Assembly (NCBI GenBank): GCA_045652135.1
Contig: JAZRTS010000155.1
Coordinates: forward strand, 1,765-65,764
Origin: Eubacteriales bacterium
GTDB taxonomy: Bacteria; Bacillota; Clostridia; Oscillospirales; CAG-272
Direction: 5' to 3'
DNA length: 64,000 nucleotides
In this document: positions 1 to 64,000 of the stretch, one piece after another
Position numbering within the stretch: the first letter of the stretch is position 1
How the letters are laid out: every line of letters begins with the position of its first letter
Notes under the pieces: generated by a model
What the model was told of the DNA's origin: nothing
Seen by the model: the letters and a program-made list of their open reading frames with translations, nothing else
The model's database searches: none
Position numbers and translations under genes: made by a program

Positions 1-1638
1 GAAACCTGCAAGCACGCCCTTCTGCATTGATTCTTCAAGTCCTTTTACAACTGCGGGGTGGAAGTTCTTGGGAACTGAACCGCCGACACAGGATTCTGTA
101 AATTCAAGACCTTCACCGTCACCGGGGGCGAATCTTATCTTGACGTGACCGTACTGGCCGTGACCGCCCGACTGCTTCTTGTGTTTTCCTTCGCAGTCAA
201 CACTCTTCTTTATTGCTTCTCTGTAAGCTATGCGCGGCTCTGAGAGGTTCACTGATATACCGTAACGGGATGCAAGCTTTGCAATAGTTACGTCAACGTG
301 AATATCGCCGATGCCCGAAAGCACGAGCTGTTTTGTTTCAGCATCGTTTACAAAACTGAGGGTGAGATCTTCTTCAAGGAGTTTTGTGACGCCCTGCGAT
401 ATCTTGTCTTCCTCGCCCTTTACCTTGGGTGAGAGCGCAACACGGAGATACGGTTCTTCGTATTTTATCTTTCTGTAGGGATCGGCATTCGGATTTGCGG
501 AGAACGTATCGTTTGTGTTTACGCCCGCAAGCTTCGTTGTAACACCGATATCACCTGTGTAAAGTGAATCGACTTCTTTAAGGTCTTTGCCCTTGACCGT
601 ATAAATATGGGCAAACTTTTCGGAAACTCCCGTTTCGGGATTCGTAAGCACATCGTCACGGTTGAGCACACCGCTCATTACCTTGAAGTATGACATCTTA
701 CCTACAAACGGGTCTGCAACGGTTTTGAAGATAAATGCCGCTGTGGGATTATCGGGTGATATTTCACAGCTGATAACCTCACCGTTTCTTATTACCTTTT
801 CCTTTTCTCTTGCAAAGGGGGAGGGGAAGTATTCGATGATGTTGTCCATCAAATTATCAATACCCCACATTTTTGTTGCCGCGCCGCAGATAACGGGGGC
901 AATGGTGCGTCCTACAAAACCGATGTGTATTGCCTGAATGGCCTCCTCACGAGTTATCGGCTCACCTGCGCAGTATTTATCCATAAGCTCCTCGCTCGTT
1001 TCGGCGATGGATTCATAAAGCATATTGCGGTATGAGTGAGCAACGGGAGCGTAAGCGGGGGGAATTGCCGACTCCGTATGCTTACCTTCCTTGTCGAATA
1101 CCGTTACGCACATATCTATAAGGTCGATGAAGCCCGTAACCTTTTCACCGTCGATAAGCGGTATCAGAACGGGACAGACAGAAACACCGAATGCATCTCT
1201 TATTTCCTTGAATGCACGCGCAAAACGGCATTCGTCATCGTCAAATTTATTGATAAAGAACGCTCTGGGAACTTTGTTTTCAACGACCTTTTCCCAAGCA
1301 AGCTCAGTTCCTACTTCAACGCCTGCCTTGCCGTCAACAACGATGATGGCACTTCCCGCAACACGGAGTCCCTGAGAAACCTCACCGCAAAAGTCGAGGT
1401 ATCCGGGTGTGTCAATTATATTGATCTTCTTTCCTTTCCATTCAACGGGAGCAACAGACAGGGAAACGGAAAAGCCTCTTTTCTTTTCTTCGGCATCATA
1501 ATCGAGCACGGTATTTCCTTCGCTGACCTTTCCCAAGCGGTTTGTTGCCTTGGTGAAATAAAGCATAGCCTCAGCAACGGATGTTTTGCCATGTGATGAG
1601 TGACCTATCAAACATACATTACGAATATTGTTGTTCAT
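1..1638 (-). CDS. Elongation factor G family translational GTPase (N-terminal part; C-terminus lies beyond the window start)
   Basis: Absent from the ORF track because there is no stop in the window. Reverse translation from the ATG at 1636-1638 gives MNNNIRNVCLIGHSSHGKTS (G1), IIDTPGYLDF (G3), INKFD (G4), then EF-G-like domains. An AGGA-type SD lies upstream, with a TTGAAT-17-TATAAT promoter on the minus strand. Confidence 0.85.
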   Translation of the reverse strand, partial: MNNNIRNVCLIGHSSHGKTSVAEAMLYFTKATNRLGKVSEGNTVLDYDAEEKKRGFSVSLSVAPVEWKGKKINIIDTPGYLDFCGEVSQGLRVAGSAIIVVDGKAGVEVGTELAWEKVVENKVPRAFFINKFDDDECRFARAFKEIRDAFGVSVCPVLIPLIDGEKVTGFIDLIDMCVTVFDKEGKHTESAIPPAYAPVAHSYRNMLYESIAETSEELMDKYCAGEPITREEAIQAIHIGFVGRTIAPVICGAATKMWGIDNLMDNIIEYFPSPFAREKEKVIRNGEVISCEISPDNPTAAFIFKTVADPFVGKMSYFKVMSGVLNRDDVLTNPETGVSEKFAHIYTVKGKDLKEVDSLYTGDIGVTTKLAGVNTNDTFSANPNADPYRKIKYEEPYLRVALSPKVKGEEDKISQGVTKLLEEDLTLSFVNDAETKQLVLSGIGDIHVDVTIAKLASRYGISVNLSEPRIAYREAIKKSVDCEGKHKKQSGGHGQYGHVKIRFAPGDGEGLEFTESCVGGSVPKNFHPAVVKGLEESMQKGVLAGF

Positions 1639-1770
1639 AGTTTTATTCCTGCCTTTCTTTACAAAAATATACACATATATTTTGTATACCCTTATTATAC
1701 TGTATTACGGTTTTGAATTCAATACCTTTTGAGTTTATTTAAAACGCCGAATATGTAGAAATTTTTTGTT

Positions 1771-1829
1771 GAAAATTGTGCATAATGCACAAAACGGTTA
1801 TGTATATTTCTCCGATACATAACCGTTTT
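1771..1829 (-). terminator. Tandem hairpin terminator downstream of the 1855-2667 gene
   Basis: 15-bp inverted repeat AAAACGGTTATGTAT/ATACATAACCGTTTT (1791-1829). It is followed on the minus strand by TTGTGCA-tta-TGCACAA and a T-run. Confidence 0.55.
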
Positions 1830-1854
1830 GCATAATTTTCACTTTTGTTATAGC

Positions 1855-2667
1855 TTAATCAATGGGTCTATACGCAAATCTGAACTCTGCGCCAGAAGTT
1901 GACAGCGGTTCTACAGAAGGCTGTGTTGACTGAAGTCGTTTGTCAGAGCCTGCATCGTATCTGTAAAAGTTGCCGCGCGTTGCAGGGCCGGCACAGATGA
2001 ACACGTGCTTGGGATAATCCTTCAAATATTCGGGAACGGGAATGTTCTGGCTGTTGCCGACGAAGATTATATCTCCTGCCTTGACCTCTGATTCATCTGT
2101 TATCTTTTCAAATTTGAGATTTTTCAAAAGGTTTTCGATGGGGTTTGTTGTGTAGAGCGTAAAGCCCTTTGTGCTCGGCTGTCTTTTGGTGTAAAATCCT
2201 GCATCGTAAAGCGCCCAGCCTACAAATCTGTCACACGATACGATCTTTTCGGTCTTGTCAAGCGCAGGGTTTACGCTTGCATCTCCGTATGTGTAACGGT
2301 TGTCACGGATATAATCGGCAACTGCCTTGGCGTTATAAAGGATTCTTGCCGCCGCAAGAGTAGGGCAGGGGTTATATGCGAGATTCCCCTCTGAATCGTA
2401 TACGACATACCCTAACTGCGCATTGTCATCCGCTGCGCCTTTTGCTTCTTCGAGCGTTGTGTATTCACCCTTTTGTGTGTCTTCGGTGTTATAGGGTGAT
2501 CTTACGTAATATGTAAGTTCCATTTTATCCTCCGTTTGTGCATCTGTTACAGGTGCGCTTGTTTCTGTGCCTGCTGTGCTGTCTGTGTCTGTGTCGGTTG
2601 AAGTGCCTGAGCAGGCTGTCAACAAAAGCGATGATGTGATAAGCAAAATCAAAATTTTATTTTTCAA
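1855..2667 (-). CDS. Secreted lipoprotein with a papain-fold (NlpC/P60/CHAP-like Cys-His-Asp) domain; short outlying paralog of the 19.9-28.2 kb family, lacking the C-terminal beta-sandwich
   Basis: Signal/lipobox MKNKILILLITSSLLLTAC. Shares VADYIRDNRYTYGDASVNPA, IVSCDRFVGWALYDAGF, VKAGDIIFV, HVFICAG, YRYDAGS and FRFAYRP blocks with the array proteins. Confidence 0.8.
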   Translation of the reverse strand: MKNKILILLITSSLLLTACSGTSTDTDTDSTAGTETSAPVTDAQTEDKMELTYYVRSPYNTEDTQKGEYTTLEEAKGAADDNAQLGYVVYDSEGNLAYNPCPTLAAARILYNAKAVADYIRDNRYTYGDASVNPALDKTEKIVSCDRFVGWALYDAGFYTKRQPSTKGFTLYTTNPIENLLKNLKFEKITDESEVKAGDIIFVGNSQNIPVPEYLKDYPKHVFICAGPATRGNFYRYDAGSDKRLQSTQPSVEPLSTSGAEFRFAYRPID

Positions 2668-2773
2668 TTTCAGATACCCCTCATTGTTTTATTTGAGAAC
2701 ATTATATATCTTTGCGTCTTTTTTGTCAAGTGTTTGACACCATATATCGTATTCCCGTATATAATATACCGGG

Positions 2774-3145
2774 GTGAATAATGTGAAAAAAGTATATATC
2801 GCTGTCGGAGGTCTTGCTTTTGTCCTCGGCACGGTCGGTTGTTTTGTTCCTTTTTTACCGACGTTTCCGTTTTTTCTTCTGACGGGTGTGTGCTTTGCAA
2901 AAGGTTCGGATTTTCTTTATGAAAAATTCGTATCGTCAAAGCTGTACGAAAAAAATTTCAAAAGCTTTCAAGACGGCAAAGGAATGAAAAGAAGCACAAA
3001 GGTGCGTGTCATACTGTCCGTGGGCATCTGCTGTGCGGCAGGCTTTTTTCTCACAGAGAGTGCTGCGGTGAAAATAATTATTACCGCCGTCTTTGTGCTT
3101 CATATTCTGTATTTTGTTTTCGGAATAAAAAATTATGATAATTAG
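2774..3145 (+). CDS. YbaN/DUF454 family small inner-membrane protein
   Basis: 123 aa, hydrophobic, with the FVPFLPTFPFFLLTG motif typical of the YbaN family. Confidence 0.7.
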   Translation: MNNVKKVYIAVGGLAFVLGTVGCFVPFLPTFPFFLLTGVCFAKGSDFLYEKFVSSKLYEKNFKSFQDGKGMKRSTKVRVILSVGICCAAGFFLTESAAVKIIITAVFVLHILYFVFGIKNYDN

Positions 3146-3146
3146 G

Positions 3147-5075
3147 TCATATTTTCGGAAATGTCAGAATGACCTTGAAAAGGTCGCCGTCTGTCGTTAT
3201 GGCTATTTTACCGCCCTGAAGCTCCGTAAGGCTTTGGGCGATTGATAATCCCAAACCGTTTCCGTCAGTGTTACGTGAGCTGTCGCCCCTTGAAAAACGC
3301 TCAAAAAGCTCATCGGCTGAAATATTCAGCTCGTCACGTGAGGTATTTTTAAAGGTTATTTTTGCCTCGTTTCCCATATCCTCAAGGGAAATATACACTC
3401 TTGTGCCGCTTAAAGAATATTTGCAGATATTATTCATCAGATTGTCAAATATGCGCCACATACGTCTGCCGTCAGCCATTATCATCACGGGATGATCGGG
3501 TACGGATAAGACGGTGCTGAGCATACTTTTTTCAAGCTTGTCACGGTACTCGGCAACGGCTTGGTTTACGAAAACGTCTATCTGCATTTCCTCAAGCTTT
3601 ACCTCAAGGTTTCCCGTTGATGCCTTTGAAGCCTCGATAAGGTCATCTATAAGCCGTTTCAGCTTTTCCGACTGCCTTAACAAAACAGATGAATATTCCG
3701 TTATTTTTCCGTTTTCGGTGCGTTCCTTTGAAATAAGGTCGGAATAATTTATTATCGAGGTAAGCGGTGTTTTGATGTCGTGAGATACGTTTGTGATAAG
3801 CTCCGTTTTTATTCTTTCGCTTTTCAGCCGTTCATCAACGGCTGTTTTCATTCCGCCGGCTATACTGTTCAACGCTTCACCGTGGGATTTAAAATCAAGA
3901 ATGAGGTTGGAAGTATCGATTTTATGCGACACTTCACCTTTTGCAAGTGCCGATGCGCCCTTTAAAAGACGGTTCCACATAAGCACGCACAAAAGAATTA
4001 CACCAAGCTCAAAAAGCTTGAAGAGAACCCATATCACGAGCATAATATCCTTTTCAAATAAAAGTGCTGAAAATATGAAATCTGCGATAAAAAAGACCGC
4101 TGCAATACCGCACACCTTTGCAAGAATATGCATATTACGGAAAATAACACATAAGAAGCCGAATGCCTTTTTTAAAATACGGTACAAAAGGCGGCATATC
4201 ATATAAATAACGGTGTTTTTAAAAAGTGTGTTTGTCTTTATTCTTGCCGCAACGCTCATTGACAGTCCGAGCGCTGACGATATTGCCGCTGTGATGTACA
4301 TCGTAAGTACAACTATATCCTGCGGCTCTGCCAATGCACCTATTTCTTCTAAAACAAACAGAGCGAAAACAAAGAGACCTATTACTGATGCCAAAAACAA
4401 GTCAAGCGGAATTTTCACCCCGAAGCTGGGTTTGATTTCCGATGTATCTTTCTGTCTTCCGGATGCATACATAAGAAATACAAAGCCTATGACAGAGCAT
4501 ATTATACACAGCAGTGTAAGAGGGAAGACCGTATATCTTACGCTGTAAAGAGTTGTGACGAGGCTTTCAATAAATGAGTATTTATCCTGTGAGGTAAGTT
4601 CAGACGATAGTATAAGCGATGCGGAAATAAACGTTTCTCCCTCATTCGGCTCACCTCTGAATTTGTTTACCGGATGTAAAAATATACTATAATTATAATT
4701 GTGATTTTCGGGATAGTATTCTTCGCTTGAAATGAAGTTTTCCTTGTAAACGGTGCCGTCTGTTTTTTCTCCGTAGGAGCACAATATTTCAGATGTCGTG
4801 TGATCCTTTATTTCAAAATATGAAATGTTTTTTGACGGAATGTATGAGGAAATATCATCACTGATGCAGTAATAATTGTAAACTGTATTTTTGATGTCCA
4901 TAAATGCCGTGTTTTTGAAAAGACTTTCTTTATACTCGTTTTCAGATGTTGTATATACGTTTGTTGCGATTGAGTAGTACATAGTAACAACACCGCCGCA
5001 GCTCATAAGAATAAAAAGCACAGTTAGTATAAAAACCGTTACCTTTAGCCAAGGACAAGCTGTAAGCTGTTTCAT
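3147..5075 (-). CDS. Sensor histidine kinase (multi-TM sensor, HisKA + HATPase_c)
   Basis: H-box SHDIKTPLTSI, N-box NLMNNICKYS, G-box DGNGLGLSIAQS. ATGA overlap with the upstream response regulator gene. Confidence 0.9.
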   Translation of the reverse strand: MKQLTACPWLKVTVFILTVLFILMSCGGVVTMYYSIATNVYTTSENEYKESLFKNTAFMDIKNTVYNYYCISDDISSYIPSKNISYFEIKDHTTSEILCSYGEKTDGTVYKENFISSEEYYPENHNYNYSIFLHPVNKFRGEPNEGETFISASLILSSELTSQDKYSFIESLVTTLYSVRYTVFPLTLLCIICSVIGFVFLMYASGRQKDTSEIKPSFGVKIPLDLFLASVIGLFVFALFVLEEIGALAEPQDIVVLTMYITAAISSALGLSMSVAARIKTNTLFKNTVIYMICRLLYRILKKAFGFLCVIFRNMHILAKVCGIAAVFFIADFIFSALLFEKDIMLVIWVLFKLFELGVILLCVLMWNRLLKGASALAKGEVSHKIDTSNLILDFKSHGEALNSIAGGMKTAVDERLKSERIKTELITNVSHDIKTPLTSIINYSDLISKERTENGKITEYSSVLLRQSEKLKRLIDDLIEASKASTGNLEVKLEEMQIDVFVNQAVAEYRDKLEKSMLSTVLSVPDHPVMIMADGRRMWRIFDNLMNNICKYSLSGTRVYISLEDMGNEAKITFKNTSRDELNISADELFERFSRGDSSRNTDGNGLGLSIAQSLTELQGGKIAITTDGDLFKVILTFPKI

Positions 5076-5770
5076 TCTTTTTTCTCCTTTTCAAATTTGT
5101 ACCCCTGTCCCCATACTACCTTAATGTAACGTGGCTCGGCAGGGTTTATCTCTGTTTTTTCACGCAGGTGGCGAATGTGTACGGCAACGGTGTTGTCGCA
5201 TCCCGTCGGGTCATCCTTCCACACGCGTCTGTATATTTCCTTCGGTGAAAATACCTTGCCCTTGTTTTGCAAAAGCAACTTTAAAATATCGTATTCTATC
5301 GGCGTCAGATTTATTTTTTCTCCGTCAACGGTGACCTCTTTTTGCTCGTCATCAAGCTCAAGTCCTCCCGATGTCAGTACGTTTCGGCTTGATGTGCTTC
5401 CGCCGAGACGCATATATCGGCGGAGCTGTGAATTTACTCTTGCTATTACCTCAACGGGATTGAACGGCTTTGTTATATAATCGTCAGCACCGAGATTGAG
5501 TCCGAGTATCTTGTCGCAGTCCTCACTTTTTGCCGTCAGCAGTATTATCGGTACGTTGCTTGTTTTTCTTATTTCAGCCATTGCCGCTATTCCGTCAAGC
5601 ACGGGCATCATTATGTCAAGCAGTATTAGATGTATGTCTTCGTTTTTTATCGTTTCGACGGCATCAAGCCCGTTGTGCGCTTCAAAAATTTTATATTCCG
5701 GATTTGCAAGGTATATTTTAAGCGCATTTACAATGTCATGCTCGTCATCGCATATCAGTATGTTGTACAT
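5072..5770 (-). CDS. OmpR/PhoB-family response regulator
   Basis: Receiver domain (ILICDDE...LILLDIMMPVLDG...LTAK) plus winged-helix C-terminus (LTPIEYDILKLL...VAVHIRHLREK...WGQGYKF). Confidence 0.92.
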   Translation of the reverse strand: MYNILICDDEHDIVNALKIYLANPEYKIFEAHNGLDAVETIKNEDIHLILLDIMMPVLDGIAAMAEIRKTSNVPIILLTAKSEDCDKILGLNLGADDYITKPFNPVEVIARVNSQLRRYMRLGGSTSSRNVLTSGGLELDDEQKEVTVDGEKINLTPIEYDILKLLLQNKGKVFSPKEIYRRVWKDDPTGCDNTVAVHIRHLREKTEINPAEPRYIKVVWGQGYKFEKEKKE

Positions 5771-5872
5771 TCTTATCTTCCTTTCGGTTTATGGTATAAT
5801 TATATCACGTTGTTTATTAAAATCAAAGATGATAAAATATTAAGATTTTTTTAATATCGGACAAAATACGCA

Positions 5873-5901
5873 TTGACAAAAAAATCACCGTATGATAAAA
5901 T
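5873..5901 (+). promoter_or_regulatory. Sigma-A-type promoter for the 5966/6064 transcription unit
   Basis: TTGACA (5873-5878), 17-nt spacer, extended -10 TGATAAAAT (5893-5901). Confidence 0.45.
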
Positions 5902-5965
5902 AAACTGTTCTCACCTTTTTTGAATACCGAACACAAAACGGTGCACAATTTCAAGGGGTGATGAA

Positions 5966-6064
5966 ATGAAAAGTATAATTATGAGGTTTGCGGTCGGATT
6001 TACGGTAGGGCTTGCACTTTTTGGGTTGCTCGGCTATGTATTTTATACCGCAGTAAATTTGTAA
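5966..6064 (+). CDS. Possible 32-aa hydrophobic micro-protein (MKSIIMRFAVGFTVGLALFGLLGYVFYTAVNL)
   Basis: Below the ORF-track size cutoff. AAGGGG SD 7 nt upstream of the ATG. The TAA stop overlaps the ATG of the pseudouridine synthase gene by 1 nt (TAATG). Single predicted TM helix. Confidence 0.35.
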   Translation: MKSIIMRFAVGFTVGLALFGLLGYVFYTAVNL

Positions 6065-6768
6065 TGAGGCTTGATAAATTTTTTACCCATACGGGAACGA
6101 TGTCAAGAAAAGAATGTGCGCAGGCGGCAAAAAGAGGGCGCATAAGCGTAAACGGCAAAGTCATGACAGACTCTGCCGTACATATAAATGAAAATACCGA
6201 TAAGGTAACACTTGACGGCGTGCCTGTTGCTTATATGAAATATATTTATATAATGCTGAACAAGCCGCAGGGCTATGTCAGTTCTTCGGACGAGCCGGGA
6301 GAGCATACGGTGCTTGAACTGTTACCTGAAAACATCGTGAAATGCGATGTCTTTCCATCGGGAAGACTTGACAAGGATACAACGGGGCTTATGATAATAA
6401 CAAATGACGGGCCTTCCTCACACAAGGCGCTTGCGCCGAAAAGCCACGTAAGCAAAAAGTACAGGTATGAATGTGCCGACGTGCTTTTGCCGTCAGATGC
6501 CGAGAAAATGAGGGTGGGCATAACTCTTGCCGACGGTTACACAACGCTTCCGTGTGAGCTTGAAATGCTCGGCGAAAAACACGGCGAGATAGTTTTGCAT
6601 GAGGGTAAATACCACCAGATAAAAAGAATGTTCGGTGCGGTGGGGAATAAAATAACCGCGCTCAAAAGGCTGTCATTCGGGGATATACTGCTTGACGAAA
6701 AGCTCGAAGAGGGCGAATGGCGGTATCTGACGGATGACGAAATAAAAATTTTTACGGGAAATAAATGA
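6064..6768 (+). CDS. RsuA/RluB-family rRNA pseudouridine synthase (S4 domain + PseudoU_synth_2)
   Basis: N-terminal S4-like MRLDKFF...SRKECAQAAKRGRISVNG and catalytic motif GRLDKDTTGLMIITNDG. Confidence 0.9.
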   Translation: MRLDKFFTHTGTMSRKECAQAAKRGRISVNGKVMTDSAVHINENTDKVTLDGVPVAYMKYIYIMLNKPQGYVSSSDEPGEHTVLELLPENIVKCDVFPSGRLDKDTTGLMIITNDGPSSHKALAPKSHVSKKYRYECADVLLPSDAEKMRVGITLADGYTTLPCELEMLGEKHGEIVLHEGKYHQIKRMFGAVGNKITALKRLSFGDILLDEKLEEGEWRYLTDDEIKIFTGNK

Positions 6769-6783
6769 TAAGGAGAGATAAAT

Positions 6784-8949
6784 ATGGATATTTTAAAGAC
6801 AATAGCGCAAGAGTTCAATCTTAAAGAAACACAGGTGGTTAATACGGTTGAACTTATAGATGCAGGTAACACGATTCCCTTTATCGCACGTTACAGAAAA
6901 GAGGTAACGGGCGCACTTGACGATACGGTTTTAAGAAATCTTTTTGACAGACTTAATTATCTCCGCAATCTTGAAAAGAGAAAAGAAGAAGTCCGTTCCT
7001 CCATTGAAGAACAGGGCAAGCTGACAGACGAGATAATCGAAGCGCTTGACAAAGCGCAGATACTTACGGAGGTTGAGGATATATACCGTCCGTACAAGCC
7101 CAAGCGTAAAACAAGGGCATCTGTTGCAAGAGAAAAGGGACTTGAGCCTTTGGCACAGCTTATTTTTGAACAGAAAGAAAAATATGACGAGCCAATAATA
7201 AAGCTTGCGGAAGCTTTTATAAACGAAGAAAAGGAAGTAAATACGGCGGAAGAAGCGCTTGCAGGTGCGCTTGACATTATCGCCGAGGATGTTTCCGATG
7301 ATGCAAATCTTCGCAAGGAAATAAGAAAGCTTACATATGACACGGGACTTATCGTAACAGTGAAAGCCAAGGATGAGGAAAGTGTATATGAAATGTACTA
7401 TGAGTATTCCGAGCGTATCAACAAGATACCCTCTCACCGTGTGCTTGCCATCAACAGAGGTGAAAAGGATGAATTCCTGAAAGTCAGCATCGATATCGCA
7501 AAGGAAACGGTGATAAATCTCATTCTTTCCAAAATTATCACGAATAAAAACAGCGAAGCGAACGAGTATGTAACAGCCGCCGCAACAGACGGATATGAAA
7601 GACTTATCGCACCGTCTATCGAAAGGGAAATAAGAACAGACCTTTTTGACGTTGCAAGTGAGGGAGCTATCAAGCTTTTCTCCGAAAACCTCAAAAATCT
7701 GCTTATGTCGCCGCCGCTTAAAGGCAAAACAACGCTCGGACTTGACCCCGGTTACCGCACGGGTTGTAAGCTTGCCGTTGTCGATAAAACGGGAAAGGTG
7801 CTTGATACAGCGGTAATTTACCCGACGATGAAGCAGGAATACCGTATAGAGGAAGCGAAAACTATCGTAAAGAAGCTTATAAAGCGTTACGGTGTCGATG
7901 TTGTTGCAATAGGTAACGGAACTGCATCGAAAGAGTCTGAAATATTTATTTCCGGTGTTCTCAAGGAAATGGATTGCGGATGTAAATACATAATGGTAAG
8001 CGAGGCGGGCGCATCGGTTTACTCCGCATCGAAGCTTGCCGCGGAAGAATTTCCCGACTTTGACGTTACTCAAAGAAGTGCTGTTTCTATCGCAAGACGT
8101 CTTCAGGATCCGCTTGCTGAGCTTGTAAAGATAGATCCGAAGTCTATCGGTGTCGGTCAGTATCAGCACGATATGAAGCCTGCAAGACTTGACGAGGCGC
8201 TCAACGGTGTCGTTGAAGACTGCGTAAACTCGGTAGGCGTCGATCTTAATACAGCATCCCATTCGCTTCTTTCGTATATCGCAGGTATAAACGCGACGTC
8301 AGCGAAGAATATCGTTAAATACCGTGAGGAAAACGGTGAATTTGAAAGCCGTGCGGAGCTTTTGAAAGTTCCCCGTATAGGCGCAAAGGCTTATGAGCAG
8401 TGCGCAGGCTTCCTGCGTGTTTCGGGCGGCGACGAAATACTTGACAATACCGGTGTTCACCCCGAATCTTACAAGGCGGCGAAGCAGTTGCTTAAAAAGT
8501 TCGGTTATACGGACGACGATGTAAAAGACGGAAATCTCGTTCTTCTGGGCGAAAAAATAAAAAAGGAAAATAAGGCAAAACTTTGCGAAGAACTCGGAGT
8601 AGGCGCTCCGACGCTCGACGATATCGTAAAAGAACTTCAGAAACCGGGACGTGATGTTCGTGATGATTTTCCGGCGCCCATACTCCGTGAGGATATACTT
8701 GATATGGCAGACCTGAAGCCGGGAATGGAGCTTACGGGTGTCGTACGTAACGTAATTGATTTCGGTGCGTTCGTTGATATCGGTGTTCATCAGGATGGAC
8801 TTGTTCACATATCACAGCTTTCAAATAAATACATAAAACATCCTTCCGAAGCTGTATCCGTGGGCGATCAGGTGACAGTCTGGGTGCTTGAGGTCAATGT
8901 TCCGAAAAAGAGAATATCTCTTACTATGAAGAAACCCAAGAATGTTTGA
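6784..8949 (+). CDS. tex: Tex transcription accessory protein (Tex_N, YqgF-like, HHH, S1 domains)
   Basis: 721 aa. NTIPFIARYRKE N-terminus, LGLDPGYRTGCKLAVVD (YqgF/RuvX-like), C-terminal S1 GVVRNVIDFGAFVDIGVHQDGLVHISQL. Confidence 0.92.
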   Translation: MDILKTIAQEFNLKETQVVNTVELIDAGNTIPFIARYRKEVTGALDDTVLRNLFDRLNYLRNLEKRKEEVRSSIEEQGKLTDEIIEALDKAQILTEVEDIYRPYKPKRKTRASVAREKGLEPLAQLIFEQKEKYDEPIIKLAEAFINEEKEVNTAEEALAGALDIIAEDVSDDANLRKEIRKLTYDTGLIVTVKAKDEESVYEMYYEYSERINKIPSHRVLAINRGEKDEFLKVSIDIAKETVINLILSKIITNKNSEANEYVTAAATDGYERLIAPSIEREIRTDLFDVASEGAIKLFSENLKNLLMSPPLKGKTTLGLDPGYRTGCKLAVVDKTGKVLDTAVIYPTMKQEYRIEEAKTIVKKLIKRYGVDVVAIGNGTASKESEIFISGVLKEMDCGCKYIMVSEAGASVYSASKLAAEEFPDFDVTQRSAVSIARRLQDPLAELVKIDPKSIGVGQYQHDMKPARLDEALNGVVEDCVNSVGVDLNTASHSLLSYIAGINATSAKNIVKYREENGEFESRAELLKVPRIGAKAYEQCAGFLRVSGGDEILDNTGVHPESYKAAKQLLKKFGYTDDDVKDGNLVLLGEKIKKENKAKLCEELGVGAPTLDDIVKELQKPGRDVRDDFPAPILREDILDMADLKPGMELTGVVRNVIDFGAFVDIGVHQDGLVHISQLSNKYIKHPSEAVSVGDQVTVWVLEVNVPKKRISLTMKKPKNV

Positions 8950-9011
8950 TTTTAATATATTAAAAAAATACACTGAACATATAACTTTTTAAAACTTATT
9001 CTGAAAAACCG

Positions 9012-9046
9012 TTGTGCATGTTGCACAAATTAAAGTTTTATTTTTT
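9012..9046 (+). terminator. Putative terminator after tex
   Basis: TTGTGCA-tgt-TGCACAA hairpin followed by a T-rich tract. The same stem sequence occurs at 1776-1792. Confidence 0.4.
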
Positions 9047-9169
9047 GGAAAACTAACTTCTTTAAAAGTTCATATTTGTTTGATATAATTGATTTCATAA
9101 ATAAAAAGGTGAATTGTACCCTTTTTTCAGGGTACTTAAAATCTGAAGTAATAAAAGGAGATTTTTATA

Positions 9170-10282
9170 ATGGCAAGCTTATCACTTAAGCACATTTACA
9201 AAAGATATCCCGGCGGCGTTGAAGCTGTTTCCGACTTCTGTCTCGAAGTTAAGGATAAAGAATTTATTATTTTCGTTGGTCCTTCCGGTTGCGGTAAGTC
9301 AACGACTCTCCGTATGATCGCAGGTCTTGAAGAAATCACAGATGGTGAACTCTTCATCGGCGACAAGCTTGTAAACGACGTTGCTCCTAAGGACAGAGAC
9401 ATCGCAATGGTGTTCCAGAACTACGCTCTGTATCCTCATATGACTGTGTTTGAAAACATGGCATTCGGTCTTAAGCTCCGCAAGACACCCAAGGCTGAGA
9501 TCAAGCGCAGAGTTGAAGAAGCTGCACGTATCCTCGATATCGAACACTTGCTTGACAGACGTCCGAAGGCTCTCTCCGGCGGTCAGAAGCAGCGTGTTGC
9601 GCTCGGCCGTGCTATCGTTCGTAATCCTAAGGTCTTCCTTCTCGACGAACCGCTTTCAAACCTCGATGCTAAGCTCCGTGCTGCCATGCGTTCAGAGCTT
9701 ACAAAGCTCCACAAGAAGCTCGAAACAACGTTCGTATACGTTACGCACGACCAGGTAGAGGCTATGACAATGGCTACACGTATCGTTGTTATGAAGGATG
9801 GTAAGATCCAGCAGGTAGATACACCTCAAAATCTCTACGACAAGCCCAACAGAGTATTCGTTGCAGGCTTTATCGGTACACCTCAAATGAACTTTATCGA
9901 AGCTAACCTCACAAAGGAAGGCAGCGATGTTTACGTTGAATTCCAGGGTAACAAGATGAAGCTTCCCGCTGAAAAGGCAAACGCTCCCGAACTCAAGGAA
10001 TATATCGGCAAGGAAGTTATTGTCGGTATCAGACCTGAGTGTATCCACGATGAGCCTATGTATCTTTCACAGTATGCTGAATCAACAATTGATACATACG
10101 TAGAAGTTACAGAGCTTATGGGCGCTGAAATCTACCTCTATATCAAGACAGGTGAGCAGAACCTTATTGCACGTGTTTCCTCACGTTCACAGGCAAGAGC
10201 AGGTGACAATATCAAGGTTGCATTTGTCGTTTCCAGAATGCACATCTTCGATAAGGACACAGAGGCTTGCATTATCCACTGA
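9170..10282 (+). CDS. MsmX/MalK/UgpC-type sugar ABC transporter ATP-binding protein (orphan; no permease adjacent)
   Basis: Walker A GPSGCGKST, signature LSGGQKQRVALGRA, Walker B VFLLDEPLSNLD, C-terminal TOBE-like regulatory domain. AAAGGAG SD. Confidence 0.92.
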   Translation: MASLSLKHIYKRYPGGVEAVSDFCLEVKDKEFIIFVGPSGCGKSTTLRMIAGLEEITDGELFIGDKLVNDVAPKDRDIAMVFQNYALYPHMTVFENMAFGLKLRKTPKAEIKRRVEEAARILDIEHLLDRRPKALSGGQKQRVALGRAIVRNPKVFLLDEPLSNLDAKLRAAMRSELTKLHKKLETTFVYVTHDQVEAMTMATRIVVMKDGKIQQVDTPQNLYDKPNRVFVAGFIGTPQMNFIEANLTKEGSDVYVEFQGNKMKLPAEKANAPELKEYIGKEVIVGIRPECIHDEPMYLSQYAESTIDTYVEVTELMGAEIYLYIKTGEQNLIARVSSRSQARAGDNIKVAFVVSRMHIFDKDTEACIIH

Positions 10283-10382
10283 TAACGGCGGAAATTAATT
10301 GATATATCCAAAGCAGCCGGCATATTTTGTTCGGCTGCTTTGTCGATAGAACAATAGTTACTATATGAAAGGAATTTAAGCT

Positions 10383-12383
10383 ATGAAGAAAAAGATCATA
10401 TCGGGCGGTTTATTGCTTGCAATGCTCGTTTCGGCTGTTCTTACGTCTTGTTCAGGCGGTGATACGACTGACACAAACGCTCCTTCCGATACTTCTGCTT
10501 CTGTTGTTACCGATGCTGAAGGTAATACAGTTACGGATGCTGAAGGTAATACGGTAACGGAAGCCGTGGATACTGAACCCGAACCCGAAGCCCCCTATCC
10601 TACGGAAAATGATAATTTTGCAGGAACGCCTGCATATACGGTTGAAGGCGACAACATAATTGTTGACGGAGTCGCTTATCCCAATAAAAACAACTTTAAT
10701 TGCGGTCCGCTCGTTGCTGTTGACGATGTGGATCGTGAACTTAAAACCGCTGAAACGTCTAAAAATTACGTATCTGAAGGCAAATACGTCGGTCTGTTCT
10801 ACTTCCTTTGGATGGGTGAACACGGCGACAGCGGCATATTCGACATTTCCAAGATACTTGAAGAAGGCGGCGCTGCTGCAAGACGTTCCACATACAGGGG
10901 TTGGGGACCGCAGGGCGCGATGCATTTCTTTGCAGAACCCCTTTACGGTTACTATTACAGTTCGGACAAATGGGTTATGCGTAAGCATGCAGAGGAACTT
11001 GCAAATGCAAATGTCGACTTCCTCTATATCGACGTAACAAACGGTTATCCCTACGTTGAGAACGCAAAGGCACTTATGGAAGTGCTTCATGAAATGAATG
11101 AACAGGGCTGGGATGCTCCCCAGATAGTATTCTATACACACACAAATTCTGCTGATGTCGTTTCATCTCTCTACGGCTGGATCTATGCAAGAAACTTTTG
11201 TAAAGACACGTGGTTTATGGTTGACGGTAAGCCCCTCATTATTGCTTACGAAAATGAGATCTCGCAGTATCATATAAAGAACTTCTTCTCATACCGTGTT
11301 CCGCAGTGGCCTAATCAGGATGCTGTTCCTTCGGGCGGTTGGCCCTGGATGGACTTTGAGCGTCCTCAGCGTGTATTCAAGAATAACGGTGTTGACGAAG
11401 CGATAAGTGTTTCTATAGCGCAGCACTCAGGTACTGTATGCTTCTCCGACTCAGCTGTTTACGGAAGTAACAAGAACTGCGGCAGAAGCTACCACAACGG
11501 CAGAAATGACAGATCTGAGGGTGCATATCTCTACGGCTATAACTTCCAGGAACAGTGGGATCGTGCGCTCGAAGCGGACGTACCGTACGTTCTTGTTACA
11601 AGCTGGAACGAATGGGTCGCACAGCGTCAGGATGGCGGTACGAACAACAGAGTCGTATTTATAGATACGTGTGACATCGAATTCTCACGTGATGCCGAAA
11701 TGATGCGCGGCGGTTATTTCGATAACTACTATATGCAGCTTATCGACAATATCAGAGCATACAAGGGAACTGCTCCCACACTTGTTCAGGATACAAGAAA
11801 GATAATAGACATAAACGGCTCATTCGATCAGTGGAATGATATTCTCGTAACATACAGCGACTTCAAGGGTGACACGGCAGACAGAAACAATATGTCCTTC
11901 GGCAAAAAGACATTGACTGATACATCGGGCAGAAATGATATCGTGGCATCCAAGGTCGTTTACGATACAAAATATGCTTACTTCTACGTTGAAACAGCTG
12001 CTGATATAACGGCGGCAGATACGAATTCCACATGGATGCAGCTCTTTATCAATTCTGATAATGCTACAACAGGCTGGTATGGTTATGATTACATAATCAA
12101 CCACAAGGCTTCATCCGACGCAAAGACAACGCTTGCAAAGTCCACATCAGACGATGCATTTGCATTTGAAACTGCAGAAGAACTCGATTATAAGGTAGAG
12201 GGCAACAAGATGATGATCAGAGTTCCGTTGAAATCTCTCGGTATCAAGGATTACACGAAGATCAAGTTCTCGTTCAAGTGGGCTGACAGTGACGATGTCA
12301 TCGATACGATGGAAGAAATGTATACATCCGGTGACTCAGCACCTCACGGAAGACTCAACTTTATATTCCAGAACTACAAATAA
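10383..12383 (+). CDS. Secreted lipoprotein, putative glycoside-hydrolase-like catalytic domain plus C-terminal beta-sandwich (family not identified)
   Basis: Lipobox LTSCSGG. The VGLFYFLWMGEHG, VDFLYIDVTNG and LVTSWNEWVAQ blocks resemble TIM-barrel hydrolases that carry a (S/F)NEW motif. Functional assignment is tentative. Confidence 0.55.
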   Translation: MKKKIISGGLLLAMLVSAVLTSCSGGDTTDTNAPSDTSASVVTDAEGNTVTDAEGNTVTEAVDTEPEPEAPYPTENDNFAGTPAYTVEGDNIIVDGVAYPNKNNFNCGPLVAVDDVDRELKTAETSKNYVSEGKYVGLFYFLWMGEHGDSGIFDISKILEEGGAAARRSTYRGWGPQGAMHFFAEPLYGYYYSSDKWVMRKHAEELANANVDFLYIDVTNGYPYVENAKALMEVLHEMNEQGWDAPQIVFYTHTNSADVVSSLYGWIYARNFCKDTWFMVDGKPLIIAYENEISQYHIKNFFSYRVPQWPNQDAVPSGGWPWMDFERPQRVFKNNGVDEAISVSIAQHSGTVCFSDSAVYGSNKNCGRSYHNGRNDRSEGAYLYGYNFQEQWDRALEADVPYVLVTSWNEWVAQRQDGGTNNRVVFIDTCDIEFSRDAEMMRGGYFDNYYMQLIDNIRAYKGTAPTLVQDTRKIIDINGSFDQWNDILVTYSDFKGDTADRNNMSFGKKTLTDTSGRNDIVASKVVYDTKYAYFYVETAADITAADTNSTWMQLFINSDNATTGWYGYDYIINHKASSDAKTTLAKSTSDDAFAFETAEELDYKVEGNKMMIRVPLKSLGIKDYTKIKFSFKWADSDDVIDTMEEMYTSGDSAPHGRLNFIFQNYK

Positions 12384-12391
12384 TCAACACA

Positions 12392-12427
12392 TGCGGACGC
12401 TTGATTTCAAGCGTCCGCAATATTTTG
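12392..12427 (+). terminator. Rho-independent terminator
   Basis: 13-bp stem TGCGGACGCTTGA/TCAAGCGTCCGCA followed by ATATTTT. Confidence 0.75.
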
Positions 12428-12458
12428 CAAAAAAAATAATTTTTTTTGCAAAAAGGTA

Positions 12459-12486
12459 TTGACAAATCGAAAAAAATGTGTATAAT
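12459..12486 (+). promoter_or_regulatory. Promoter of tRNA-Leu
   Basis: TTGACA (12459-12464), 16-nt spacer, TATAAT (12481-12486). Confidence 0.5.
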
Positions 12487-12525
12487 ATACAATGTTGTGT
12501 GAAACACACGACAACAACGAAATAC

Positions 12526-12610
12526 GCGAGAGTGGCGGAACTGGCAGACGCGCACGTTTGAGGGGCGTGTGGATTTCACCGTACGGGTTCAAGTCCCGTT
12601 TCTCGCACCA
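12526..12610 (+). tRNA. tRNA-Leu (anticodon GAG), type II with long variable arm, encoded CCA
   Basis: Acceptor GCGAGAG/TTCTCGC, anticodon stem-loop CACGT-TTGAGGG-GCGTG, T-arm ACGGG-TTCAAGT-CCCGT, 3' ACCA. Confidence 0.9.
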
Positions 12611-12616
12611 TGAAGA

Positions 12617-12652
12617 AAATCTCTTTTGTCCGATAGACAAAAGAGATTTTTT
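12617..12652 (+). terminator. Rho-independent terminator after tRNA-Leu
   Basis: 14-bp stem AAATCTCTTTTGTC/GACAAAAGAGATTT, loop CGATA, T-run. Confidence 0.8.
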
Positions 12653-12660
12653 CAATGATT

Positions 12661-12820
12661 CCGTTCCTTGCGGTAACGGATGATATAGCTGACGCTATGA
12701 TATCTGCTTCGAAGATGATATACGCTTCGCGTGTGAAGGAACGGATATTATATCATATTTGCATAGCAAATATATCATACGGCACAAGCCGTATATCATA
12801 TCGCATAGAGATGTATCATT
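12661..12820. repeat. Hairpin-array element A: 10-mer GATGATATAC family, about 3 forward copies then about 4 reverse copies, separated by short unique hairpins
   Basis: Forward copies at 12679, 12696 (degenerate) and 12714. Reverse copies (TATATCAT core) at 12748, 12771, 12791 and 12813. Spacer hairpins include ATTTGC-ata-GCAAAT and ACGGC-acaa-GCCGT. Long-range inverted repeat CCGTTCCTT (12661) / AAGGAACGG (12736) encloses the left half. Confidence 0.6.
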
Positions 12821-12909
12821 TAAAATGGGAATGAGGATTTATGTCGGAAAATAAAGTGCTTTGAAAGAAAATATAAAGTAACAAAATTAAAATATTTTCC
12901 GTTTTACTA

Positions 12910-12938
12910 TTGACAAAACGAGTGTTTTGTGATATATT
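12910..12938 (+). promoter_or_regulatory. Promoter of the tRNA-Ser pair
   Basis: TTGACA (12910-12915), 17-nt spacer, TATATT (12933-12938) preceded by TGA (extended -10). Confidence 0.5.
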
Positions 12939-12956
12939 TATACCGTTGATTGTTGT

Positions 12957-13047
12957 GGAGGGATGTCCGAGCGGTTTAAGGAGCTGGTCTTGAAAACCAG
13001 TGACTCGTTCACTCGAGCCGTGAGTTCGAATCTCACTCCCTCCGCCA
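12957..13047 (+). tRNA. tRNA-Ser (anticodon TGA), type II, encoded CCA
   Basis: Acceptor GGAGGGA/TCCCTCC, anticodon stem-loop CTGGT-CTTGAAA-ACCAG, long variable arm, T-loop TTCGAAT. Confidence 0.92.
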
Positions 13048-13084
13048 ACTTTACAACAAAAAAAGAATAAAAGATCCTCACCGT

Positions 13085-13175
13085 GGAGAAGTACTCAAGC
13101 TGGTGAAGAGGCGCCCCTGCTAAGGGTGTAGGGCGGGAAACCGTCGCGAGAGTTCAAATCTCTCCTTCTCCGCCA
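13085..13175 (+). tRNA. tRNA-Ser (anticodon GCT), type II, encoded CCA
   Basis: Acceptor GGAGAAG/CTTCTCC, anticodon loop CTGCTAA, long variable arm, T-loop TTCAAAT. Confidence 0.92.
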
Positions 13176-13177
13176 CG

Positions 13178-13218
13178 TTATGCTTGCTGTTGCTATTCAA
13201 TAGCAAGCATAATCTTTT
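13178..13218 (+). terminator. Rho-independent terminator after tRNA-Ser
   Basis: Stem TTATGCTTGCT/AGCAAGCATAA followed by TCTTTT. Confidence 0.7.
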
Positions 13219-13469
13219 ATTACGGTTGCTTACATAGTAGCCTTTACTATTTCATTGCCCTTTGAGGACAGCCCCGGTATTAAGCCGCAGCGCACACTTA
13301 AAAGCGTGCAAGTATCATTTATCCCCTTGCTATGTCGTAGCCCATAATCGGGAAGGCATCCCGAAGTTGAAACGCTTGTGCGTTTTCGGTCAATGGCTTG
13401 CCGTAGAACGGCGGCAAGTGGAAAGTAAAGCAGTGCCGTTATTTGATTGTCAATGAACAAATATTCAAA

Positions 13470-13512
13470 AAAAACAATAAATATCCCCCCGTTTTACGGG
13501 GGGATATTTATT
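13470..13512 (-). terminator. Strong terminator of the 13529-14434 gene (symmetrical, possibly bidirectional)
   Basis: AAATATCCCCCCG-tttta-CGGGGGGATATTT, with a T-run on the minus strand (A-run 13466-13474). Confidence 0.8.
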
Positions 13513-13528
13513 GCCGTTATTTAATTTT

Positions 13529-14434
13529 TTAATAAAGTAAATATATATTGTAGCCGTCACCTATTGGCTCAAAATATACAGTAAAATATTTTAAAGGGTG
13601 AGCACCGCCGTACATCATATACATATCATTAAATGTAAGGACTTCATCATGCAGACGATTTTTAAGCCATTCGCCGCTTAATTCTGCATCCGCATATTGC
13701 GGAACAAACCACGACGAATTATCGGGAGTAACTACAACACCGTCGTTGTATACGGTGATATGTTGCATACCCACGGTTGCACCGAGGGCGGCAAGGTCGT
13801 TTTGTATAGCTTCGACGTCAAGCGGATAATCGCAGGGACTTTTTACCGGGGGTGTCGTTTCCGCATCTGTTACGGGTGCTGTTGTTTCTGTAGGCTTCGT
13901 TGTTTCAACAGGCTTTGCTGTTGTTTCGATAGGCTTTGTTGTATCAACGGGTTTTGTAGTTTCAACGGGTTTCGACGTTGTTTCAATCGGTTTCGTTGTA
14001 TCTTTTGGTTTTACTGTTGTATCGTTCTGCTTCGATGTCGTTGTGCCGGGTGACGTTTCATCGGGGGAAGTTGTCATAGCATCGGTGACAGCTTCGGTGT
14101 CCTCTACAGGTTCGGATATATCGGGTATGTCCTCGCTCGGTGTTTCTCCCGCCGTTTCGTCGTTTGTATTATCTTCGCTTTCATTCGGTATATCTTCTAA
14201 TATATCCCCGTCGGTGTCGGTCGGTGTATCTTCGATCGGCGTGCCTGTATTCGTATCGATCTCTATATCGATTCCCGTACTGTATTCGGTATCATCATAG
14301 GTATCTGTCTGCTCGGTCTGATGCTCTGTGTGTATATCTTCGGTGTATTCGCTTTGATATGTGCCTTTAGGCTCACAAGAAATGCACATTACCATCGATA
14401 ATGCAAGAATTGTCAATAAAGCTCGTCTGAACAC
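13529..14434 (-). CDS. Hypothetical lipoprotein with acidic and Thr/Pro/Lys-rich repeat linker and a ~100-aa C-terminal globular domain
   Basis: Start re-assigned to the GTG at 14434 (AAGGAG SD 7 nt upstream, signal FRRALLTILALSMVMCISC). The extra 97 N-terminal residues of the track ORF (to 14725) lack SD or signal logic and overlap the divergent promoter. Confidence 0.75.
   Translation of the reverse strand: MFRRALLTILALSMVMCISCEPKGTYQSEYTEDIHTEHQTEQTDTYDDTEYSTGIDIEIDTNTGTPIEDTPTDTDGDILEDIPNESEDNTNDETAGETPSEDIPDISEPVEDTEAVTDAMTTSPDETSPGTTTSKQNDTTVKPKDTTKPIETTSKPVETTKPVDTTKPIETTAKPVETTKPTETTAPVTDAETTPPVKSPCDYPLDVEAIQNDLAALGATVGMQHITVYNDGVVVTPDNSSWFVPQYADAELSGEWLKNRLHDEVLTFNDMYMMYGGAHPLKYFTVYFEPIGDGYNIYLLY
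13880..14014 (-). repeat. In-frame tandem repeats encoding KP(I/V)(E/D)TT units (6-7 aa period, about 7 copies)
   Basis: Protein segment VKPKDTTKPIETTSKPVETTKPVDTTKPIETTAKPVETTKPTETT. Matching 18-21-bp periodicity is visible in the DNA. Confidence 0.65.
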
Positions 14435-14462
14435 GGTATCACTCCTTTTAAATTTATTGGTA

Positions 14463-14491
14463 TTGACAAAACTGATTGAATATGCTATTAT
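14463..14491 (+). promoter_or_regulatory. Promoter of the 14552 gene
   Basis: TTGACA (14463-14468), 17-nt spacer, TATTAT (14486-14491). Confidence 0.45.
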
Positions 14492-14551
14492 ATATATGTA
14501 AGGAGCGCATCCGGTAATGTATTTGACTCCTAGTTGTAAAGGAGATAGTTC

Positions 14552-15202
14552 ATGGAACATGTTGAGACTCAGAGAAAGGCCGTTTTTCCTATTGTGCTTG
14601 CTGTACTCCAAGTTGTTGTGGTACTGGTTCTGATATCTTTCAGTTTTATGACTGGTGGATATCAGAAGGGTTTTTTTGATTTGGATGATATTCTTTTTGA
14701 AGGTATTTCCTCGTTTGCCAATCAATCCGATTATGATATTGTCATTGCAGCAGGTCGCCGCCTTGCTTTCCTTTCCCTTTTGGTTTTTGGCAGTATTTTA
14801 CTGGTGATATTTTTGAAAAGCAAGGCCAGAAGCTCTTTGCCGTCGTCCATCAGATCCCGTATTGTGGCACAGATCCTTTCCAATGCAATATTTTTGTTCT
14901 TTGCTTTTCTCCTTGTTGTGTACGAATTCAGCGGTTTTACCCGGATTTTGCTGTACCCTGCGGTGCTTGTCTGCGCCGTGATCTATGTAATCGTTACCAC
15001 CAAATATTCTGTTCGTGCAGGCGCAACCGCATTGATTTTACAGGCTTTGGCTTTTCTGGCCGCGTTCTATATTGTGTGGCTGATATGTCCGCTTTTCGGC
15101 GCACTTATGGTAGTTCTCGGTGACATTTTCTCCTTCCTGCTGGTATTGCTGCTGTTGAGCGGAGGATCTTCCACCTTTGTGCGCATTATCATCCGCTTGT
15201 AA
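14552..15202 (+). CDS. Hypothetical polytopic membrane protein
   Basis: AAGGAG SD 7 nt upstream of the ATG. About 6 hydrophobic helices. No recognisable family. Confidence 0.7.
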   Translation: MEHVETQRKAVFPIVLAVLQVVVVLVLISFSFMTGGYQKGFFDLDDILFEGISSFANQSDYDIVIAAGRRLAFLSLLVFGSILLVIFLKSKARSSLPSSIRSRIVAQILSNAIFLFFAFLLVVYEFSGFTRILLYPAVLVCAVIYVIVTTKYSVRAGATALILQALAFLAAFYIVWLICPLFGALMVVLGDIFSFLLVLLLLSGGSSTFVRIIIRL

Positions 15203-15260
15203 TCAATGAAAAAGAGCGGATTTTTTAGATGCCCGAGCTGAACAATTCCACCCCCCACCA

Positions 15261-15292
15261 AAAATCGACAGGTTTCGACCTGTCGATTTTTT
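15261..15292 (+). terminator. Rho-independent terminator
   Basis: TCGACAGGT-ttcg-ACCTGTCGA (UUCG tetraloop) followed by TTTTTT. Confidence 0.85.
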
Positions 15293-15294
15293 AT

Positions 15295-15463
15295 CCATTG
15301 CGAAAGCAATGGTATATCATCACGCGCAAGCGTGCATCTCATCACCGAAGGTGTATATCATCAGACGCAGGCTGCATTTCTTTTCGCAATGATGATATAC
15401 AAAACTTCGTTTTGATGATATGCAATTCCTGCGGAATTGATGATATACACGGCTTTTGCCGTG
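15295..15463. repeat. Hairpin-array element B: same 10-mer as element A, 3 reverse copies (GTATATCATC) then 3 forward copies (GATGATATRC), each followed by a unique short hairpin
   Basis: Reverse copies at 15312, 15334 (8/10) and 15353. Forward copies at 15391, 15414 and 15439. Spacers are CACGC-gcaa-GCGTG, CACC-gaa-GGTG, AAAAC-ttc-GTTTT, AATTCC-tgc-GGAATT and ACGGC-tttt-GCCGT. CCATTGCGAAA (15295) has its complement TTTCGCAATG at 15382. Confidence 0.65.
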
Positions 15464-15483
15464 GTTTATGTGAGAGTTCGAAT

Positions 15484-15574
15484 TCATACGCAAAAATGCA
15501 GAATATATCTTTTTTGTAGCCCATAGACAGAAAAAAGCACACATTTGTCTATCAAGACAATGTGTGCTTTTTTC
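15484..15574 (+). repeat. Direct repeat copy 1 (~91 bp, contains a terminator-like hairpin)
   Basis: TCATACGCAAA...AGAAAAAAGCACACATTTGTCTATCAAGACAATGTGTGCTTTTTTC. By eye it is roughly three-quarters identical to 16397-16486. Confidence 0.6.
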
Positions 15575-15577
15575 AAC

Positions 15578-15756
15578 GAAATTTGCCCTGCGGGCAAGTG
15601 AAATAGCTTCGCTGTGAAATATTTGCTTTGCAGATGTGAAATATTCGCTGACGCGAATGTGGGCAAATTTCATTTCACATTGCTACGAAGGAGCAATATT
15701 TCACAATGTGCGATAGCACATTATTTCACATTCGGCAACGCCGAATATTTCACTTG
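15578..15756. repeat. Hairpin-array element C: 10-mer GTGAAATATT, 3 forward then 3-4 reverse copies (AATATTTCAC), separated by short unique hairpins
   Basis: Forward copies at 15598, 15614 and 15636. Reverse copies at 15672 (partial), 15695, 15720 and 15744. Spacers include TGC-ttt-GCA, AATGTGC-gata-GCACATT and CGGC-aac-GCCG. GAAATTTGCCC (15579) has its complement GGGCAAATTTC at 15661. The last copy abuts the -35 of the 15805 gene promoter. Confidence 0.65.
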
Positions 15757-15782
15757 AAAAACGAACGGTTTTATGATATAAT
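15754..15782 (+). promoter_or_regulatory. Promoter of the 15805 gene
   Basis: TTGAAA (15754-15759), 17-nt spacer, TGATATAAT extended -10 (15774-15782). Confidence 0.55.
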
Positions 15783-15804
15783 AACGGCAGAAAGGCGGGG
15801 GAAT

Positions 15805-16344
15805 ATGAAGAAACAAATATTGACTAAATATGATGTTCAAAAAGAACTGCTTACGAGATTAAACAAGCTTAAAGGCATTTCTGTATTTTTAACCTCTATC
15901 GTAATCGTTTGTATAATTCTTTACCCAATACACCTTATAAATTATTTGGACGATGCACCTTTTGATTATACGGGTATAAGAAGATTTCCTGACCTTACAC
16001 CGGTGGTTGTGATGTTCATTATGCCGCTTTTGATAATATTTTTTGTCATTAGCGTTTTTTACTTGTATTACATAGATCTGTATAAAATCAAAAAAGGCAA
16101 ATTTGAAATTATAGAAGATACAGTTTATCAAAAAGACAAGGAATGGCGGTTTTATTACAAAAATTCACAAAAAGAAAATTCACTATATTTTCATTGCGGC
16201 AGAGTGGCGGTTGAAGATGAAGTGTATTCATATTCTGATATAGGAGATAATTTTTATATTGTGATGTTGAAATCAAAATTAAAATCAAAAAACAATCCTC
16301 GCTTAGCATATCATACAAAACATTATGAAATGGATTTAAATTGA
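15805..16344 (+). CDS. Hypothetical membrane protein (2 TM helices + ~90-aa soluble C-terminal domain)
   Basis: Start moved from 15706 to the in-frame ATG at 15805 (MKKQILTKYD; G-rich SD GGCGGGGG). The upstream part of the track ORF is made of the array-C repeats and precedes the promoter. Confidence 0.7.
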   Translation: MKKQILTKYDVQKELLTRLNKLKGISVFLTSIVIVCIILYPIHLINYLDDAPFDYTGIRRFPDLTPVVVMFIMPLLIIFFVISVFYLYYIDLYKIKKGKFEIIEDTVYQKDKEWRFYYKNSQKENSLYFHCGRVAVEDEVYSYSDIGDNFYIVMLKSKLKSKNNPRLAYHTKHYEMDLN

Positions 16345-16396
16345 TATATGCCATCTGTTTCGGTCTTAAATTATTAAAAATCGTTTGAGTTGTAAA

Positions 16397-16486
16397 TCAT
16401 ACGCAAACTTTTGAAAATATCTTTTTCGTATTCCAATACAGCAGAAAAAGCACACGTTTGTTATCAAGACAATGTGTGCTTTTTTC
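16397..16486 (+). repeat. Direct repeat copy 2 (~90 bp, terminator-like hairpin)
   Basis: TCATACGCAAA...AGAAAAAGCACACGTTTGTTATCAAGACAATGTGTGCTTTTTTC. Likely terminates the 15805-16344 gene. Confidence 0.6.
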
Positions 16487-16580
16487 TCAATATGACAAAT
16501 TCCGTATTTACAATGATATAAAAAAATAGTACTGATACGATATATTTATTAAATCACACATTAAACTTTACAATACACCC

Positions 16581-16609
16581 TTGAACTTTCTGTTTCGGTA
16601 GTGTATAAT
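16581..16609 (+). promoter_or_regulatory. Promoter of the kinase/PqqD/peptidase/NTase cassette
   Basis: TTGAAC (16581-16586), 17-nt spacer, TATAAT (16604-16609). Confidence 0.55.
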
Positions 16610-16692
16610 TGTATACGGATATTTATATCAATTTCCAAAAGACATAAATAAAATTATTGAAAAATAAAAACTGATTAGGGAACTTTTGTTTA

Positions 16693-17412
16693 ATGCCAAA
16701 AATTATCTGTAAAATCGCCGATATAGTCACAGAAGTGCCTTCTTCGGGCGGTATGGAGCTGCGATGTGGGGATTATATTTATAACGGCGATGAATTGCCC
16801 GATATTATAATCGATGAGGGCAAATATCACCCTGAAAAATACGGGTGCAATTTTTCTGCTGATAATATAGCATATATGGAGTCTGCACGGCAATTTTATA
16901 CACAGCTTTTACATAGAGACGGTTTTTATTTACATGCTTCGGCTGTTGAGCTTGACGGACAAGCTTATCTTTTCTCCGGTAAAAGCGGTATCGGAAAATC
17001 AACACATACACGCCTGTGGCAGCAGTTTTTCGGTGACAGGGTTCATATCTTTAACGATGACAAGCCTGCACTCAGGTTTATCGACGGAAAATGGTATGCA
17101 TACGGCACTCCCTGGTGCGGAAAAGACGGTATCAATAAAAACGTAAAGGTGCCTCTTGCAGGAATATGTTTTTTAAAACAGTCGGTGCGTAACGAAATAC
17201 GTCGCATTTCTACCCTTGAAGCAATACCAAGGATAACGTCACAGACGATATACAAGTTCAGAGACACGGAACGGCTCGAACTTTTGCTCGGACATCTTGA
17301 CAAATTACTTACGATAGTTCCGATATATGAGCTTGAAAATAAGCCGGAAAAAGAAGCTGTGCTTTTAAGTTATAATACTATGCGGCGCGGTGCGGAGGAA
17401 AGCAATTTATGA
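16693..17412 (+). CDS. HPr-kinase-C-terminal-like P-loop kinase (HprK-related, peptide/protein-modification type)
   Basis: LHASAVELDGQAYLFSGKSGIGKSTHTRLW P-loop block characteristic of the Hpr_kinase_C fold. 239 aa, with no HPr-kinase N-terminal domain. Confidence 0.75.
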   Translation: MPKIICKIADIVTEVPSSGGMELRCGDYIYNGDELPDIIIDEGKYHPEKYGCNFSADNIAYMESARQFYTQLLHRDGFYLHASAVELDGQAYLFSGKSGIGKSTHTRLWQQFFGDRVHIFNDDKPALRFIDGKWYAYGTPWCGKDGINKNVKVPLAGICFLKQSVRNEIRRISTLEAIPRITSQTIYKFRDTERLELLLGHLDKLLTIVPIYELENKPEKEAVLLSYNTMRRGAEESNL

Positions 17413-17687
17413 AATTAAGTGAAAATTTTGTGTTGAAGCAGGTTGCAGGATCATACATAGTGCTTCCTATAGGTGGCTCAATAGTTGATTTTAACGGTAT
17501 GCTCACGCTTAACGAGTCGGGTGTTCTTCTGTGGAACACTCTCAAGCAAGGATGTGATATCGAAGGGCTTGTTGATGCGCTTACGACCGAATACAAGGTG
17601 TCGCGCGAAGTAGCGCGTGACGATATAAATGAATTTTTAACTAAACTGGCAAATGCCGGATGTATAGAAGGAGCGCTTGATGAATAA
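17409..17687 (+). CDS. PqqD-family protein (RiPP recognition element-type peptide chaperone)
   Basis: 92 aa. FVLKQVAGSYIVLP...LTLNESGVLLWNTLKQGCDIEGLVDALTTEYKVSREVARDDINEFLTKLANAG matches the PqqD pattern. ATGA overlap with the kinase gene. Confidence 0.85.
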   Translation: MKLSENFVLKQVAGSYIVLPIGGSIVDFNGMLTLNESGVLLWNTLKQGCDIEGLVDALTTEYKVSREVARDDINEFLTKLANAGCIEGALDE

Positions 17688-18108
17688 GGTACTGTTAATA
17701 TTGCTGGCCGCGACGCTTATCCTTGCCGGTGTATCTTGTGTAAGGGCGGATGATGCGAAGGGAGATTCTTCGGAATCGACAGATAAAGCTGTAACTTGTA
17801 TAGATACGGATGATACCGGCGAAAAAGAGGAAGATCGTGCAACTGAAGACGAAACCCAAAACTTTACTGCAGAGTCTGATTCCGCTGACTCTGTTGTAAC
17901 GAAAACCCCGGATGAAATGCCTAACATTACTTATGAAGATTATATTAACATGACGGCGCAGCAACAGACTGACTTTATAAAAAGCTTTTCATCCGTTGGA
18001 AAATTTACCGAATGGTATAATGCCGCTAAATCAAAGTATGATATAGACAACGATAAAATATATATTGGTGAGGAAAGTATCGATTTAGGGGATATTTTCA
18101 ACAAGTGA
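17677..18108 (+). CDS. Secreted acidic protein with a conserved 59-aa C-terminal module (candidate substrate of the cassette)
   Basis: Signal MMNKVLLILLAATLILAGVSCVRA|DD, then a D/E/T-rich linker. The C-terminal TYEDYINM...EWYNAAKSKYD...IDLGDIFNK is shared with the 24637-25224 product. The start lies 11 nt inside the PqqD gene. Confidence 0.75.
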   Translation: MMNKVLLILLAATLILAGVSCVRADDAKGDSSESTDKAVTCIDTDDTGEKEEDRATEDETQNFTAESDSADSVVTKTPDEMPNITYEDYINMTAQQQTDFIKSFSSVGKFTEWYNAAKSKYDIDNDKIYIGEESIDLGDIFNK

Positions 18109-18143
18109 AATGTATTACTTGGCAGATGAAAGGAGATATAACT

Positions 18144-18644
18144 GTGAAAAAAAATATTCCATCGCCTGCCAAGTCACGTTTTATATTTCTTGACGATTTG
18201 ATACCTGTGATTCAAGAGCAGATAGATGCAGGACGCAACGTAAAGTTTTCACCGCGTGGAGTAAGTATGCTTCCTATGCTGAGGCAGGGAATTGACAGTG
18301 TTGAGCTGTCAGGTGCGCCCGAGCGGCTGGAAAAATACGATATTGTGCTTTACCGCAGAGACAGTGGGCAGTACGTGCTTCACAGAATAGTCGGTATAAA
18401 TGGGACGTATACGTGCATAGGCGATGCCCAATTTGATAAGGAATTCGGAATCAGACGCGATCAGATAATTGCAGTTGTGACATCGTTTTACAGAGGAGGG
18501 CGACACCGTTCCGTTAAAAATGTTTTATACCGTTTGTACTGCCGCATATGGCATTACAGCAGGGGAATAAGACGTTTTATAAAGAACTTGGCCGGATGGC
18601 TTAAACGACACGTGAGCGCATTATTTTCTCATTCGGAGAAGTAA
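18144..18644 (+). CDS. S24/S26-family serine peptidase, apparently soluble, with an ER/SipW-type Ser-His motif pair
   Basis: SPRGVSMLPML (nucleophile Ser box) and YVLHRIVGINGTYTCIGD (His where bacterial SPase I and LexA have Lys). Start taken at GTG 18144 (AAAGGAG SD, 8-nt spacing). An alternative GTGA-overlap start exists at 18105. Confidence 0.7.
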   Translation: MKKNIPSPAKSRFIFLDDLIPVIQEQIDAGRNVKFSPRGVSMLPMLRQGIDSVELSGAPERLEKYDIVLYRRDSGQYVLHRIVGINGTYTCIGDAQFDKEFGIRRDQIIAVVTSFYRGGRHRSVKNVLYRLYCRIWHYSRGIRRFIKNLAGWLKRHVSALFSHSEK

Positions 18645-18647
18645 TTT

Positions 18648-19829
18648 ATGGATATTATAAAACAAGGTATTTTAATACTTATAAAAAGTGCCGTTTTGGG
18701 GAAAGCGTTAAAACTTCCCGACGGTTTTTCACTTGATGAGGCATTTACTGCCATTGCGGAGCACCGTATTATTTCTATGGCTTATACGGGCGCTGTTAAT
18801 TGCGGAATTCCTCTTTCATTGCCCATAATGCAAAAAATGCTTTTTTACAGTGCTAAGCTGATGATGATATCGGAAAAGCAGATGCAGGCTGTGGAAAAAG
18901 TTAGCAAGATCTTTTCTGAAAATGAAATAGATCATATGCCTGTCAAAGGCTGTATTATGAAAACGCGTTATCCCACACCTGCGCTTCGATATATGGGAGA
19001 TGCGGACATTTTGATACGCAAAGAACAATATGATAAAATTTCTCCCATAATGGAAAAGCTCGGTTTTTCCATTGAAGAAGAATGTGACCATGTTTTTGTG
19101 TGGAAATCGCAGGAGCTTTTGCTTGAGCTTCACGTGAAGCTGATACCGTCAAGTGAGCATCTGCTTTATGAGTATCTCGGCGACGGTTGGAGATTAGCGA
19201 AAGAAAAGAACGGCTATTGCTATGCAATGACTAAAGAAGATGAATTTATATTTTCATTTATTCATTTTGTAAAGCATTACCGTGACAGCGGCATAGGATG
19301 CCGTCACGTGGTTGACCTATGGATAATGGACAGACTTTTCGATGATGACAGCCGCGCGTATATCAAAAGAGAACTCACAAAGATGCGCCTTGACATTTTT
19401 TATGAAAATATGGTGCGCGTTATAAAAAGTTGGTTCGAAGACGGTGAAAGTGACATCATTACCGAACATATAACACAGTTTATATTTTCCTGCGGCAACT
19501 GGGGGCAAGCCAAGACGCAAGCAATGGCGCGGCAAATGCTCACGGTAGATACGGATGATCCAAAGAAAATGAGCAGAAAATTACTGTTAAAGGACATATT
19601 TCCACCGCGTGAGAGGATAAAGGGAGAATATCCGATACTCGAAAAGGCACGGTTTATGTTGCCTTTTGTGTGGATATGGCGTATAATCAAAACAGTGATA
19701 TTTAAACGTGACAGCGTTCGCCGTTCGGTCAAAAGGGCATCACTGCTGAATGAACAGGCAGTAAACGATTTCAGACAAAATCTCAAAATCGTTGGTCTTG
19801 AACCGAATACGAGGGTGGATCGAAAATAA
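18648..19829 (+). CDS. PF14907-like (NTP_transf_5) uncharacterised nucleotidyltransferase family protein
   Basis: 393 aa. IDHMPVKGCIMKTRYPTPALRYMGDADILIRKEQYDKISPIMEKLGF...LLELHVKL matches the family pattern. Starts 4 nt after the peptidase stop. Confidence 0.75.
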   Translation: MDIIKQGILILIKSAVLGKALKLPDGFSLDEAFTAIAEHRIISMAYTGAVNCGIPLSLPIMQKMLFYSAKLMMISEKQMQAVEKVSKIFSENEIDHMPVKGCIMKTRYPTPALRYMGDADILIRKEQYDKISPIMEKLGFSIEEECDHVFVWKSQELLLELHVKLIPSSEHLLYEYLGDGWRLAKEKNGYCYAMTKEDEFIFSFIHFVKHYRDSGIGCRHVVDLWIMDRLFDDDSRAYIKRELTKMRLDIFYENMVRVIKSWFEDGESDIITEHITQFIFSCGNWGQAKTQAMARQMLTVDTDDPKKMSRKLLLKDIFPPRERIKGEYPILEKARFMLPFVWIWRIIKTVIFKRDSVRRSVKRASLLNEQAVNDFRQNLKIVGLEPNTRVDRK

Positions 19830-19870
19830 AAAAAAGGCTGACTCAATTTATGAGCCAGCCATATTTTTTT
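19827..19870. terminator. Bidirectional terminator between convergent genes
   Basis: A-run, GGCTGACTCA-attta-TGAGCCAGCC (9/10 bp), T-run. Confidence 0.75.
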
Positions 19871-19872
19871 GA

Positions 19873-21165
19873 TCAAGAAGCTTTAATTGCGATATCGGTC
19901 ATAACTGTATTCGCTCTGTATGACCATACACCGAAGTAACCGTCTTTGTTGACCACTGCAGAGCCTGAATATACGATTCTGTTGTTATGATCTCGTACAA
20001 CAGCCTGATCGTATTCCTCGCTCAAGTGTATACTGCAGATCATATATTTGTTGCCGTCGGATGAGTACATATAGTATTTTATAACATCGCCGGCATCAAC
20101 AACAACGAGCTTGTGAGCTGTGGAGCAATCCTCGGGAAGTGTAACGAATGACGGTCTGTAATTCCAAGAATATCTGTCGCCGCCTCTGCCAAAGAACAAT
20201 GATGCTTGCTTTGTTCCGTTAAAGGCAAGATAAATTCCGCCGGGATCTCTTGCAGTCTTACGCTTGTCTGTGATTCTGACACCGACGAAGGAAGCATCTG
20301 TAGGCTCTGTTGAGTCTGCTATCTCACTTGTTGATGTGAGAGTCAAATGGAATTCATACTGGCTGTATTCTTTTCCGGGTTCATACTTCTGGCTGAGAGC
20401 AAGTGTGCCTTCCTTTGAGGGCTGTTCAAATATAACTGTGGAATTTTCTGCAATGACAGCCTTGTCATCTGACGGAGCTGTGTAAATGTCGAGCATTGCG
20501 GGGTTAGGCATCGTGGCAGGGTTAGGTCTGTAAGCGCGGACAAAATTGCCTATCGGCTCTGTGAAGGGCTGGGGGCCTTTTGTACCGTTGATTCTTTCAT
20601 TTGATCCGCCGTCATATCTTTTGTTGGTGCCTGCACACATAAATACGTGCGCGGGGTTACCTTTGGCATCGGGATTTACAAATACGATGTCACCCGCTTT
20701 GATGTTTCTTGTGCTTTCGATAAGCTCAAAATCGTGTTCTTCAAAATATCTGTAAAGGTTCAAGCCGTGGCGGTAATCCTGATCGATAAATCCTGCACGG
20801 AAAAGTATCCACGATACCATTCTGTCACATGCAACGATTCTTTCCTTGGGGTTTATTGCTTCTTTTGCATTGAGTGTACGCCAGTTGATAGCGGGGTTTA
20901 TTTCCGCATCTCCGTATATGAAGTTGTTGTCACGTATGAAGTCAGCAACAACCTTACCCTCTGTCATAAGTCTTTCAACAAGCTCCTCGTATGTAGGCGG
21001 AGTCCACTCATCAACAACGGGCGGTTCAGCTTCTGTAACAACATCTGTTGTTTCTGCATCTGTTGCTTGTTCGCTGCCGTTTGTTGTATCATCATTGCTT
21101 CCTCCGCAGGAGAGCATGGATAATGCGCAAATTAAACAAAGCGCACGAAGTAAAAATTTTTTCAT
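19873..21165 (-). CDS. Paralog family member 1: lipoprotein, papain-fold (Cys-His-Asp) domain + ConA/LamG-like beta-sandwich
   Basis: Signal ...CALSMLSCGG. Blocks RIVACDRMVSWILFRAGF, IKAGDIVFV, AHVFMCAGTNKRYDGGS. C-terminal domain ends DGYFGVWSYRANTVMTDIAIKAS. Confidence 0.8.
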   Translation of the reverse strand: MKKFLLRALCLICALSMLSCGGSNDDTTNGSEQATDAETTDVVTEAEPPVVDEWTPPTYEELVERLMTEGKVVADFIRDNNFIYGDAEINPAINWRTLNAKEAINPKERIVACDRMVSWILFRAGFIDQDYRHGLNLYRYFEEHDFELIESTRNIKAGDIVFVNPDAKGNPAHVFMCAGTNKRYDGGSNERINGTKGPQPFTEPIGNFVRAYRPNPATMPNPAMLDIYTAPSDDKAVIAENSTVIFEQPSKEGTLALSQKYEPGKEYSQYEFHLTLTSTSEIADSTEPTDASFVGVRITDKRKTARDPGGIYLAFNGTKQASLFFGRGGDRYSWNYRPSFVTLPEDCSTAHKLVVVDAGDVIKYYMYSSDGNKYMICSIHLSEEYDQAVVRDHNNRIVYSGSAVVNKDGYFGVWSYRANTVMTDIAIKAS

Positions 21166-21276
21166 TGTGTATCATCCTTTATCTTTTATTGGGTAATACC
21201 CTTGGAAAATTATATACTATAAGAGAAGCTATGTCAATAACAATGTTTGAATAATTTTTTACTTAAATATATGCAG

Positions 21277-21310
21277 TGAAAAAAACGGTCACAGCTTTGC
21301 GCTGTGGCCG
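21277..21310 (-). terminator. Terminator of paralog 2
   Basis: CGGTCACAGC-tttgc-GCTGTGGCCG, with a T-run on the minus strand. Confidence 0.7.
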
Positions 21311-21324
21311 TTTTGATATGAGCT

Positions 21325-22611
21325 TTAAGAAGCTTTGAGTGCAATATCGGTTATATTTGTGTTTGCTTTGTATGACCATACACCGAAATAACCCTCTTGG
21401 TTTATCGTTGTAGAGCCTGAATATACGATCTTACCGCTATGGTCACGGGCTACTGCCTGATTGTATTCCTCGCTGATGTGTATAGTGCAAATGAGGTATT
21501 CTGTGCCGTCTTCGAGATACATATAGTACTTGATAACATCACCTGTGTCAACAACGGCTATCTTGTGCGCTGTTGTAAATGTTTCGGGCAGAGTGATAAC
21601 GGAAGCAGTGTCATACCAACGGTGTCTGTTGTCCTGCTGTCCGAAGAAGAGACCTGCCTTGTTCGTGCCGTTGAGTGAAAGGAAGATTCCGCCGGGCTCT
21701 CTTGCGTTTTTGCGCTTCTCAGTCATTCTTACACCTATGTACGATGCTTCGCTTATCTCCGTTGAACCTGCGTTTTCACTTGTTGATGTAAGTGAAAGGT
21801 GAAGCTCATACTGGCTGTATTCTTTTCCGGGATCGCAAAGAGGATTGAGGGAAAGTGTGCCTTCTTTTTTATCCTGCTCATAAATCACGGTAGAATTACC
21901 GCTTACGGTTGCAACGTCGTCTGCAGGGACGTCATATATCTTCAGCATAGACGGATTTGGCATTTTTTCAGGACTCGGTCTGTAAGCGCGGACAAAATTG
22001 TTTATCGGCTCTGTGAAAGGCTGAGGACCTTTTGAACCGTTGATTCTTTCGTTTGAACCGCCGTCATATCTCTTATTAGGGCCGGCGCACATAAATACGT
22101 GCAAGGGGTTGCCGTTTGCATCGGGGTTTACGAATACTATATCTCCTGCCTTGATAGATCTTGTGTTTTCAACACGCTCAAAGCCGTGTGTATCGAAATA
22201 TTCATAAAGGTCTATGCCGTGGCGGTAATCCTGATCGATAAATCCTGCGCGGAAAAGTATCCAGGAAACGAGTCTGTCGCAAGCAACGATCCTCTCATTG
22301 GGGTCTATTGCTTCGTTTGCGTTGAGTGTGCGCCAGTTGATTGCAGGGTTTATCTGCGCATCGCCGTATATGAATTTGTTGTCGCGTACAAAATCCGCAA
22401 CGATCTTGCCTTCTGCCATGAGAATATCAACAAGCTCCTCGTATGTAGGGGGAGTCCAGTTGTCGACAACAGGTACATCTGCTTCTGTTGTCGGTGCTGT
22501 TGTTTCCGCCGATGTATCTGACGGTGCTGATGTGTCTGCGTTGTTGCCTGAGCAAGAGAACATTGACAGAGCACATATCAAACAAAGTGTACGTAACAAT
22601 AATTTTTTCAT
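21325..22611 (-). CDS. Paralog family member 2: lipoprotein, papain-fold domain + ConA/LamG-like beta-sandwich
   Basis: Collinear with member 1 throughout and highly similar to it (RIVACDRLVSWILFRAGF, LHVFMCAGPNKRYDGGS, EGYFGVWSYKANTNITDIALKAS). Confidence 0.8.
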   Translation of the reverse strand: MKKLLLRTLCLICALSMFSCSGNNADTSAPSDTSAETTAPTTEADVPVVDNWTPPTYEELVDILMAEGKIVADFVRDNKFIYGDAQINPAINWRTLNANEAIDPNERIVACDRLVSWILFRAGFIDQDYRHGIDLYEYFDTHGFERVENTRSIKAGDIVFVNPDANGNPLHVFMCAGPNKRYDGGSNERINGSKGPQPFTEPINNFVRAYRPSPEKMPNPSMLKIYDVPADDVATVSGNSTVIYEQDKKEGTLSLNPLCDPGKEYSQYELHLSLTSTSENAGSTEISEASYIGVRMTEKRKNAREPGGIFLSLNGTNKAGLFFGQQDNRHRWYDTASVITLPETFTTAHKIAVVDTGDVIKYYMYLEDGTEYLICTIHISEEYNQAVARDHSGKIVYSGSTTINQEGYFGVWSYKANTNITDIALKAS

Positions 22612-22729
22612 TATGATATATCCTTTTCTTTGGAAATTGGGAATTATCCCACTAAATTATATACTATGCCGTGCTTATTTGTCAATAGCAATATATAAAG
22701 AAAAAAATAATACTTAGCCAAGATAATTT

Positions 22730-22784
22730 GAAAAATAAAAAATGAGGCGGCTCATTTTGAGAATTGTTCCCAAGACGAGCCGCC
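22730..22784 (-). terminator. Terminator of paralog 3
   Basis: GGCGGCTC...GAGCCGCC long hairpin, with a T-run on the minus strand. The sequence resembles the hairpin at 33253-33290. Confidence 0.6.
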
Positions 22785-22901
22785 ACGTAAGTTCTTTTAA
22801 AATATTTTTCTGTGGTTTTTAACCGATTTATACATTTTGAAAAAGACGCCAGATGTGTCCCATATATTTCCTTAGATGAGACGGTTCCGTTTCAAAGTGC
22901 G

Positions 22902-24347
22902 TTAGGTTGCTTTTTTAATTGAGATGTTTGTTTGCGAAGTGTTGACATAATATTCCCAGGTGCTGAAATATCCCACCTGCTCGTATGTTCCTCTGCCTGA
23001 ATAAATAAACTTATTATTGTGGTCACGCACCGAGATGACATCGTATTCGGTGTTGATATTTATACTGCATATCAGATATTCTGCACCTGCTGATGTGTAC
23101 ATAAAATATTTTATCGTATTACCAGCATCGACAACAACTATCTTGTGAAGTGATGCTAAAGATTCGGGAAGTGCGATCTTTGCAAGAGGCTTGTACCAAA
23201 GCATACCTTCGCCGTGGTTTTCTTCCGAACAGCCTATACCTGTGTAAAGATATGCGTACGGTTCGTTACGGAATCCGAGCCAAAGACCGCCGTATTCTGT
23301 AGGTGAGTGTCCTGCCTTGGGAAGACGCGCGCCGACATACAGGCAGTTTCCTGCGTTCATCGAATCTGCTGTTGCGGAAACGTTCAAATGGAATTCATAC
23401 TGTGAATTAAAAGGATTATATCTGTAGTTCGCCGCAACATTTCCGTTGCTGTTTGCGGTGGTGTAAACTGTTGTTGTTGAAGCGGCAGGACGTGCGATAT
23501 TTGCTGTAGGTGTATTGTATATTTCCTTCAAAGAGGATTTGGGTAAGCCTGCGGGGTTGGGACGCCAAGCGTATGTAAAGCTTGAAATTCCTTCACGGAA
23601 CGGCTCTGTTGTTCCGTTAACGTAGGAATAAGCGCCTGTTCTCTGTATTCTTTCGATGGAGCCGTGGTCATATCTGAGGTTTGTACCTGCGCAAATGAAC
23701 TGATGCTCGCCGTTGAGTACGAGAACTATATCGCCTCTGCGTACATCGTTTACGTTTGTTATTTTTTCAAACTTGAATCTTTCGTAGTCAGATTCGCTGA
23801 ATCCGCCTCTGTAGAATCGCTGATCTGTATATCCTGCACGGTGGTATGCCCAGCTTACAAGGCGGTTACATGCAGATGCTCTTTCGCCGTCGATCGTTTC
23901 GTTGATGTTGAGATTCAGCCAGTTATATGCGGGATTGAGCTGTGCATCGCCGTATATAAAATTGTTATCGTCTGTGAATTTAACTATCTTTGCTGCTTCT
24001 TCGATGATTTTTTCTACAAGCTGGCTGTATGTGGGAGCGTTTTCGTCGGTGGGTACTTCGCAATGCTCACCGTAATAATTACGCAGTGCAATTATGTCAG
24101 ATCTTGTGATAGAGCCGTCACCGTTTATATCCACTTTTGCATCATAGGGGAAAAGTGCGGGCTTACGTATGTATTTCATAACACGTACGGCATCTTTTCC
24201 GTTAACGATACCGTCACGGTTAACGTCACAGTCAGATACCATAACAGCGGCAGACGTTCCGAAAAGATTCGGGAGTGATACCGCACCGACTATCATAAGC
24301 GCTGACAGACATATGCCGATGACCTTGAAAAGTTTGCTGTTTTTCAT
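22902..24347 (-). CDS. Paralog family member 3: signal peptide + type-I dockerin + papain-fold domain + beta-sandwich
   Basis: Dockerin Ca-binding repeats DVNRDGIVNGKD and DINGDGSITRSD (about 24063-24236). Blocks ASACNRLVSWAYHRAGY, HQFICAGTNLRYDHGS, VGYFSTWEYYVNTSQTNISIK. Confidence 0.82.
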   Translation of the reverse strand: MKNSKLFKVIGICLSALMIVGAVSLPNLFGTSAAVMVSDCDVNRDGIVNGKDAVRVMKYIRKPALFPYDAKVDINGDGSITRSDIIALRNYYGEHCEVPTDENAPTYSQLVEKIIEEAAKIVKFTDDNNFIYGDAQLNPAYNWLNLNINETIDGERASACNRLVSWAYHRAGYTDQRFYRGGFSESDYERFKFEKITNVNDVRRGDIVLVLNGEHQFICAGTNLRYDHGSIERIQRTGAYSYVNGTTEPFREGISSFTYAWRPNPAGLPKSSLKEIYNTPTANIARPAASTTTVYTTANSNGNVAANYRYNPFNSQYEFHLNVSATADSMNAGNCLYVGARLPKAGHSPTEYGGLWLGFRNEPYAYLYTGIGCSEENHGEGMLWYKPLAKIALPESLASLHKIVVVDAGNTIKYFMYTSAGAEYLICSININTEYDVISVRDHNNKFIYSGRGTYEQVGYFSTWEYYVNTSQTNISIKKAT

Positions 24348-24559
24348 TTTGTGATTCCTCGCTTTTGTACTGATTTAGATCGCTTGCTTATGAAAATGCA
24401 AGGAAATTTGTGATATATTTCCTTGCAAATATATGCAATAACAACTCATTACAGTATACACATCAAAATCTGTTTTGTCAACACTATTTAATATAATAAA
24501 TGGTATTTAATGATTTTTTGTACTTTTTGCATAATAATTGCGCTTTATATATGTTAATA

Positions 24560-24597
24560 AAGACTATAAAGGTCGGCAATGTAATATGCCGACCTTT
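24560..24597 (-). terminator. Putative terminator of the 25260-26549 / 24637-25224 pair
   Basis: AAAGGTCGGCA-atgtaata-TGCCGACCTTT. The stem is nearly identical to the one at 26675-26700. Confidence 0.5.
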
Positions 24598-24636
24598 AAT
24601 TAAGCTTTTGAAGCAGAGTATCGGAACGGATACTCC

Positions 24637-25224
24637 TTATTTACCGAAAATGTCACCGAGGTCGATGGTGTCATCGCCTATGTCTACATTTCCGTTATTC
24701 TTGTCATATTCTGCCTTTGCCGCATTGTACCATTCTATAAATTTACTGAGTGAAGGGAAATTTTTGATGAATTCCGTTTGTTCATTGGGAGACATATTGA
24801 TGTAGTCCTTGTAAGTGTACTCGGAAGGATCAAATTTTTCAGGTTCGGTTTCGGGCGCGGTTGTATCTTCGGGTGCTGTTTCGGGCGGTTCTACTTCAAT
24901 TACGGGATCATCGAGTATTTCGCACGTCTGACCGTAATATGAATACACTTGAGCAATGTCATTGTTATCAATAATTCCGTCACCGTTGACATCGGCTTTT
25001 TCGGGAAAGTAATAATCGTCGGTGAGAATATACTTCATTATGCGTATGACATCTTTGCCGTTTATGATACCGTCACGCGTCACATCACATAATGATATCG
25101 GATCTTCATTTGGTGGCTCAATTTCATCCCACGTTGCGAAAACGCTCGGAAGTAATGCCGCGCCGATCGTGATTAAAGCGGAGAAGCATATAATGACAGA
25201 CTTGAAAAAAACATATTTTTTCAT
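24637..25224 (-). CDS. Signal peptide + type-I dockerin + Pro/Glu/Thr linker + the conserved 59-aa C-terminal module (no catalytic domain)
   Basis: Dockerin DVTRDGIINGKD / DVNGDGIIDNND (about 24931-25092). C-terminal TYKDYINMSPNEQTEFIKNFPSLSKFIEWYNAAKAEYDKNNGNVDIGDDTIDLGDIFGK aligns without gaps to the end of the 17677-18108 product. Confidence 0.8.
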   Translation of the reverse strand: MKKYVFFKSVIICFSALITIGAALLPSVFATWDEIEPPNEDPISLCDVTRDGIINGKDVIRIMKYILTDDYYFPEKADVNGDGIIDNNDIAQVYSYYGQTCEILDDPVIEVEPPETAPEDTTAPETEPEKFDPSEYTYKDYINMSPNEQTEFIKNFPSLSKFIEWYNAAKAEYDKNNGNVDIGDDTIDLGDIFGK

Positions 25225-25259
25225 ATTTCACATTTCCTCGATTTAAAAAACATAACAAA

Positions 25260-26549
25260 TTAATTTGCTTTTATTACGATGTCAGAGGTTATTGTTTTTG
25301 CTCCGTGCGACCACACACCGAAATAACCGAAATCATTCAAAACGGCTGTACCTGCATATATGATATTGTTGTCGCTGTCGCGCACTACTATCTGGTCATA
25401 CTCTGCGCTCACACGTATCGTGCATATCAGTATCTCCTCGCCCGAGGTTGTATACATATAGTATTTGATAACGTCGCCCGTGTCTACAACGACTACTTTA
25501 TGAGCAGATTTGAAATTTTCGGGCAATTTTACAGATGCAACAGGTTCGTTCCATATTTTCGCCTTCGCGCCGCATCCAACGTATAAGCAAGCCTCGTTTT
25601 CTCCTCGCAGAGCGATAAAAATACCGCCGGGCTCTGTTGCATTTTTTCGTCTTTCGGTAAGCCTTGCGCCTACAAACGATGCTTTCCACGGGCTGTTGTC
25701 ATTGACTTCCGAATACGATGTGAGATTAAAATGAAATTCGTATTGTCCGTATTCCTTTCCGGGCTCGTACGATTCGGAAATTGTCAGCGTTCCTTCTTTT
25801 TCGCCGCTTTCGAAAACGGTTTTTGCATCTGCCGATATCTTTGCGGAGTCTTTGTCGGCAGGCTCATATATTTCAAGCATTGACGGATCCGGCATATAAT
25901 CGGGCGAAGGTCTGTAAGCACGGACAAAATTGTTTACAGGCTCGTTGAACGGCTGAGGGCCTTTCGTGCCGTTTATTCTTGCGTCACTTCCACCGTCATA
26001 TCTCAAGTTCTTTCCCGCACATATAAATACGTGTCCGGGAACACCGTTTGCATCGGGATTAACGAAAACGATGTCTCCTGCCTGTAACTCTTTTACCGAG
26101 TCTACCCTTTGAAATCCGTGCTCGTTGAAATAATCTTCAAGATCGATACCGAAATAGTAATCCTGATCGATAAATCCCGAACGGAACATTATCCAGTTTA
26201 CAAGTCTGTCGCAGGCGACTATTCTTTCTTCGGGCTTTATAGCATCCTTCGGGTCAAGCGTGCGCCAGTTAACAGCAGGATTTATTATTGCGTGTCCGTA
26301 TATGAAATCGTTGTCACGTATAAAGTCCGCAACTATCTTGCCCTCACGCATCATTATTTCAACAAGCTCCTCATAAGTCGGACGCTTCCATTCGGTAACG
26401 TCATTATCCTCGGGAGCAGTAGTGTCTTGTGTGGTTTCAGCAGGCGCTGTATCGCTTTCAGCGTGAGATGTTTCCGTTTGATTGCCTGTGCACGAAAAAA
26501 GAGAAGCGGCGCATAGCAAACAAACACATTTTAATATGATTTTTTTCAT
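25260..26549 (-). CDS. Paralog family member 4: lipoprotein, papain-fold domain + beta-sandwich
   Basis: Start moved to the ATG at 26549 (MKKIILKCVCLLCAASLFSCTG; AAAGGA SD). Blocks RIVACDRLVNWIMFRSGF, GHVFICAGKNLRYDGGS, FGYFGVWSHGAKTITSDIVIKAN. Confidence 0.8.
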   Translation of the reverse strand: MKKIILKCVCLLCAASLFSCTGNQTETSHAESDTAPAETTQDTTAPEDNDVTEWKRPTYEELVEIMMREGKIVADFIRDNDFIYGHAIINPAVNWRTLDPKDAIKPEERIVACDRLVNWIMFRSGFIDQDYYFGIDLEDYFNEHGFQRVDSVKELQAGDIVFVNPDANGVPGHVFICAGKNLRYDGGSDARINGTKGPQPFNEPVNNFVRAYRPSPDYMPDPSMLEIYEPADKDSAKISADAKTVFESGEKEGTLTISESYEPGKEYGQYEFHFNLTSYSEVNDNSPWKASFVGARLTERRKNATEPGGIFIALRGENEACLYVGCGAKAKIWNEPVASVKLPENFKSAHKVVVVDTGDVIKYYMYTTSGEEILICTIRVSAEYDQIVVRDSDNNIIYAGTAVLNDFGYFGVWSHGAKTITSDIVIKAN

Positions 26550-26667
26550 AAATACAAGTCCTTTGTAATATTTAAACTTATTTTTTAATATAAGTATACA
26601 CTCAAATTCCCGTTTTGTCAATATGTATGATACCGTGTGAGGCTGGTGCTGTATTTGCTTCGGCTTC

Positions 26668-26700
26668 AGAAAATAAAGGTCGGCGATTTCGCCGACCTTT
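26668..26700 (-). terminator. Terminator of paralog 5
   Basis: AAAGGTCGGCG-attt-CGCCGACCTTT, with a T-rich tract on the minus strand. Confidence 0.65.
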
Positions 26701-26708
26701 GATGAAGA

Positions 26709-28208
26709 TTATTTTTTAGCACACTGTATGGATATATTGGACTGGGTTGAATTTGAAAGATGAGTCCATACACCGAAATAACCCGTGTGTCCGATCTCTG
26801 TAAGACCTGCATAAATGAATTTGCCGGAGTTGTCACGAATACAAATTGTATCATAATCAGGGGATACCTTGATACTGCATATTAGGTAAGTATCTCCCGG
26901 GTTATGCGTCACCATATAGTATTTGATGACGTCACCCGTATCTACGACCATGATCTTATGCTCTTGCGTTAGCGGCTCCGGTACACGTGTTGAAGCAAGC
27001 GGCTCGTACCAAGCGTTTCCGAAACCGTCATTTCCTGATCCTCTCTGACCCTTGGAACAGCCTGTGCCTGTGTAGAAGTATACGTAACCGTCATCACGCA
27101 GAGCTATCCAGATACCGCCTTTGTTTGTGGGGTTATGGTTGGGATAAGGCAAACGAACGCCGACGTATGTCGAGCTTGACGGACTGCGGTCGCTTGTTGA
27201 AGGCGAAGATGAGATGTTCAAATGCAATTCGTAGTTTGCGTTGTAGGGATTGTAAGCAAAGTTGAACTGTCTTGAGCCTGAACCGTTAGCTGCTGTGTAA
27301 ACAGTATCGGTGTTCGGTGCGGGACGTGCTATGTTAGCATCGGGAGTTTTATAAATATTTGCTACCGATGTTGCGGGAAGTCCTTCGGGATTGGGACGCC
27401 ATGCGTATGAGAAGTTGCGTATCGATTCTCTGAACGGCTCGGTTGTATTTTCAACGTAAGCGTATGCGCCTATACGCTGAATACGCTCAACGCTTCCGTG
27501 GTCATATCTGAGGTTGGGGCCTGCGCAGATGAACTGGTGCAGAGTGTTGTTTACAAGCACTATATCGCCTGCTCTTACATCGTTTACGTTTGTTATCTTT
27601 GTGAACTTGTATCTTGCGTAATCTGCATCGGTAAATCCGCCGTAGTAGAATCTCTGATCAGAATAGCCCGCACGGTGGAATACCCAGCTTACAAGACGGT
27701 CGCAGGCGGAACGTGTGCCTGTTACAAAGGACTTATCAAGACCTTCGTCATAATTAAGATTGAGCCAGTTGTATGCAGGGTTTATTACCGCATCGCCGTA
27801 GTTGAAGCCGTAATTGTTAGTGAACTCCGTTACCTTTTTTGCTTCCTCGAGTATCTTTGCAACGAGCTGATCGTATGTAGGCTTCGGCTTTTCCACTTCA
27901 ATTACACGGTCGGGAAGTATTTCGCATGTCTGACCGTAGAAGGAACGTATTGCCACAACGTCCGCAGAGTTGATAGTTCCGTCTCCGTTTACATCTGCCT
28001 TGTCGGGGAAATAGTAATCGTCTGTGTGGATGTATTTCATTACACGTATCATATCTTTTCCGTTTATAATACCGTCACGGTTTACGTCACAGTCGGTAAC
28101 AACAACGGCTGCGGATATGCCGAATAAATTCGGGAGCGATATAGCACCCAGAATAAACACAACGGAAAGACAGATTCCGAGTGTCCTATAAAGTCTGCTG
28201 TTCTTCAT
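26709..28208 (-). CDS. Paralog family member 5: signal peptide + type-I dockerin + papain-fold domain + beta-sandwich
   Basis: Start moved to the ATG at 28208 (MKNSRLYRTLG; AAAGGAG SD). Dockerin DVNRDGIINGKD / DVNGDGTINSAD (about 27933-28094). Blocks RSACDRLVSWVFHRAGY, HQFICAGPNLRYDHGS, TGYFGVWTHLSNSTQSNISIQ. Confidence 0.82.
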   Translation of the reverse strand: MKNSRLYRTLGICLSVVFILGAISLPNLFGISAAVVVTDCDVNRDGIINGKDMIRVMKYIHTDDYYFPDKADVNGDGTINSADVVAIRSFYGQTCEILPDRVIEVEKPKPTYDQLVAKILEEAKKVTEFTNNYGFNYGDAVINPAYNWLNLNYDEGLDKSFVTGTRSACDRLVSWVFHRAGYSDQRFYYGGFTDADYARYKFTKITNVNDVRAGDIVLVNNTLHQFICAGPNLRYDHGSVERIQRIGAYAYVENTTEPFRESIRNFSYAWRPNPEGLPATSVANIYKTPDANIARPAPNTDTVYTAANGSGSRQFNFAYNPYNANYELHLNISSSPSTSDRSPSSSTYVGVRLPYPNHNPTNKGGIWIALRDDGYVYFYTGTGCSKGQRGSGNDGFGNAWYEPLASTRVPEPLTQEHKIMVVDTGDVIKYYMVTHNPGDTYLICSIKVSPDYDTICIRDNSGKFIYAGLTEIGHTGYFGVWTHLSNSTQSNISIQCAKK

Positions 28209-28485
28209 AAGCAGTATCTCCTTTCGCACGGGCGGTATTTTCCGCCGTATTTTGACGCTTAATTTTACACTATAAAAGAAATTTTGTCAACAATGCAAAA
28301 TAATTAGAAATATAACAAACGGATTAATATATATATAAAGTATGAACTTTGGAGTGCTTTACGGTGGTTTTGTTGTGATAAATGCACAAAATTTTAAACG
28401 GTGATTTTGTGTATTTGCTGAATTTCATATTTTTTTTATTGCGGTAAAACGCTGTGGTTGATACTGCCTTGTTCACATAAAACTA

Positions 28486-28514
28486 TTGACAAAGAAAAAG
28501 CAAAAGTGTATAAT
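28486..28514 (+). promoter_or_regulatory. Promoter of rpe
   Basis: TTGACA (28486-28491), 17-nt spacer, TATAAT (28509-28514). Confidence 0.5.
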
Positions 28515-28554
28515 ATAACGGTAATGCAATCAAGAAACAGAAAGGAGAGAAAAC

Positions 28555-29232
28555 ATGGAAAGAAGGATAAAAATGTCACCGTCTATTTTGTCGGCAAACT
28601 TCAATAATTTGCTTGCTGATGTAAAGGCGACGGAAGAAGCAGGCGCTGAATATCTTCACATAGACGTTATGGACGGTATTTTTGTGCCTAATATATCATT
28701 CGGTAAAATAGTACCGCAGACGCTTCGCAAACATTCTAATCAGGTGTTTGACGTGCATCTTATGATAGTTGATCCTATGCGCTATATCGATGATTTCGCA
28801 AAGGCAGGCGCTGATATTATAACTATTCACCACGAAGCGTGCCACGACAGGATAAAGGTGCTTGAATATATACGCTCTTTAGGCATAAAGCCGTGTATTT
28901 CGATAAAGCCCGACACGAATCCCGCTGTGCTTGAGCAGTATCTGCCGTACGTTGATATGGTGCTCATAATGTCTGTACAGCCCGGCTTCGGAGGACAGAA
29001 GTTCATCCCGTCGGCTATAGAAAGCTGCAAGGTCGCACGTGAGCTTATCAAGAAATCCGGACGTGATATTGACATTGAGGTGGACGGCGGACTTTATACC
29101 TATAACGTCAATCTTGTAACAGAGGCAGGTGCAAACGTTATTGTTGCCGGCTCGTCAATATTCGGTGCAGAAGACATTGGCGGTGCAGTTGTTGAAATGA
29201 CAAAGCGTGCCGAAGAAACATTCGTCTGGTAA
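28555..29232 (+). CDS. rpe: Ribulose-phosphate 3-epimerase
   Basis: SPSILSANF...LHIDVMDGIFVPNISFG...DVHLM...MSVQPGFGGQKF...EVDGG. AAAGGAG SD. Confidence 0.93.
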   Translation: MERRIKMSPSILSANFNNLLADVKATEEAGAEYLHIDVMDGIFVPNISFGKIVPQTLRKHSNQVFDVHLMIVDPMRYIDDFAKAGADIITIHHEACHDRIKVLEYIRSLGIKPCISIKPDTNPAVLEQYLPYVDMVLIMSVQPGFGGQKFIPSAIESCKVARELIKKSGRDIDIEVDGGLYTYNVNLVTEAGANVIVAGSSIFGAEDIGGAVVEMTKRAEETFVW

Positions 29233-29322
29233 AATTATTTTACTGACTATTTTAAAAATTGGTATTGACATTATTGAAAATATAATGTATAATTCACAAA
29301 AATACTCTAAAGGAGAAATTTT

Positions 29323-30918
29323 ATGAAAAAAGCACTTTCATTGATATTGACAGTTGTTATGGCACTGTCGATGGCGCTTACAGCCTTCGGCGCAGTTGAA
29401 CAGGAGTTCAACACAGAAGGTCTGGAAATCAATCTTGATGTAAAGTACAACGCAACTGCCCCCAAAATGGACGGTAAGATCAATGCAGGCGAATATTACG
29501 AAATGACATTCGCTGATTACAAGCAGTATTTTAACCTTATAAAGGGTTCACAGCACACAGAAACTCTTGAAGATGTTGCAAACTATCTCAAGAACGATAT
29601 GAAGGTTTATATGACTTGGAACGGCAACGATTTTTATATCGCACTTCAGGGTAAGGCTCCCAAGTCTGAATACAACTGCGAATTTTCAGGCAACGAAGTT
29701 TACCTTTTCCGTGCTTGGTCATTCCAGGTTGCTATCACAAGCATCGAAGCTGAAAACCAGGACAGAGCAGAAGTAGGTATCGGCTATGATCCCGCTTCGG
29801 GCGGAAATATGATCTCCTACACAATGTGGGGTACAAGAAAGAACATCAAGCTCAAGGCAGGCGAAAACTATGCGGCTGATTGGGATAAGGATGAAGAAGT
29901 TGTTACATACGAAATGAAGCTTGATCTCGCTTCCGTTCTCGGCGGCAAGGCACAGAATAACAGCCTTTTCCGTCTTGGCTTCTGTCTTAACAGAGGCGAC
30001 GGCGATATCGCAACAGATGACAGACAGAGACAGATAGAGCTTGGCGGCGGTATCGGTTCTTCAAAGCAGGTAGAAAACCTTGCAGTTATAGCTCTTACAG
30101 GTAAGGGCGCAGGCGACGGTGACGTTGATGTAGACATTCCCGTTGAAACAGCTCCCCAGGAAGAGGAGCAGGCAGGCTTTGACGCTGCTGACCGTTTTGA
30201 CGTAGCAGGCGCTGCTGAACTTTTCGACATCACAAACGGCTCACTTGAAGCTAAGGATATGGATGAAAACGGCGAAAAGTTTGTAAGACTTACAGTTACA
30301 GGCGAAAACCCCATTATCGGTTCAAAACAGCTCACACAGGGCCTCAACATGGATGCTCAGGGCGTGTACCTTGCTATTAAGTACCGTACGTCCAGCCAGA
30401 AGAGCAACCGTTTCGCAATCAACTTCCTTAACTCTGTTTCCACAACACTTGACAGAGATCTTGACTGCGACCTCGGCTTCGGTATAATGACTGACGGCGA
30501 ATGGCACACAATGGTATTTGAAATGTCACTCTACAGCGAGTGGTCACAGTTCATCTCCGAATTCTATCTCTGCCCCTTCTTCATTACTGATGAAGACGTT
30601 ACAGGCGAAACGATAGACATTCAGTGGATCAAGTATTACTCTGAACCCCCTGTATTCGAGGATGAAGAATATGAAAACCTCAGCTTTGGCGATGACGAAG
30701 CAACAGAGGGCGACACAGAAGCGCCCGCTGAAGATACAGCGGCAGCTGATACATCAGCTACAGAAACAAAGGGTGATACAACAACAAAGGCAGGCACAAC
30801 AACAGGTACAGATGACGAAGGCGGTTTCCCCGTTGGCGCTATTATCGGTATCGTTGCAGCAGTTGTTGTAGTTGCAGCAGCAGTTGTAATCATCATAATG
30901 AAGAAAAAGAAGGCGTAA
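29323..30918 (+). CDS. Cell-surface protein: signal peptide, CBM9/DOMON-like domain(s), acidic Thr-rich linker, C-terminal TM helix + poly-Lys tail
   Basis: MDGKINAGEY opening typical of CBM9-like domains. C-terminus GGFPVGAIIGIVAAVVVVAAAVVIIIMKKKKA. No LPXTG. Confidence 0.7.
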   Translation: MKKALSLILTVVMALSMALTAFGAVEQEFNTEGLEINLDVKYNATAPKMDGKINAGEYYEMTFADYKQYFNLIKGSQHTETLEDVANYLKNDMKVYMTWNGNDFYIALQGKAPKSEYNCEFSGNEVYLFRAWSFQVAITSIEAENQDRAEVGIGYDPASGGNMISYTMWGTRKNIKLKAGENYAADWDKDEEVVTYEMKLDLASVLGGKAQNNSLFRLGFCLNRGDGDIATDDRQRQIELGGGIGSSKQVENLAVIALTGKGAGDGDVDVDIPVETAPQEEEQAGFDAADRFDVAGAAELFDITNGSLEAKDMDENGEKFVRLTVTGENPIIGSKQLTQGLNMDAQGVYLAIKYRTSSQKSNRFAINFLNSVSTTLDRDLDCDLGFGIMTDGEWHTMVFEMSLYSEWSQFISEFYLCPFFITDEDVTGETIDIQWIKYYSEPPVFEDEEYENLSFGDDEATEGDTEAPAEDTAAADTSATETKGDTTTKAGTTTGTDDEGGFPVGAIIGIVAAVVVVAAAVVIIIMKKKKA

Positions 30919-30930
30919 AGCTTAAAATTA

Positions 30931-30962
30931 ATTGCCTCCCGAAAAATCGGGAGGCAATTTTT
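30931..30962 (+). terminator. Rho-independent terminator
   Basis: ATTGCCTCCCG-aaaaat-CGGGAGGCAAT + TTTTT. Confidence 0.8.
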
Positions 30963-30975
30963 GAAAGGTATTATT

Positions 30976-31764
30976 ATGAAAAAAGCATTTATAAAAACAC
31001 CTATTGCACCGCTTTTCAGAAAGCCCGATTCAAATATTTCACTTGAAGATGAGGTGCTTTTTGGTATGGAGGTTGAAGCAGAAGAAGCCGAAAACGGTTT
31101 TTATTTTGTCACAACCCATTACGGATATACAGGATACGTGAGCAAAAAAGACCTTTTATTCTGTCCGCGCCGTGTTAAAAAATTCTCCGAAATGAAAGAT
31201 AAATATAAAGTAGTAAAAAAATCATTTTGCGATATTTTGAGTGAGCCGAAAATGCAAGGCATACGCCTGATAACACTTCCGAGGGGAAGCCGTGTGGCAC
31301 TCACCGAGATACTTGAAAATAATTGGGTGCGTGTGTATCTTTGCGACGGTGTCGAAGGATACACAAGAATCGAGCATCTTGACGATTACAGAACTACATA
31401 TGACATAAACGATGAAAATTTGCGTGATGCTCTTGTTAAAACTGCCGAGAGCTATCTTGGCACACAATACCGCTGGGGCGGTAAAACACCGTCAGGTATT
31501 GACTGCTCGGGGCTTTGCTCAATGGCATATATGCAGTGCGGTATTATTATCTACCGTGATGCAAAGCTTATGGAGGGATATCCCGTCAAGGAAATACCGT
31601 ATGAACAGCTCAAACGAGGTGACCTTGTTTATTCCCCCGGTCACATAATGATGTATATCGGTGACGGTAAGATAATTCACTCCTCATCGTCAATGTGCGG
31701 TGTTTCGTATTCGTCTCTTCCCGACAAAGATAAAATAACCGCTTGCGGAAGTATTTTCGCCTGA
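30976..31764 (+). CDS. SH3b + NlpC/P60 (C40) peptidase without signal peptide (YkfC-like murein-peptide endopeptidase type)
   Basis: GTQYRWGGKTPSGIDCSGLCSMAY (catalytic Cys) and GDLVYSPGHIMMYIGDGKIIHSS (His-His). Start moved to the ATG at 30976 (GAAAGG SD). Confidence 0.85.
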   Translation: MKKAFIKTPIAPLFRKPDSNISLEDEVLFGMEVEAEEAENGFYFVTTHYGYTGYVSKKDLLFCPRRVKKFSEMKDKYKVVKKSFCDILSEPKMQGIRLITLPRGSRVALTEILENNWVRVYLCDGVEGYTRIEHLDDYRTTYDINDENLRDALVKTAESYLGTQYRWGGKTPSGIDCSGLCSMAYMQCGIIIYRDAKLMEGYPVKEIPYEQLKRGDLVYSPGHIMMYIGDGKIIHSSSSMCGVSYSSLPDKDKITACGSIFA

Positions 31765-31851
31765 TTATAAAAATTTATTTTTACGCATAGATTTATAAAT
31801 GATTTTTGCGTATAATAATATGGTATACAGTTAGTGAAGGAGGAAATACAT

Positions 31852-32286
31852 ATGGGATCTGTATGGTTCATATGGGCATCGCTTCTGGTGATGTTTGTCA
31901 TAATTGAAGTGGTGACACCTCAAATGACGACTATATGGCTCGCACTCGGCTCGCTTGTGTCGCTTCTGATATGGTGTGCGTTTCCTAATCTTGTTTGGGT
32001 GCAGGTCGTTGCATTTGTGGCAGTATCTGCCATTTCGCTTGCATTGACAAGAAAATTTGCACGCAAAATTATGAAGGGCAGCACTGAAAAAACGAACGCC
32101 GACAGATGCATAGGTCAAGAGGGAATCGTTGTTGAGGAGATAAACAATCTTCTCGGAAAAGGTCAGGTGAATGTAAAGGGTGTTATCTGGACGGCACGCT
32201 CGTCATCTGATGACGTTATTCCCGAAGGTACGCTTGTTACGATTGAAAAAATCGAAGGCGTGAAAGTTATTGTAAATAAAAAATAA
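31852..32286 (+). CDS. NfeD-family membrane protein (partner of the SPFH protein)
   Basis: N-terminal TM helices plus C-terminal OB-like GQEGIVVEEI...GQVNVKGVIWTARS. GAAGGAGG SD before the ATG at 31852. Confidence 0.85.
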   Translation: MGSVWFIWASLLVMFVIIEVVTPQMTTIWLALGSLVSLLIWCAFPNLVWVQVVAFVAVSAISLALTRKFARKIMKGSTEKTNADRCIGQEGIVVEEINNLLGKGQVNVKGVIWTARSSSDDVIPEGTLVTIEKIEGVKVIVNKK

Positions 32287-32303
32287 AGAAAGAGGTTTGT
32301 ATT

Positions 32304-33248
32304 ATGGGACCGGTATATATTTTAATAGCGCTTGCACTGTTTATTATTGTAGTGGCAATTGCCAACATTAAGATAGTGCCCCAGTCAAAGGCATTTGTAA
32401 TCGAAAGACTCGGTAGATATCACGAAACGTGGGAAACGGGACTTCATATAAAGCTTCCGTTCCTTGATAAGATACAGAAAATGGTATCTCTTAAAGAGCA
32501 GGTCGTTGACTTTCCGCCTCAGCCCGTTATCACGAAGGATAACGTAACGATGCAGATAGACACGGTTGTGTTCTTCCAGATAACAGACCCGAAGCTTTAT
32601 GCGTACGGCGTTGAAAATCCTATGGCGGCAATCGAAAATCTTACAGCTACAACACTCCGTAACATCATCGGTGATATGGAGCTTGATAATACGCTCACAT
32701 CACGTGATACGATAAACGCACACATAAGAGTTATACTTGATGAAGCTACAGACCCATGGGGCATCAAGGTAAACCGTGTTGAGCTTAAAAACATCATTCC
32801 TCCGTCCGAAATTCAGGATGCGATGGAAAAGCAGATGAAGGCGGAGCGTCAAAGACGTGAAGCCATCCTCAAGGCAGAGGGTGAAAAGGCAAGCCGAATT
32901 CTCGTTGCCGAAGGTCTTAAGGAAAGCCAGATTCTCGCCGCACAGGCTGATAAGGAAGCGCAGATACTCAGAGCAGAAGCTGTCAAAGAGCAGAAGATAA
33001 AGGAATCCGAGGGTGAAGCGCAGGCTATCCTCGCTGTTCAGAAGGCTATGGCAGAGTCTATCAGAATGATAAACGAAGCATCCCCTGAAGACGGTTACCT
33101 CACTATCAAGAAGCTTGAAGCGTTTGCAAAAGCTGCCGATGGTCAGTCAACAAAAATCATTATCCCCAGCGAGCTTCAGTCACTTGCAGGTCTTTGCGCA
33201 GGTGTAAAAGAAATAGTTACAGATACGGAAAATAAACAGCAAGCATAA
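32304..33248 (+). CDS. SPFH/band-7 (stomatin/prohibitin-like) protein
   Basis: N-terminal TM, PHB domain (VPQSKAFVIERLGRY...DNVTMQIDTVVFFQITDP), Ala/Glu/Lys coiled-coil tail. Confidence 0.92.
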   Translation: MGPVYILIALALFIIVVAIANIKIVPQSKAFVIERLGRYHETWETGLHIKLPFLDKIQKMVSLKEQVVDFPPQPVITKDNVTMQIDTVVFFQITDPKLYAYGVENPMAAIENLTATTLRNIIGDMELDNTLTSRDTINAHIRVILDEATDPWGIKVNRVELKNIIPPSEIQDAMEKQMKAERQRREAILKAEGEKASRILVAEGLKESQILAAQADKEAQILRAEAVKEQKIKESEGEAQAILAVQKAMAESIRMINEASPEDGYLTIKKLEAFAKAADGQSTKIIIPSELQSLAGLCAGVKEIVTDTENKQQA

Positions 33249-33252
33249 AAAA

Positions 33253-33298
33253 GGCGGCTCATTTCAGAAATTGTTTCTAAAATGAGCCGCTTTGTGTA
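33253..33298 (+). terminator. Terminator after the SPFH gene; a second hairpin (33313-33337) probably serves the convergent 33402-34664 gene
   Basis: GCGGCTCATTT...AAATGAGCCGC long hairpin + T-rich tract, then GGGAGTGCA-t-TGCACTCCC + TTTTTT. Confidence 0.6.
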
Positions 33299-33401
33299 TT
33301 TTTTAAAAATTAAGGGAGTGCATTGCACTCCCTTTTTTAAACAATTAATACTACAGTCAGTGACCGTATAATGTGTACCGTCGAATGATACGGACACTTT
33401 T

Positions 33402-34664
33402 TTATTCTTCTTCCTCTTCCGCTTCGGGCTTTTCATTTACCTTTACGGATATCTTTTCGGTTCTGTGAATGTCCATTTCAAGTACGGTGATGTCAAGATG
33501 CTCATACGAGAATGTGTCGTTTACATTCGGTACGTCACCAAGCTTTTCCATTATCCAACCGCTGAGAGAAATGCTTTCTTCATCGGGCTTTAGCTCGAAA
33601 AATTCAAAAAATTCTTCCGTAGTTATTGAACATTCTACGGTATAAGTGTTGTCGCCCGTTTTTATGAAGCTTTCAACAACCTCGTCGTGTTCATCCCATA
33701 TTTCACCGACAAGCTCCTCAAGTATGTCCTCCATTGTGACAATACCGAGCGTTCCGCAATACTCATCAAGTACCACGGCAACGTGGGATTTTTCTTTCTG
33801 GAGCGTTTTCAAAATGTCGTTTATCTTATCAGACTGCTGAACGAAAACCGGGGCTGACATTATTTCGGATACACTCTCAGGTGATATTGCACCGTCTATG
33901 TAAAAATCCTTCTGGTGGATGACGCCCACGATGTTGTCAATACTGTTATCGTATATAAGCAAACGCGAAAATTTCGTTTGTGAAAACTTTTCTGCAATTT
34001 CCTGCTTGTCAGCATCGATTGAAACCGCTTCAAGGTCCATTCTGTGTGTAAGGATTTCTTCAGCCTTGAGATCGCGGAACTCGATAGCGCTTCGTATAAG
34101 CTCACCGCTGTTGTCATCAATGCTTCCTTCCTGCTGAACCTCCTCAACAAGCATAAGCAACTCTTCCTGCGATATTCCCTGACTTTCTTCGATTTTAAAG
34201 ATTTTCGAAAGCAGCTTTTTCCACTGTGCGAAAATGAAATTGAGCGGTGTCAAAACTATTATAAACACATTTATAAGAGGGGCAGAGAACATTGCAAATT
34301 TTTCCGGTGAATCCTTTGCAAGGCTTTTCGGCGATATTTCACCGAAAATAAGAACCACGACGGTGATTACGGCTGTTGAAACGGTTGCGCCTATGTCACC
34401 GTACAAGCTTATGAACAAAACCGTTGCAATAGATGCCAAGCTGATGTTTACGATGTTGTTTCCTATAAGTATTGCCGACAGAAGCTTGTCATAGTTGTCG
34501 GAAAGCTTTAAGACGAGCTTTGCACGCTTGTTGCCTTTTTCAACAAGTGTCTTTATTCTTGTTTTGTTAAGGGAAGAAAACGCTGTCTCCGTTGCGGAAA
34601 AGTATGCGGAAAATAATACCAGAATTACCATCACGATAATTTGCGGTATACTGTCGGTGGTCAT
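33402..34664 (-). CDS. CNNM/DUF21-CBS-CorC_HlyC family transporter (TlyC/CorC-type hemolysin-like protein)
   Basis: DUF21 membrane domain (FSAYFSATETAFSSLN), CBS pair, C-terminal CorC_HlyC domain. Confidence 0.9.
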   Translation of the reverse strand: MTTDSIPQIIVMVILVLFSAYFSATETAFSSLNKTRIKTLVEKGNKRAKLVLKLSDNYDKLLSAILIGNNIVNISLASIATVLFISLYGDIGATVSTAVITVVVLIFGEISPKSLAKDSPEKFAMFSAPLINVFIIVLTPLNFIFAQWKKLLSKIFKIEESQGISQEELLMLVEEVQQEGSIDDNSGELIRSAIEFRDLKAEEILTHRMDLEAVSIDADKQEIAEKFSQTKFSRLLIYDNSIDNIVGVIHQKDFYIDGAISPESVSEIMSAPVFVQQSDKINDILKTLQKEKSHVAVVLDEYCGTLGIVTMEDILEELVGEIWDEHDEVVESFIKTGDNTYTVECSITTEEFFEFFELKPDEESISLSGWIMEKLGDVPNVNDTFSYEHLDITVLEMDIHRTEKISVKVNEKPEAEEEEE

Positions 34665-34940
34665 AATAAACTCCTTTTTTTATTTGAACTCATTGGACTT
34701 TACAAACGCAAAAAGGCACGCCTGCAAACAGAATTTCTGCGTGCAGGTATGCCTGATATTCCACTATAAAATACTACAATCGCCGTCGGCTGAGTCCATA
34801 ATTAGTAAAAAATCCTCAATTCATTAAATTAATTGCTGTGTTGATGCGCATTATATCATAAAATATATGCTTTGTCAACTGCATTTAAAACAGTTAATTA
34901 AAAATTTACTATTTCACACAAAGCGACTTATGAATAACGC

Positions 34941-36233
34941 TTATTTGCAAGCGTCGGGCATATATTTTCTGAAATACGAAAGCTTTACGCAGATGCAAAC
35001 GATGTGTATTGCAAGTGCCAATTCCTCGTCAGACGGATACGTGGGCGCAAGACGAAGGTTTTTGTCAGAGGGGTCTACACCGTATGGGAATGTTGAGCCT
35101 GCCTTTGTCAGCGTAACACCGGCTTCTGCCGCAAGGTCGTATGTTGCCTTTGCAAGTCCGTCTGCTGTGTTAAGGCTTATAAAGTAACCGCCCCTCGGTC
35201 TTACCCAGCTTGCAATACCTGTGCTGCCAAGCTCATTTTCAAGTGCTGAAAGAACGATTTCAAACTTCGGACGGATATGACGTGCGTGAAGCTTCATATG
35301 ATCAAGAATTCCTTCGGCATTCTTGAAGTACCAAACGTGACGGAGCTGGTTTATCTTGTCAGAACCGATAGTCTGAACTGTCAGTATGCTCTTTATCTGC
35401 TCGCGGTTGTTATCGCTTACAGCCATAAGCGCAACACCTGAGCCGGGGAATGAAATTTTTGATGTTGAGAAGAACATGAACAGCTTATCTTCGTTTTCAG
35501 TACCCTTGATAAGATCGAAAAGATTGAGAAGCTTGTCGCCCTCGTCTTCAATATCGTGTACCGCATACGCATTGTCCCAGAAAATTCTGAAGTCTTTTGC
35601 GGCTGTTTTGAGATTTGCAAAACGGCGTACTGTTTCATCGGAATACGTAATACCGTCGGGATTTGAATACTTAGGTACGCACCAGATACCCTTGATGGAT
35701 GCATCTTCCGCTACGAGCTTTTCAACCATATCCATATCGGGGCCCGTAGGTGTCATAGGTACGTTTACCATTTTGATGCCGAGAGATTCGCAAATTGCAA
35801 AGTGTCTGTCATAACCGGGAACAGGGCAAAGGAACTTTACCTCAGGTAAACGGCACCAAGGTGTTTCAGAACCGTATACGCCGTAAAGCATCGCTCTTGC
35901 CAGTGTGTCATACATCATATTAAGGCTGGAGTTACCGCCGAGGATTATGTTGCCTGCGGGAATGTCAAGAAGCTCAGCAAACATCTGTCTTGCTTCGGGA
36001 AGACCGAACAAAAGACCGTAGTTTCTGCAGTCTGTTCCGTCCTGCGTGCGGCACTGTTCGCTTTTGTTAAGTACACCGAGCAAAGATTCTGTTAAATCAA
36101 GCTGTTCTGTATTCGGTTTACCGCGGGACATATCCAAAGAGAGTTTTTTTGTTTTTATTTCTTCGTATTCTGCAAGCAGAGCATTATATTCCTTGCGTGC
36201 TTCATCATTTGTCATGTTGATATATTTTGCCAT
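34941..36233 (-). CDS. PLP-dependent class I/II aminotransferase
   Basis: 430 aa. SRGKPNTEQLDL N-terminal block and FFSTSKISFPGSG (PLP-lysine motif). Confidence 0.8.
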   Translation of the reverse strand: MAKYINMTNDEARKEYNALLAEYEEIKTKKLSLDMSRGKPNTEQLDLTESLLGVLNKSEQCRTQDGTDCRNYGLLFGLPEARQMFAELLDIPAGNIILGGNSSLNMMYDTLARAMLYGVYGSETPWCRLPEVKFLCPVPGYDRHFAICESLGIKMVNVPMTPTGPDMDMVEKLVAEDASIKGIWCVPKYSNPDGITYSDETVRRFANLKTAAKDFRIFWDNAYAVHDIEDEGDKLLNLFDLIKGTENEDKLFMFFSTSKISFPGSGVALMAVSDNNREQIKSILTVQTIGSDKINQLRHVWYFKNAEGILDHMKLHARHIRPKFEIVLSALENELGSTGIASWVRPRGGYFISLNTADGLAKATYDLAAEAGVTLTKAGSTFPYGVDPSDKNLRLAPTYPSDEELALAIHIVCICVKLSYFRKYMPDACK

Positions 36234-36472
36234 ATCTGAGCCAAGCCTTTCAAATTTTTATAATTAAATGTAATTAATATAAAACATTTCATCTACATTT
36301 CGACTTTATATTATACAATATATCCTTTTATTTTTCAATACCTAAATTTGAACTTTTTAATAAAACGCACACTTTTTTATTAAAATATGCAAAGTACGCA
36401 TACTGTATCTTGCATTTTGTTTTATGCTGAAAGTGTTAAGCCTAAAAATATGATAAATTTCTCAAAAACCTA

Positions 36473-36501
36473 TTGACAAACCGAATTAAATGTGATATTA
36501 T
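36473..36501 (+). promoter_or_regulatory. Promoter of the tRNA-Gly/Arg/His operon
   Basis: TTGACA (36473-36478), 17-nt spacer, TATTAT (36496-36501). Confidence 0.5.
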
Positions 36502-36525
36502 ATTCGGGTAAGGTCAAAAGCCTAT

Positions 36526-36599
<74 letters not shown>

Positions 36600-36606
36600 T
36601 TTTTAT

Positions 36607-36683
36607 GTACCCATAGCTCAGCCGGATAGAGCAACTGCCTTCTAAGCAGTAGGTCGGGGGTTCGAATCCCTCTGGGTACGCCA
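36607..36683 (+). tRNA. tRNA-Arg (anticodon TCT)
   Basis: Acceptor GTACCCA/TGGGTAC, anticodon loop CTTCTAA, T-loop TTCGAAT, CCA encoded. Confidence 0.92.
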
Positions 36684-36686
36684 GAT

Positions 36687-36764
36687 GGTGGATATAGCGC
36701 AGTTGGTCAGCGCGTCAGGTTGTGGCCCTGAAGGTCGTCGGTTCGATCCCGATTATCCACCCCA
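36687..36764 (+). tRNA. tRNA-His (anticodon GTG) with encoded G-1
   Basis: Extra 5' G before acceptor GTGGATA/TATCCAC, anticodon loop TTGTGGC, T-loop TTCGATC, CCA encoded. Confidence 0.92.
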
Positions 36765-36767
36765 CAC

Positions 36768-36797
36768 AAGCAAGTCCGAAAGGGCTTGCTTTTTTTG
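36768..36797 (+). terminator. Rho-independent terminator of the tRNA operon
   Basis: AAGCAAGTCC-gaaa-GGGCTTGCTT + TTTTTT. Confidence 0.85.
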
Positions 36798-36837
36798 CAC
36801 TTATAAGAAATACGGGCTGTGAACAGCCCGTATTATA

Positions 36838-37530
36838 TTATTCAAGAATAAGCTCATTTGTTTCTGCGAATGCAGATGCGGTGATGCCTTTCGGAAAAAC
36901 GTATTTTGCTCCGCACGTCGAACACTCTAAAACGAGTGATTCGCCGTCGAATGTCAGCTGCGGCGTACATGTACAGTTGTTTTCGTATAATCCTGTTATT
37001 GTCAGCATATCTTCGGGGTTATATAATTCTTCGCCTTTTTCCGTACACGCACACTTGATCTTACCGTCTGCGGCAAGCTCTTTTATCGTGAGAACTATAC
37101 CTGCTATCTCCGAAATATCGGGAATTTCATCATATTCTTCTGTTTCGCCGAACAAATCTTCGGGGGAGGTGTCAAGCAATTCGGAAAGCTCATCAAGCGT
37201 CTTGTCTATTTCCTCTGCAACCTCATTTTCCTTGCCCGTAAAGCAGATATCAACGCCTGAATATCTGCAGTTGAGATAAAACATTTCACCGGAAAAAATA
37301 ACGGATTCGTTTACCGTATACGTATGATCTGTTCTGCAAACGAAGCAGGGAACGGTTATGCGTATTTTTTTGTCTGATGAATATTTAATTGTCATTTCGC
37401 TTTTTTTGCAAGGACATTTTATTTTAAGCATTTCAGCATTGAGCGCAAAGACACCGACAATGCTTTTTATTGCGCCTCCGCAGTGCGGACAGCGGTATGC
37501 TATTGTTGTTTCTTTCGGTTTAATTATCAT
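36838..37530 (-). CDS. Hypothetical zinc-ribbon protein
   Basis: CPHCGG...CPCKK, CFVCRTDH and CSTCGAKY Cys pairs with a central acidic segment. Lies 12 nt downstream of ogg, probably co-transcribed. Confidence 0.65.
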   Translation of the reverse strand: MIIKPKETTIAYRCPHCGGAIKSIVGVFALNAEMLKIKCPCKKSEMTIKYSSDKKIRITVPCFVCRTDHTYTVNESVIFSGEMFYLNCRYSGVDICFTGKENEVAEEIDKTLDELSELLDTSPEDLFGETEEYDEIPDISEIAGIVLTIKELAADGKIKCACTEKGEELYNPEDMLTITGLYENNCTCTPQLTFDGESLVLECSTCGAKYVFPKGITASAFAETNELILE

Positions 37531-37542
37531 TTTTTTCTCCTG

Positions 37543-38424
37543 TTATGTATCGGCTTTTACATATCTTTCGTAATAAAATAAATACTGCTGTGCAATTCCC
37601 GCATAATCTCCGAGCGATGCGATATCGAGGTTTCCGTCATAATATTTGTCAATGACCTTTTTTATCCATACGTCAACGGGAAATGCGTTGTATTTTTCGC
37701 CTGCAAATAAAAGCACGCAGTTTGCAACCTTTTCGCCGATTCCCTTGACGGTTAAAAGCCTTTCCTTGGCGTCGTTGTATGAAAGTGTTGCAAATCCATC
37801 AAATGTTCCTGCCTGCCACTTTTCGGCGCAGTCTATAAGATATTTCGCACGGAAGCCTGTTTTAAGCTCCTTCAACCCCTCCTCACCGCATAAAAGAAGC
37901 TGTTCGGCTGACGGAAAATCATATCTCGTCTTCCCGTCAAAGCATTCGATTTTATTTCCGCATTCAGCTGAAAGGGAGGCAATTATCTTTTTAATTCTCG
38001 GAATGTTGTTATTCTGTGATATGATAAATGAGCATAACGTTTCCCAAAGCGGCTGTGTGAGTATGCGTATTCCACGTGACACACTTTCGGCTTCTTGTAT
38101 TACCCCTGTCGGAAAATGAGCAAAAATATCTTCGTTTATTTTACCGTAATCACGGTCAAGTCCGAGATAATGGGCGAGTGATGAATAAAAGTTGTTTTCA
38201 TCACAGCCGTATATACGAATCTTGTCATCACTTTGTACAAAATAAAGGTACATTCCGCAGGCAATACCTGCAATACCGCCCTCGCACGGATCAAAACGGA
38301 ATGTCTGTCCGCAGTCGAATATTTTGTAAATATCGAAATATTCCGGACGATCAAATTCGACGTACTGACCTATTGAATCGGTACTTTTTGTAACGTTTGG
38401 ATAAAGTGTCTTTTGCATAGTCAT
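37543..38424 (-). CDS. ogg: 8-oxoguanine DNA glycosylase/AP lyase (OGG1-type HhH-GPD)
   Basis: OGG_N-like FDCGQTFRF. HhH-GPD LLTVKGIGEKVANCVLLFAG...AFPVDVWIKKV with the catalytic Lys and Asp positions conserved relative to OGG1. Confidence 0.85.
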   Translation of the reverse strand: MTMQKTLYPNVTKSTDSIGQYVEFDRPEYFDIYKIFDCGQTFRFDPCEGGIAGIACGMYLYFVQSDDKIRIYGCDENNFYSSLAHYLGLDRDYGKINEDIFAHFPTGVIQEAESVSRGIRILTQPLWETLCSFIISQNNNIPRIKKIIASLSAECGNKIECFDGKTRYDFPSAEQLLLCGEEGLKELKTGFRAKYLIDCAEKWQAGTFDGFATLSYNDAKERLLTVKGIGEKVANCVLLFAGEKYNAFPVDVWIKKVIDKYYDGNLDIASLGDYAGIAQQYLFYYERYVKADT

Positions 38425-38489
38425 AAATTTTACCTTGACATATTTAAAAAAATTGCTTATAATTAACTAAATAAAATTTGGAGTGGAAT

Positions 38490-39185
38490 ATGAAAGAACA
38501 AATATATACAATCCCGGTCACAGAAACGGTTGACAAAATAAACGAGGGCGGAGAATGTACGTGCCTTCTTTGCTCGCTTTACAAGAAACTTGAAGATGAT
38601 GAACTTAATCTTATTCTGGGAGCTTCGATGATGGAGCCCGATATAAGAATAAGAACCAACAAAGAGGGTTTTTGCCGTAAGCACTTTGATATGATGCTGA
38701 CGATGAAAAACAAGCTCGGGCTTGCTCTTATGCTTCAAAGCCATATTGATGAGGTGCGTCATACGATATTCCCGAAGGAGGGGTTGTTTTCACCGAAAAA
38801 CAAATGTGATGCATCGCTGAAGCCTCTTGAGGAACATACAAAAAGTTGCTATATCTGCAATAAGGTGGATTTCCACCTCGGAAAAATGGCAGAAACCATT
38901 GTGTATTTGTGGGAACATGAGGAAGAATTCGCAAAGAAATTTTCTAAAATGCCTTATTTCTGCGTTGAACACTACAGACTTCTTTTGCAAACAGGTGTTT
39001 ATAAGCTACCCAAAAATAAACAAAACGATTTCTATACGGCTGTTTCGTCTATACAGAAAGCATATATTGACAGTCTTTATGATGATGTCAGCTGGTTCTG
39101 TAAAAAGTTCGATTACAGATTTGAGGACGAGCCTTGGGGAAATGCCAAGGATTCGTGTGAGCGCGCAGTCAAATTCTTATCTTAA
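38490..39185 (+). CDS. Hypothetical Cys/His-rich protein (probable Zn-binding)
   Basis: GECTCLLCSLYKKLE, FCRKHF, KSCYICNKVDFH, YFCVEHY motifs. Start moved to the ATG at 38490. Confidence 0.65.
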   Translation: MKEQIYTIPVTETVDKINEGGECTCLLCSLYKKLEDDELNLILGASMMEPDIRIRTNKEGFCRKHFDMMLTMKNKLGLALMLQSHIDEVRHTIFPKEGLFSPKNKCDASLKPLEEHTKSCYICNKVDFHLGKMAETIVYLWEHEEEFAKKFSKMPYFCVEHYRLLLQTGVYKLPKNKQNDFYTAVSSIQKAYIDSLYDDVSWFCKKFDYRFEDEPWGNAKDSCERAVKFLS

Positions 39186-40609
39186 TAATATTTTGCGGGG
39201 AAGTTTTTGTCAAAGAACTCTCCGCTTTCTTTTTCGTATTTTTCCTTATACTGCTCAAATGTCATATCACCCTTGACGATCGATGCGTAAGCACCCATCG
39301 TGTATTTGTTTATGCTTGCATAAGCACCTGAGAAAATATATCCGAAATCGTAGTTTACGTTCTTGGTTATGATGTGAAATGCAGTTACGGCGCTGTTATC
39401 TCTTACGAAATGATTCATATTTGTGTCGATATATTTTTGTATCATATATCCGCTTGATGCAGCATTGAGTGCCATTATGACAGCCCCAAGCTCCACTGCG
39501 CTTCCGGAGGTGGCAGGGATAGAGAGTGCGACGGAACTAAGCGAGGCGAATGATGTATATTCGCTGTCCTCATTGTATTTAGGATGCGGCGCGATACTCC
39601 ATACATCTTCCATATTTGCAAACTTTTCGGCTTTTGCAAGGGAGTCCGTGAGGAAAAGCACGTTTCCTTTAGTAAAATCTTCGTTTTCGACGGGAGAAAA
39701 TTCTAAAAGTGCTCCAATACTGCTGGAAACGTTTTTGAATTTTTCATCAAATGATGAAAGCCTTACGGGAGTATCTACTTCATTTTTTGAAAATGAAAAT
39801 GATGAAACCAACAGAATATCGCTGTATCTTGCATCCGCATTGTTACAAACAACCGTTCCTTCGTATGACGATGCGCTTTTTAAATATTCATAAAATTTAT
39901 CAAGTGTCCATTTGCCTTTTTTAACAAGCTCTGATACAGATTCGAGTCCGAGTGATTCTATGTCAGTTCTGTTGTAGTACAATCCGCTTAATTTATCGGG
40001 TTCAAAGCAACCGTCGCCGGAAACTGCGAAAACGTCGTTACCGAGAGTAAAAGCGTCAACCGCGGAATTAAAATACTCTGCATTTTCATCGAAATAAGGG
40101 CTTGTACGGAGAGATTTCAGGTATCCGCCGGCAACGAGAGATGCTGTAACGTCCATAGGTAATGCGAATATGTGTCCGGGGGCAGTACCTGTTTTATATT
40201 CTGCGGCAATTTCGTCAAATGCTGAGGCAGGTGATGTTTTCACAGTTCTGAACGTAAGGTCGAATTTTTCCTCAACCTTTCTTATTCTCGCTATTCTGTC
40301 GGAATTCAAAACCGTTTCACGTCCGTCACCGCTGAAAAACGTGTCGTCAGTGGTGTATATTGATACTACTTCGTGTTCAAATGATAAGTCGGGAATCTTG
40401 TCGAGAAGAAATTGTGCCCTTTTTTCAAGGTCAACGGTGGATGCGGGCTTTTCATCCTCATCCTCCGTTACATTCTGCGTTTGTGTATCAACGTCGGTTA
40501 TTTCATCTGTCTGTGAGCCTTTTTTCTCGTTTACAACGATAAGACCGCACGACTGAAAAAGCACTGACAATATAAGAAGTAACGATACTATAAAACGCTT
40601 CATTTTCAT
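39182..40609 (-). CDS. Lipoprotein resembling ABC-transporter extracellular solute-binding proteins (orphan)
   Basis: Start moved to the ATG at 40609 (MKMKRFIVSLLLILSVLFQSCG lipobox). The size and general composition suggest an SBP-like protein, but I could not identify a diagnostic motif, so the family is tentative. Confidence 0.6.
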   Translation of the reverse strand: MKMKRFIVSLLLILSVLFQSCGLIVVNEKKGSQTDEITDVDTQTQNVTEDEDEKPASTVDLEKRAQFLLDKIPDLSFEHEVVSIYTTDDTFFSGDGRETVLNSDRIARIRKVEEKFDLTFRTVKTSPASAFDEIAAEYKTGTAPGHIFALPMDVTASLVAGGYLKSLRTSPYFDENAEYFNSAVDAFTLGNDVFAVSGDGCFEPDKLSGLYYNRTDIESLGLESVSELVKKGKWTLDKFYEYLKSASSYEGTVVCNNADARYSDILLVSSFSFSKNEVDTPVRLSSFDEKFKNVSSSIGALLEFSPVENEDFTKGNVLFLTDSLAKAEKFANMEDVWSIAPHPKYNEDSEYTSFASLSSVALSIPATSGSAVELGAVIMALNAASSGYMIQKYIDTNMNHFVRDNSAVTAFHIITKNVNYDFGYIFSGAYASINKYTMGAYASIVKGDMTFEQYKEKYEKESGEFFDKNFPAKYY

Positions 40610-40821
40610 AACCGACCCTTTAAAATTAATTCTCTTTATATTATACCTATTCAAAAGAATAAAATCAATATATAATTCTTTAATTTTCAGTACAATAAAT
40701 TCACTTTGGGACGAGCAAAAATATGAAATTTCGATATTAAAATCAATAAAGACACACTATGTTAATAATTATGTGGTATAATACAATTTACAAATTTATA
40801 GGAACAAAAGGAAATCTGAAA

Positions 40822-41550
40822 ATGCTCAGACTTGAAAATATATCTTGGAGTACACCTGACGGTGTTAAAATACTTGACGGACTTTCTTTATCCGTCAAGG
40901 ACAATGAACTGACTGTTATCACAGGCCCTAACGGCGGTGGAAAGACAACGCTTGCAAAAATAATTGCAGGAATTGAGAAACCAACATCCGGCAGAATTTA
41001 TCTTGATGACATTGATATAACAGACAAAGACGTTACAGAAAGGGCGAAAATGGGTGTAAGCTTTGCATTCCAACAGCCCGTGAGATTCAAGGGAATAACT
41101 GTAAGACGTCTTTTGGAGCTTGCGCACGGCGGTAAAATGCCCGAGGATGAAATTTGTAACGTTTTAAGCCGCGTGGGACTTTGCGCGCGTGAGTATACGG
41201 AAAGAGAAGTGAATGCCACACTTTCCGGCGGTGAGATAAAGAGAATAGAAATTGCCTCTGTTCTTGCGCGTCACACAAAGCTGTCTATATTTGACGAACC
41301 GGAGGCGGGAATTGACCTTTGGAGCTTTACAAATCTTATCAAGGCGTTTGAACAGATACGTCAGACGCTTGAAGGCACGCTTATGATAATATCCCATCAG
41401 GAGAGAATACTGAATATTGCCGACACCATTGTTGTTGTAGGCGGAGGTACTGTCCAGAGAATGGGAAGCCCTGCAGAGCTTAATGATGAGCTTTTCGGCG
41501 GCAGATTCACTATTGCATCTTGCAGAAAACAGGAGGCGCTGTTTCAATGA
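40822..41550 (+). CDS. sufC: SufC-like Fe-S cluster assembly ABC ATPase
   Basis: Walker A GPNGGGKTT, LSGGEIKR, Walker B LSIFDEPEAGID, H-loop ISHQ. Start moved to the ATG at 40822. Confidence 0.8.
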   Translation: MLRLENISWSTPDGVKILDGLSLSVKDNELTVITGPNGGGKTTLAKIIAGIEKPTSGRIYLDDIDITDKDVTERAKMGVSFAFQQPVRFKGITVRRLLELAHGGKMPEDEICNVLSRVGLCAREYTEREVNATLSGGEIKRIEIASVLARHTKLSIFDEPEAGIDLWSFTNLIKAFEQIRQTLEGTLMIISHQERILNIADTIVVVGGGTVQRMGSPAELNDELFGGRFTIASCRKQEALFQ

Positions 41551-42464
41551 ATGATATAGCAAAAAAACTGCTTGAGGAGGTCGCTGATTTCAGTGGCGAA
41601 TTCAAGGGCGCATACAATATCCGTGTTGACGGAACCTGCGCAGGCAGACAAAGCAGTGAGAATATAGATATACAGAACAAAGAGGATAATCCGGGACTCG
41701 TTGTAAGAATCCGTCCCGGTACAAAGAAAGAAACTGTTTCGATACCTGCCTGTGTTACACAGGGCGGCGTGGACGACCTTGTTTACAACGACTTTTTCGT
41801 GGGAGAGGATGCCGACGTTACTATTGTTGCAGGTTGCGGTGTTCACACGGAAACGGGCGAGGCGGCAAGACATAACGGTATACACAGATTTATTCTCGGT
41901 AAAGGCTCAAAGGTTAAATACATTGAAAAGCACATCGGTACGGGCGAGGGCAACGGCACTCGCACTATAGACCCCGTAACGGAAATTATAATGGGCGAGG
42001 ATTCAACGCTTGAAATGGATACAGCACAGATAGGCGGTGTTGACAAGTCTTCCAGAACGACGACGGCTGTACTTGAAAAGGGTGCAAAGCTCCTTATCAG
42101 AGAAAGACTTCTGACGGAGTATTCGCAGTATGCCGAAACCGATTTCAAGGTTGAACTTAACGGCGAAGGCTCAGGCGCTGACGTTATATCACGTTCGGTT
42201 GCAAAGGATAACTCCCATCAGGTGTACCGTTCCATAATCATCGGAAACGCGCCGTGTACGGGACATACGGAATGTGATGCAATAATCTCCGAAAACGGTG
42301 TTGTTGATGCAACGCCCGGACTTTTTGCAAGAAACGAGGATGCGGCACTCATTCACGAAGCTGCAATAGGAAAGATAGCCGGTGAGCAGATACTTAAGCT
42401 CCGCACGCTCGGAATGACAGAGGAAGAAGCACAGAACACTATAATACAGGGATTTTTAAGTTGA
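41547..42464 (+). CDS. SufB/SufD-family Fe-S assembly protein
   Basis: C-terminal LIHEAAIGKIAGEQILKLRTLGMTEEEAQNTIIQGFL typical of SufBD. The ATG overlaps the sufC stop (ATGA). AGGAGG SD. Confidence 0.8.
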   Translation: MNDIAKKLLEEVADFSGEFKGAYNIRVDGTCAGRQSSENIDIQNKEDNPGLVVRIRPGTKKETVSIPACVTQGGVDDLVYNDFFVGEDADVTIVAGCGVHTETGEAARHNGIHRFILGKGSKVKYIEKHIGTGEGNGTRTIDPVTEIIMGEDSTLEMDTAQIGGVDKSSRTTTAVLEKGAKLLIRERLLTEYSQYAETDFKVELNGEGSGADVISRSVAKDNSHQVYRSIIIGNAPCTGHTECDAIISENGVVDATPGLFARNEDAALIHEAAIGKIAGEQILKLRTLGMTEEEAQNTIIQGFLS

Positions 42465-42482
42465 CGTTATACGGAGGTAAAA

Positions 42483-42845
42483 ATGAGTATACACGAATCG
42501 GGTGAAATGTATCTTGAAAGCATACTTGTTTTGCGTGAAAAGCAGGCAAGAGTGCGCTCAATAGACATTGTAAACCAAACGGGTTATTCAAAGCCGAGTA
42601 TAAGCAGGGCTGTGGGGCTGTTGCGCCGTGACGGACTTATCGAAGTGGATGCTGACGGATATATAACGCTTACCGAGGTAGGCGAATCACACGCAAAAAA
42701 GATATATGAAAGACACAGAGTGCTTTCGGAATATCTTATCAGCATCGGCGTAAGCGAGGAGACCGCCCTGCGTGATGCCTGCAAAATAGAGCATGTCATA
42801 AGCGACGAAACGCTGAACTGTATAAAAAAGATAATACAAAAGTAA
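42483..42845 (+). CDS. DtxR/MntR-family metal-dependent transcriptional regulator (no SH3-like third domain)
   Basis: MYLESILVL...IDIVNQTGYSKPSISRAVGLLRRDGLI (wHTH) and ERHRVLSEYL...ACKIEHVIS (metal-binding/dimerisation). Confidence 0.85.
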   Translation: MSIHESGEMYLESILVLREKQARVRSIDIVNQTGYSKPSISRAVGLLRRDGLIEVDADGYITLTEVGESHAKKIYERHRVLSEYLISIGVSEETALRDACKIEHVISDETLNCIKKIIQK

Positions 42846-42979
42846 GATTCCCACGCTTTGCATCACCCCAAAACGGGGAACTTTTTATTGCACGTAAAAT
42901 ATAGGCACGTTTGATGTACTTTTACATAATATATTACGGGAGGGAGAATCCTTCCTAATTAAACCTTACGGAGGAGTAT

Positions 42980-43072
42980 ATGAACTGCCTTTGCAATCTT
43001 TTCAATGACGACAGCTACGGCTGGCTTATCGTAATCGCACTTATTCTTATTCTCTGTTGCTGCAACAACTGA
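42980..43072 (+). CDS. Possible 30-aa Cys-rich membrane micro-protein (MNCLCNLFNDDSYGWLIVIALILILCCCNN)
   Basis: Below the ORF-track cutoff. GGAGGAG SD about 6 nt upstream. Followed 10 nt later by a strong terminator. Confidence 0.45.
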   Translation: MNCLCNLFNDDSYGWLIVIALILILCCCNN

Positions 43073-43082
43073 TGATATAACC

Positions 43083-43120
43083 AAACGGCATACTCAAACA
43101 TTGTTTGAGTATGCCGTTTT
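43083..43120 (+). terminator. Rho-independent terminator
   Basis: 18-bp stem AAACGGCATACTCAAACA/TGTTTGAGTATGCCGTTT + T-run. Confidence 0.8.
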
Positions 43121-43154
43121 AAAATCTCACCGTGTCAATGGCCGGTGTACGAAT

Positions 43155-43192
43155 ACACAAAAAGCAGAGCACCGAAAAGATGCTCTGCTTTG
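43155..43192 (-). terminator. Terminator of the 43231-44409 gene
   Basis: AAGCAGAGCA-ccgaaaaga-TGCTCTGCTT, with a T-run on the minus strand. Confidence 0.75.
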
Positions 43193-43230
43193 TTTTTCAC
43201 ATTTATATTAGAAGTTGTTAGCTTAGAAAA

Positions 43231-44409
43231 TTATTTCTTTTTCTTAGCGATAACGATTACTACAACTGCAACTACTGCAACTGCTGCAACTGCGATGATG
43301 ATCCAAAGTGCAGCACCGCTGCCTTCTCCGGAACCGCTGCCATCTGTTGTAGTTGCTGTGTCCTTAGCGCCTGCGTTTGTGCCTGCTGCTGTATCTGCAG
43401 CGTTTGTTTCGTTGCCTGCAGGAGCATTTGTTTCTTCACCTGCATCGGGAGCTTCTGTTTCTTCTTCGTCGCCTGTTTCGAATGCGGACCAGTCAACGTC
43501 TGTGAAGATACCCATAAGGTCTTCAACTGTGTAGTATGTAACAGTTTCGTCGTCAGTGCTTTCGCCTTCCATATAGAACTTAAGTGTGATGTCGTAAGTA
43601 CCAACACTCCACTCGTTTGCCTTGCCGGCTTCTGTAACTGTTCTACCTGTGTTTGTTACGCCGTCAACGGATTCCATATCAACGTATGCGATGATAGCTT
43701 CTGTGAATGCCTTTGTTCTGTCTTCATTCTTAGGATCGAGAACGGAGCAGAATGCGCCTTCTGTATCATAGTCGATGATATCCCAAACTCTGTCCTTAGT
43801 AGAGATAAGGCTCCAGGGAAGAATAACTTCCATGTCCCAACCGTCTTCAGTTACTGTGTATGCACCCTGGTAACCTGCTTCGATAACGTCCTGCTGGTCG
43901 TCTGTGTTTTCTTCCCAGTTGTGCTTACGTGCGCCAACTGTACCGGATGTTACTGTTGCGGGGTCTGTACCGTCAGCGTATGTAGGATAGAAGGAGAAGA
44001 AAAGACCGGAAGCATCATCATACATAAGACCGCAGGGATTGAAAGCGATCTGGAATCTGTCTTGAGGTGTGTTAGCACCGTCTGCTGTAACAGATGTGAG
44101 TGTAAGTGTGCTGTCTATAACCTTTGCAGCCATGTAAAGGCCGTCATCACCCCAAGAGTAGAAGAACTGGATCTCGCCGGGGTAATCTGTTGTCCAAGTC
44201 TGCATATTTGTGCCGCACTTGAGCTTAAGGCTGTTTGTTTCATCCCATTCGGATGCATTGATTGTACCGTCAACTGTGATTGTGTCTGCGCCTGCATAAA
44301 GAACCTTAACAAGACCGATGCCGATGCTGTCGGGTGCTGCGAAGGCTGACGTAAGCATCATTGCCATAAGCATTGTTGCAATTACGATAAAAGAAAGAAC
44401 CTTTTTCAT
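43231..44409 (-). CDS. Cell-surface protein: signal peptide, CBM9/DOMON-like domain, acidic linker, C-terminal TM + KKKK tail
   Basis: ITVDGTINASEWDETNSLKL. C-terminus GSGAALWIIIAVAAVAVVAVVVIVIAKKKK. No LPXTG. Confidence 0.7.
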   Translation of the reverse strand: MKKVLSFIVIATMLMAMMLTSAFAAPDSIGIGLVKVLYAGADTITVDGTINASEWDETNSLKLKCGTNMQTWTTDYPGEIQFFYSWGDDGLYMAAKVIDSTLTLTSVTADGANTPQDRFQIAFNPCGLMYDDASGLFFSFYPTYADGTDPATVTSGTVGARKHNWEENTDDQQDVIEAGYQGAYTVTEDGWDMEVILPWSLISTKDRVWDIIDYDTEGAFCSVLDPKNEDRTKAFTEAIIAYVDMESVDGVTNTGRTVTEAGKANEWSVGTYDITLKFYMEGESTDDETVTYYTVEDLMGIFTDVDWSAFETGDEEETEAPDAGEETNAPAGNETNAADTAAGTNAGAKDTATTTDGSGSGEGSGAALWIIIAVAAVAVVAVVVIVIAKKKK

Positions 44410-44584
44410 TATTAATCCTCCAAATTAAAAATTAATAAATGTGAAAATAGACGGCATTGATTATCTGCGGCTTTTTTATTAAGTTCACAGAAATGCTTTC
44501 AACGCCATTATAATTACGATGACATTATATCACAGATGCTCTTATTTTGTCAATATGTTAATTTTGAATTTTTTATATAAACAT

Positions 44585-44620
44585 ATAAAGAAAGCCAAGC
44601 GGTTGAAATATCCGCTTGGC
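44585..44620 (-). terminator. Terminator of the polA-lipoprotein-44631 transcription unit
   Basis: GCCAAGCGG-ttgaaatat-CCGCTTGGC, with TTTCTTT on the minus strand. Confidence 0.75.
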
Positions 44621-44630
44621 AGAGCTAAAA

Positions 44631-45563
44631 TTATTTCTTTTTAGATTTCTTTATGCGTATTACGGCGAATGATGCAATGACAATTACCGCAGCCGATACC
44701 GCAGCGATGATAAGAAACGACGGAAATGAGTTTCCGGAAGCAGTATTTTGAACGGGAGCTGTTTCGGTGATACCCGCCGTTTCGCTTTCGGGGGCGACAG
44801 CCTCAGCGCCGAGATTCAGAACAACATTGTAGGAATCTGTATTGAAGTTAGCACCGTAATTATCTGTGCAGGTTCTGTAAACGGCGCAGTACTGCAAGTC
44901 TTCATCGCCGTTAAGACGGCAGACCGTTGCCGTGAGAAATGCGCCTTCTTTGTGTTCAAAATCTGCAAGAAGATTGTCTGTAAGACGTCTGTTTATATAT
45001 ACTTCGCGGTTTTCGTCGCATATGTAATGCCACGGAATAAGTGCTTCGATCGTCCAGCCCTTATCCGTGGGCTTGCATTTCGTTTCAACATCGTACGCAT
45101 CGATTCCGGACAGAGATTCTTCGTCTATATTGTGACGTGTGCATTTTACGTTTCCTTCTTCGTCAGCGGGCCAGAACATAAAGAACATACCTTGAAGTTT
45201 ATCCTCCTTAGGAATAAGTCCACCCGGGTTGAAGGATATTTCAAAACAGTCATTCGCACCGTTGAAAACGGGATCGTTGTCGGTTATATCTGCATATACG
45301 TATATGCCTTTTTCACTCCACATAATATATGTGTCGACAGGGAGAATATGTTCTTCGCTTTCCATATCTGCCCACGTGCCCGTATTTTCCTTCGTGAGCG
45401 TTATATTTGCCGCGCTTTCCCACGGCCATTCGGTGTTTTCTCCGTCGATTACCATAACCTCGTCAGGAACAAGGGGCAAGTCAAGAGTTATTTTGCCGTC
45501 AGCCGAAACTGCTACAGTACAACATATTATAAATATAAATATTACCGAAAGAAATTTTTTCAT
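44631..45563 (-). CDS. Cell-surface protein: signal peptide, CBM9/DOMON-like domain, C-terminal TM + Lys-rich tail
   Basis: VMVIDGENTEWPWESAANITL. C-terminus SFPSFLIIAAVSAAVIVIASFAVIRIKKSKKK. Confidence 0.7.
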   Translation of the reverse strand: MKKFLSVIFIFIICCTVAVSADGKITLDLPLVPDEVMVIDGENTEWPWESAANITLTKENTGTWADMESEEHILPVDTYIMWSEKGIYVYADITDNDPVFNGANDCFEISFNPGGLIPKEDKLQGMFFMFWPADEEGNVKCTRHNIDEESLSGIDAYDVETKCKPTDKGWTIEALIPWHYICDENREVYINRRLTDNLLADFEHKEGAFLTATVCRLNGDEDLQYCAVYRTCTDNYGANFNTDSYNVVLNLGAEAVAPESETAGITETAPVQNTASGNSFPSFLIIAAVSAAVIVIASFAVIRIKKSKKK

Positions 45564-45565
45564 AA

Positions 45566-46627
45566 TTAATCTCCTGTATTTTGGTTTTTATTTTCACCGA
45601 ATGATATTGATCCGAGCATTTGCCTGAATTGCTCCGCTTCTCCGTCGGGAGCGTCGTTTGCACAAGCGTACGTGTATTCGTAGAAATATCCGCTTTGTGT
45701 GTATCCTGCGGCATACGCACCGTAGCTTTCATTTCCGTTATAAATGCAGGTGAAAGGGATGAAGATGTAATTTCCTTCGGCAGACGAAAGAAGCTCGCCT
45801 TTTGAAAGAGAAAGGTTGCTTATAAGACTGTCTGACACCTCTGTAATATGTGCATCGTCAATAACGAGTGCCATCTGCTCCGTTACGTCTGAAAGCTTTA
45901 AAAATGCTGTTTCGGACGGCGAGGTGATATACGATGCCGTGTAATATTTTCCCGATGCCGTTACTGATGTGTAAGGTGACGGAACGTGTACTTGTTCACC
46001 GTTTTCATCTGTTTCAACTGACGGCTCGTTTTCTTGTTCGGGCAGGAGCTTATAGCTGACGTTGGCAGGTATCTGAATGGAGAATTTATCTCCGAACAAA
46101 TATATCTTGTCGCTTAAAAGAGGGTTTTTCTTCGGGGTGTTTGCATATACGTCAAATTCAAACGAAAGACGGTCACACACAGCTTTATCATCTGCGCTGT
46201 CTTTGTCCGCATATTTATATTCCACTTTAAATATCATTCTTTTTGTTGCCGAGATAAGATAATACGAAGGCTCGTTGCTTTCTCTGTCGTCATAAATGAA
46301 CGTGTTTTGATTAACGCTTGTTATCTTATCTTTATCAAATCCGTTTTCGGTTGCATATTCGTAAAAATTGTCATTCGGATTGAATTTACAGGAAAGTGTG
46401 ATGACGCGGCCGCTGTCGGGATCTCTAAAGAAAATATCACATTCGTCGTTGTCTTCTTCGTTTTCAACGAGTTCTACCGCAGAGAATACCGCCGGACGGG
46501 TAAATCTGAAATGGTAGTCTTCGTTCGTATACACGGAAACTTCCGCCGTCTGTCTTTGAATCCCACACGATGCCAAGGGGAGCATCAGGCATACGGAGAG
46601 TAAAATACACAATATTTTTTTAACCAT
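45566..46627 (-). CDS. Hypothetical lipoprotein
   Basis: MVKKILCILLSVCLMLPLASCG lipobox. No recognisable domain. The stop abuts the start of the 44631-45563 gene. Confidence 0.7.
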   Translation of the reverse strand: MVKKILCILLSVCLMLPLASCGIQRQTAEVSVYTNEDYHFRFTRPAVFSAVELVENEEDNDECDIFFRDPDSGRVITLSCKFNPNDNFYEYATENGFDKDKITSVNQNTFIYDDRESNEPSYYLISATKRMIFKVEYKYADKDSADDKAVCDRLSFEFDVYANTPKKNPLLSDKIYLFGDKFSIQIPANVSYKLLPEQENEPSVETDENGEQVHVPSPYTSVTASGKYYTASYITSPSETAFLKLSDVTEQMALVIDDAHITEVSDSLISNLSLSKGELLSSAEGNYIFIPFTCIYNGNESYGAYAAGYTQSGYFYEYTYACANDAPDGEAEQFRQMLGSISFGENKNQNTGD

Positions 46628-46655
46628 AATTTATTCCGTTTCTCGGCTTAGCCGT

Positions 46656-49145
46656 TTATTTACAGTCATACCAACTGTCCGCGCTCTTTATTTCCACAGT
46701 AAGACGCACGGGCAGGGAAATGACGTTTTCCATTTCGTGTTTTAAAAGCTTCATGACTTCGTCGGCGCACTCCCGATCGGATTCTATTATCAGTTCGTCG
46801 TGTACCTGAAGTATCAGATGAGCGTCATATCCGCTTTTCTCAAGAGCTTTTTGTGTGTTTACCATTGCAAGCTTTATTATATCAGCCGCCGTTCCCTGTA
46901 TCGGACTGTTCATTGCCACGCGTTCACCGAAAGCGATCAGCGGCTTTTTTGATGACGTAAGTTCCGGGATATATCTTCTTCTTCCGAACAGCGTTTGAAC
47001 ATATCCAAGCTCGTGCGCTGTACGTTTTATATCGCTGAGATACGATGCAACGCCGGGATAATTTGCAAGATATCCTTCAATATATTTCTTTGCCGCCGCT
47101 TTCGTAACGCCGATGTCCTGCGAAAGCGTAAAGTCGCCGATGCCGTAAACTATTCCGAAATTCACAGCCTTTGCGCGGCGTCGGAGTTCGGGAGTAACTT
47201 CGTCAATATCAACTCCGAAAACACCGGATGCCGTGGCTGTGTGAATATCAATATCCGAAGCAAATGCTTCTATCATCTTTTCATCCTCCGCTATTGCGGC
47301 AAGAATACGAAGCTCTATCTGCGAATAATCGGCATCTATCAATACTCGGTCCGGTGCTTTGGCAACAAAGAAACGGCGCATCTCGCGTCCGCGTTCCGTT
47401 CTTACGGGAATATTCTGAAGATTCGGTTCGGTAGATGAAAGACGTCCGGTTGCGGTAACTGTCTGGTTAAAGCTCGTGTGTATGATACCGTTTTCGTCAG
47501 TCACCTTCAAAAGTCCGTCGGCGTAAGTACCTTTGAGCTTTGATACGGTTCTGTATTCAAGTATCTCATCTATTATCGGGTGATACGGCCTTAGCTTTTC
47601 AAGTACGTCAACGTTCGTGCTGTATCCCGTTTTCGTTTTCTTCTGAGCAGGGAGCATAAGTTCTTCGAAAAGCACCGTTCCAAGCTGCTTTGGTGAATTT
47701 ATATTGAATTCGCGTCCTGCGAGTGCGTATATCCTCGTCACCAATGCATCAAGCTCATCTGATAGCTGTTCTCCGAATTTTTCAAGTCCTTTCTTGTCGA
47801 CCTTGAAACCGCAGGCTTCCATTTTTGCAAGAACGTGCGAAAGAGGTAACTCAATTTCATAGTAAAGCTTTGATACGTTCTGCTCTGCAAGAAGCTTATC
47901 AAGTACACTGTAAAGTTCATACAAGATGCAAACGCGCTCAGCGTCGGAATTTCCGACGGCTTTGCCGAGATAAGAAAGAGCCAAAGAGGGAGCTGAGTAG
48001 TTGCCCTCGCTTGAATTCAAAACGTATCCCGCAAGAAACGTATCAAATTTTACGTTTATTTTGTCACAAAGCGAATAAAAACGCTTGCTGTCGTCGCAAA
48101 TAAAGCTATTGTTTCGGTAAAACGGTGAATCGGGCGAAAATTCTGAAATATATGCATCCTTACCGTTATAAAGCAAGACAAAGCCGTCATCGGTAAGAGT
48201 TATTGCAAAGTCACACCCTGATATTTTTTCAAGTGCATCTGCCGATATCTTTGAAAATTCGGGTGTTTCCGTTTCTATCTTAGGGGCATCAAGTCCGAAT
48301 TTTTTTATGAATGCGCCGAATTCAAGCTCCGTAAACAGATCGTAAAGCACGGCGTTGTCATATCCCTCGCGGAATAATGGCGAAAGGGAAGTGATGCACG
48401 GAACCTCTTTGAATATCTTTGCAAGTTCGTAAGACATATATGCCGAATCTTTTCCGTTTATCAGCTTCTCTTTTACGGATTTTGTAAGACCGTCAAAGTC
48501 AGATGCATATAATCCGTCAAGACTGCGGAAATCGGAAATGAGCTTCATTGCTGTCTTTTCTCCGATACCCGGTACACCCGGAATGTTGTCGGAGCTGTCA
48601 CCCATAAGCGCCTTAAGATCAACAAGCTTGTCGGGTTCGGCGTTGTATTCCTTTAAAAATCGCGCCTTGTCATAGACCTCAATGCCGCTGTTCTTTACCA
48701 AGAGTACCTTTACACGGTCACTTATAAGCTGCAGAGCATCTCTGTCACCTGTTAGAATGTATCCCTCGGTGTCATCGCTTTCGTCACACAGACGGGCGAT
48801 AGTGCCTAAAATATCGTCAGCCTCGTATCCCGCACACTCAAGCGTGTGGACACCCATTGCGTTGAGAACGCGTTTTGCGTATGGAAGCTGCATTGCAAGC
48901 TCATCGGGCATACCCTTTCTCGTTGCCTTGTAGCCGTCGTATTTCAAATGACGGAAGGTCGGCGCTTTCAGATCGAAGGCGGCGGCGCAAAAATCGGGTT
49001 TTACGGATTCTATATTGGAGTTGACGGTGTTTACAAGACCGTAGACCGCATTTGTGAAAAGACCGCTTTTTGTTGTAAGCGGACGTATGCCGTAATATGC
49101 CCTGTTGATTATACTGTTGCCGTCTATAGCAAGAAGCTTTTTCAT
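46656..49145 (-). CDS. polA: DNA polymerase I
   Basis: 5' nuclease N-terminus (LLAIDGNSIINRAYY), motif A DADYSQIELRILA, motif B RRRAKAVNFGIVYG, motif C LQVHDELI. Confidence 0.95.
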   Translation of the reverse strand: MKKLLAIDGNSIINRAYYGIRPLTTKSGLFTNAVYGLVNTVNSNIESVKPDFCAAAFDLKAPTFRHLKYDGYKATRKGMPDELAMQLPYAKRVLNAMGVHTLECAGYEADDILGTIARLCDESDDTEGYILTGDRDALQLISDRVKVLLVKNSGIEVYDKARFLKEYNAEPDKLVDLKALMGDSSDNIPGVPGIGEKTAMKLISDFRSLDGLYASDFDGLTKSVKEKLINGKDSAYMSYELAKIFKEVPCITSLSPLFREGYDNAVLYDLFTELEFGAFIKKFGLDAPKIETETPEFSKISADALEKISGCDFAITLTDDGFVLLYNGKDAYISEFSPDSPFYRNNSFICDDSKRFYSLCDKINVKFDTFLAGYVLNSSEGNYSAPSLALSYLGKAVGNSDAERVCILYELYSVLDKLLAEQNVSKLYYEIELPLSHVLAKMEACGFKVDKKGLEKFGEQLSDELDALVTRIYALAGREFNINSPKQLGTVLFEELMLPAQKKTKTGYSTNVDVLEKLRPYHPIIDEILEYRTVSKLKGTYADGLLKVTDENGIIHTSFNQTVTATGRLSSTEPNLQNIPVRTERGREMRRFFVAKAPDRVLIDADYSQIELRILAAIAEDEKMIEAFASDIDIHTATASGVFGVDIDEVTPELRRRAKAVNFGIVYGIGDFTLSQDIGVTKAAAKKYIEGYLANYPGVASYLSDIKRTAHELGYVQTLFGRRRYIPELTSSKKPLIAFGERVAMNSPIQGTAADIIKLAMVNTQKALEKSGYDAHLILQVHDELIIESDRECADEVMKLLKHEMENVISLPVRLTVEIKSADSWYDCK

Positions 49146-49251
49146 TTCGTGTGCCTTTCAATTTTTATTAATCAGCATTATATCATATCGTTCTGTTCAT
49201 TTCAAGTATAAAAATATTATTTTCCTTTTATACAGATAAATTTTAACTTTT

Positions 49252-50016
49252 TCATTTCATGAACAGCAGCGACAGGGCGATGGTGAGAAATCCGAGGCTT
49301 AAAAAAACAAGGCTTTTTTTCTCACCGCAGTATTTATAGGCAAGCGGTAAAAGCTCCTCAAAGCAAAGAAATACCATAATTCCCGCCGTGGCGGCAAATA
49401 CTGCGCCGTTAACGCTGTCACTCATTATCGGACGAAGCAAAAACCAGCCGATAACGGCTCCCAAAGGCTCAGCAACAGCTGTCAGGGATGCCATGAAAAA
49501 GCCCTTTTTCTTGCTGTTTGTTGCGTACATAGTGGGTAAAGCGACGGCAACTCCCTCGGGTATGTTATGTATTGCTATTGCAAAAAATGTGGGAAGCGCA
49601 GTTTCCGCACCGCCCAAAACTGCCATAAACGTCACGAGCCCTTCGGGAAAGTTATGCACTGCCGTGGCGACAGCCGTATAAATTCCCGCTTTTTTCATAA
49701 GAGAAGAATCGGTGTTTTCTTCAGGGAGAATCGCTCCGAGCAAAAACATAAAGGCGATCCCTGCAAAAAAGCCGAGGTTTGCGCGAAGAAAACCGCCAAA
49801 TGTGTCACCGCCGAGAAGACCTTGCGCTTTTGAAAGTATCTCGGTGAATGAAATGTAAAGCATGGCGCCTGCTGAAAAAGCAAGGCTTGAGCCTAAAAAA
49901 ACATCTATATTTTTGCTTTTATCGGTGAAAAATATGATACAACCGCCAAGACACGCTGACATGCCTGCGATAAAAGTCAAAAAAAATGCAATAGTTACGT
50001 TATCTATGATATCCAC
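49252..50016 (-). CDS. zupT: ZIP-family divalent metal transporter (ZupT-like)
   Basis: HNFPEGL and HNIPEGVA motifs. About 8 TM helices. Start codon uncertain (see findings). Confidence 0.85.
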   Translation of the reverse strand: MDIIDNVTIAFFLTFIAGMSACLGGCIIFFTDKSKNIDVFLGSSLAFSAGAMLYISFTEILSKAQGLLGGDTFGGFLRANLGFFAGIAFMFLLGAILPEENTDSSLMKKAGIYTAVATAVHNFPEGLVTFMAVLGGAETALPTFFAIAIHNIPEGVAVALPTMYATNSKKKGFFMASLTAVAEPLGAVIGWFLLRPIMSDSVNGAVFAATAGIMVFLCFEELLPLAYKYCGEKKSLVFLSLGFLTIALSLLFMK

Positions 50017-50132
50017 CTCCGTTTGTTATTATATTCGTTCTCATACCTCGACGTTACAGCCGTTTTTTCGACCAAAATTGTATAATTTACAAAAAGTTAA
50101 AAAAATTCTTTGCCATAAACGCACAAAAGCTA

Positions 50133-50161
50133 TTGCATTTTTTGAATGCATAATATATAAT
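50133..50161 (+). promoter_or_regulatory. dcw cluster promoter (Pmra-like)
   Basis: TTGCAT (50133-50138), 17-nt spacer, TATAAT (50156-50161). Confidence 0.5.
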
Positions 50162-50205
50162 GGCGGTGTTACCGAGTGTCACTGGATGTTACCAAAGTAC
50201 ATAAA

Positions 50206-50235
50206 TGTGGATAACTATGTGGAAAATGTGGATAA
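50206..50235 (+). promoter_or_regulatory. Triple direct repeat TGTGGA(T/A)AA between promoter and mraZ: probable MraZ operator (the sequence also equals the DnaA-box complement)
   Basis: TGTGGATAA (50206-50214), TGTGGAAAA (50218-50226), TGTGGATAA (50227-50235). Confidence 0.45.
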
Positions 50236-50272
50236 CTCGGATCGAAAACGTCAGAAATGGAGGCAGAACACA

Positions 50273-50695
50273 GTGTTTGTTGGTGAATTTGAACATACAG
50301 TGGATGCAAAAGGCAGAGTATTCGTTCCCGTCAAGTTCCGTGACGAGCTTGGTTCTGCTATTTATATTTCGTGCAGTTTCAGCGGTTGCGTTACACTTTT
50401 TACGGAAAAATCGTGGAATGAGCTGTCTGAAAAGATATTAAGCGCACTGCCTGCGATAAACGGAGAGGCGGCAAAGCGTTCGATATTCAGAAGAACTCAG
50501 ACTGCCGAAATAGATTCGGGCGGCAGAGTATTGCTTACATCTAAAATGCGTGAGCACGCAGGCATCGGCAAAAACGCAGTCATCGTCGGAATGGGCGACA
50601 GAATAGAAATATGGTCTGCAGAAAGATACGATCAGATCGTTGAAACGGAAAATATCGACGATATCAAAACGCTGTTTGCAAATTACGGTCTGTAA
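50273..50695 (+). CDS. mraZ: Transcriptional regulator MraZ
   Basis: Start set at GTG 50273 (GGAGG SD 9 nt upstream): VFVGEFEHTVDAKGRVFVPVKFR... with a second DxxxR half (EIDSGGRVLLTSKMR). The track ORF from 49862 is an upstream run-on. Confidence 0.88.
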   Translation: MFVGEFEHTVDAKGRVFVPVKFRDELGSAIYISCSFSGCVTLFTEKSWNELSEKILSALPAINGEAAKRSIFRRTQTAEIDSGGRVLLTSKMREHAGIGKNAVIVGMGDRIEIWSAERYDQIVETENIDDIKTLFANYGL

Positions 50696-50706
50696 GGAGA
50701 ATTGTT

Positions 50707-51663
50707 ATGGGCAAAAATACGTGTGCTGCGGACTTTTCTCATTATTCCGTAATGCTTTATGAGTGCATAGACGGTTTGAATATCAAAAAAAACGGTGTTT
50801 ACTGTGATCTTACCCTTGGCGGTGGTGGCCACAGCGAGCAGATAGCCGAAAGACTTGATGATGACGGCACGCTCGTTTGTGTTGATACGGATATAACGGC
50901 GATAAAAGCAGCAAGCGCAAGGCTTGCAAAACATAGCGGTAAAATAACGTTTGTAAATAATAACTTTAAGAATATCGGGGACGTTTTGGACGAACTCGGA
51001 ATAGAGAAAATTGACGGGGCGCTTATCGATCTGGGAGTGTCCTCTTTCCAGCTTGACTGCGCAGAGAGAGGCTTTTCATATATGAACGATGCGCCTCTTG
51101 ATATGCGTATGAACACATCGGATCCGCTCAGCGCATACGATGTTGTGAATACGTACAGCGAAGATGAGATAAAAAGAATAATATATACGTACGGGGAAGA
51201 AAACTTCGCGCCGCAGATAGCAAGTAAAATCGTTGCGTACAGAGCCGAAAAACCTATAGAAACAACGCTTGAACTTGTGGATATCATAAAATCGGCTATG
51301 CCTGCAAAGGCAAAGATAGGCGGTCATCACCCTGCGAAAAGAACGTTCCAGGCAATAAGGATTGCCGTTAACAGCGAGCTTGATATAATCGAGCCTACGT
51401 TGAAGACTCTTATTTCGCGCCTTAACAAAGGCGGAAGACTTTGTGTTATCACGTTCCATTCGCTTGAAGACAGAATTGTAAAGCAGACGTTTGCAAAGGC
51501 TTCATCGGGATGCACGTGCCCACCCGAATTTCCGGTGTGCGTGTGCGGAAAAACACCGCTTATAAAAGCGGTAACAAAGAAGCCGATACTTCCATCGGTA
51601 AATGAGCTTGAGGAAAACCCCCGTTCAAGAAGCGCAAAGCTTCGTATTGCAGAAAAACTGTGA
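50707..51663 (+). CDS. rsmH: 16S rRNA (cytosine1402-N4)-methyltransferase RsmH
   Basis: HYSVMLYECIDGL...DLTLGGGGHS...DLGVSSFQLD...FHSLEDRIVK. Confidence 0.93.
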   Translation: MGKNTCAADFSHYSVMLYECIDGLNIKKNGVYCDLTLGGGGHSEQIAERLDDDGTLVCVDTDITAIKAASARLAKHSGKITFVNNNFKNIGDVLDELGIEKIDGALIDLGVSSFQLDCAERGFSYMNDAPLDMRMNTSDPLSAYDVVNTYSEDEIKRIIYTYGEENFAPQIASKIVAYRAEKPIETTLELVDIIKSAMPAKAKIGGHHPAKRTFQAIRIAVNSELDIIEPTLKTLISRLNKGGRLCVITFHSLEDRIVKQTFAKASSGCTCPPEFPVCVCGKTPLIKAVTKKPILPSVNELEENPRSRSAKLRIAEKL

Positions 51664-51672
51664 GGAGAAAAA

Positions 51673-52197
51673 ATGACAGCGGAAAAACATGCACTTGTAA
51701 ATAAAATTGCGGATGTGCCGTCTGTTCAAAGCGGTATATCCCTTGCCCCGGAAAATTTAAAAGGACTTAAAATAAAAGAAAAAACATTTACAAAAACGGT
51801 CAGATCGAAAACGCCGATGCCGGTCGGTACTATGTTTACAGCGGTCATCTGCGCACTTTTGCTCATGTTCATCGTTTTCGTCGGCGTGCAGGTGAGCGAT
51901 TATTCTTCGCAGGTGTCCGAGCTCAGCCGCGAGCTTAAAGGACTTATCGAAGAGGAAGAAAAGCTGAATTTTGAACTGGCTGAGAAAAATGACCTCAACT
52001 ATATAGAACAGCAGGCGCAGGCAATGGGAATGGTAAAGGAAGATAAGCTTCCGAAAAAATATGTTGCCATAGCAGGTGAGGATGCATCCGAGGTGCTTAT
52101 TGCCGAAAAAGAAGAGGATGCAGGTTATTCTCTGTCGGGAATTTTATCTGCCCTTGGTGAAAGTTTCGGAGAAATTCTGGAATACATAAAGGACTAA
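51673..52197 (+). CDS. ftsL: FtsL-like cell division protein (bitopic, coiled-coil)
   Basis: Position between rsmH and the PBP gene. Single TM (MFTAVICALLLMFIVFVGV) followed by a coiled-coil LSRELKGLIEEEEKLNFEL. Confidence 0.7.
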   Translation: MTAEKHALVNKIADVPSVQSGISLAPENLKGLKIKEKTFTKTVRSKTPMPVGTMFTAVICALLLMFIVFVGVQVSDYSSQVSELSRELKGLIEEEEKLNFELAEKNDLNYIEQQAQAMGMVKEDKLPKKYVAIAGEDASEVLIAEKEEDAGYSLSGILSALGESFGEILEYIKD

Positions 52198-52209
52198 AGG
52201 AATATATTT

Positions 52210-54498
52210 ATACGGTATAACAGATATTCGAAAGGGTGCTTTTACATAAATAACAATATCAAGCCGAAAAGGGTAAGCTGGCAGGACAGAACGCTTATAT
52301 TTATCCTTGTTGCGGCATTAATAGTAATAAGCGGCAGGCTTTTTTATCTGCAGATATGGAGCTATAGCGATTATCAGAAGAAAGCTGCCGAAAATATAAC
52401 ACGCGAAACATCCGTGTCAGCTTCAAGAGGCCGAATTTATGACAGAAACGGCATTATTCTTGCCGATAACAACACGGTTGAACGCGTGTTTATTTCGCCT
52501 GCGGACATTGACGGAAATGCTGAAAGAAGACTGATTGCAGAAAATCTTTCACGTATACTTGACGTTGATTACGATATGGTATATGAAAAGGGCGGTCTTG
52601 TAAAGCGTAAGGACGAAACGATAAAAAAAGGTGTCGGAAAAGAAGAAGCGGATATGGTCCGCGCTTTTATTGCCGAGTATAAGCTCGACTGCGTGCATCT
52701 TGTAACAGGGACTGAACGGTATTATCCTTACGGAAATCTGCTCTCGCACGTATTAGGCTTTACAGGCACCGACGGACAGGGACTTTACGGAGTTGAATAT
52801 CAGTACGACAAATATCTGACGGGAACAGCAGGCAAAATAGTAACTGCTAAAAACGGACTCGGTCTTGATATGCCGTATAAATATGAAAGCTATGTTAAGG
52901 CTGTTGATGGCTGTGACCTTGTGCTTACTATCGATTACAATGTGCAGTGCATACTTGAAAAATATCTCGAAGAAGCGCTTGAAGCCTCCGACGCGCAAAA
53001 CCGCGTAACGGGAATTATTATGGATCCCGATACGGGTGACATACTCGCGATGGCAACAAAGCCTGACTTTAATTGCAATGAACCTAACGTACTCGACGCC
53101 GCTTCACAGCTAAAGCTTGATAAGAGCGGTTACGAGGTCGGAAGCGAGGATTACAATATCCTTAAAAGACAGCTTCTCGGCGTGATGTGGTCAAACAAAG
53201 CAATAAACGACCTTTACGAACCTGGCTCTACGTTTAAAATAGCGACCTGCAGTATGGCGCTTGAAGAAGATGTCGTAACGCAAAATACACCGTTTTATTG
53301 TCCCGGCTATCATATGGTAGAGGGGTACGGTAAGATCAAGTGTCACAAGGTCTATGGACATGGCGATTTGAATTTTGCAGCGGGACTTCAGAAATCGTGC
53401 AATCCCACGATGATGATAACTGCCGAAAAGCTCGGAGAGGAAACGTTTTACGATTATTTCGAATCGTTCGGATACAAAGAGCTGACGGGTATCGACTTGC
53501 CAGGTGAAGCTATGACGTACTGCCACAGCTTCAAAAATTTTCACCAGACTGAGCTTGCGGTATACTCCTTCGGTCAGACATTTAAAGTAACCGCAATAAG
53601 ACAGATAACGTCCGTTTCAAGTGTTGCGAACGGCGGAAATATAGTGGAACCGCGCGTTGTAAAGCAGATACTTGATGCAGACGGAAATATAGTTTCCGAT
53701 TTCAGAACGACTGTTAAACGTCAGGTTGTTTCATCGGGAACGAGTGAACAGATATGCGACATTCTTGAAAAAGGTGTTACGGGCGGAATAGGAGCGGCAA
53801 ACGCATACGTTGCGGGATATAAAGTCGGTGCTAAAACGGGAACGTCTGAAAAAAGAGATAAACCCGACGAACACGGTACGTTTACCCTGCGCGTAGGTTC
53901 GTGCTTTTCAGTAGCGCCTGCGGACGATCCGGAGGTAACGCTCATAGTTGTTGTTGATGAACCGAATACTGATATAAGCCGTACGGAAGGCTCTATAGTT
54001 GCTGCTCCGTATAACAGTAAGATACTTGCCGAGGTGCTTCCGTACCTTGGTGTTGAACCCGAATATTCAGGCGCGGACGCCGATAACAAGCAGACGGTCG
54101 TCAGCAGTTACGTCGGTGCGGACGTTAACACGGCAAAGAGTAAGCTTGAATCACTCGGTTATGAAGTCGTTGTAAAAGGCGACGGAAAGACAGTTGTTTC
54201 TCAAATGCCGAAAGCAGGCGACACACTTGTTATAAAAAGCGGAAAGATGATACTTTATACGTCGTCATCAGAACAGGAAAAAACGGTAAAAGTTCCCGAC
54301 GTTATAGGAAAGTCGCCGCTTGAAGCGAATAAGCTCGTCATTGATTCGGGACTTAATATAAGCGTCGGCGGTGCAGTTGCAACGAAAACGTCGTATGCAG
54401 TGAAGCAATATCCCGAAGCGGGAAGCATTGTTCCCGAAGGAACTGTCGTGACCATAGAATTTATGTATATGGATGAGATAATCGGAAACACCGACTGA
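52210..54498 (+). CDS. Class B penicillin-binding protein (FtsI/SpoVD/PBP2B type) with two C-terminal PASTA domains; start codon non-canonical or unresolved
   Basis: Transpeptidase motifs STFK, SCN, KTGT. PBP dimerisation domain. The TM anchor RTLIFILVAALIVISGRLFYLQIW is encoded upstream of the first canonical start (GTG 52414). The ORF is open back to the ftsL stop at 52195-52197. Confidence 0.85.
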   Translation: MRYNRYSKGCFYINNNIKPKRVSWQDRTLIFILVAALIVISGRLFYLQIWSYSDYQKKAAENITRETSVSASRGRIYDRNGIILADNNTVERVFISPADIDGNAERRLIAENLSRILDVDYDMVYEKGGLVKRKDETIKKGVGKEEADMVRAFIAEYKLDCVHLVTGTERYYPYGNLLSHVLGFTGTDGQGLYGVEYQYDKYLTGTAGKIVTAKNGLGLDMPYKYESYVKAVDGCDLVLTIDYNVQCILEKYLEEALEASDAQNRVTGIIMDPDTGDILAMATKPDFNCNEPNVLDAASQLKLDKSGYEVGSEDYNILKRQLLGVMWSNKAINDLYEPGSTFKIATCSMALEEDVVTQNTPFYCPGYHMVEGYGKIKCHKVYGHGDLNFAAGLQKSCNPTMMITAEKLGEETFYDYFESFGYKELTGIDLPGEAMTYCHSFKNFHQTELAVYSFGQTFKVTAIRQITSVSSVANGGNIVEPRVVKQILDADGNIVSDFRTTVKRQVVSSGTSEQICDILEKGVTGGIGAANAYVAGYKVGAKTGTSEKRDKPDEHGTFTLRVGSCFSVAPADDPEVTLIVVVDEPNTDISRTEGSIVAAPYNSKILAEVLPYLGVEPEYSGADADNKQTVVSSYVGADVNTAKSKLESLGYEVVVKGDGKTVVSQMPKAGDTLVIKSGKMILYTSSSEQEKTVKVPDVIGKSPLEANKLVIDSGLNISVGGAVATKTSYAVKQYPEAGSIVPEGTVVTIEFMYMDEIIGNTD

Positions 54499-54535
54499 AA
54501 ATATGAGGAAGTTTAAAGATATTTACTGAAAACGG

Positions 54536-56023
54536 GTGATATTTATTAAACTTTCCGAGGTTCTTGGCGGTGTTTGCATAATCCGTGCAAGCGAAAATCT
54601 CTTTTCCGCCGAAATAAACGAAGTAAAAGATAATTCAAACGATGTAAGACGCGGTGACCTTTTTATCGCACTCGGCGGTACGTCGCACGACGGATTTGAT
54701 TATATAGCAAAAGCAATATCAAACGGCGCGTCAGCTGTTGTGTACGAAAGCAGAAAAAGAAGCTTTGTGTGTGATGTTGGCGGTGTGTGCTTTGTCGAAA
54801 CAAACAATGCGCGACGCGCGTGCGCCGTTATAATGAGCAATTACTATTCCTCGCCTGAAAGATACCTGCGCCTTGTCGGTGTCACGGGAACAAACGGAAA
54901 AACGACCGTTTGCCGAATGGTAAAGCATATACTTGAAAATAACGGAATAAAATGCGGTATTATAGGAACGCTCGGAAACGGCGTGGGTGATGAGATAGAA
55001 CCGTCAGCGATGACGACACCGCCACCGAGTGAGTTTTACCGCTTGTTAGACCTATACAGAAAAAAAGATGCTAAGGTCGTTGTCAGCGAGGTGTCCTCGC
55101 ATGCATTGAAGCAGGACAGAGTGGCTTCGTGTATGTTTGACGTCGGCGCGCTTACGAACATAAGTGCGGATCATATGGATTTTCACAGGACGGCAGAGGA
55201 TTATATATCGTCAAAATGTAAGCTTTTTACACAAAGTAAAGTTTCCGTTTTGAATGGCGATGATCCGTCGTCGTCAGTCATAGCAAAACGAACGCGCGGA
55301 AAAAAGAGATTTTATTCCGAAAAGGGAAATACCGATATCGTTCTATCGGGTATCTGTGATAACGGTATAAACGGTACGGGATTTGATTATTTTGGAAAAA
55401 AATATGCAAAAGTCAGGCTGTTTTTGCCCGGCAGATACAATGTGCACAATGCTGCGTGCGCCATCGGCATTTGTGAGGAGTTTGGAATAGATGCTACGGA
55501 TTCCGCTTTGGCGCTTGAAGGTTTACACGCTATAAAAGGCAGGTGCGAGGTACTTGACCTTTCGGAATTTGATGTCGGTTTTTCTGTTGTCATCGACTTT
55601 GCTCATACACCCGATGCGCTTCTGAATATTTTGAATACTTGCCGTTCATTCACTTCGAAAAGACTTATTGCAGTGTTTGGATGCGGCGGTGACAGAGATA
55701 AAACGAAGCGACCTGAGATGGGGAGAATATCGTCACGTACAGCCGATTTTACAGTGGTAACGTCGGATAATCCGCGTACTGAGGAGCCCGAAAAAATAAT
55801 TTCCGATATATTAAGGGGAATTGATAAAACGTCGAGATTCAAGGTAATTGTCAACAGAACAGAGGCAATAAGATATTCTCTTGATATCGCGGATGACGGT
55901 GATGTTATAGTGCTGGCGGGAAAAGGACACGAAGAATACGAAATAAATCAAAATGGTAAAATACCTTACAGTGAAAAGGATATAGTTTTCGGATATCTGA
56001 AAGGTGAAATGTCTGAAGGATAA
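54536..56023 (+). CDS. murE: UDP-N-acetylmuramoyl-L-alanyl-D-glutamate--2,6-diaminopimelate ligase MurE
   Basis: GVTGTNGKTT P-loop. DNPR motif (SDNPRTEEP) indicating meso-DAP specificity. Exact start uncertain. Confidence 0.92.
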   Translation: MIFIKLSEVLGGVCIIRASENLFSAEINEVKDNSNDVRRGDLFIALGGTSHDGFDYIAKAISNGASAVVYESRKRSFVCDVGGVCFVETNNARRACAVIMSNYYSSPERYLRLVGVTGTNGKTTVCRMVKHILENNGIKCGIIGTLGNGVGDEIEPSAMTTPPPSEFYRLLDLYRKKDAKVVVSEVSSHALKQDRVASCMFDVGALTNISADHMDFHRTAEDYISSKCKLFTQSKVSVLNGDDPSSSVIAKRTRGKKRFYSEKGNTDIVLSGICDNGINGTGFDYFGKKYAKVRLFLPGRYNVHNAACAIGICEEFGIDATDSALALEGLHAIKGRCEVLDLSEFDVGFSVVIDFAHTPDALLNILNTCRSFTSKRLIAVFGCGGDRDKTKRPEMGRISSRTADFTVVTSDNPRTEEPEKIISDILRGIDKTSRFKVIVNRTEAIRYSLDIADDGDVIVLAGKGHEEYEINQNGKIPYSEKDIVFGYLKGEMSEG

Positions 56024-56026
56024 ATT

Positions 56027-57442
56027 ATGAAAAAGAAAGTGCTGTTTAAACTAAGCGAGGCGGCAAAGTGGTGCTCAGGCACACTCGTCGGAGAAGACTG
56101 CGACGTATGCTCAGCCGAGATAGATTCAAGAAAAATAACGAGTGGAGAGGGTATTATGTTTGTCGCGCTCAAGGGCGACAACACCGACGGACACAATTAT
56201 ATTGCCAAAGCCGTTGAAAACGGTGCCGCTTGTGTTCTTTGCCAAAGAGATGCCCTCGGTAATGCGCTTGTGGTTGAGGATACACTCAAGGCACTCGGAG
56301 ATATAGCAAAGGGATTTAAAAACAAAATAGAAACCTTAGAGAAAACGTTTGCCGTAACAGGAAGTGTGGGAAAAACCACCACTAAGGAATTTATGGCATC
56401 TGTTTTCGGAACAACATATAAAACACACAAAACCGACGGAAATTTCAACAGCGTTATAGGTCTGCCTTTGACGGTGTTTGATATGGAGAACGATGTAGAA
56501 GCGGCTGTTTTTGAAATGGGTATGAGCTCATTCGGGGAAATTGCGGCAATGGTAGATATTGCATATCCCGACGGAGCGATTATAACAAATATCGGAACGT
56601 CGCATATGGAAATGCTCGGAAGTCGCGAAAATATACTCCGCGCAAAGCTTGAGATAACAAAGAATTTTACAAGCGAAAGCGTTCTTGTTTTAAACGGTGA
56701 TGACCCGTATTTGTGGGGAGAACACGAAAAAAGTGTCGGATACAGACGCATATATTCGGCAATTTTCAACGAAGAAGCGGATTTTATCGGCAAAAATGTT
56801 ACCTTTTCCGATAGCGGACTTTGCTATGATATTTACATAAAAGCAGAGGGCCGAACCGTCAATGACATAAAAATTCCCGCAATAGGAATGCATAATGTCT
56901 ATAATTCGCTTTTAGTCTTTGCTCTTGCGTATAAGTTCGGAATTGATGAGGAAAGTATCAAAAAAGGTCTTTTGAATTACAAAACGACAGGTATGCGTCA
57001 GAAGATATATTCGGTTGCGGATTATACTGTCATTGCAGACTGCTATAACGCTTCCCCCGAATCGATGAAAGCGTCATGTAATACGCTTGCTGAACTTGCA
57101 AAAGAACGGAAAGTGTACTCTCATGCAGTTTTAGGTGAGATGAGAGAACTGGGGGCGGCATCCGCCTCGCTTCACAGAGAAGCAGGAGCCGAAGCGTACC
57201 GGGCAGGTGTTGACCACCTTTACACGTGGGGCACAAACGCGGGACGAATTGCCGAGGGAGCTGTTGAAGCAGGTATGCCTGCCGAGTGCGTACACACGTT
57301 TTCCGACGGAAGCTCATACGAGGAGCTTACGAGGACTTTACGCGGAAATCTTTCGCAAGGCGATGTTATCATGTTCAAAGCCAGCCGTGCTGTAAAGCTT
57401 GAAGAAGCAATAGAAAATTTTGAAGGATCTTTTAAAGAGTGA
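56027..57442 (+). CDS. murF: UDP-N-acetylmuramoyl-tripeptide--D-alanyl-D-alanine ligase MurF
   Basis: VTGSVGKTTTKE P-loop, Mur ligase middle and C-terminal domains, position after murE. Confidence 0.92.
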   Translation: MKKKVLFKLSEAAKWCSGTLVGEDCDVCSAEIDSRKITSGEGIMFVALKGDNTDGHNYIAKAVENGAACVLCQRDALGNALVVEDTLKALGDIAKGFKNKIETLEKTFAVTGSVGKTTTKEFMASVFGTTYKTHKTDGNFNSVIGLPLTVFDMENDVEAAVFEMGMSSFGEIAAMVDIAYPDGAIITNIGTSHMEMLGSRENILRAKLEITKNFTSESVLVLNGDDPYLWGEHEKSVGYRRIYSAIFNEEADFIGKNVTFSDSGLCYDIYIKAEGRTVNDIKIPAIGMHNVYNSLLVFALAYKFGIDEESIKKGLLNYKTTGMRQKIYSVADYTVIADCYNASPESMKASCNTLAELAKERKVYSHAVLGEMRELGAASASLHREAGAEAYRAGVDHLYTWGTNAGRIAEGAVEAGMPAECVHTFSDGSSYEELTRTLRGNLSQGDVIMFKASRAVKLEEAIENFEGSFKE

Positions 57443-57447
57443 ACGTT

Positions 57448-58446
57448 ATGTCTTCGCAAACAATATTTTTTATCGTATGTTTAGCATGCTCATTTTTGAT
57501 ATGCGCGTTTGCAACGCGTAAGCTTATTCCTGTTTTGAAAAGTCTCAAGATGGGACAAAAAATACTTGATATAGGCCCGCGCTGGCACAAGGGCAAAGAG
57601 GGAACACCCACAATGGGTGGGCTTGCAATGCTTATCGCAACGTTTATCACCGGTTCAGGAGCTGCAATCTACTGTATATATAACGGTGGGATTGCGCCCA
57701 ACGTTAAAATGATATGTACCGTCGTTATGGCGCTTCTTTACGGTGCTATCGGAATAATAGACGACAGAGTAAAGCTTCTTAAAAAACAGAACGAGGGGCT
57801 GACGGCAAAGCAGAAATATCTTTTACAGCTCGTTATTGCAGGACTTTATCTCGTTGTACTCACACTTACGGATAACCTTTCAACGGTACTTCACATACCG
57901 TTTACGTCGTTTGACCTTGATCTCGGATATTTTTACTACGTATTTGCTTTGATACTCATAACGGGTATCGTCAACGCCGCAAACCTCACGGACGGTATTG
58001 ACGGTCTTGCTTCAACCGTTACGCTTATAATCGGAGGTTCTTTTGCCGCTTTAGCTTCAAAAATAGGCGAAAGCGCAACAGATGTTTCCGCACTTTCGGG
58101 AATACTTATGGGCGTTTGCCTCGGCTTTTTGGTCTACAATGCGTATCCAGCGAAGATATTTATGGGTGATACGGGTTCGCTTTTCCTCGGAGGTCTCGTT
58201 TCAGGTCTTGCGTTTATGATAGATGAACCGCTTATCGTGGTGCTTTGCGGACTTGTATATATAATCGAGGCTTGCAGTGTTATCATACAGGTTGGTTACT
58301 TCAAGCTTACGGGCGGAAAACGTTTCTTCAAAATGGCTCCGATACATCACCATTTTGAAATGTGCGGTTTTTCCGAAATTAAAATTTGTGTTACATTCGG
58401 AGCTGCAACGGCGCTTTGCTCGGTTCTCGCATACTTCGCCGTCTGA
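57448..58446 (+). CDS. mraY: Phospho-N-acetylmuramoyl-pentapeptide transferase MraY
   Basis: GTPTMGG, NAANLTDGIDGLA, FMGDTGSLFLGG, APIHHHFE motifs. ATG 57448 preferred over the GTG at 57439. Confidence 0.93.
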   Translation: MSSQTIFFIVCLACSFLICAFATRKLIPVLKSLKMGQKILDIGPRWHKGKEGTPTMGGLAMLIATFITGSGAAIYCIYNGGIAPNVKMICTVVMALLYGAIGIIDDRVKLLKKQNEGLTAKQKYLLQLVIAGLYLVVLTLTDNLSTVLHIPFTSFDLDLGYFYYVFALILITGIVNAANLTDGIDGLASTVTLIIGGSFAALASKIGESATDVSALSGILMGVCLGFLVYNAYPAKIFMGDTGSLFLGGLVSGLAFMIDEPLIVVLCGLVYIIEACSVIIQVGYFKLTGGKRFFKMAPIHHHFEMCGFSEIKICVTFGAATALCSVLAYFAV

Positions 58447-58467
58447 TCTTATTAAGGGGGTATTGTT

Positions 58468-59814
58468 ATGGATGAAAAAGAAAAAAGAGATATTGCCCCC
58501 GTGTCTGAAAGAAAAAAAGAAACGGCTTCGTTTTCAGCGCAAAGAAAAAAAAGCGACTATGCAATAAGCCGTGACATCGTTCAAGGCGGTAAGCTTACTG
58601 TGTCGAAAGAGCGCGGAAAGCTCCGCGCAGAGAGAACGGTCAACCGTATAAAGACGGGATTTGACCGACCGCTTCTCGTCATAATCCTTATTTTGCTTCT
58701 GTTCGGAACGGTTATGGTTTTTTCAGCCAGCTATGCATGGGCGCAGAATGACTACGGCGACAGTTTCTATTGGGTGAAAAAGCATGTAATGTGGGTTGGT
58801 ATCGGCGTTGGTATGATGCTTCTCATAATGCAAGTGGATTACCGATTTTTTCGACTGATGTCACCTGCCGCATTCGGTGGTGTTTTCATACTTCTGTGCC
58901 TTGTTCCTATAATAGGAAAAACGGTAAACGGCGCCAAAAGATGGATAGTCATAGGCCCTTTGCAAATACAGCCTACGGAGCTTATGAAGGTTGCGCTTGT
59001 TTTAATGCTGTCGTGGTATATTTCGAAATATGTCGTTGCCGCACGCGATCTTGATTTACTTACGGTAAAGGAAAAAAAGAAAGCGGTTCTTAAACGTTCG
59101 CTTAAAGAATATTTGCCCGTTTTCGTAAGAGAAGTTCTGATACCGTTCGGTATAATCGGCGTTGTCTGTCTTGTTACGCTTGTCGAAAAGCATATGTCCG
59201 GTACGATAATTCTGTTTTCGATCGGTATGGTCGTAATTTTTATCGGCAAGGTATCGGCACGTTGGATAGGCGCGCTTGTCGCCGTAGGTGCTGTCGGCGC
59301 TGTTGTTATGATAACGTCCGTAGGTTATACGAGCGACCGTATTATGGCTTGGCTTGATCCGTTCAAATATGAGCTTGACGAGGGCTGGCAGATAGTGCAA
59401 AGTCTTTATGCAATATCATCAGGCGGACTTTTCGGCGTAGGACTCGGAAATTCAACGCAAAAGCATATGTACCTTCCCGAACCGCAGAACGACTACATAT
59501 TTGCAATTATATGCGAGGAGCTCGGTTTTATAGGAGCACTTCTTATGTTCCTTCTGTTCGGTATACTTATATGGCGAGGTGTCGCTGTTTCAAGACGTGC
59601 ACCCGACAGCTTTTCAAAACTTGTGGCAATGGGTATAACGGGCAAGGTTGCCATACAGACGATACTCAACGTTTTTGTTGTAACAAATCTTTTCCCTCCT
59701 ACGGGAATTTCTCTGCCGTTCTTTTCCTACGGCGGTACAGCGCTTATATTCCTGCTTTGCGAAATGGGAATATTGCTGTCTATTTCAAGATATTCATACC
59801 AGAATAAGGTGTAA
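58468..59814 (+). CDS. ftsW: SEDS-family peptidoglycan polymerase FtsW/SpoVE with a ~75-aa basic N-terminal extension
   Basis: GAKRWI, QPTELMK, LPEPQNDYIFAIICEELG, PTGISLPFFSYGGTA motifs. Confidence 0.9.
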   Translation: MDEKEKRDIAPVSERKKETASFSAQRKKSDYAISRDIVQGGKLTVSKERGKLRAERTVNRIKTGFDRPLLVIILILLLFGTVMVFSASYAWAQNDYGDSFYWVKKHVMWVGIGVGMMLLIMQVDYRFFRLMSPAAFGGVFILLCLVPIIGKTVNGAKRWIVIGPLQIQPTELMKVALVLMLSWYISKYVVAARDLDLLTVKEKKKAVLKRSLKEYLPVFVREVLIPFGIIGVVCLVTLVEKHMSGTIILFSIGMVVIFIGKVSARWIGALVAVGAVGAVVMITSVGYTSDRIMAWLDPFKYELDEGWQIVQSLYAISSGGLFGVGLGNSTQKHMYLPEPQNDYIFAIICEELGFIGALLMFLLFGILIWRGVAVSRRAPDSFSKLVAMGITGKVAIQTILNVFVVTNLFPPTGISLPFFSYGGTALIFLLCEMGILLSISRYSYQNKV

Positions 59815-59819
59815 TCGCA

Positions 59820-60938
59820 ATGAAAATATTATTTACGGGCGGCGGTACGGGCGGTCACGTTAATCCCGCGCTTGCAATTGCCGAAACGGTGAAAAAACAT
59901 AACCCCGAATGTGAAATAGCATTTGTCGGAACGCCTGCGGGGATAGAAAATAAACTTGTCGGCAAAGCAGGTTATAAAATTCATCACATTAACATACAAG
60001 GCCTTAAAAGAAAGCTCACATTGAAAAATATTAAAACGCTTTATCTTACGGTTACGAGCGTTTCAAAGGCGAAAAAACTTCTTAAAAAAGAAAAACCCGA
60101 TGCTGTTGTCGGTACGGGAGGATACGTCTGCTATCCGCTTGTGAAGGCGGCAGCGAAGCTGAAAATACCCACGGCTGTACACGAATCAAACGCAATACCC
60201 GGCGTTGCCATAAAAATGCTGGCACCTTATGTGGACGTTATTTTTACAGATTTTGAAAAGACGAAAGAATACATAAAAGAACAGTACAGACACAAAATCA
60301 TTCATGTTGGTAATCCGTTTTTTGAAAACGGAGAGAAACAAGATTATGCAAGCGCAAGAAAGAAGCTTGGAATCGACGGAGAATTCAAGTACAGCGTGCT
60401 TGTATACGGCGGATCGCTTGGGGCAGCAAACATAAACTCAAACGTTGTTAAGTGGGCTGAAAAATATCTGAAGGCTCACGGTGACGTAAAGCTTACTCAC
60501 GCAACGGGTGCTGCGGGATATGAAAAAACGAAGGCGGAGTATGAAGCGGCAGGATTTATAAACGATCCTTCTGCGGAAATACTTGAATATATATACGATA
60601 TGCCGTGCCGCATGGCGGCGGCTGACGTTATCGTGTGCAGAGCAGGTGCGATGACACTGTCAGAGCTTGCTTTGACGGGAAAGCCCGCTGTGCTCGTGCC
60701 TTATCCGTATGCTGCGGAAAACCATCAGTATAAGAATGCAAAGGTGTTGTCTGACGGAGGTGCGGCGATACTTATTGCCGACAGCGAGCTTACCGAAGAC
60801 AAAATAGAAAGTGCAATAAATAAGATACTGTATACCGAAAACACGGCAGAGGATATGGCGAAGAATATTAAAAAATTCGCAATGCCCGATGCAAACGAAG
60901 ATATATACCGAAAGCTTATTGAGCTTATCAAAAAATAA
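59820..60938 (+). CDS. murG: Undecaprenyldiphospho-muramoylpentapeptide beta-N-acetylglucosaminyltransferase MurG
   Basis: ILFTGGGTGGHVNPALA, CRAGAMTLSELALTGKPAVLVPYP, QYKNA. Confidence 0.93.
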   Translation: MKILFTGGGTGGHVNPALAIAETVKKHNPECEIAFVGTPAGIENKLVGKAGYKIHHINIQGLKRKLTLKNIKTLYLTVTSVSKAKKLLKKEKPDAVVGTGGYVCYPLVKAAAKLKIPTAVHESNAIPGVAIKMLAPYVDVIFTDFEKTKEYIKEQYRHKIIHVGNPFFENGEKQDYASARKKLGIDGEFKYSVLVYGGSLGAANINSNVVKWAEKYLKAHGDVKLTHATGAAGYEKTKAEYEAAGFINDPSAEILEYIYDMPCRMAAADVIVCRAGAMTLSELALTGKPAVLVPYPYAAENHQYKNAKVLSDGGAAILIADSELTEDKIESAINKILYTENTAEDMAKNIKKFAMPDANEDIYRKLIELIKK

Positions 60939-60959
60939 GATGAATGGGAGGGGACGAAT

Positions 60960-61862
60960 ATGGATAAGAAAAAACACGGACCGTATGAATTTAAAGACGG
61001 TAGAATAATTAAACGAACAGAAGAATCAGAGCCCCTCACACCGAGCCGAATGTTTATTGAAGGTCTCGTCAAGGAGGAGGACGAGGCTGACAACGCGGAA
61101 GCGCTTGAAAATGCGAAAACGAATTTCGACAGGCGCCGTGCGCGTGAGATCACAGCAAGGGTATCGATAGTGTTTATAATAACCGCCTTTATGCTGTTTT
61201 TGCTCATAACATTCGGCTTCCAATTAAAAAATGTTAACGTATCGGGAATGACGGTTTATTCACCTGACGAAATAGCTGAATGGGTGAATGAAAACGCCGC
61301 CGATAACGTACTGCTTATGGGAACGTCTGACCTTGAGGACAAGCTGTCTGCAGCTTTCCCGAAGCTCAAAAACGTATCCGTTGAAAAGGATTTTCCGAAT
61401 GCCGTTACGGTAACGGCGGAGGATGATTCGCCTGTATATTATATAACGCTTGACGGTGAGCACTATATTTTGTCGGAAGATCTTAAGGTTATTTCAAGAA
61501 CAACAGACGTATCGCTTACCAAGGAACTTCTTGCTGTCGAGATCAAGGATATAAAAAAAGCGGTAACGGGTGATATTTTGGAATTTTATTATGATTATCA
61601 GTATGATTATATAAAGGACTTGCTTACCGATATAATTACGCACGATATATCGCACGGTGTAATATCTGTTGATGCTGACGATAAATTTGACATAAAGATA
61701 AATTATGATGGCAGATTTACAGTAATGATAGGTGTTGGCGAAAATGTAAAAACTAAGCTCACACTTGCCAAAGCGTATATCGACAGTCTTCCGGACGGGG
61801 AAAAAGGAATAATAGATTCGACAAGTACTGAAAAAGGATCGTATATTTCGCTTATGAAATAA
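60960..61862 (+). CDS. ftsQ: FtsQ/DivIB-type cell division protein (TM + POTRA)
   Basis: Position between murG and ftsZ. TM IVFIITAFMLFLLITFGF followed by a POTRA-like LKNVNVSGMTVYSPDEI. Confidence 0.7.
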   Translation: MDKKKHGPYEFKDGRIIKRTEESEPLTPSRMFIEGLVKEEDEADNAEALENAKTNFDRRRAREITARVSIVFIITAFMLFLLITFGFQLKNVNVSGMTVYSPDEIAEWVNENAADNVLLMGTSDLEDKLSAAFPKLKNVSVEKDFPNAVTVTAEDDSPVYYITLDGEHYILSEDLKVISRTTDVSLTKELLAVEIKDIKKAVTGDILEFYYDYQYDYIKDLLTDIITHDISHGVISVDADDKFDIKINYDGRFTVMIGVGENVKTKLTLAKAYIDSLPDGEKGIIDSTSTEKGSYISLMK

Positions 61863-61937
61863 TCTTTCGATTTATTCCGAATTTGCAAATAAATTTAATA
61901 TATTTTGTAAAAAGTGATATTTTTTCTGAATTTGATA

Positions 61938-61966
61938 TTGCATTTGAAAAGAAAAAATATTATTAT
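61938..61966 (+). promoter_or_regulatory. Possible ftsZ promoter
   Basis: TTGCAT (61938-61943), 17-nt spacer, TATTAT (61961-61966). Confidence 0.4.
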
Positions 61967-62095
61967 GAGGTGTATACATTAAAAAAGACACGGTGTGCTT
62001 TGCAAAAGGCGTACTGTATATTACTTGGGTGAGCGTTTTCCACTCTGCGAACGCCGCCGTTAAAAATCATACAGCGGGTGGAGAAGGAGTAAGAA

Positions 62096-63226
62096 ATGGG
62101 ATATGAACTCGATGCAGGAATTGACAGCGTAGTTAAAATTAAGGTTGTTGGTATAGGCGGCGGCGGTAACAATGCCGTAAATAGAATGATTGCATCCAAT
62201 ATAGGCGGTGTTGAATATATCGCTGTAAACACCGATAAAATGGTGTTGTTCAATTCAAGCGCACAGCAGAAGATTCCGATAGGAGAAAAAATTACAAAGG
62301 GACACGGTGCAGGTGCTAACCCCGATGTTGGTTCACGTGCAGCTGAGGAGAGCATTGACGAGATCATTGCGGCTATTGAAGGCGCAGATATGGTATTTGT
62401 AACCGCAGGTATGGGCGGCGGTACGGGCACAGGCGCGGCTCCCGTCGTTGCAAAGGTTGCAAAGGATCTCGGAATCCTTACAGTAGGTATCGTTACGAAG
62501 CCCTTCGGCTTTGAAGGTAAGAGAAGAATGGAGCAGGCTGAAGCAGGTATTGCAAGACTCGGCGAGATCGTTGACTCTCTTATCGTTATTCCTAACGAAA
62601 GACTTAAGCAGGTATCGGATACACGCATCACACTTGCAAACGCATTTGATGTTGCCGATGACGTTCTCCGTCGCGGTGTTGCCAGCGTTGTTGAACTTAT
62701 CAACGGTCTTGGTATCATCAACCTCGACTTTGCAGACGTTACAACAATTATGCACGATGCAGGTTACGCTCATATGGGTGTTGGCTCCGCAAAGGGCAAG
62801 GACAAGGCAGAAACAGCAGCTCGTGCGGCTATTTCTTCGCCCCTTTTGGAAACATCTATCACAGGCGCAAGAGGTATTATCATCAATATCACAGCGTCTC
62901 CCGATATCGGTCTGGAAGAAATCGATATTGCTTCGAATATGATCAGCGCAGAAGCTCATCCCGATGCAACGGTTATCTGGGGTGCTGCATTTGACCAGAC
63001 TCTCGAAGACGAGATGCGCATAACGGTTATTGCAACAGGCTTTGAGGGCTCAACAAGAAACACAACTGTAAAGGCTCCCGAAGTAAGAAAAACACCTGCG
63101 GCAACAACAACTCCTGCTCCTGCAGCAGCTCCCGTTGAGGAGAAGAAAGAGGAGGAATCTGTAATTCCTCAGGATGAGTTTGATTATCTCATCGATATGC
63201 TCAAGAAGAAGCAGAGAAATGATTAA
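62096..63226 (+). CDS. ftsZ: Cell division protein FtsZ
   Basis: IKVVGIGGGGNNAVNRM, GAGANPDVG, GMGGGTGTGAAPVVA tubulin signature. C-terminal linker and conserved tail DEFDYLIDMLKKK. Confidence 0.97.
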   Translation: MGYELDAGIDSVVKIKVVGIGGGGNNAVNRMIASNIGGVEYIAVNTDKMVLFNSSAQQKIPIGEKITKGHGAGANPDVGSRAAEESIDEIIAAIEGADMVFVTAGMGGGTGTGAAPVVAKVAKDLGILTVGIVTKPFGFEGKRRMEQAEAGIARLGEIVDSLIVIPNERLKQVSDTRITLANAFDVADDVLRRGVASVVELINGLGIINLDFADVTTIMHDAGYAHMGVGSAKGKDKAETAARAAISSPLLETSITGARGIIINITASPDIGLEEIDIASNMISAEAHPDATVIWGAAFDQTLEDEMRITVIATGFEGSTRNTTVKAPEVRKTPAATTTPAPAAAPVEEKKEEESVIPQDEFDYLIDMLKKKQRND

Positions 63227-63245
63227 TTGATTTGAAATAATGAGG

Positions 63246-63318
63246 AGGTGAGACGGTTTTGTCTCCTGACAGTAGTCGATCATGTACAAAGTTCAAAACC
63301 GGCTCACCTGCTTTTTTC
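63246..63318 (+). terminator. Long-hairpin terminator after ftsZ
   Basis: AGGTGAGACGGTTTT (63246) / AAAACCGGCTCACCT (63296), 14/15 bp, followed by GCTTTTTTC. Confidence 0.6.
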
Positions 63319-63436
63319 GTGTCGGAATAACGCAAAAATACAATGGTGTTTTTGCGCCGTAAAATAAGTTCAAGTGACACCGGTTTATACAGTTTTGTAC
63401 ATAGTAAGCATATTCACTTTGAAAGGATGGTTTATT

Positions 63437-64000
63437 ATGGTAACTTATTATACTGTATCTGACGGTGTTTTTTCTTCTGTTGAAACACTTACCGAAGGAT
63501 GCTGGATATATGCAGTCGATCCGACGGATGCGGAAATAAAGAGGATATCTGCGGACACAAAAATAGAGGCTGATGTTCTTAAAGCGGCACTTGATGAAGA
63601 AGAAAGAGCGAGAATTGAGCTTGACGAGGGCACTACGCTCATCGTCTCCGACACGCCTATAGCTTCCAAAGACGAAAACAACGTCGTCACATACTCAACG
63701 CTTCCCGTTGGTATGATATTCACGAAATATTATTTTATCACGGTATGTCTTTCCGATAATACCGTACTTCAGGATTTTAAAAACGGATTTATAAGAAACG
63801 CAAATCCTTTGTTCAGAACACGCTTCTATTTGCAAATTATGCTTCAAACCGCAGGCAGATATTTGCAGTATCTGAAGCAGATCGACAAAATTACGGATTT
63901 TATCGAAAAAAGGCTGTATAAAGCTACGACAAATAATGAGCTTGTTCAGCTTCTTGATCTTCAAAAATCACTCGTTTACATTTCAACGGCGCTTAAAAAC
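63437..64000 (+). CDS. corA: CorA-family magnesium transporter (N-terminal part; continues beyond the window end)
   Basis: Absent from the ORF track (no stop in the window). AAAGGA SD. MVTYYTVSDG...CWIYAVDPTDAEIKRIS...ELVQLLDLQKSLVYISTALK resembles the CorA cytoplasmic domain. Confidence 0.75.
   Translation, partial: MVTYYTVSDGVFSSVETLTEGCWIYAVDPTDAEIKRISADTKIEADVLKAALDEEERARIELDEGTTLIVSDTPIASKDENNVVTYSTLPVGMIFTKYYFITVCLSDNTVLQDFKNGFIRNANPLFRTRFYLQIMLQTAGRYLQYLKQIDKITDFIEKRLYKATTNNELVQLLDLQKSLVYISTALKN

Follow-up and report, generated by a model that had tools for sequence, protein, structure and literature searches.

Five genes on the plus strand, separated by overlaps or by gaps of 17 nt or less, form an operon in the window, by which we mean the whole stretch of 64,000 nucleotides of clostridial DNA that was analysed (Table 1). 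In order, they encode a P-loop protein related to ScmC and HprK, a PqqD-family protein, a small protein with a signal peptide and a 59-residue C-terminal module, a predicted peptidase of the S24/S26 clan, and a nucleotidyltransferase-family protein. The module protein is the only non-enzyme encoded in the operon. A second protein that carries the module, in this case together with a dockerin, is encoded on the opposite strand inside an array of paralogous genes.

Table 1. Positions in the window of the operon genes, the paralog array and the two copies of the module
Feature	Position	Strand	Remarks
ScmC-like/HprK-like P-loop protein	16693-17412	+	Walker A SGKSGIGKST; first gene of the operon
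PqqD-family protein (RRE-type peptide-binding chaperone)	17409-17687	+	Pfam PqqD, E = 1.6e-17
Cassette module protein	17680-18108	+	Signal peptide ending AGVSC, acidic disordered linker, C-terminal module; lipoprotein-like precursor
Module copy 1	17929-18105	+	Exact 59-residue C-terminus of its ORF (translation)
Copy 1 residues 1-42, predicted three-helix mini-domain	17929-18054	+	TYEDYINMTAQQQTDFIKSFSSVGKFTEWYNAAKSKYDIDND
Copy 1 residues 43-59, conserved Asp/Gly-rich tail	18055-18105	+	KIYIGEESIDLGDIFNK
S24/S26-clan peptidase (predicted)	18126-18644	+	LexA/signal-peptidase fold; no N-terminal membrane anchor
NTP_transf_5 nucleotidyltransferase-family protein	18648-19829	+	PF14907, E = 1.3e-35; last gene of the operon
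Paralog array	19873-28229		
Second module protein	24637-25224	-	Signal peptide, type I dockerin, Pro/Glu-rich linker, C-terminal module; inside the paralog array
Module copy 2	24640-24816	-	C-terminus of its ORF
Copy 2, helical part	24691-24816	-	
Copy 2, tail	24640-24690	-	

The P-loop protein matches the NCBIfam models ScmC (TIGR04249, E = 5.9e-8) and HprK_rel_A (E = 0.009), in both cases under the curated cut-offs. Its homologues have a precomputed match to PF27840:ScmC, and comparison with the PDB returned only generic P-loop relatives. The PqqD-family protein also has weak matches to lasso_PqqD (NCBIfam). In the peptidase, which belongs to a family of 1651 homologues, the motifs GxSMxPML, VLHR and GDxQ are invariant, with S47 (in GxSMxPML) and H86 (in VLHR) unchanged in 34 sequences. 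The top Foldseek matches of its AlphaFold2 model (pLDDT 85.8) are SpsB, UmuD', LexA, SipA and the C-terminal domain of lambda cI, at probabilities of about 1.0, and Pfam Peptidase_S24 matches three of seven homologues (best E = 1.8e-4). Given these invariant motifs and fold matches, we predict an S24/S26-clan enzyme of the Ser-His (SipW/ER) type. Because it has neither membrane anchor nor signal peptide, the enzyme is probably cytoplasmic or peripheral, and could not act at the outer face of the membrane to cleave Sec signal peptides. We place its start at ATG 18126 rather than at GTG 18105, since NCBI annotates a protein of 172 aa.

The ATG of the module gene overlaps the stop codon of the PqqD gene by 8 nt, and 17 nt or less separate it from the peptidase gene; ATG 17680 is more likely to be its start than TTG 17677. 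Its product begins with a signal peptide and a lipobox-like Cys, MNKVLLILLAATLILAGVSC, and on this pattern it is a predicted bacterial lipoprotein. In the second module protein, the dockerin is recognized by Pfam Dockerin_1 (E = 1.4e-8, 35.2 bits versus a cut-off of 22.9) and by PDB dockerin chains (E = 3e-4). As originally described, a signal peptide and a linker precede the module in both proteins, the linker being acidic for copy 1 and Pro/Glu-rich for copy 2. The linkers are of low complexity; the module itself is not.

The two modules align without gaps, with 36 of 59 residues identical (61%) and 49 of 59 positive (BLASTP, E = 3e-25). The manual count of about 36 identities in the original prediction is thus reproduced, as are exactly the two 59-residue strings that it quoted, and the similarity, whose significance it had left to a proper alignment, is highly significant. 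At the DNA level only 113 of 177 positions are identical, which points to an old duplication kept at the protein level and not to a recent repeat. A tblastn search of the whole window with both modules found no third copy, the next match (E = 0.003) containing a stop codon.

Comparison with the sister lineage indicates purifying selection on both window modules. Within the copy 1 protein, the module has an omega of 0.12 and the linker one of 0.44; the values of the cassette enzymes are 0.09-0.14. Among the related loci (L numbers) and family members (P numbers) that we collected, P0004 is the orthologue of the cassette module protein and occupies the same operon position in L006-L009, and P0001, 80% identical to the second module protein, occupies the same place in L006. 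It is extremely improbable that the resemblance is a chance or low-complexity match, or that one of the two ORFs is no real gene: the sister lineage has the two genes at the same places, and chance similarity is ruled out by the BLASTP E-value, by the low omega of the module, and by 603 homologous representatives with invariant Y2, F20 and W29.

A large family of surface-tethered proteins

We searched 1.84 billion representative proteins with phmmer, using copy 2 as the query. At least 603 protein clusters (50% identity) carry the module at E <= 1e-3, and there are 31 matches at E <= 1e-10. Among the best 150 of the 603 family representatives, nearly all are 110-270 aa long and have a signal peptide or membrane anchor, 73 have a lipobox-like motif, and the spacers are long and either acidic or Pro/Thr-rich. 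In 120 of 139 full-length matches the module lies 0-2 residues from the C-terminus. Other members are anchored by Dockerin_1 (P0065, P0129 and, weakly, P0014), by SLH (P0148 and, by similarity, also in L001, L002 and L005), or by a weak choline-binding repeat. Two to four tandem copies of the N-terminal part of the module only are present in P0087, P0007, P0016 and P0129. These surface-tethered proteins form a large unnamed family with the module as their conserved C-terminal head, and their layout is an anchor (lipobox, membrane helix, SLH or dockerin), a disordered spacer, a helical mini-domain and a terminal Asp/Gly tail.

The module consensus is TYEEYxxMSpEEQxAFxxSFxSxxxFxxWYNAAKAEYExxNPxIDIGDGxIDLGDIxGG, in which Y2, F20 and W29 are the positions invariant in the alignment and IDIGDGxIDLGDIxGG is the consensus of the tail. 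AlphaFold2, given an alignment of 50 sequences, places helices at residues 2-6, 10-18 and 23-41 of copy 1, with pLDDT values of 92-98 over residues 1-42. Over residues 43-59 the values are 52-59, suggesting that the tail is unstructured on its own, though conserved. The structure prediction that had been proposed as a check thus gives a two-part module in the model, with a confident three-helix core and a tail that appears disordered. A profile search of proteins with the 50 module sequences gave 30 short fragments.

That the module is no already named domain is borne out by the databases. Neither copy matches any Pfam family at E-values up to 10, the precomputed Pfam annotation is empty for every module homologue, and NCBIfam has no match in the module region. 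In the PDB, the best result of a profile search of sequences is a match of ~24 residues to an HMG box (E = 0.025), and the best Foldseek result has an E-value of 6.6. We dismissed the weak PDB matches to HMG-box and NF-E2 proteins as chance. Homology to Nif11/NHLP leader domains finds no Pfam match. A ubiquitin-like GG C-terminus was rejected because many members, including both copies in the window, do not end in GG. We also rejected the tail as a site of C-terminal Ser phosphorylation, as the C-terminal residue is not conserved; the tail has no conserved Ser, Thr or Tyr that would be an obvious acceptor.

Module genes are an optional part of a conserved operon

If the module belongs with the cassette, then module genes found independently of the window might be expected in similar surroundings, and the original prediction had asked for an association with PqqD/kinase genes elsewhere. 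Searches with the module itself led to 13 module genes, five of these loci coming from a genome scan with the single pattern WYNAAKAE (nine-sequence subset). Eleven of the 13 adjoin a PqqD gene, an S24-like peptidase gene, or both, which is a strong association, and ScmC/HprK-like and NTP_transf_5 genes are often also near. The full order ScmC-PqqD-module-peptidase-NTP5 is present in L006-9. Partial orders are ScmC-PqqD-module-peptidase (L096, L098), the same with a 172-aa membrane protein between PqqD and module (L013), ScmC-PqqD-module (L012), PqqD-module-peptidase (L015), PqqD-module (L002), and module-peptidase (L001, L003, L005, L010). The position of the window's module gene recurs in L006-9, L012, L013, L015, L020, L021, L036, L055, L060, L096, L098 and L100. 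Where contigs extend past a cassette-type module gene, the peptidase gene is directly next in nearly all, and it is the gene most tightly linked to module genes. The two exceptions to cassette linkage, L004 and L097, are of dockerin or dockerin-like type, as is copy 2 in the window.

In the reverse direction, a metagenome scan with the peptidase alignment gave 80 loci, and dereplication at 90% identity left 37 lineages with enough upstream sequence. The gene directly upstream of the peptidase is a module gene in 8 of the 37 lineages, PqqD abuts the peptidase in 26, and neither is there in 3. A human-gut group has the order groES-groEL-PqqD-peptidase-NTP5-DegV, with no ScmC, module gene or small peptide nearby. 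These gene orders suggest that PqqD-peptidase-NTP5 is the core of the cassette, and that ScmC and the module gene are optional. Cassettes with and without a module gene are intermixed among peptidases at least 70% identical, a pattern suggestive of repeated gain or loss and not of one frozen insertion. An apparent limitation of module genes to ScmC-positive cassettes (5/12 versus 0/32 loci) is not robust once dereplicated, and is contradicted by L001, L003, L005 and L010.

Module genes are thus an optional part of a conserved operon whose order is [YxxPxL-leader peptide] - ScmC/HprK-like - PqqD - module protein - S24/S26-like peptidase - NTP_transf_5, and the module protein probably works with its modification cassette.

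The paralog array presents a different picture. Homologues of the array adjoin the cassette in the window's own lineage, L006-L009, but at none of about 90 further cassette loci; the adjacency is therefore confined to one lineage and is no evidence that array and cassette are functionally connected. One array paralog was compared with the PDB, with no match. Since the dockerin-type module genes of L004 and L097 also lie away from any cassette, the proposal that the module physically links cassette and array does not hold, and the dockerin copy is tied to the cassette by nothing beyond common descent. The alternative offered in the original prediction, that the module is a small binding or adaptor domain brought to a scaffold, is viable, and the interchangeable anchors speak for it. 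Anchors that can be swapped in this way are more often seen with binding heads outside the cell, which counts against reading the module protein as a substrate of the cassette.

Module-bearing cassettes often lie in capsule-type loci (L001, L002, L003, L005, L010, L036 and L096), as does the module locus L097. The module-peptidase pair is directly upstream of Wzz-CpsD-CpsB-sortase-LCP-Polysacc_synt_2 in L001, L003, L005 and L010, and L096 has the order NTP5 ... CpsB-Wzz-CpsD-peptide-ScmC-PqqD-module-peptidase. DegT and Wzz are downstream in L002, and CpsB-Wzz-CpsD is upstream in L036. Also, the dockerin-type member P0012 adjoins a Stealth phosphotransferase and a flippase, and L099 has NTP5-LCP-peptidase inside a Wzy/LicD locus. 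Module protein and peptidase might therefore be a pair that belongs to surface-polysaccharide loci, with the module protein, for example, a tethered capsule binder or organiser or a protein processed together with the capsule, and with a siting among PqqD, ScmC and NTP5 genes that reflects shared regulation and not direct modification. We regard this combination as improbable. No polysaccharide genes surround the window cassette within the 64 kb, its surroundings being housekeeping genes; only 2 of 26 long reverse-test loci have cps genes, most of the 26 being one redundant human-gut lineage; and it is not obvious what a peptidase of cytoplasmic appearance would do on a surface polymer.

A lasso-like cassette and its candidate substrates

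In at least 11 sister lineages, a peptide of 32-51 aa that begins M-K-x-[YF]-x-[KA]-P-x-h is encoded directly upstream of ScmC. Examples are MKEYIKPEVELIEFESEAVTSTPGMEGGDKPVTSGSLGGEWT in L096 and MKEYKKPDVELVLFQTENVTTIGGESNDDNTDLN in L100, and such peptides are also present in L010, L013, L017, L021, L025, L026, L044, L046 and L060. Judged by its pattern, their start corresponds to the YxxPxL leader motif of lasso precursors, which lies at positions -17 to -12 (PMC10368454). With this spacing, 8 of the 11 peptides have Ile or Val at -2, and the predicted cores, of 12-29 residues, are acidic and contain Ser/Thr. In such lasso clusters, the HPr-kinase homologue phosphorylates the precursor, with stimulation by the RRE, and the nucleotidyltransferase adds hexoses (PMC8498205, PMC10368454). 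Neither a lasso cyclase (Asn-synthetase-like) nor a transglutaminase-like B2 protein was matched by Pfam in the window cassette and larger ORFs, or found among the called genes of L006-L010, L096 and L098-L100. The description that fits the cassette best is that of a lasso-like system without a cyclase, in which the role of leader peptidase presumably falls to the S24-like enzyme in place of B2. ABC exporters lie beside the cassette in L099 and L100. In the window, a search of the 64 kb with a leader HMM and filters off found no small peptide (best E = 1.9); it is also absent from L006-L009, and neither module protein of the window contains the YxxPxL motif.

We found nothing in the literature on this cassette or on the module. 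The closest known systems are lasso clusters of Firmicutes and Bradymonadales (paeninodin padeK, pseudomycoidin psmK/psmN, and bsfK/bsfB1/bsfN), which also combine an HPr-kinase-like P-loop protein, a discrete PqqD-type RRE and an NTP_transf_5-type nucleotidyltransferase (PMC8498205, PMC10368454), and with whose precursors the small precursors of sister cassettes share leader motif, spacing and the residue at -2. However, the cassette has an S24/S26-fold peptidase in the place of cyclase and B2, the cores of the sister precursors do not look lasso-like, and lasso clusters have no counterpart of a Sec-exported module protein of 110-250 aa between RRE and peptidase. Also, unlike phosphorylated lasso precursors with their C-terminal Ser, the module tail has a variable last residue. 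The SynChlorMet (Scm) and HPr-rel-A cassettes defined in TIGRFAMs/NCBIfam likewise pair a ScmC/HprK-related P-loop protein with a PqqD-family protein. The window's protein scores far under the equivalog cut-offs of both, however (32 bits versus 125, and 15 versus 200), and its cassette has no radical SAM/SPASM partners. To our knowledge, module protein and S24-like peptidase belong to neither definition. Here, an RRE-dependent lasso-like modification cassette carries an embedded surface-protein family without precedent.

Certain sequence features recur in small peptides and tethered proteins. Many module proteins have, 20-30 residues past the anchor, a motif of the type [IV]PG[VIL]xDxxFD[DE]E (variants NPFGED and DGFEE), and the small peptides end in similarly acidic-aromatic sequences (..EGWD, ..GEWT, ..VEEW, ..NVFD). 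At L021, for instance, the peptide has the ending ..SSGVEEW, and the module protein of that locus has ..VPGVEEWPEE.. in its linker. Other membrane or SLH proteins encoded in cassettes end in ..GVGPLPDGWD (L010), ..DIGVGDNPFGG (L013), ..NDGIGDIGGIYEHPDP (L100) and ..NAPFDDSNVGEWH (L047). These resemblances, which are anecdotes and not statistics, suggest a common partner.

Our best explanation, offered tentatively, is a client role, in which the cyclase-less lasso-like cassette would engage the module protein before export as an optional client of protein size. The copy in the window, whose cassette has no small precursor, would then be the protein-sized client of this machinery. Before or during Sec export, the cytoplasmic pair of PqqD protein and peptidase would engage the unstructured C-terminal tail, and possibly also the acidic-aromatic linker motif; the P-loop and nucleotidyltransferase enzymes would decorate the protein, and the peptidase would trim it. 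A long tether would then display the product on the outside of the cell, in many cases together with capsule synthesis. The dockerin copy could be an old duplicate with a swapped anchor; it would present the same head on a putative cohesin scaffold, with no necessary dependence on the cassette. The module protein is a Sec or lipoprotein substrate and the four enzymes have no signal peptides, so any modification must precede export.

Several observations argue for a client role, namely the linkage of 11 of 13 independent module genes to the cassette, the tight operon, the GVEEW shared in L021, and the recurrent linker motif. Moreover, enzymes that remain under purifying selection where there is no small precursor must have something to act on, for which the operon offers no candidate but the module protein. 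To this extent the original prediction, which called the module the prime candidate for the recognised or modified element, is plausible: it belongs to the sole non-enzyme of an operon in a window with no small peptide. The claim is weakened by the sister cassettes, at least 11 of which have a classical precursor with the YxxPxL leader that the module protein lacks, and by the scarcity of module genes, which most cassettes do not have (8 of 37 dereplicated peptidase lineages do). The human-gut PqqD-S24-NTP5 trio, with neither module gene nor small peptide nearby, likewise counts against a client role.

The same small peptides raise another possibility, the main and a strong rival of a client role, that the module protein is an extracellular partner of an exported YxxPxL peptide product (a lipoprotein for immunity, a tethered receptor or sensor, or else an anchor that retains the mature anionic peptide at the surface) and that the true substrate is the small peptide, perhaps lost or encoded elsewhere in the window lineage. 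Small lipoproteins that confer immunity, NisI and SpaI among them, are frequent in RiPP clusters, and the module protein resembles these as a small lipoprotein inside a peptide-modification operon. The module has no sequence or fold relation to them, however, and its protein is mostly disordered spacer with a helical head of 42 residues. A design of anchor, spacer and head that employs lipobox, membrane helix, SLH or dockerin implies a head that works outside the cell, and small peptide and module gene occur together in L010, L013, L021, L026, L060, L096, L098 and L100, with ABC exporters next to the cassette in L099 and L100 and lasso-type leader spacing in the peptides. Even so, the window lineage retains the module gene and four enzymes with no small peptide in 64 kb, and L001, L003 and L005 have module and peptidase without PqqD, ScmC, NTP5 or a detectable peptide. 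Peptides without a module gene are also common (L017, L025, L044, L046), and tail and linker motif resemble peptide cores rather than a binding pocket. On balance we consider the partner role, together with a small peptide as true substrate, somewhat unlikely.

Returning to a client role, an arrangement with some parallel is that of B. subtilis tapA-sipW-tasA and the S. pyogenes SipA pilus locus, in which an S26-clan gene also adjoins the gene of a specific secreted surface protein. The cassette peptidase shares with the SipW/ER type a catalytic Ser and the His in VLHR, and SipA is among its Foldseek matches. Unlike SipW and SipA, it has no membrane anchor or signal peptide, and it mostly occurs without any module gene.

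A broader version of the client reading, which we think unlikely as a whole, is that RiPP-type machinery was recruited to modify whole Sec-exported surface proteins through the C-terminal module as a "follower" recognition domain, that phospho- or glyco-decorated tethered proteins act with the capsule in gut and rumen Clostridia, and that small YxxPxL peptides and module proteins are alternative clients sharing core-like motifs.

If module proteins are clients or partners of the cassette, more than 600 unannotated protein clusters gain a first functional handle. The very common and uncharacterised PqqD-S24-NTP_transf_5 cassette of gut and rumen Clostridia would then become testable, and RiPP-style recognition would be widened to include exported surface proteins besides short peptides, with a possible tie to capsule production. 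On a conservative reading too, the analysis defines a new domain family, its boundaries (helical core and tail) and its conserved neighbourhood, together with a set of lasso-like precursor peptides, from cassettes without a cyclase, that had so far gone unnoticed. The sources of the related loci are metagenome-assembled genomes of Oscillospiraceae and 'Candidatus Flemingiibacterium' and animal- and human-gut metagenomes.

Small peptides and linkers of module proteins

Short ORFs of 32 to 51 aa that encode a lasso-type YxxPxL leader and an acidic Ser/Thr-rich core form one family, and are located immediately 5' of ScmC in sister cassettes that carry no lasso cyclase (table). These peptides look like an undescribed family of linear, cyclase-less lasso-like precursors. 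A search for such a peptide in the window found none.

Many module proteins contain a second short motif, [IV]PG[VIL]xDxxFD[DE]E, in their linkers, 20-30 residues past the anchor, with NPFGED, DGFEE and GVEEW as variants. Examples include the module-family members P0036, P0093, P0107, P0084 and P0024, and the module protein of L021, a related locus. The C-termini of the small peptides resemble this linker motif, and GVEEW is found exactly in both the small peptide and the module protein of L021.

Coordinates of features in the window and in related loci (L numbers)
Feature	Location	Strand
Two tRNA genes	window 12957-13172	+
Gut-1 RNA motif (RF01706), Rfam match	window 15574-15647	+
Paralog array, six genes	window 19873-28229	-
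Three-tRNA gene cluster	window 36526-36761	+
Capsule-type locus with S24-like peptidase	L001:10198-18091	
Same	L010:4649-12541	
Same	L096:1-10132	
Same	L099:1-12378	
PqqD-S24-like peptidase-NTP_transf_5 trio	L058:6691-8684	
Small YxxPxL peptide ORF	L010:3054-3152	
Same	L013:33-152	
Same	L017:5818-5916	
Same	L021:550-669	
Same	L025:3063-3176	
Same	L026:766-885	
Same	L044:463-600	
Same	L046:2419-2526	
Same	L060:5437-5592	
Same	L096:7867-7995	
Same	L100:7174-7278	

Other settings of the S24-like peptidase

Whether or not the module gene and NTP_transf_5 accompany it, the S24-like peptidase occurs inside capsule-type loci, among genes for Wzz, CpsD, CpsB, sortase-like, LCP, Polysacc_synt_2, Wzy, LicD and flippase proteins. 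In L099 it is followed by an ABC exporter as well as a C39-like peptidase.

A minimal trio of PqqD, S24-like peptidase and NTP_transf_5 is present in L058 and in ~35 near-identical human-gut loci among L057-L095, where it lies immediately after groES-groEL and ahead of DegV in human-gut metagenomes. ScmC, the module gene and the small peptide are all missing nearby, and the substrate of this trio must therefore be encoded elsewhere.

Gene starts and surroundings of the window cassette

The module gene, originally predicted at 17677-18108, more likely starts at ATG 17680. The peptidase ORF as called mechanically starts at GTG 18105 and overlaps the module-gene stop codon; an NCBI protein identical to the window peptidase (P0191, 172 aa) fits a start at ATG 18126.

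Five of the six array genes are paralogs (428-506 aa), two of them with an N-terminal dockerin, and the sixth encodes the dockerin-module protein. The paralogs had no match in Pfam, NCBIfam or PDB sequence comparisons; a papain- or NlpC-like Cys/His motif (ACDRLVSW ... HVFMCAG) was spotted in them by eye. Array homologues adjoin the cassette only in L006-L009, the window's own lineage. The window's tRNA genes are unrelated to the module finding.

The Gut-1 RNA scores 63.8 bits (gathering score 50; E 2.3e-10). An ORF beginning ~60 nucleotides downstream (15706-16344) encodes a 212-aa membrane protein whose sole family match is a weak one to MAG1140_fam, and the cassette lies directly downstream of this ORF.

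Follow-up and report, generated by a model that had tools for sequence, protein, structure and literature searches.

Predicted surface cysteine hydrolases with a ConA-like domain form a conserved tandem array in an uncultured Clostridia bacterium of the ruminant gut

What is encoded by a tandem array of paralogous genes in an uncultured Clostridia bacterium of the ruminant gut, and does the array represent a new kind of system? The window analyzed here, a 64,000-nucleotide stretch of DNA, carries five collinear minus-strand genes that a preliminary description had interpreted as secreted papain-fold hydrolases with a ConA-like domain, and open reading frames were found where it had placed them. 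Its ATG starts are correct as well, with longer TTG/GTG frames at 26621 and 28229 overrunning or abutting promoters. The copies form a tandem paralog array with 40-71% full-length identity, and tblastn between them gave E-values of 1e-27 to 1e-119, far beyond chance. The subgroups proposed earlier, members 1 and 2 (71% identical) and members 3 and 5 (59%), are borne out by these comparisons, with member 4 being 58-60% identical to both members 1 and 2. The array is chromosomal; rpe lies on one side of it and a biosynthetic cassette on the other, with the dcw cluster in the vicinity. The coding features, including a sixth relative elsewhere in the window, are as follows.

1855..2667, minus strand: sixth relative (member 6), a predicted lipoprotein of 270 aa; putative triad C145/H221/D238
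19873..21165, minus strand: member 1, a predicted lipoprotein of 430 aa, with Cys20 as the lipobox cysteine and a disordered linker to about aa 55
20506-20997, minus strand: predicted NlpC/P60-like domain of member 1, aa 57-220
19876-20505, minus strand: predicted ConA-like domain of member 1, aa 221-430
20827-20829, 20647-20649, and 20611-20613, minus strand: codons of the putative catalytic residues C113, H173, and D185, respectively, of member 1
21325..22611, minus strand: member 2, a predicted lipoprotein of 428 aa with the same two domains as member 1; putative triad C111/H171/D183
22902..24347, minus strand: member 3, 481 aa, with a signal peptide and predicted N-terminal type I dockerin (aa 41-91), NlpC/P60-like domain (aa 105-269), and ConA-like domain (aa 270-481); putative triad C160/H215/D227
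24637..25224, minus strand: small dockerin protein within the array, 195 aa, without a hydrolase domain
25260..26549, minus strand: member 4, a predicted two-domain lipoprotein of 429 aa; putative triad C113/H173/D185
26709..28208, minus strand: member 5, 499 aa, with a signal peptide, predicted N-terminal dockerin (aa 41-86), and the two domains; putative triad C169/H224/D236

The N-terminal domain was modeled with AlphaFold (AF2) at a pLDDT of 96.3, and Foldseek with this model retrieved almost exclusively NlpC/P60 and CHAP peptidoglycan hydrolases, with a probability of 1.0 and modest E-values (best, 5.8e-4). The top PDB matches were 4fdy, Acd33800 (9ubf; TM 0.69 by target), LytE, Acd24020, MepS, SagA, CHAPK, and Tae3, and a viral library returned CHAP and NlpC/P60 endolysins as well as tail lysins. 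At the sequence level, NLPC_P60 (PF00877) scored 14.2-14.7 bits (E 0.03-0.04) in members 1, 4, and 6, below its cut-off of 23; such weak matches recurred in 19 of 51 family members (best E 0.0056), one of the 51 also having a subthreshold match to CHAP (PF05257; E 0.0072). No Pfam or NCBIfam model reached threshold for the array family as a whole, in agreement with the earlier failure to assign it to a named family. In HMM and hhalign alignments, the GDIVF...H motif coincides with the catalytic His of canonical NlpC/P60 domains; hhalign of the N-domain profile against the canonical NlpC/P60 protein of the window (30961-31764) aligned the GD.V...H segment alone (probability, 4%), which agrees with this fold but does not by itself count as evidence. 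PDB sequence-profile searches with 6-sequence and 94-sequence alignments gave nothing significant, the only sensible weak match being the Trichomonas NlpC/P60 protein 6biq (E 0.22), whose alignment falls on the His motif, and a PHROGs scan of the array proteins yielded nothing beyond signal-peptide-level noise. As modeled, the N domain is a divergent NlpC/P60-type papain-like fold with a conserved Cys-His-polar triad in nonpermuted order, which is the kind of fold that had been anticipated for it.

In the full-length model of member 1, C113 opens a helix (113-124), H173 lies within a strand (171-179), and D185 follows a strand (182-184). These residues and Tyr84, the likely oxyanion-hole residue, are invariant in 51 aligned sequences. 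All six window proteins share the triad and the putative oxyanion Tyr without exception, along with the motifs around these residues. Among the metagenomic relatives, Cys, His, and Asp are each retained in 176 of 180 ungapped domains, and both Cys and His are lost in four distant domains. The invariant Cys/His/Asp expected by the preliminary description is thus present, and every motif that it quoted was found in the paralogs. The Cys-His and His-Asp spacings, which it gave as about 60 and 12 residues, are 60/12 in members 1, 2, and 4, 55/12 in members 3 and 5, and 76/17 in the sixth relative.

The full-length model (pLDDT 88; pTM 0.81) keeps a pLDDT of >90 across the domain junction. Its C-terminal 210 aa match ConA-like sandwiches with a Foldseek probability of 1.0, an E-value of 4e-6, and a TM of ~0.56 by target; nearly all of the best 50 of 106 PDB matches at E<=1e-3 are ConA-like domains, with CBM66 (a fructan-binding module), ERGIC-53, VIP36, legume lectins, and 3mep at the head, and the best matches also include the beta-sandwich of GH32 levanase. 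The modeled C domain is a ConA-like two-sheet jelly-roll beta-sandwich, and the ConA/DUF1080-type fold suggested earlier is supported by its CBM66 and L-type lectin matches. No Pfam ConA-like family, CBM66, DUF1080, and Laminin_G_3 included, gave a match at E<=1 in any paralog. By local hmmsearch, 34 of the 189 fetched proteins contain the C domain; wherever both domains were mapped (the full-length family members and P0053), it comes immediately after the N domain. Word-indexed searches of protein collections using the C domain alone gave one match with a profile and none with a single sequence; they missed known positives and say nothing about how widely the domain occurs. The two domains are a fixed unit, joined without a flexible linker.

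The proteins had been described simply as secreted, which is right as to export, but hides two different anchors. Residues 17-20 read M-L-S-C, M-F-S-C, L-F-S-C, and L-T-A-C in members 1, 2, 4, and 6, sequences that fit the PROSITE-type lipobox pattern, applied by eye. Lipoprotein N-terminal models match at E 1e-5, at least 90% of 51 homologs retain Cys20, and these members are, as judged from sequence, lipoproteins. Members 3 and 5 combine a signal peptide with Dockerin_1 matches of 38 bits (E 1.9e-9) and 35.8 bits (E 9e-9), respectively, against a cut-off of 22.9; the motifs DVNRDG..NGKD and DVNGDG.I of a type I dockerin with two Ca-binding repeats are visible. The small dockerin protein (35.2 bits) likewise has a signal peptide, which together with the dockerin is 47-56% identical to the counterparts in members 3 and 5, and its 57-aa C-terminal domain is also present in a lipoprotein encoded at 17677-18108. 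No cohesin domain was found among the window ORFs scanned.

The sixth relative, previously regarded as truncated, comprises a subfamily-specific N-terminal mini-domain and an NlpC/P60-like domain, without a ConA-like domain. Homologs of ~300 aa share this architecture (P0041 and P0043-P0045), and it represents a distinct, conserved short subfamily. A truncated pseudogene at 1855-2667 was ruled out by the intact ORF, its own consensus promoter, and the conserved homologs.

Upstream of each of the five array genes lies a sigma-70 consensus promoter with an 11-12/12 match, and terminator-like hairpins occur within and at the end of the array.

19836..19860, minus strand: terminator-like hairpin and T-run after member 1
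21209..21237, minus strand: predicted promoter of member 1, TTGACA-17-TATAAT, 12/12
21290-21306: terminator-like hairpin after member 2
22656-22685: predicted promoter of member 2, sigma-70 consensus match 12/12
24453-24481: predicted promoter of member 3, sigma-70 consensus match 11/12
24567-24598: terminator-like hairpin after the small dockerin gene
26593-26621: predicted promoter of member 4, sigma-70 consensus match 11/12
26675-26700: terminator-like hairpin after member 5
28262-28290: predicted promoter of member 5, sigma-70 consensus match 11/12

Most genes would accordingly have their own terminator, as had been noted, with hairpins after members 1, 2, and 5 and none detected 3' of member 3. 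The small dockerin gene starts 35 nt past member 4, with no sigma-70 consensus promoter before it and a hairpin after it, and is probably cotranscribed with member 4, again as previously suggested. The window ORFs scanned included no phage or conjugation genes close to the array and no glycoside hydrolase or polysaccharide-utilization genes flanking it. A cytoplasmic YkfC-like murein-peptide peptidase is encoded 3 kb from the array. The neighboring PqqD/nucleotidyltransferase modification cassette, to which the array had been linked, is reduced to fragments in the related genome L001, where the array is whole, and a functional link between the two was therefore rejected.

Related genomes contain an ortholog of every array paralog in the corresponding position; against those in L001, L003, and L004, dN/dS is 0.03-0.19 in both domains. 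Since the array is old and syntenic and its dN/dS is in this range, it is conserved rather than diversifying gene-wide, contrary to what had been proposed. With low dN/dS and a strong predicted promoter on each gene, the array genes are, on sequence grounds, functional. In most comparisons at greater distance (L003 and L004), ~1.5-2x more amino-acid change has built up in the C domain than in the N domain; the N domain is likewise the better conserved of the two between paralogs and in the majority of the more distant ortholog pairs. Identity to the related genomes is 73-94% for the array proteins, compared with 99% for rpe.

A search with the catalytic domain among 1.84 billion representatives returned 304 representative clusters at E<=1e-10, an approximate count, since the profile kept CBM9-like columns and some of these clusters, like some of the 610 matches, cover the CBM9-like part only. 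In 94 distant representatives, the partner domains were PG_binding_1 (6), Phage_lysozyme2 (5), CHAP (5), Amidase_2 (3), SH3_3 (3), and Glucosaminidase (2), in addition to SPOR, choline-binding repeats, and an endolysin-like domain; dockerins occurred on 14 of the 94, and single representatives carried GH106, melibiase, or GDSL lipase domains. In P0117, the array-type catalytic domain sits between GH3, NLPC_P60, M15_4, Amidase_3, and phage tail lysozyme domains, and P0042, which has a T4SS-pilin-like N terminus, lies next to an M23 peptidase. Lectin partners across the relatives are ConA-like domains, CBM9-like domains, and ricin repeats; the neighborhood of the CBM9-fused relative P0028 consists of housekeeping genes only and offers no functional hint.

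Because of the fold neighbors and the domain co-occurrences, we infer a peptidoglycan endopeptidase activity, and we favor, at a probability of roughly 55%, a reading in which the array encodes lectin-guided surface cysteine hydrolases with peptidoglycan as the most probable substrate class. Acting at the cell surface, these enzymes would most likely cleave glycopeptides of the peptidoglycan type at peptide or amide bonds. Members 1, 2, 4, and 6 would be held at the surface by an N-terminal lipid anchor with a disordered tether of ~35 residues, and members 3 and 5 would plug into a cohesin-bearing scaffold through their N-terminal type I dockerin. The Cys at the helix start would be activated by the His on the central sheet, itself oriented by the Asp located 12 residues further on, beside the neighboring strand. 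The ConA-like sandwich, joined directly to the catalytic domain by a conserved, confidently modeled junction, most likely recognizes a glycan and presents the glycan-attached peptide to the active site for cleavage within the stem peptide or at its base, and the paralogs would differ in glycan specificity and in envelope position (membrane-proximal versus scaffold-displayed). Several points count against this reading: ConA-like domains do not belong to the classical peptidoglycan-binding modules, lipid or dockerin anchoring is unusual among Gram-positive autolysins, the NLPC_P60 scores are under the cut-off, the N-domain Foldseek E-values are modest, no cohesin gene was found among the window ORFs scanned, and the one dockerin-borne NlpC/P60-like protein studied by structure showed no protease activity (PMC3573020). 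The NlpC/P60 superfamily also includes acyltransferases and amidases with non-peptidoglycan substrates.

The proteins could instead assist a cellulosome- or amylosome-like complex as accessory enzymes that act on other glycoconjugates, such as plant, host, or protozoal glycoproteins or the decorations attached by ester or amide bonds to plant cell-wall polysaccharides, with the ConA-like domain serving as a CBM for a dietary polymer. Such a role, which we regard as possible but unlikely, would suit the dockerins on two members and on distant representatives, the similarity of the C domain to CBM66 and the levanase sandwich, the CBM9-like and ricin lectin domains of other subfamilies, the isolated GH106, melibiase, and GDSL lipase fusions, the ruminant-gut habitat, and a dockerin-borne NlpC/P60-like protein in Ruminococcus flavefaciens (PMC3573020). 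However, the catalytic and binding domains most often combined with the N domain across the family are specific to peptidoglycan, all close structural neighbors of the N domain are peptidoglycan hydrolases, and the flanks of the array lack glycoside hydrolase and polysaccharide-utilization genes among the window ORFs scanned. That the array proteins are noncatalytic surface adhesins or lectins built on a degenerate papain-like scaffold is highly improbable: although Cys and His are both lost in those four distant domains and the R. flavefaciens homolog showed no protease activity (PMC3573020), the six window proteins and ~98% of relatives keep the triad, the putative oxyanion Tyr, and the motifs unchanged, and the N domain is better conserved than the C domain among the paralogs and in the majority of the more distant ortholog pairs.

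The inter-bacterial role raised by the preliminary description would make the proteins contact-dependent or secreted antibacterial weapons, surface lysins that kill competitors or harvest their walls. Kinship of fold with Tae3, Tae4, and phage lysins, the expansion of the family, its evolution at a faster rate than the neighboring housekeeping gene rpe, and the proximity of the YkfC-like peptidase all point in this direction. Yet toxin-immunity systems such as Tae-Tai pair an adjacent immunity gene with a dedicated delivery domain or secretion system, and the array shows no sign of such an arrangement: no immunity-like gene adjoins its members, the only interposed ORF encoding the small dockerin protein, and no T6SS, T7SS, or LXG-type delivery domains occur in its proteins. 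Moreover, the genes are monocistronic, with their own housekeeping-type promoters and, except after member 3, detected terminators; the array keeps its synteny and is stable among related genomes; and purifying selection leaves no arms-race signature at the gene level, all of which makes a weapon quite improbable. We likewise give little credence, and slightly less still, to a bolder idea, namely that the NlpC/P60 and ConA-like dyad is an unrecognized class of lectin-guided cysteine hydrolases, displayed on membrane and cohesin scaffolds, that attacks non-self glycoconjugates. If this were true, the walls of neighboring microbes would be lysed or harvested, cellulosome-type scaffolds would serve bacteriolysis or necromass feeding besides fiber digestion, and the five conserved paralogs would embody five distinct target specificities. 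As for the array itself, which we prefer to read as encoding peptidoglycan-directed surface hydrolases, it couples one enzymatic module to two alternative surface anchors, lipid and dockerin, in a single conserved gene array and would extend the small list of non-carbohydrate-active cellulosome-associated enzymes. Annotation of the catalytic-domain family would also provide names for several hundred "hypothetical proteins" in gut and rumen metagenomes.

The array proteins resemble the NlpC/P60 (MEROPS C40, PF00877) and CHAP hydrolases, such as B. subtilis LytE, C. difficile Acd33800 and Acd24020, E. coli MepS, E. faecium SagA, and S. aureus SAV0400, in (i) the papain-like alpha+beta fold, with the order Cys (at the helix N terminus), His, and polar residue; (ii) the GD(I/L)V(F)...H(V) motif before the His strand; and (iii) export, often with a lipoprotein anchor (MepS/NlpC), and a modular build with a targeting domain. 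They differ from these hydrolases in a sequence similarity under the Pfam threshold (14 versus 23 bits), an extra N-terminal helix, an invariant F.YGDA.INPA before the Cys helix, an ACDR.V.W motif, an Asp as the third triad residue, the dockerin anchor on some members, and a targeting domain that is a ConA-like sandwich instead of a LysM, SH3, or cell-wall-binding repeat. Their C domain shares the concanavalin-like beta-sandwich of CBM66/DUF1080 and the L-type lectins (4b1m, 3mep, ERGIC-53, VIP36, and legume lectins), but has no Pfam sequence match to them and, in the proteins examined, always follows the array catalytic domain. The distant relatives P0117 and P0042 have the very architectures of multidomain phage and conjugative-element lysins (CHAP/NlpC-P60 with amidase and lysozyme; T4SS wall hydrolases), whereas the array genes are chromosomal, with no phage or conjugation genes nearby.

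In a literature search for NlpC with dockerin or concanavalin domains, the only relevant paper found was the R. flavefaciens structure (PMC3573020). RflaF_05439 of strain FD-1 (PDB 4EYZ) is a dockerin-bearing, cellulosome-associated protein recognized as NlpC/P60-like by structure only; its cell-surface location is inferred, its role is not established, and it showed no protease activity (PMC3573020). It has a Cys109/His215/Gln230 triad, two tandem catalytic modules, a C-terminal X-dockerin, and no lectin domain (PMC3573020). The array shares with it a dockerin on an NlpC/P60-like protein, but the Cys-His spacing is 55-60 rather than 106, the third residue is Asp rather than Gln, and a single catalytic module with an N-terminal dockerin replaces the tandem modules and C-terminal X-dockerin, so that the array proteins belong to a different lineage and are not of the RflaF_05439 type; 4EYZ does not appear among the best 50 PDB structures that Foldseek matched to the N-domain model. 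Given this dockerin-borne precedent (PMC3573020) and its standing as a divergent subfamily of a familiar hydrolase superfamily, the array, once thought a plausible undescribed system, is instead an uncatalogued branch of a well-known enzyme superfamily.

The six-frame ORF list placed five collinear genes and a sixth relative exactly where the preliminary description had drawn them, and an alignment of the six encoded proteins reproduced every motif quoted there. The genes concerned, together with a small dockerin gene within the array, are as follows.

19873-21165, minus strand: member 1
21325-22611, minus strand: member 2
22902-24347, minus strand: member 3
24637-25224, minus strand: small dockerin protein (195 aa)
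25260-26549, minus strand: member 4
26709-28208, minus strand: member 5
1855-2667, minus strand: sixth protein (270 aa)

Members 1 and 2 are the closest pair (71% full-length identity), with member 4 at 58-60% identity to both, and members 3 and 5 (59%) make up a second group, as had been proposed; across these groups, and from either of them to the sixth protein, identity is about 40-45%. The between-copy tblastn E-values, 1e-27 to 1e-119, exclude chance similarity. Among the 38 invariant columns of the six-protein alignment are the anticipated Cys, His, and Asp, namely C113, H173, and D185 (member-1 numbering). The anticipated Cys-His and His-Asp spacings of about 60 and 12 residues hold throughout the array (60/12 in members 1, 2, and 4; 55/12 in members 3 and 5), but not in the sixth protein (76/17).

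The conserved regions of the six proteins matched no Pfam or NCBIfam family above threshold, bearing out the earlier failure to place the family; in three of the six proteins NLPC_P60 scored about 14 bits, short of its cut-off of 23, and 19 of 51 family members gave weak matches to it. Built from a 51-sequence alignment, the AlphaFold2 model of member 1 scored pLDDT 88 and pTM 0.81 at full length, with disorder restricted to the signal peptide and linker, and pLDDT 96.3 for the N domain alone (residues 52-222). In Foldseek searches, nearly all the PDB neighbors of this domain were peptidoglycan hydrolases of the NlpC/P60 and CHAP types (SAV0400 4fdy, C. difficile Acd33800/Acd24020, LytE, MepS, SagA, CHAPK, and Tae3), and among viral structures it matched endolysins and tail lysins of the same two types. 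The modeled triad has the canonical, non-permuted NlpC/P60 layout: C113 starts helix 113-124, strand 171-179 contains H173, and D185 comes just after the following strand. These neighbors and the triad placement uphold the papain-like fold proposed from sequence. Further, an oxyanion-hole Tyr has been described for the superfamily (PMC3573020), and the invariant Y84 is plausibly its counterpart.

HMMER was run exhaustively against 1.84 billion representatives with a catalytic-domain profile that unintentionally included CBM9 columns; 610 matches had E<=1e-3, of which 304 reached E<=1e-10 and 116 reached E<=1e-30. When 188 domain hits were re-aligned, Cys, His, and Asp were each kept in 176 of 180 ungapped domains. 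Four distant metagenomic homologs (P0165, P0170, P0180, and P0182) have both Cys and His replaced (G/G, N/N, G/G, and A/C, respectively) and Asp kept, and are, on these substitutions, probable pseudo-enzymes. A Pfam scan of 94 representatives gave the partner domains listed here.

Partner domains of the catalytic domain (representatives out of 94)
Dockerin_1: 14
Ricin lectins: 7
PG_binding_1: 6
Phage tail lysozyme: 5
CHAP: 5
Amidase_2: 3
SH3_3: 3
Glucosaminidase: 2
T4SS pilin-like: 2

SPOR, choline-binding repeats, an endolysin-like domain, and Lysozyme_like were also found among the 94. One 1988-aa protein combines GH3, the catalytic domain, NLPC_P60, M15_4, Amidase_3, and tail lysozyme; an M23 peptidase adjoins another relative; and giant proteins join the catalytic domain to up to 20 ricin repeats.

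Whole-model Foldseek matches against the PDB were dominated by the C-terminal half, which hit CBM66, ERGIC-53, VIP36, legume lectins, and the DUF1080-like 3mep (E from 4e-6 up, probability 1.0). As modeled, this half is a ConA-like jelly roll, and the earlier guess to that effect was correct. The C domain is present in 34 of 189 fetched proteins and, wherever both were mapped, lies directly C-terminal of the catalytic domain, so that the pair behaves as a single evolutionary unit.

The proteins differ in their anchors. Members 1, 2, and 4 and the sixth protein carry a signal peptide with a terminal lipobox, whose Cys is kept in at least 90% of homologs, followed by a low-complexity tether of ~35 residues; members 3 and 5 carry a signal peptide and then a type I dockerin above the Pfam threshold. 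The small dockerin protein has a signal peptide and a dockerin 47-56% identical to those of members 3 and 5. Its ~57-aa C-terminal domain (YxDYINM..Q.EFIK.F....F.EWYNAAK..YD...IDLGDIF.K), without a Pfam match, is 61% identical to that of a lipoprotein at 17677-18108 (plus strand), which is encoded within the neighboring cassette, and the lipid/dockerin swap therefore recurs in a second, unrelated module. At positions 5214-5504 of a related metagenomic locus, L001, the dockerin version of this protein is reduced to its C-terminal half.

The sixth protein, previously called truncated, is not a truncation: it has an additional N-terminal mini-domain (YYVR...GYVVYDSEGNLAY), shares its architecture with homologs of about 300 aa (P0041 and P0043-P0045), and has its own consensus promoter. 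Just upstream on the same strand lies an OmpR-type two-component system (3147-5770, minus strand; histidine kinase and response regulator), with a small membrane-protein ORF (2774-3145) on the opposite strand between them.

Each of the five array genes is likewise preceded by TTGACA-17-TATAAT (11-12/12 match), and these promoter positions show the ATG starts originally chosen, and not the longer TTG/GTG ORFs, to be correct. Hairpin and T-run terminators follow members 1, 2, and 5 and the small dockerin gene. A promoter-consensus scan of the array detected none upstream of the small dockerin gene. This gene begins 35 nt past member 4, and the proposed co-transcription of the two is therefore reasonable.

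Close relatives are confined to uncultured Clostridia/Eubacteriales MAGs from ruminant gut (for example, sheep rectum and buffalo caecum); a word-indexed protein search retrieved no more than 45 relatives, all of them unnamed. The array is syntenic in these MAGs: L001 and L004 each have five copies, L003 has six, and genomes further removed have two or three, and it always lies beside rpe and a 531-aa secreted protein. Positional orthologs exist for every gene of the window array, with dN/dS of 0.03-0.19 in both domains; the paralogs are therefore ancient and individually maintained, and the diversification proposed earlier is not gene-wide. The array proteins evolve much faster than the adjoining rpe (99% identical). 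Paralog identity is higher in the N than in the C domain (for example, 84 vs 63% and 72 vs 49%), and C-domain dN is ~1.5-2 times N-domain dN in the majority of comparisons with the more distant orthologs (L003, L004). For the pair of members 1 and 2 (19873-22611, minus strand), dS is 0.79 in the catalytic and 1.66 in the lectin domain; this halving suggests that gene conversion once took place within the N domain alone.

Other genes of the window include the following.

16693-19829, plus strand: cassette of an HPr-kinase-like P-loop protein, PqqD (PF05402, E 1.6e-17), a lipoprotein, a 179-aa protein, and NTP_transf_5 (PF14907, E 1.3e-35)
29323-30918, plus strand: 531-aa secreted protein with an acidic Thr-rich stalk and a C-terminal transmembrane anchor
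30961-31764, plus strand: canonical SH3_16 + NlpC/P60 protein of the YkfC/dipeptidyl-peptidase VI type, 3 kb from the array
52414-59814, plus strand: division and cell-wall (dcw) cluster, ~25 kb from the array

The cassette, whose 179-aa protein looks by eye like an S24/S26-type peptidase, resembles RiPP or lasso-peptide accessory sets; neither a precursor nor a cyclase was identified, and L001 has the cassette as fragments only. The 531-aa protein has no Pfam match and is conserved at 75-88% beside rpe in L001, L003, L004, and L009. The SH3_16 + NlpC/P60 protein lacks a signal peptide and, speculatively, could process murein peptides released extracellularly. The dcw cluster (a PBP with PASTA domains, a Mur ligase, and FtsW/RodA) accords with a Gram-positive chromosomal setting.

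Taken together, the evidence supports active NlpC/P60-type cysteine hydrolases that are anchored on the cell surface and joined to a predicted glycan-recognition domain; conservation of the triad makes a wholly non-catalytic role unlikely. Peptidoglycan is most likely the substrate class, because the fold neighbors and the family-wide domain associations both point there. A non-peptidoglycan glycoconjugate is a serious rival, kept in play by (i) the unusual anchoring, (ii) the non-classical binding domain, and (iii) the dockerin link. The new inter-bacterial system envisaged in the preliminary description found no support, and an effector-immunity weapon is unlikely, since partner genes are absent and the array genes are monocistronic.

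Among known systems, the proteins come closest to NlpC/P60/CHAP cell-wall hydrolases that bear added targeting domains. The nearest ecological precedent is RflaF_05439 of R. flavefaciens, a dockerin-borne NlpC/P60-like protein whose fold is likewise recognizable only by structure and whose activity is yet to be established (PMC3573020). The array family belongs to a different lineage, differs in Cys-His spacing, and has Asp rather than Gln as its third triad residue; unlike RflaF_05439, its proteins have only one catalytic module, carry a dockerin or a lipobox at the N-terminus, and include a fused ConA-like domain. It merits a family definition and a biochemical test, as a new, unmodeled subfamily and domain combination that is not categorically new but sits inside a well-known superfamily.
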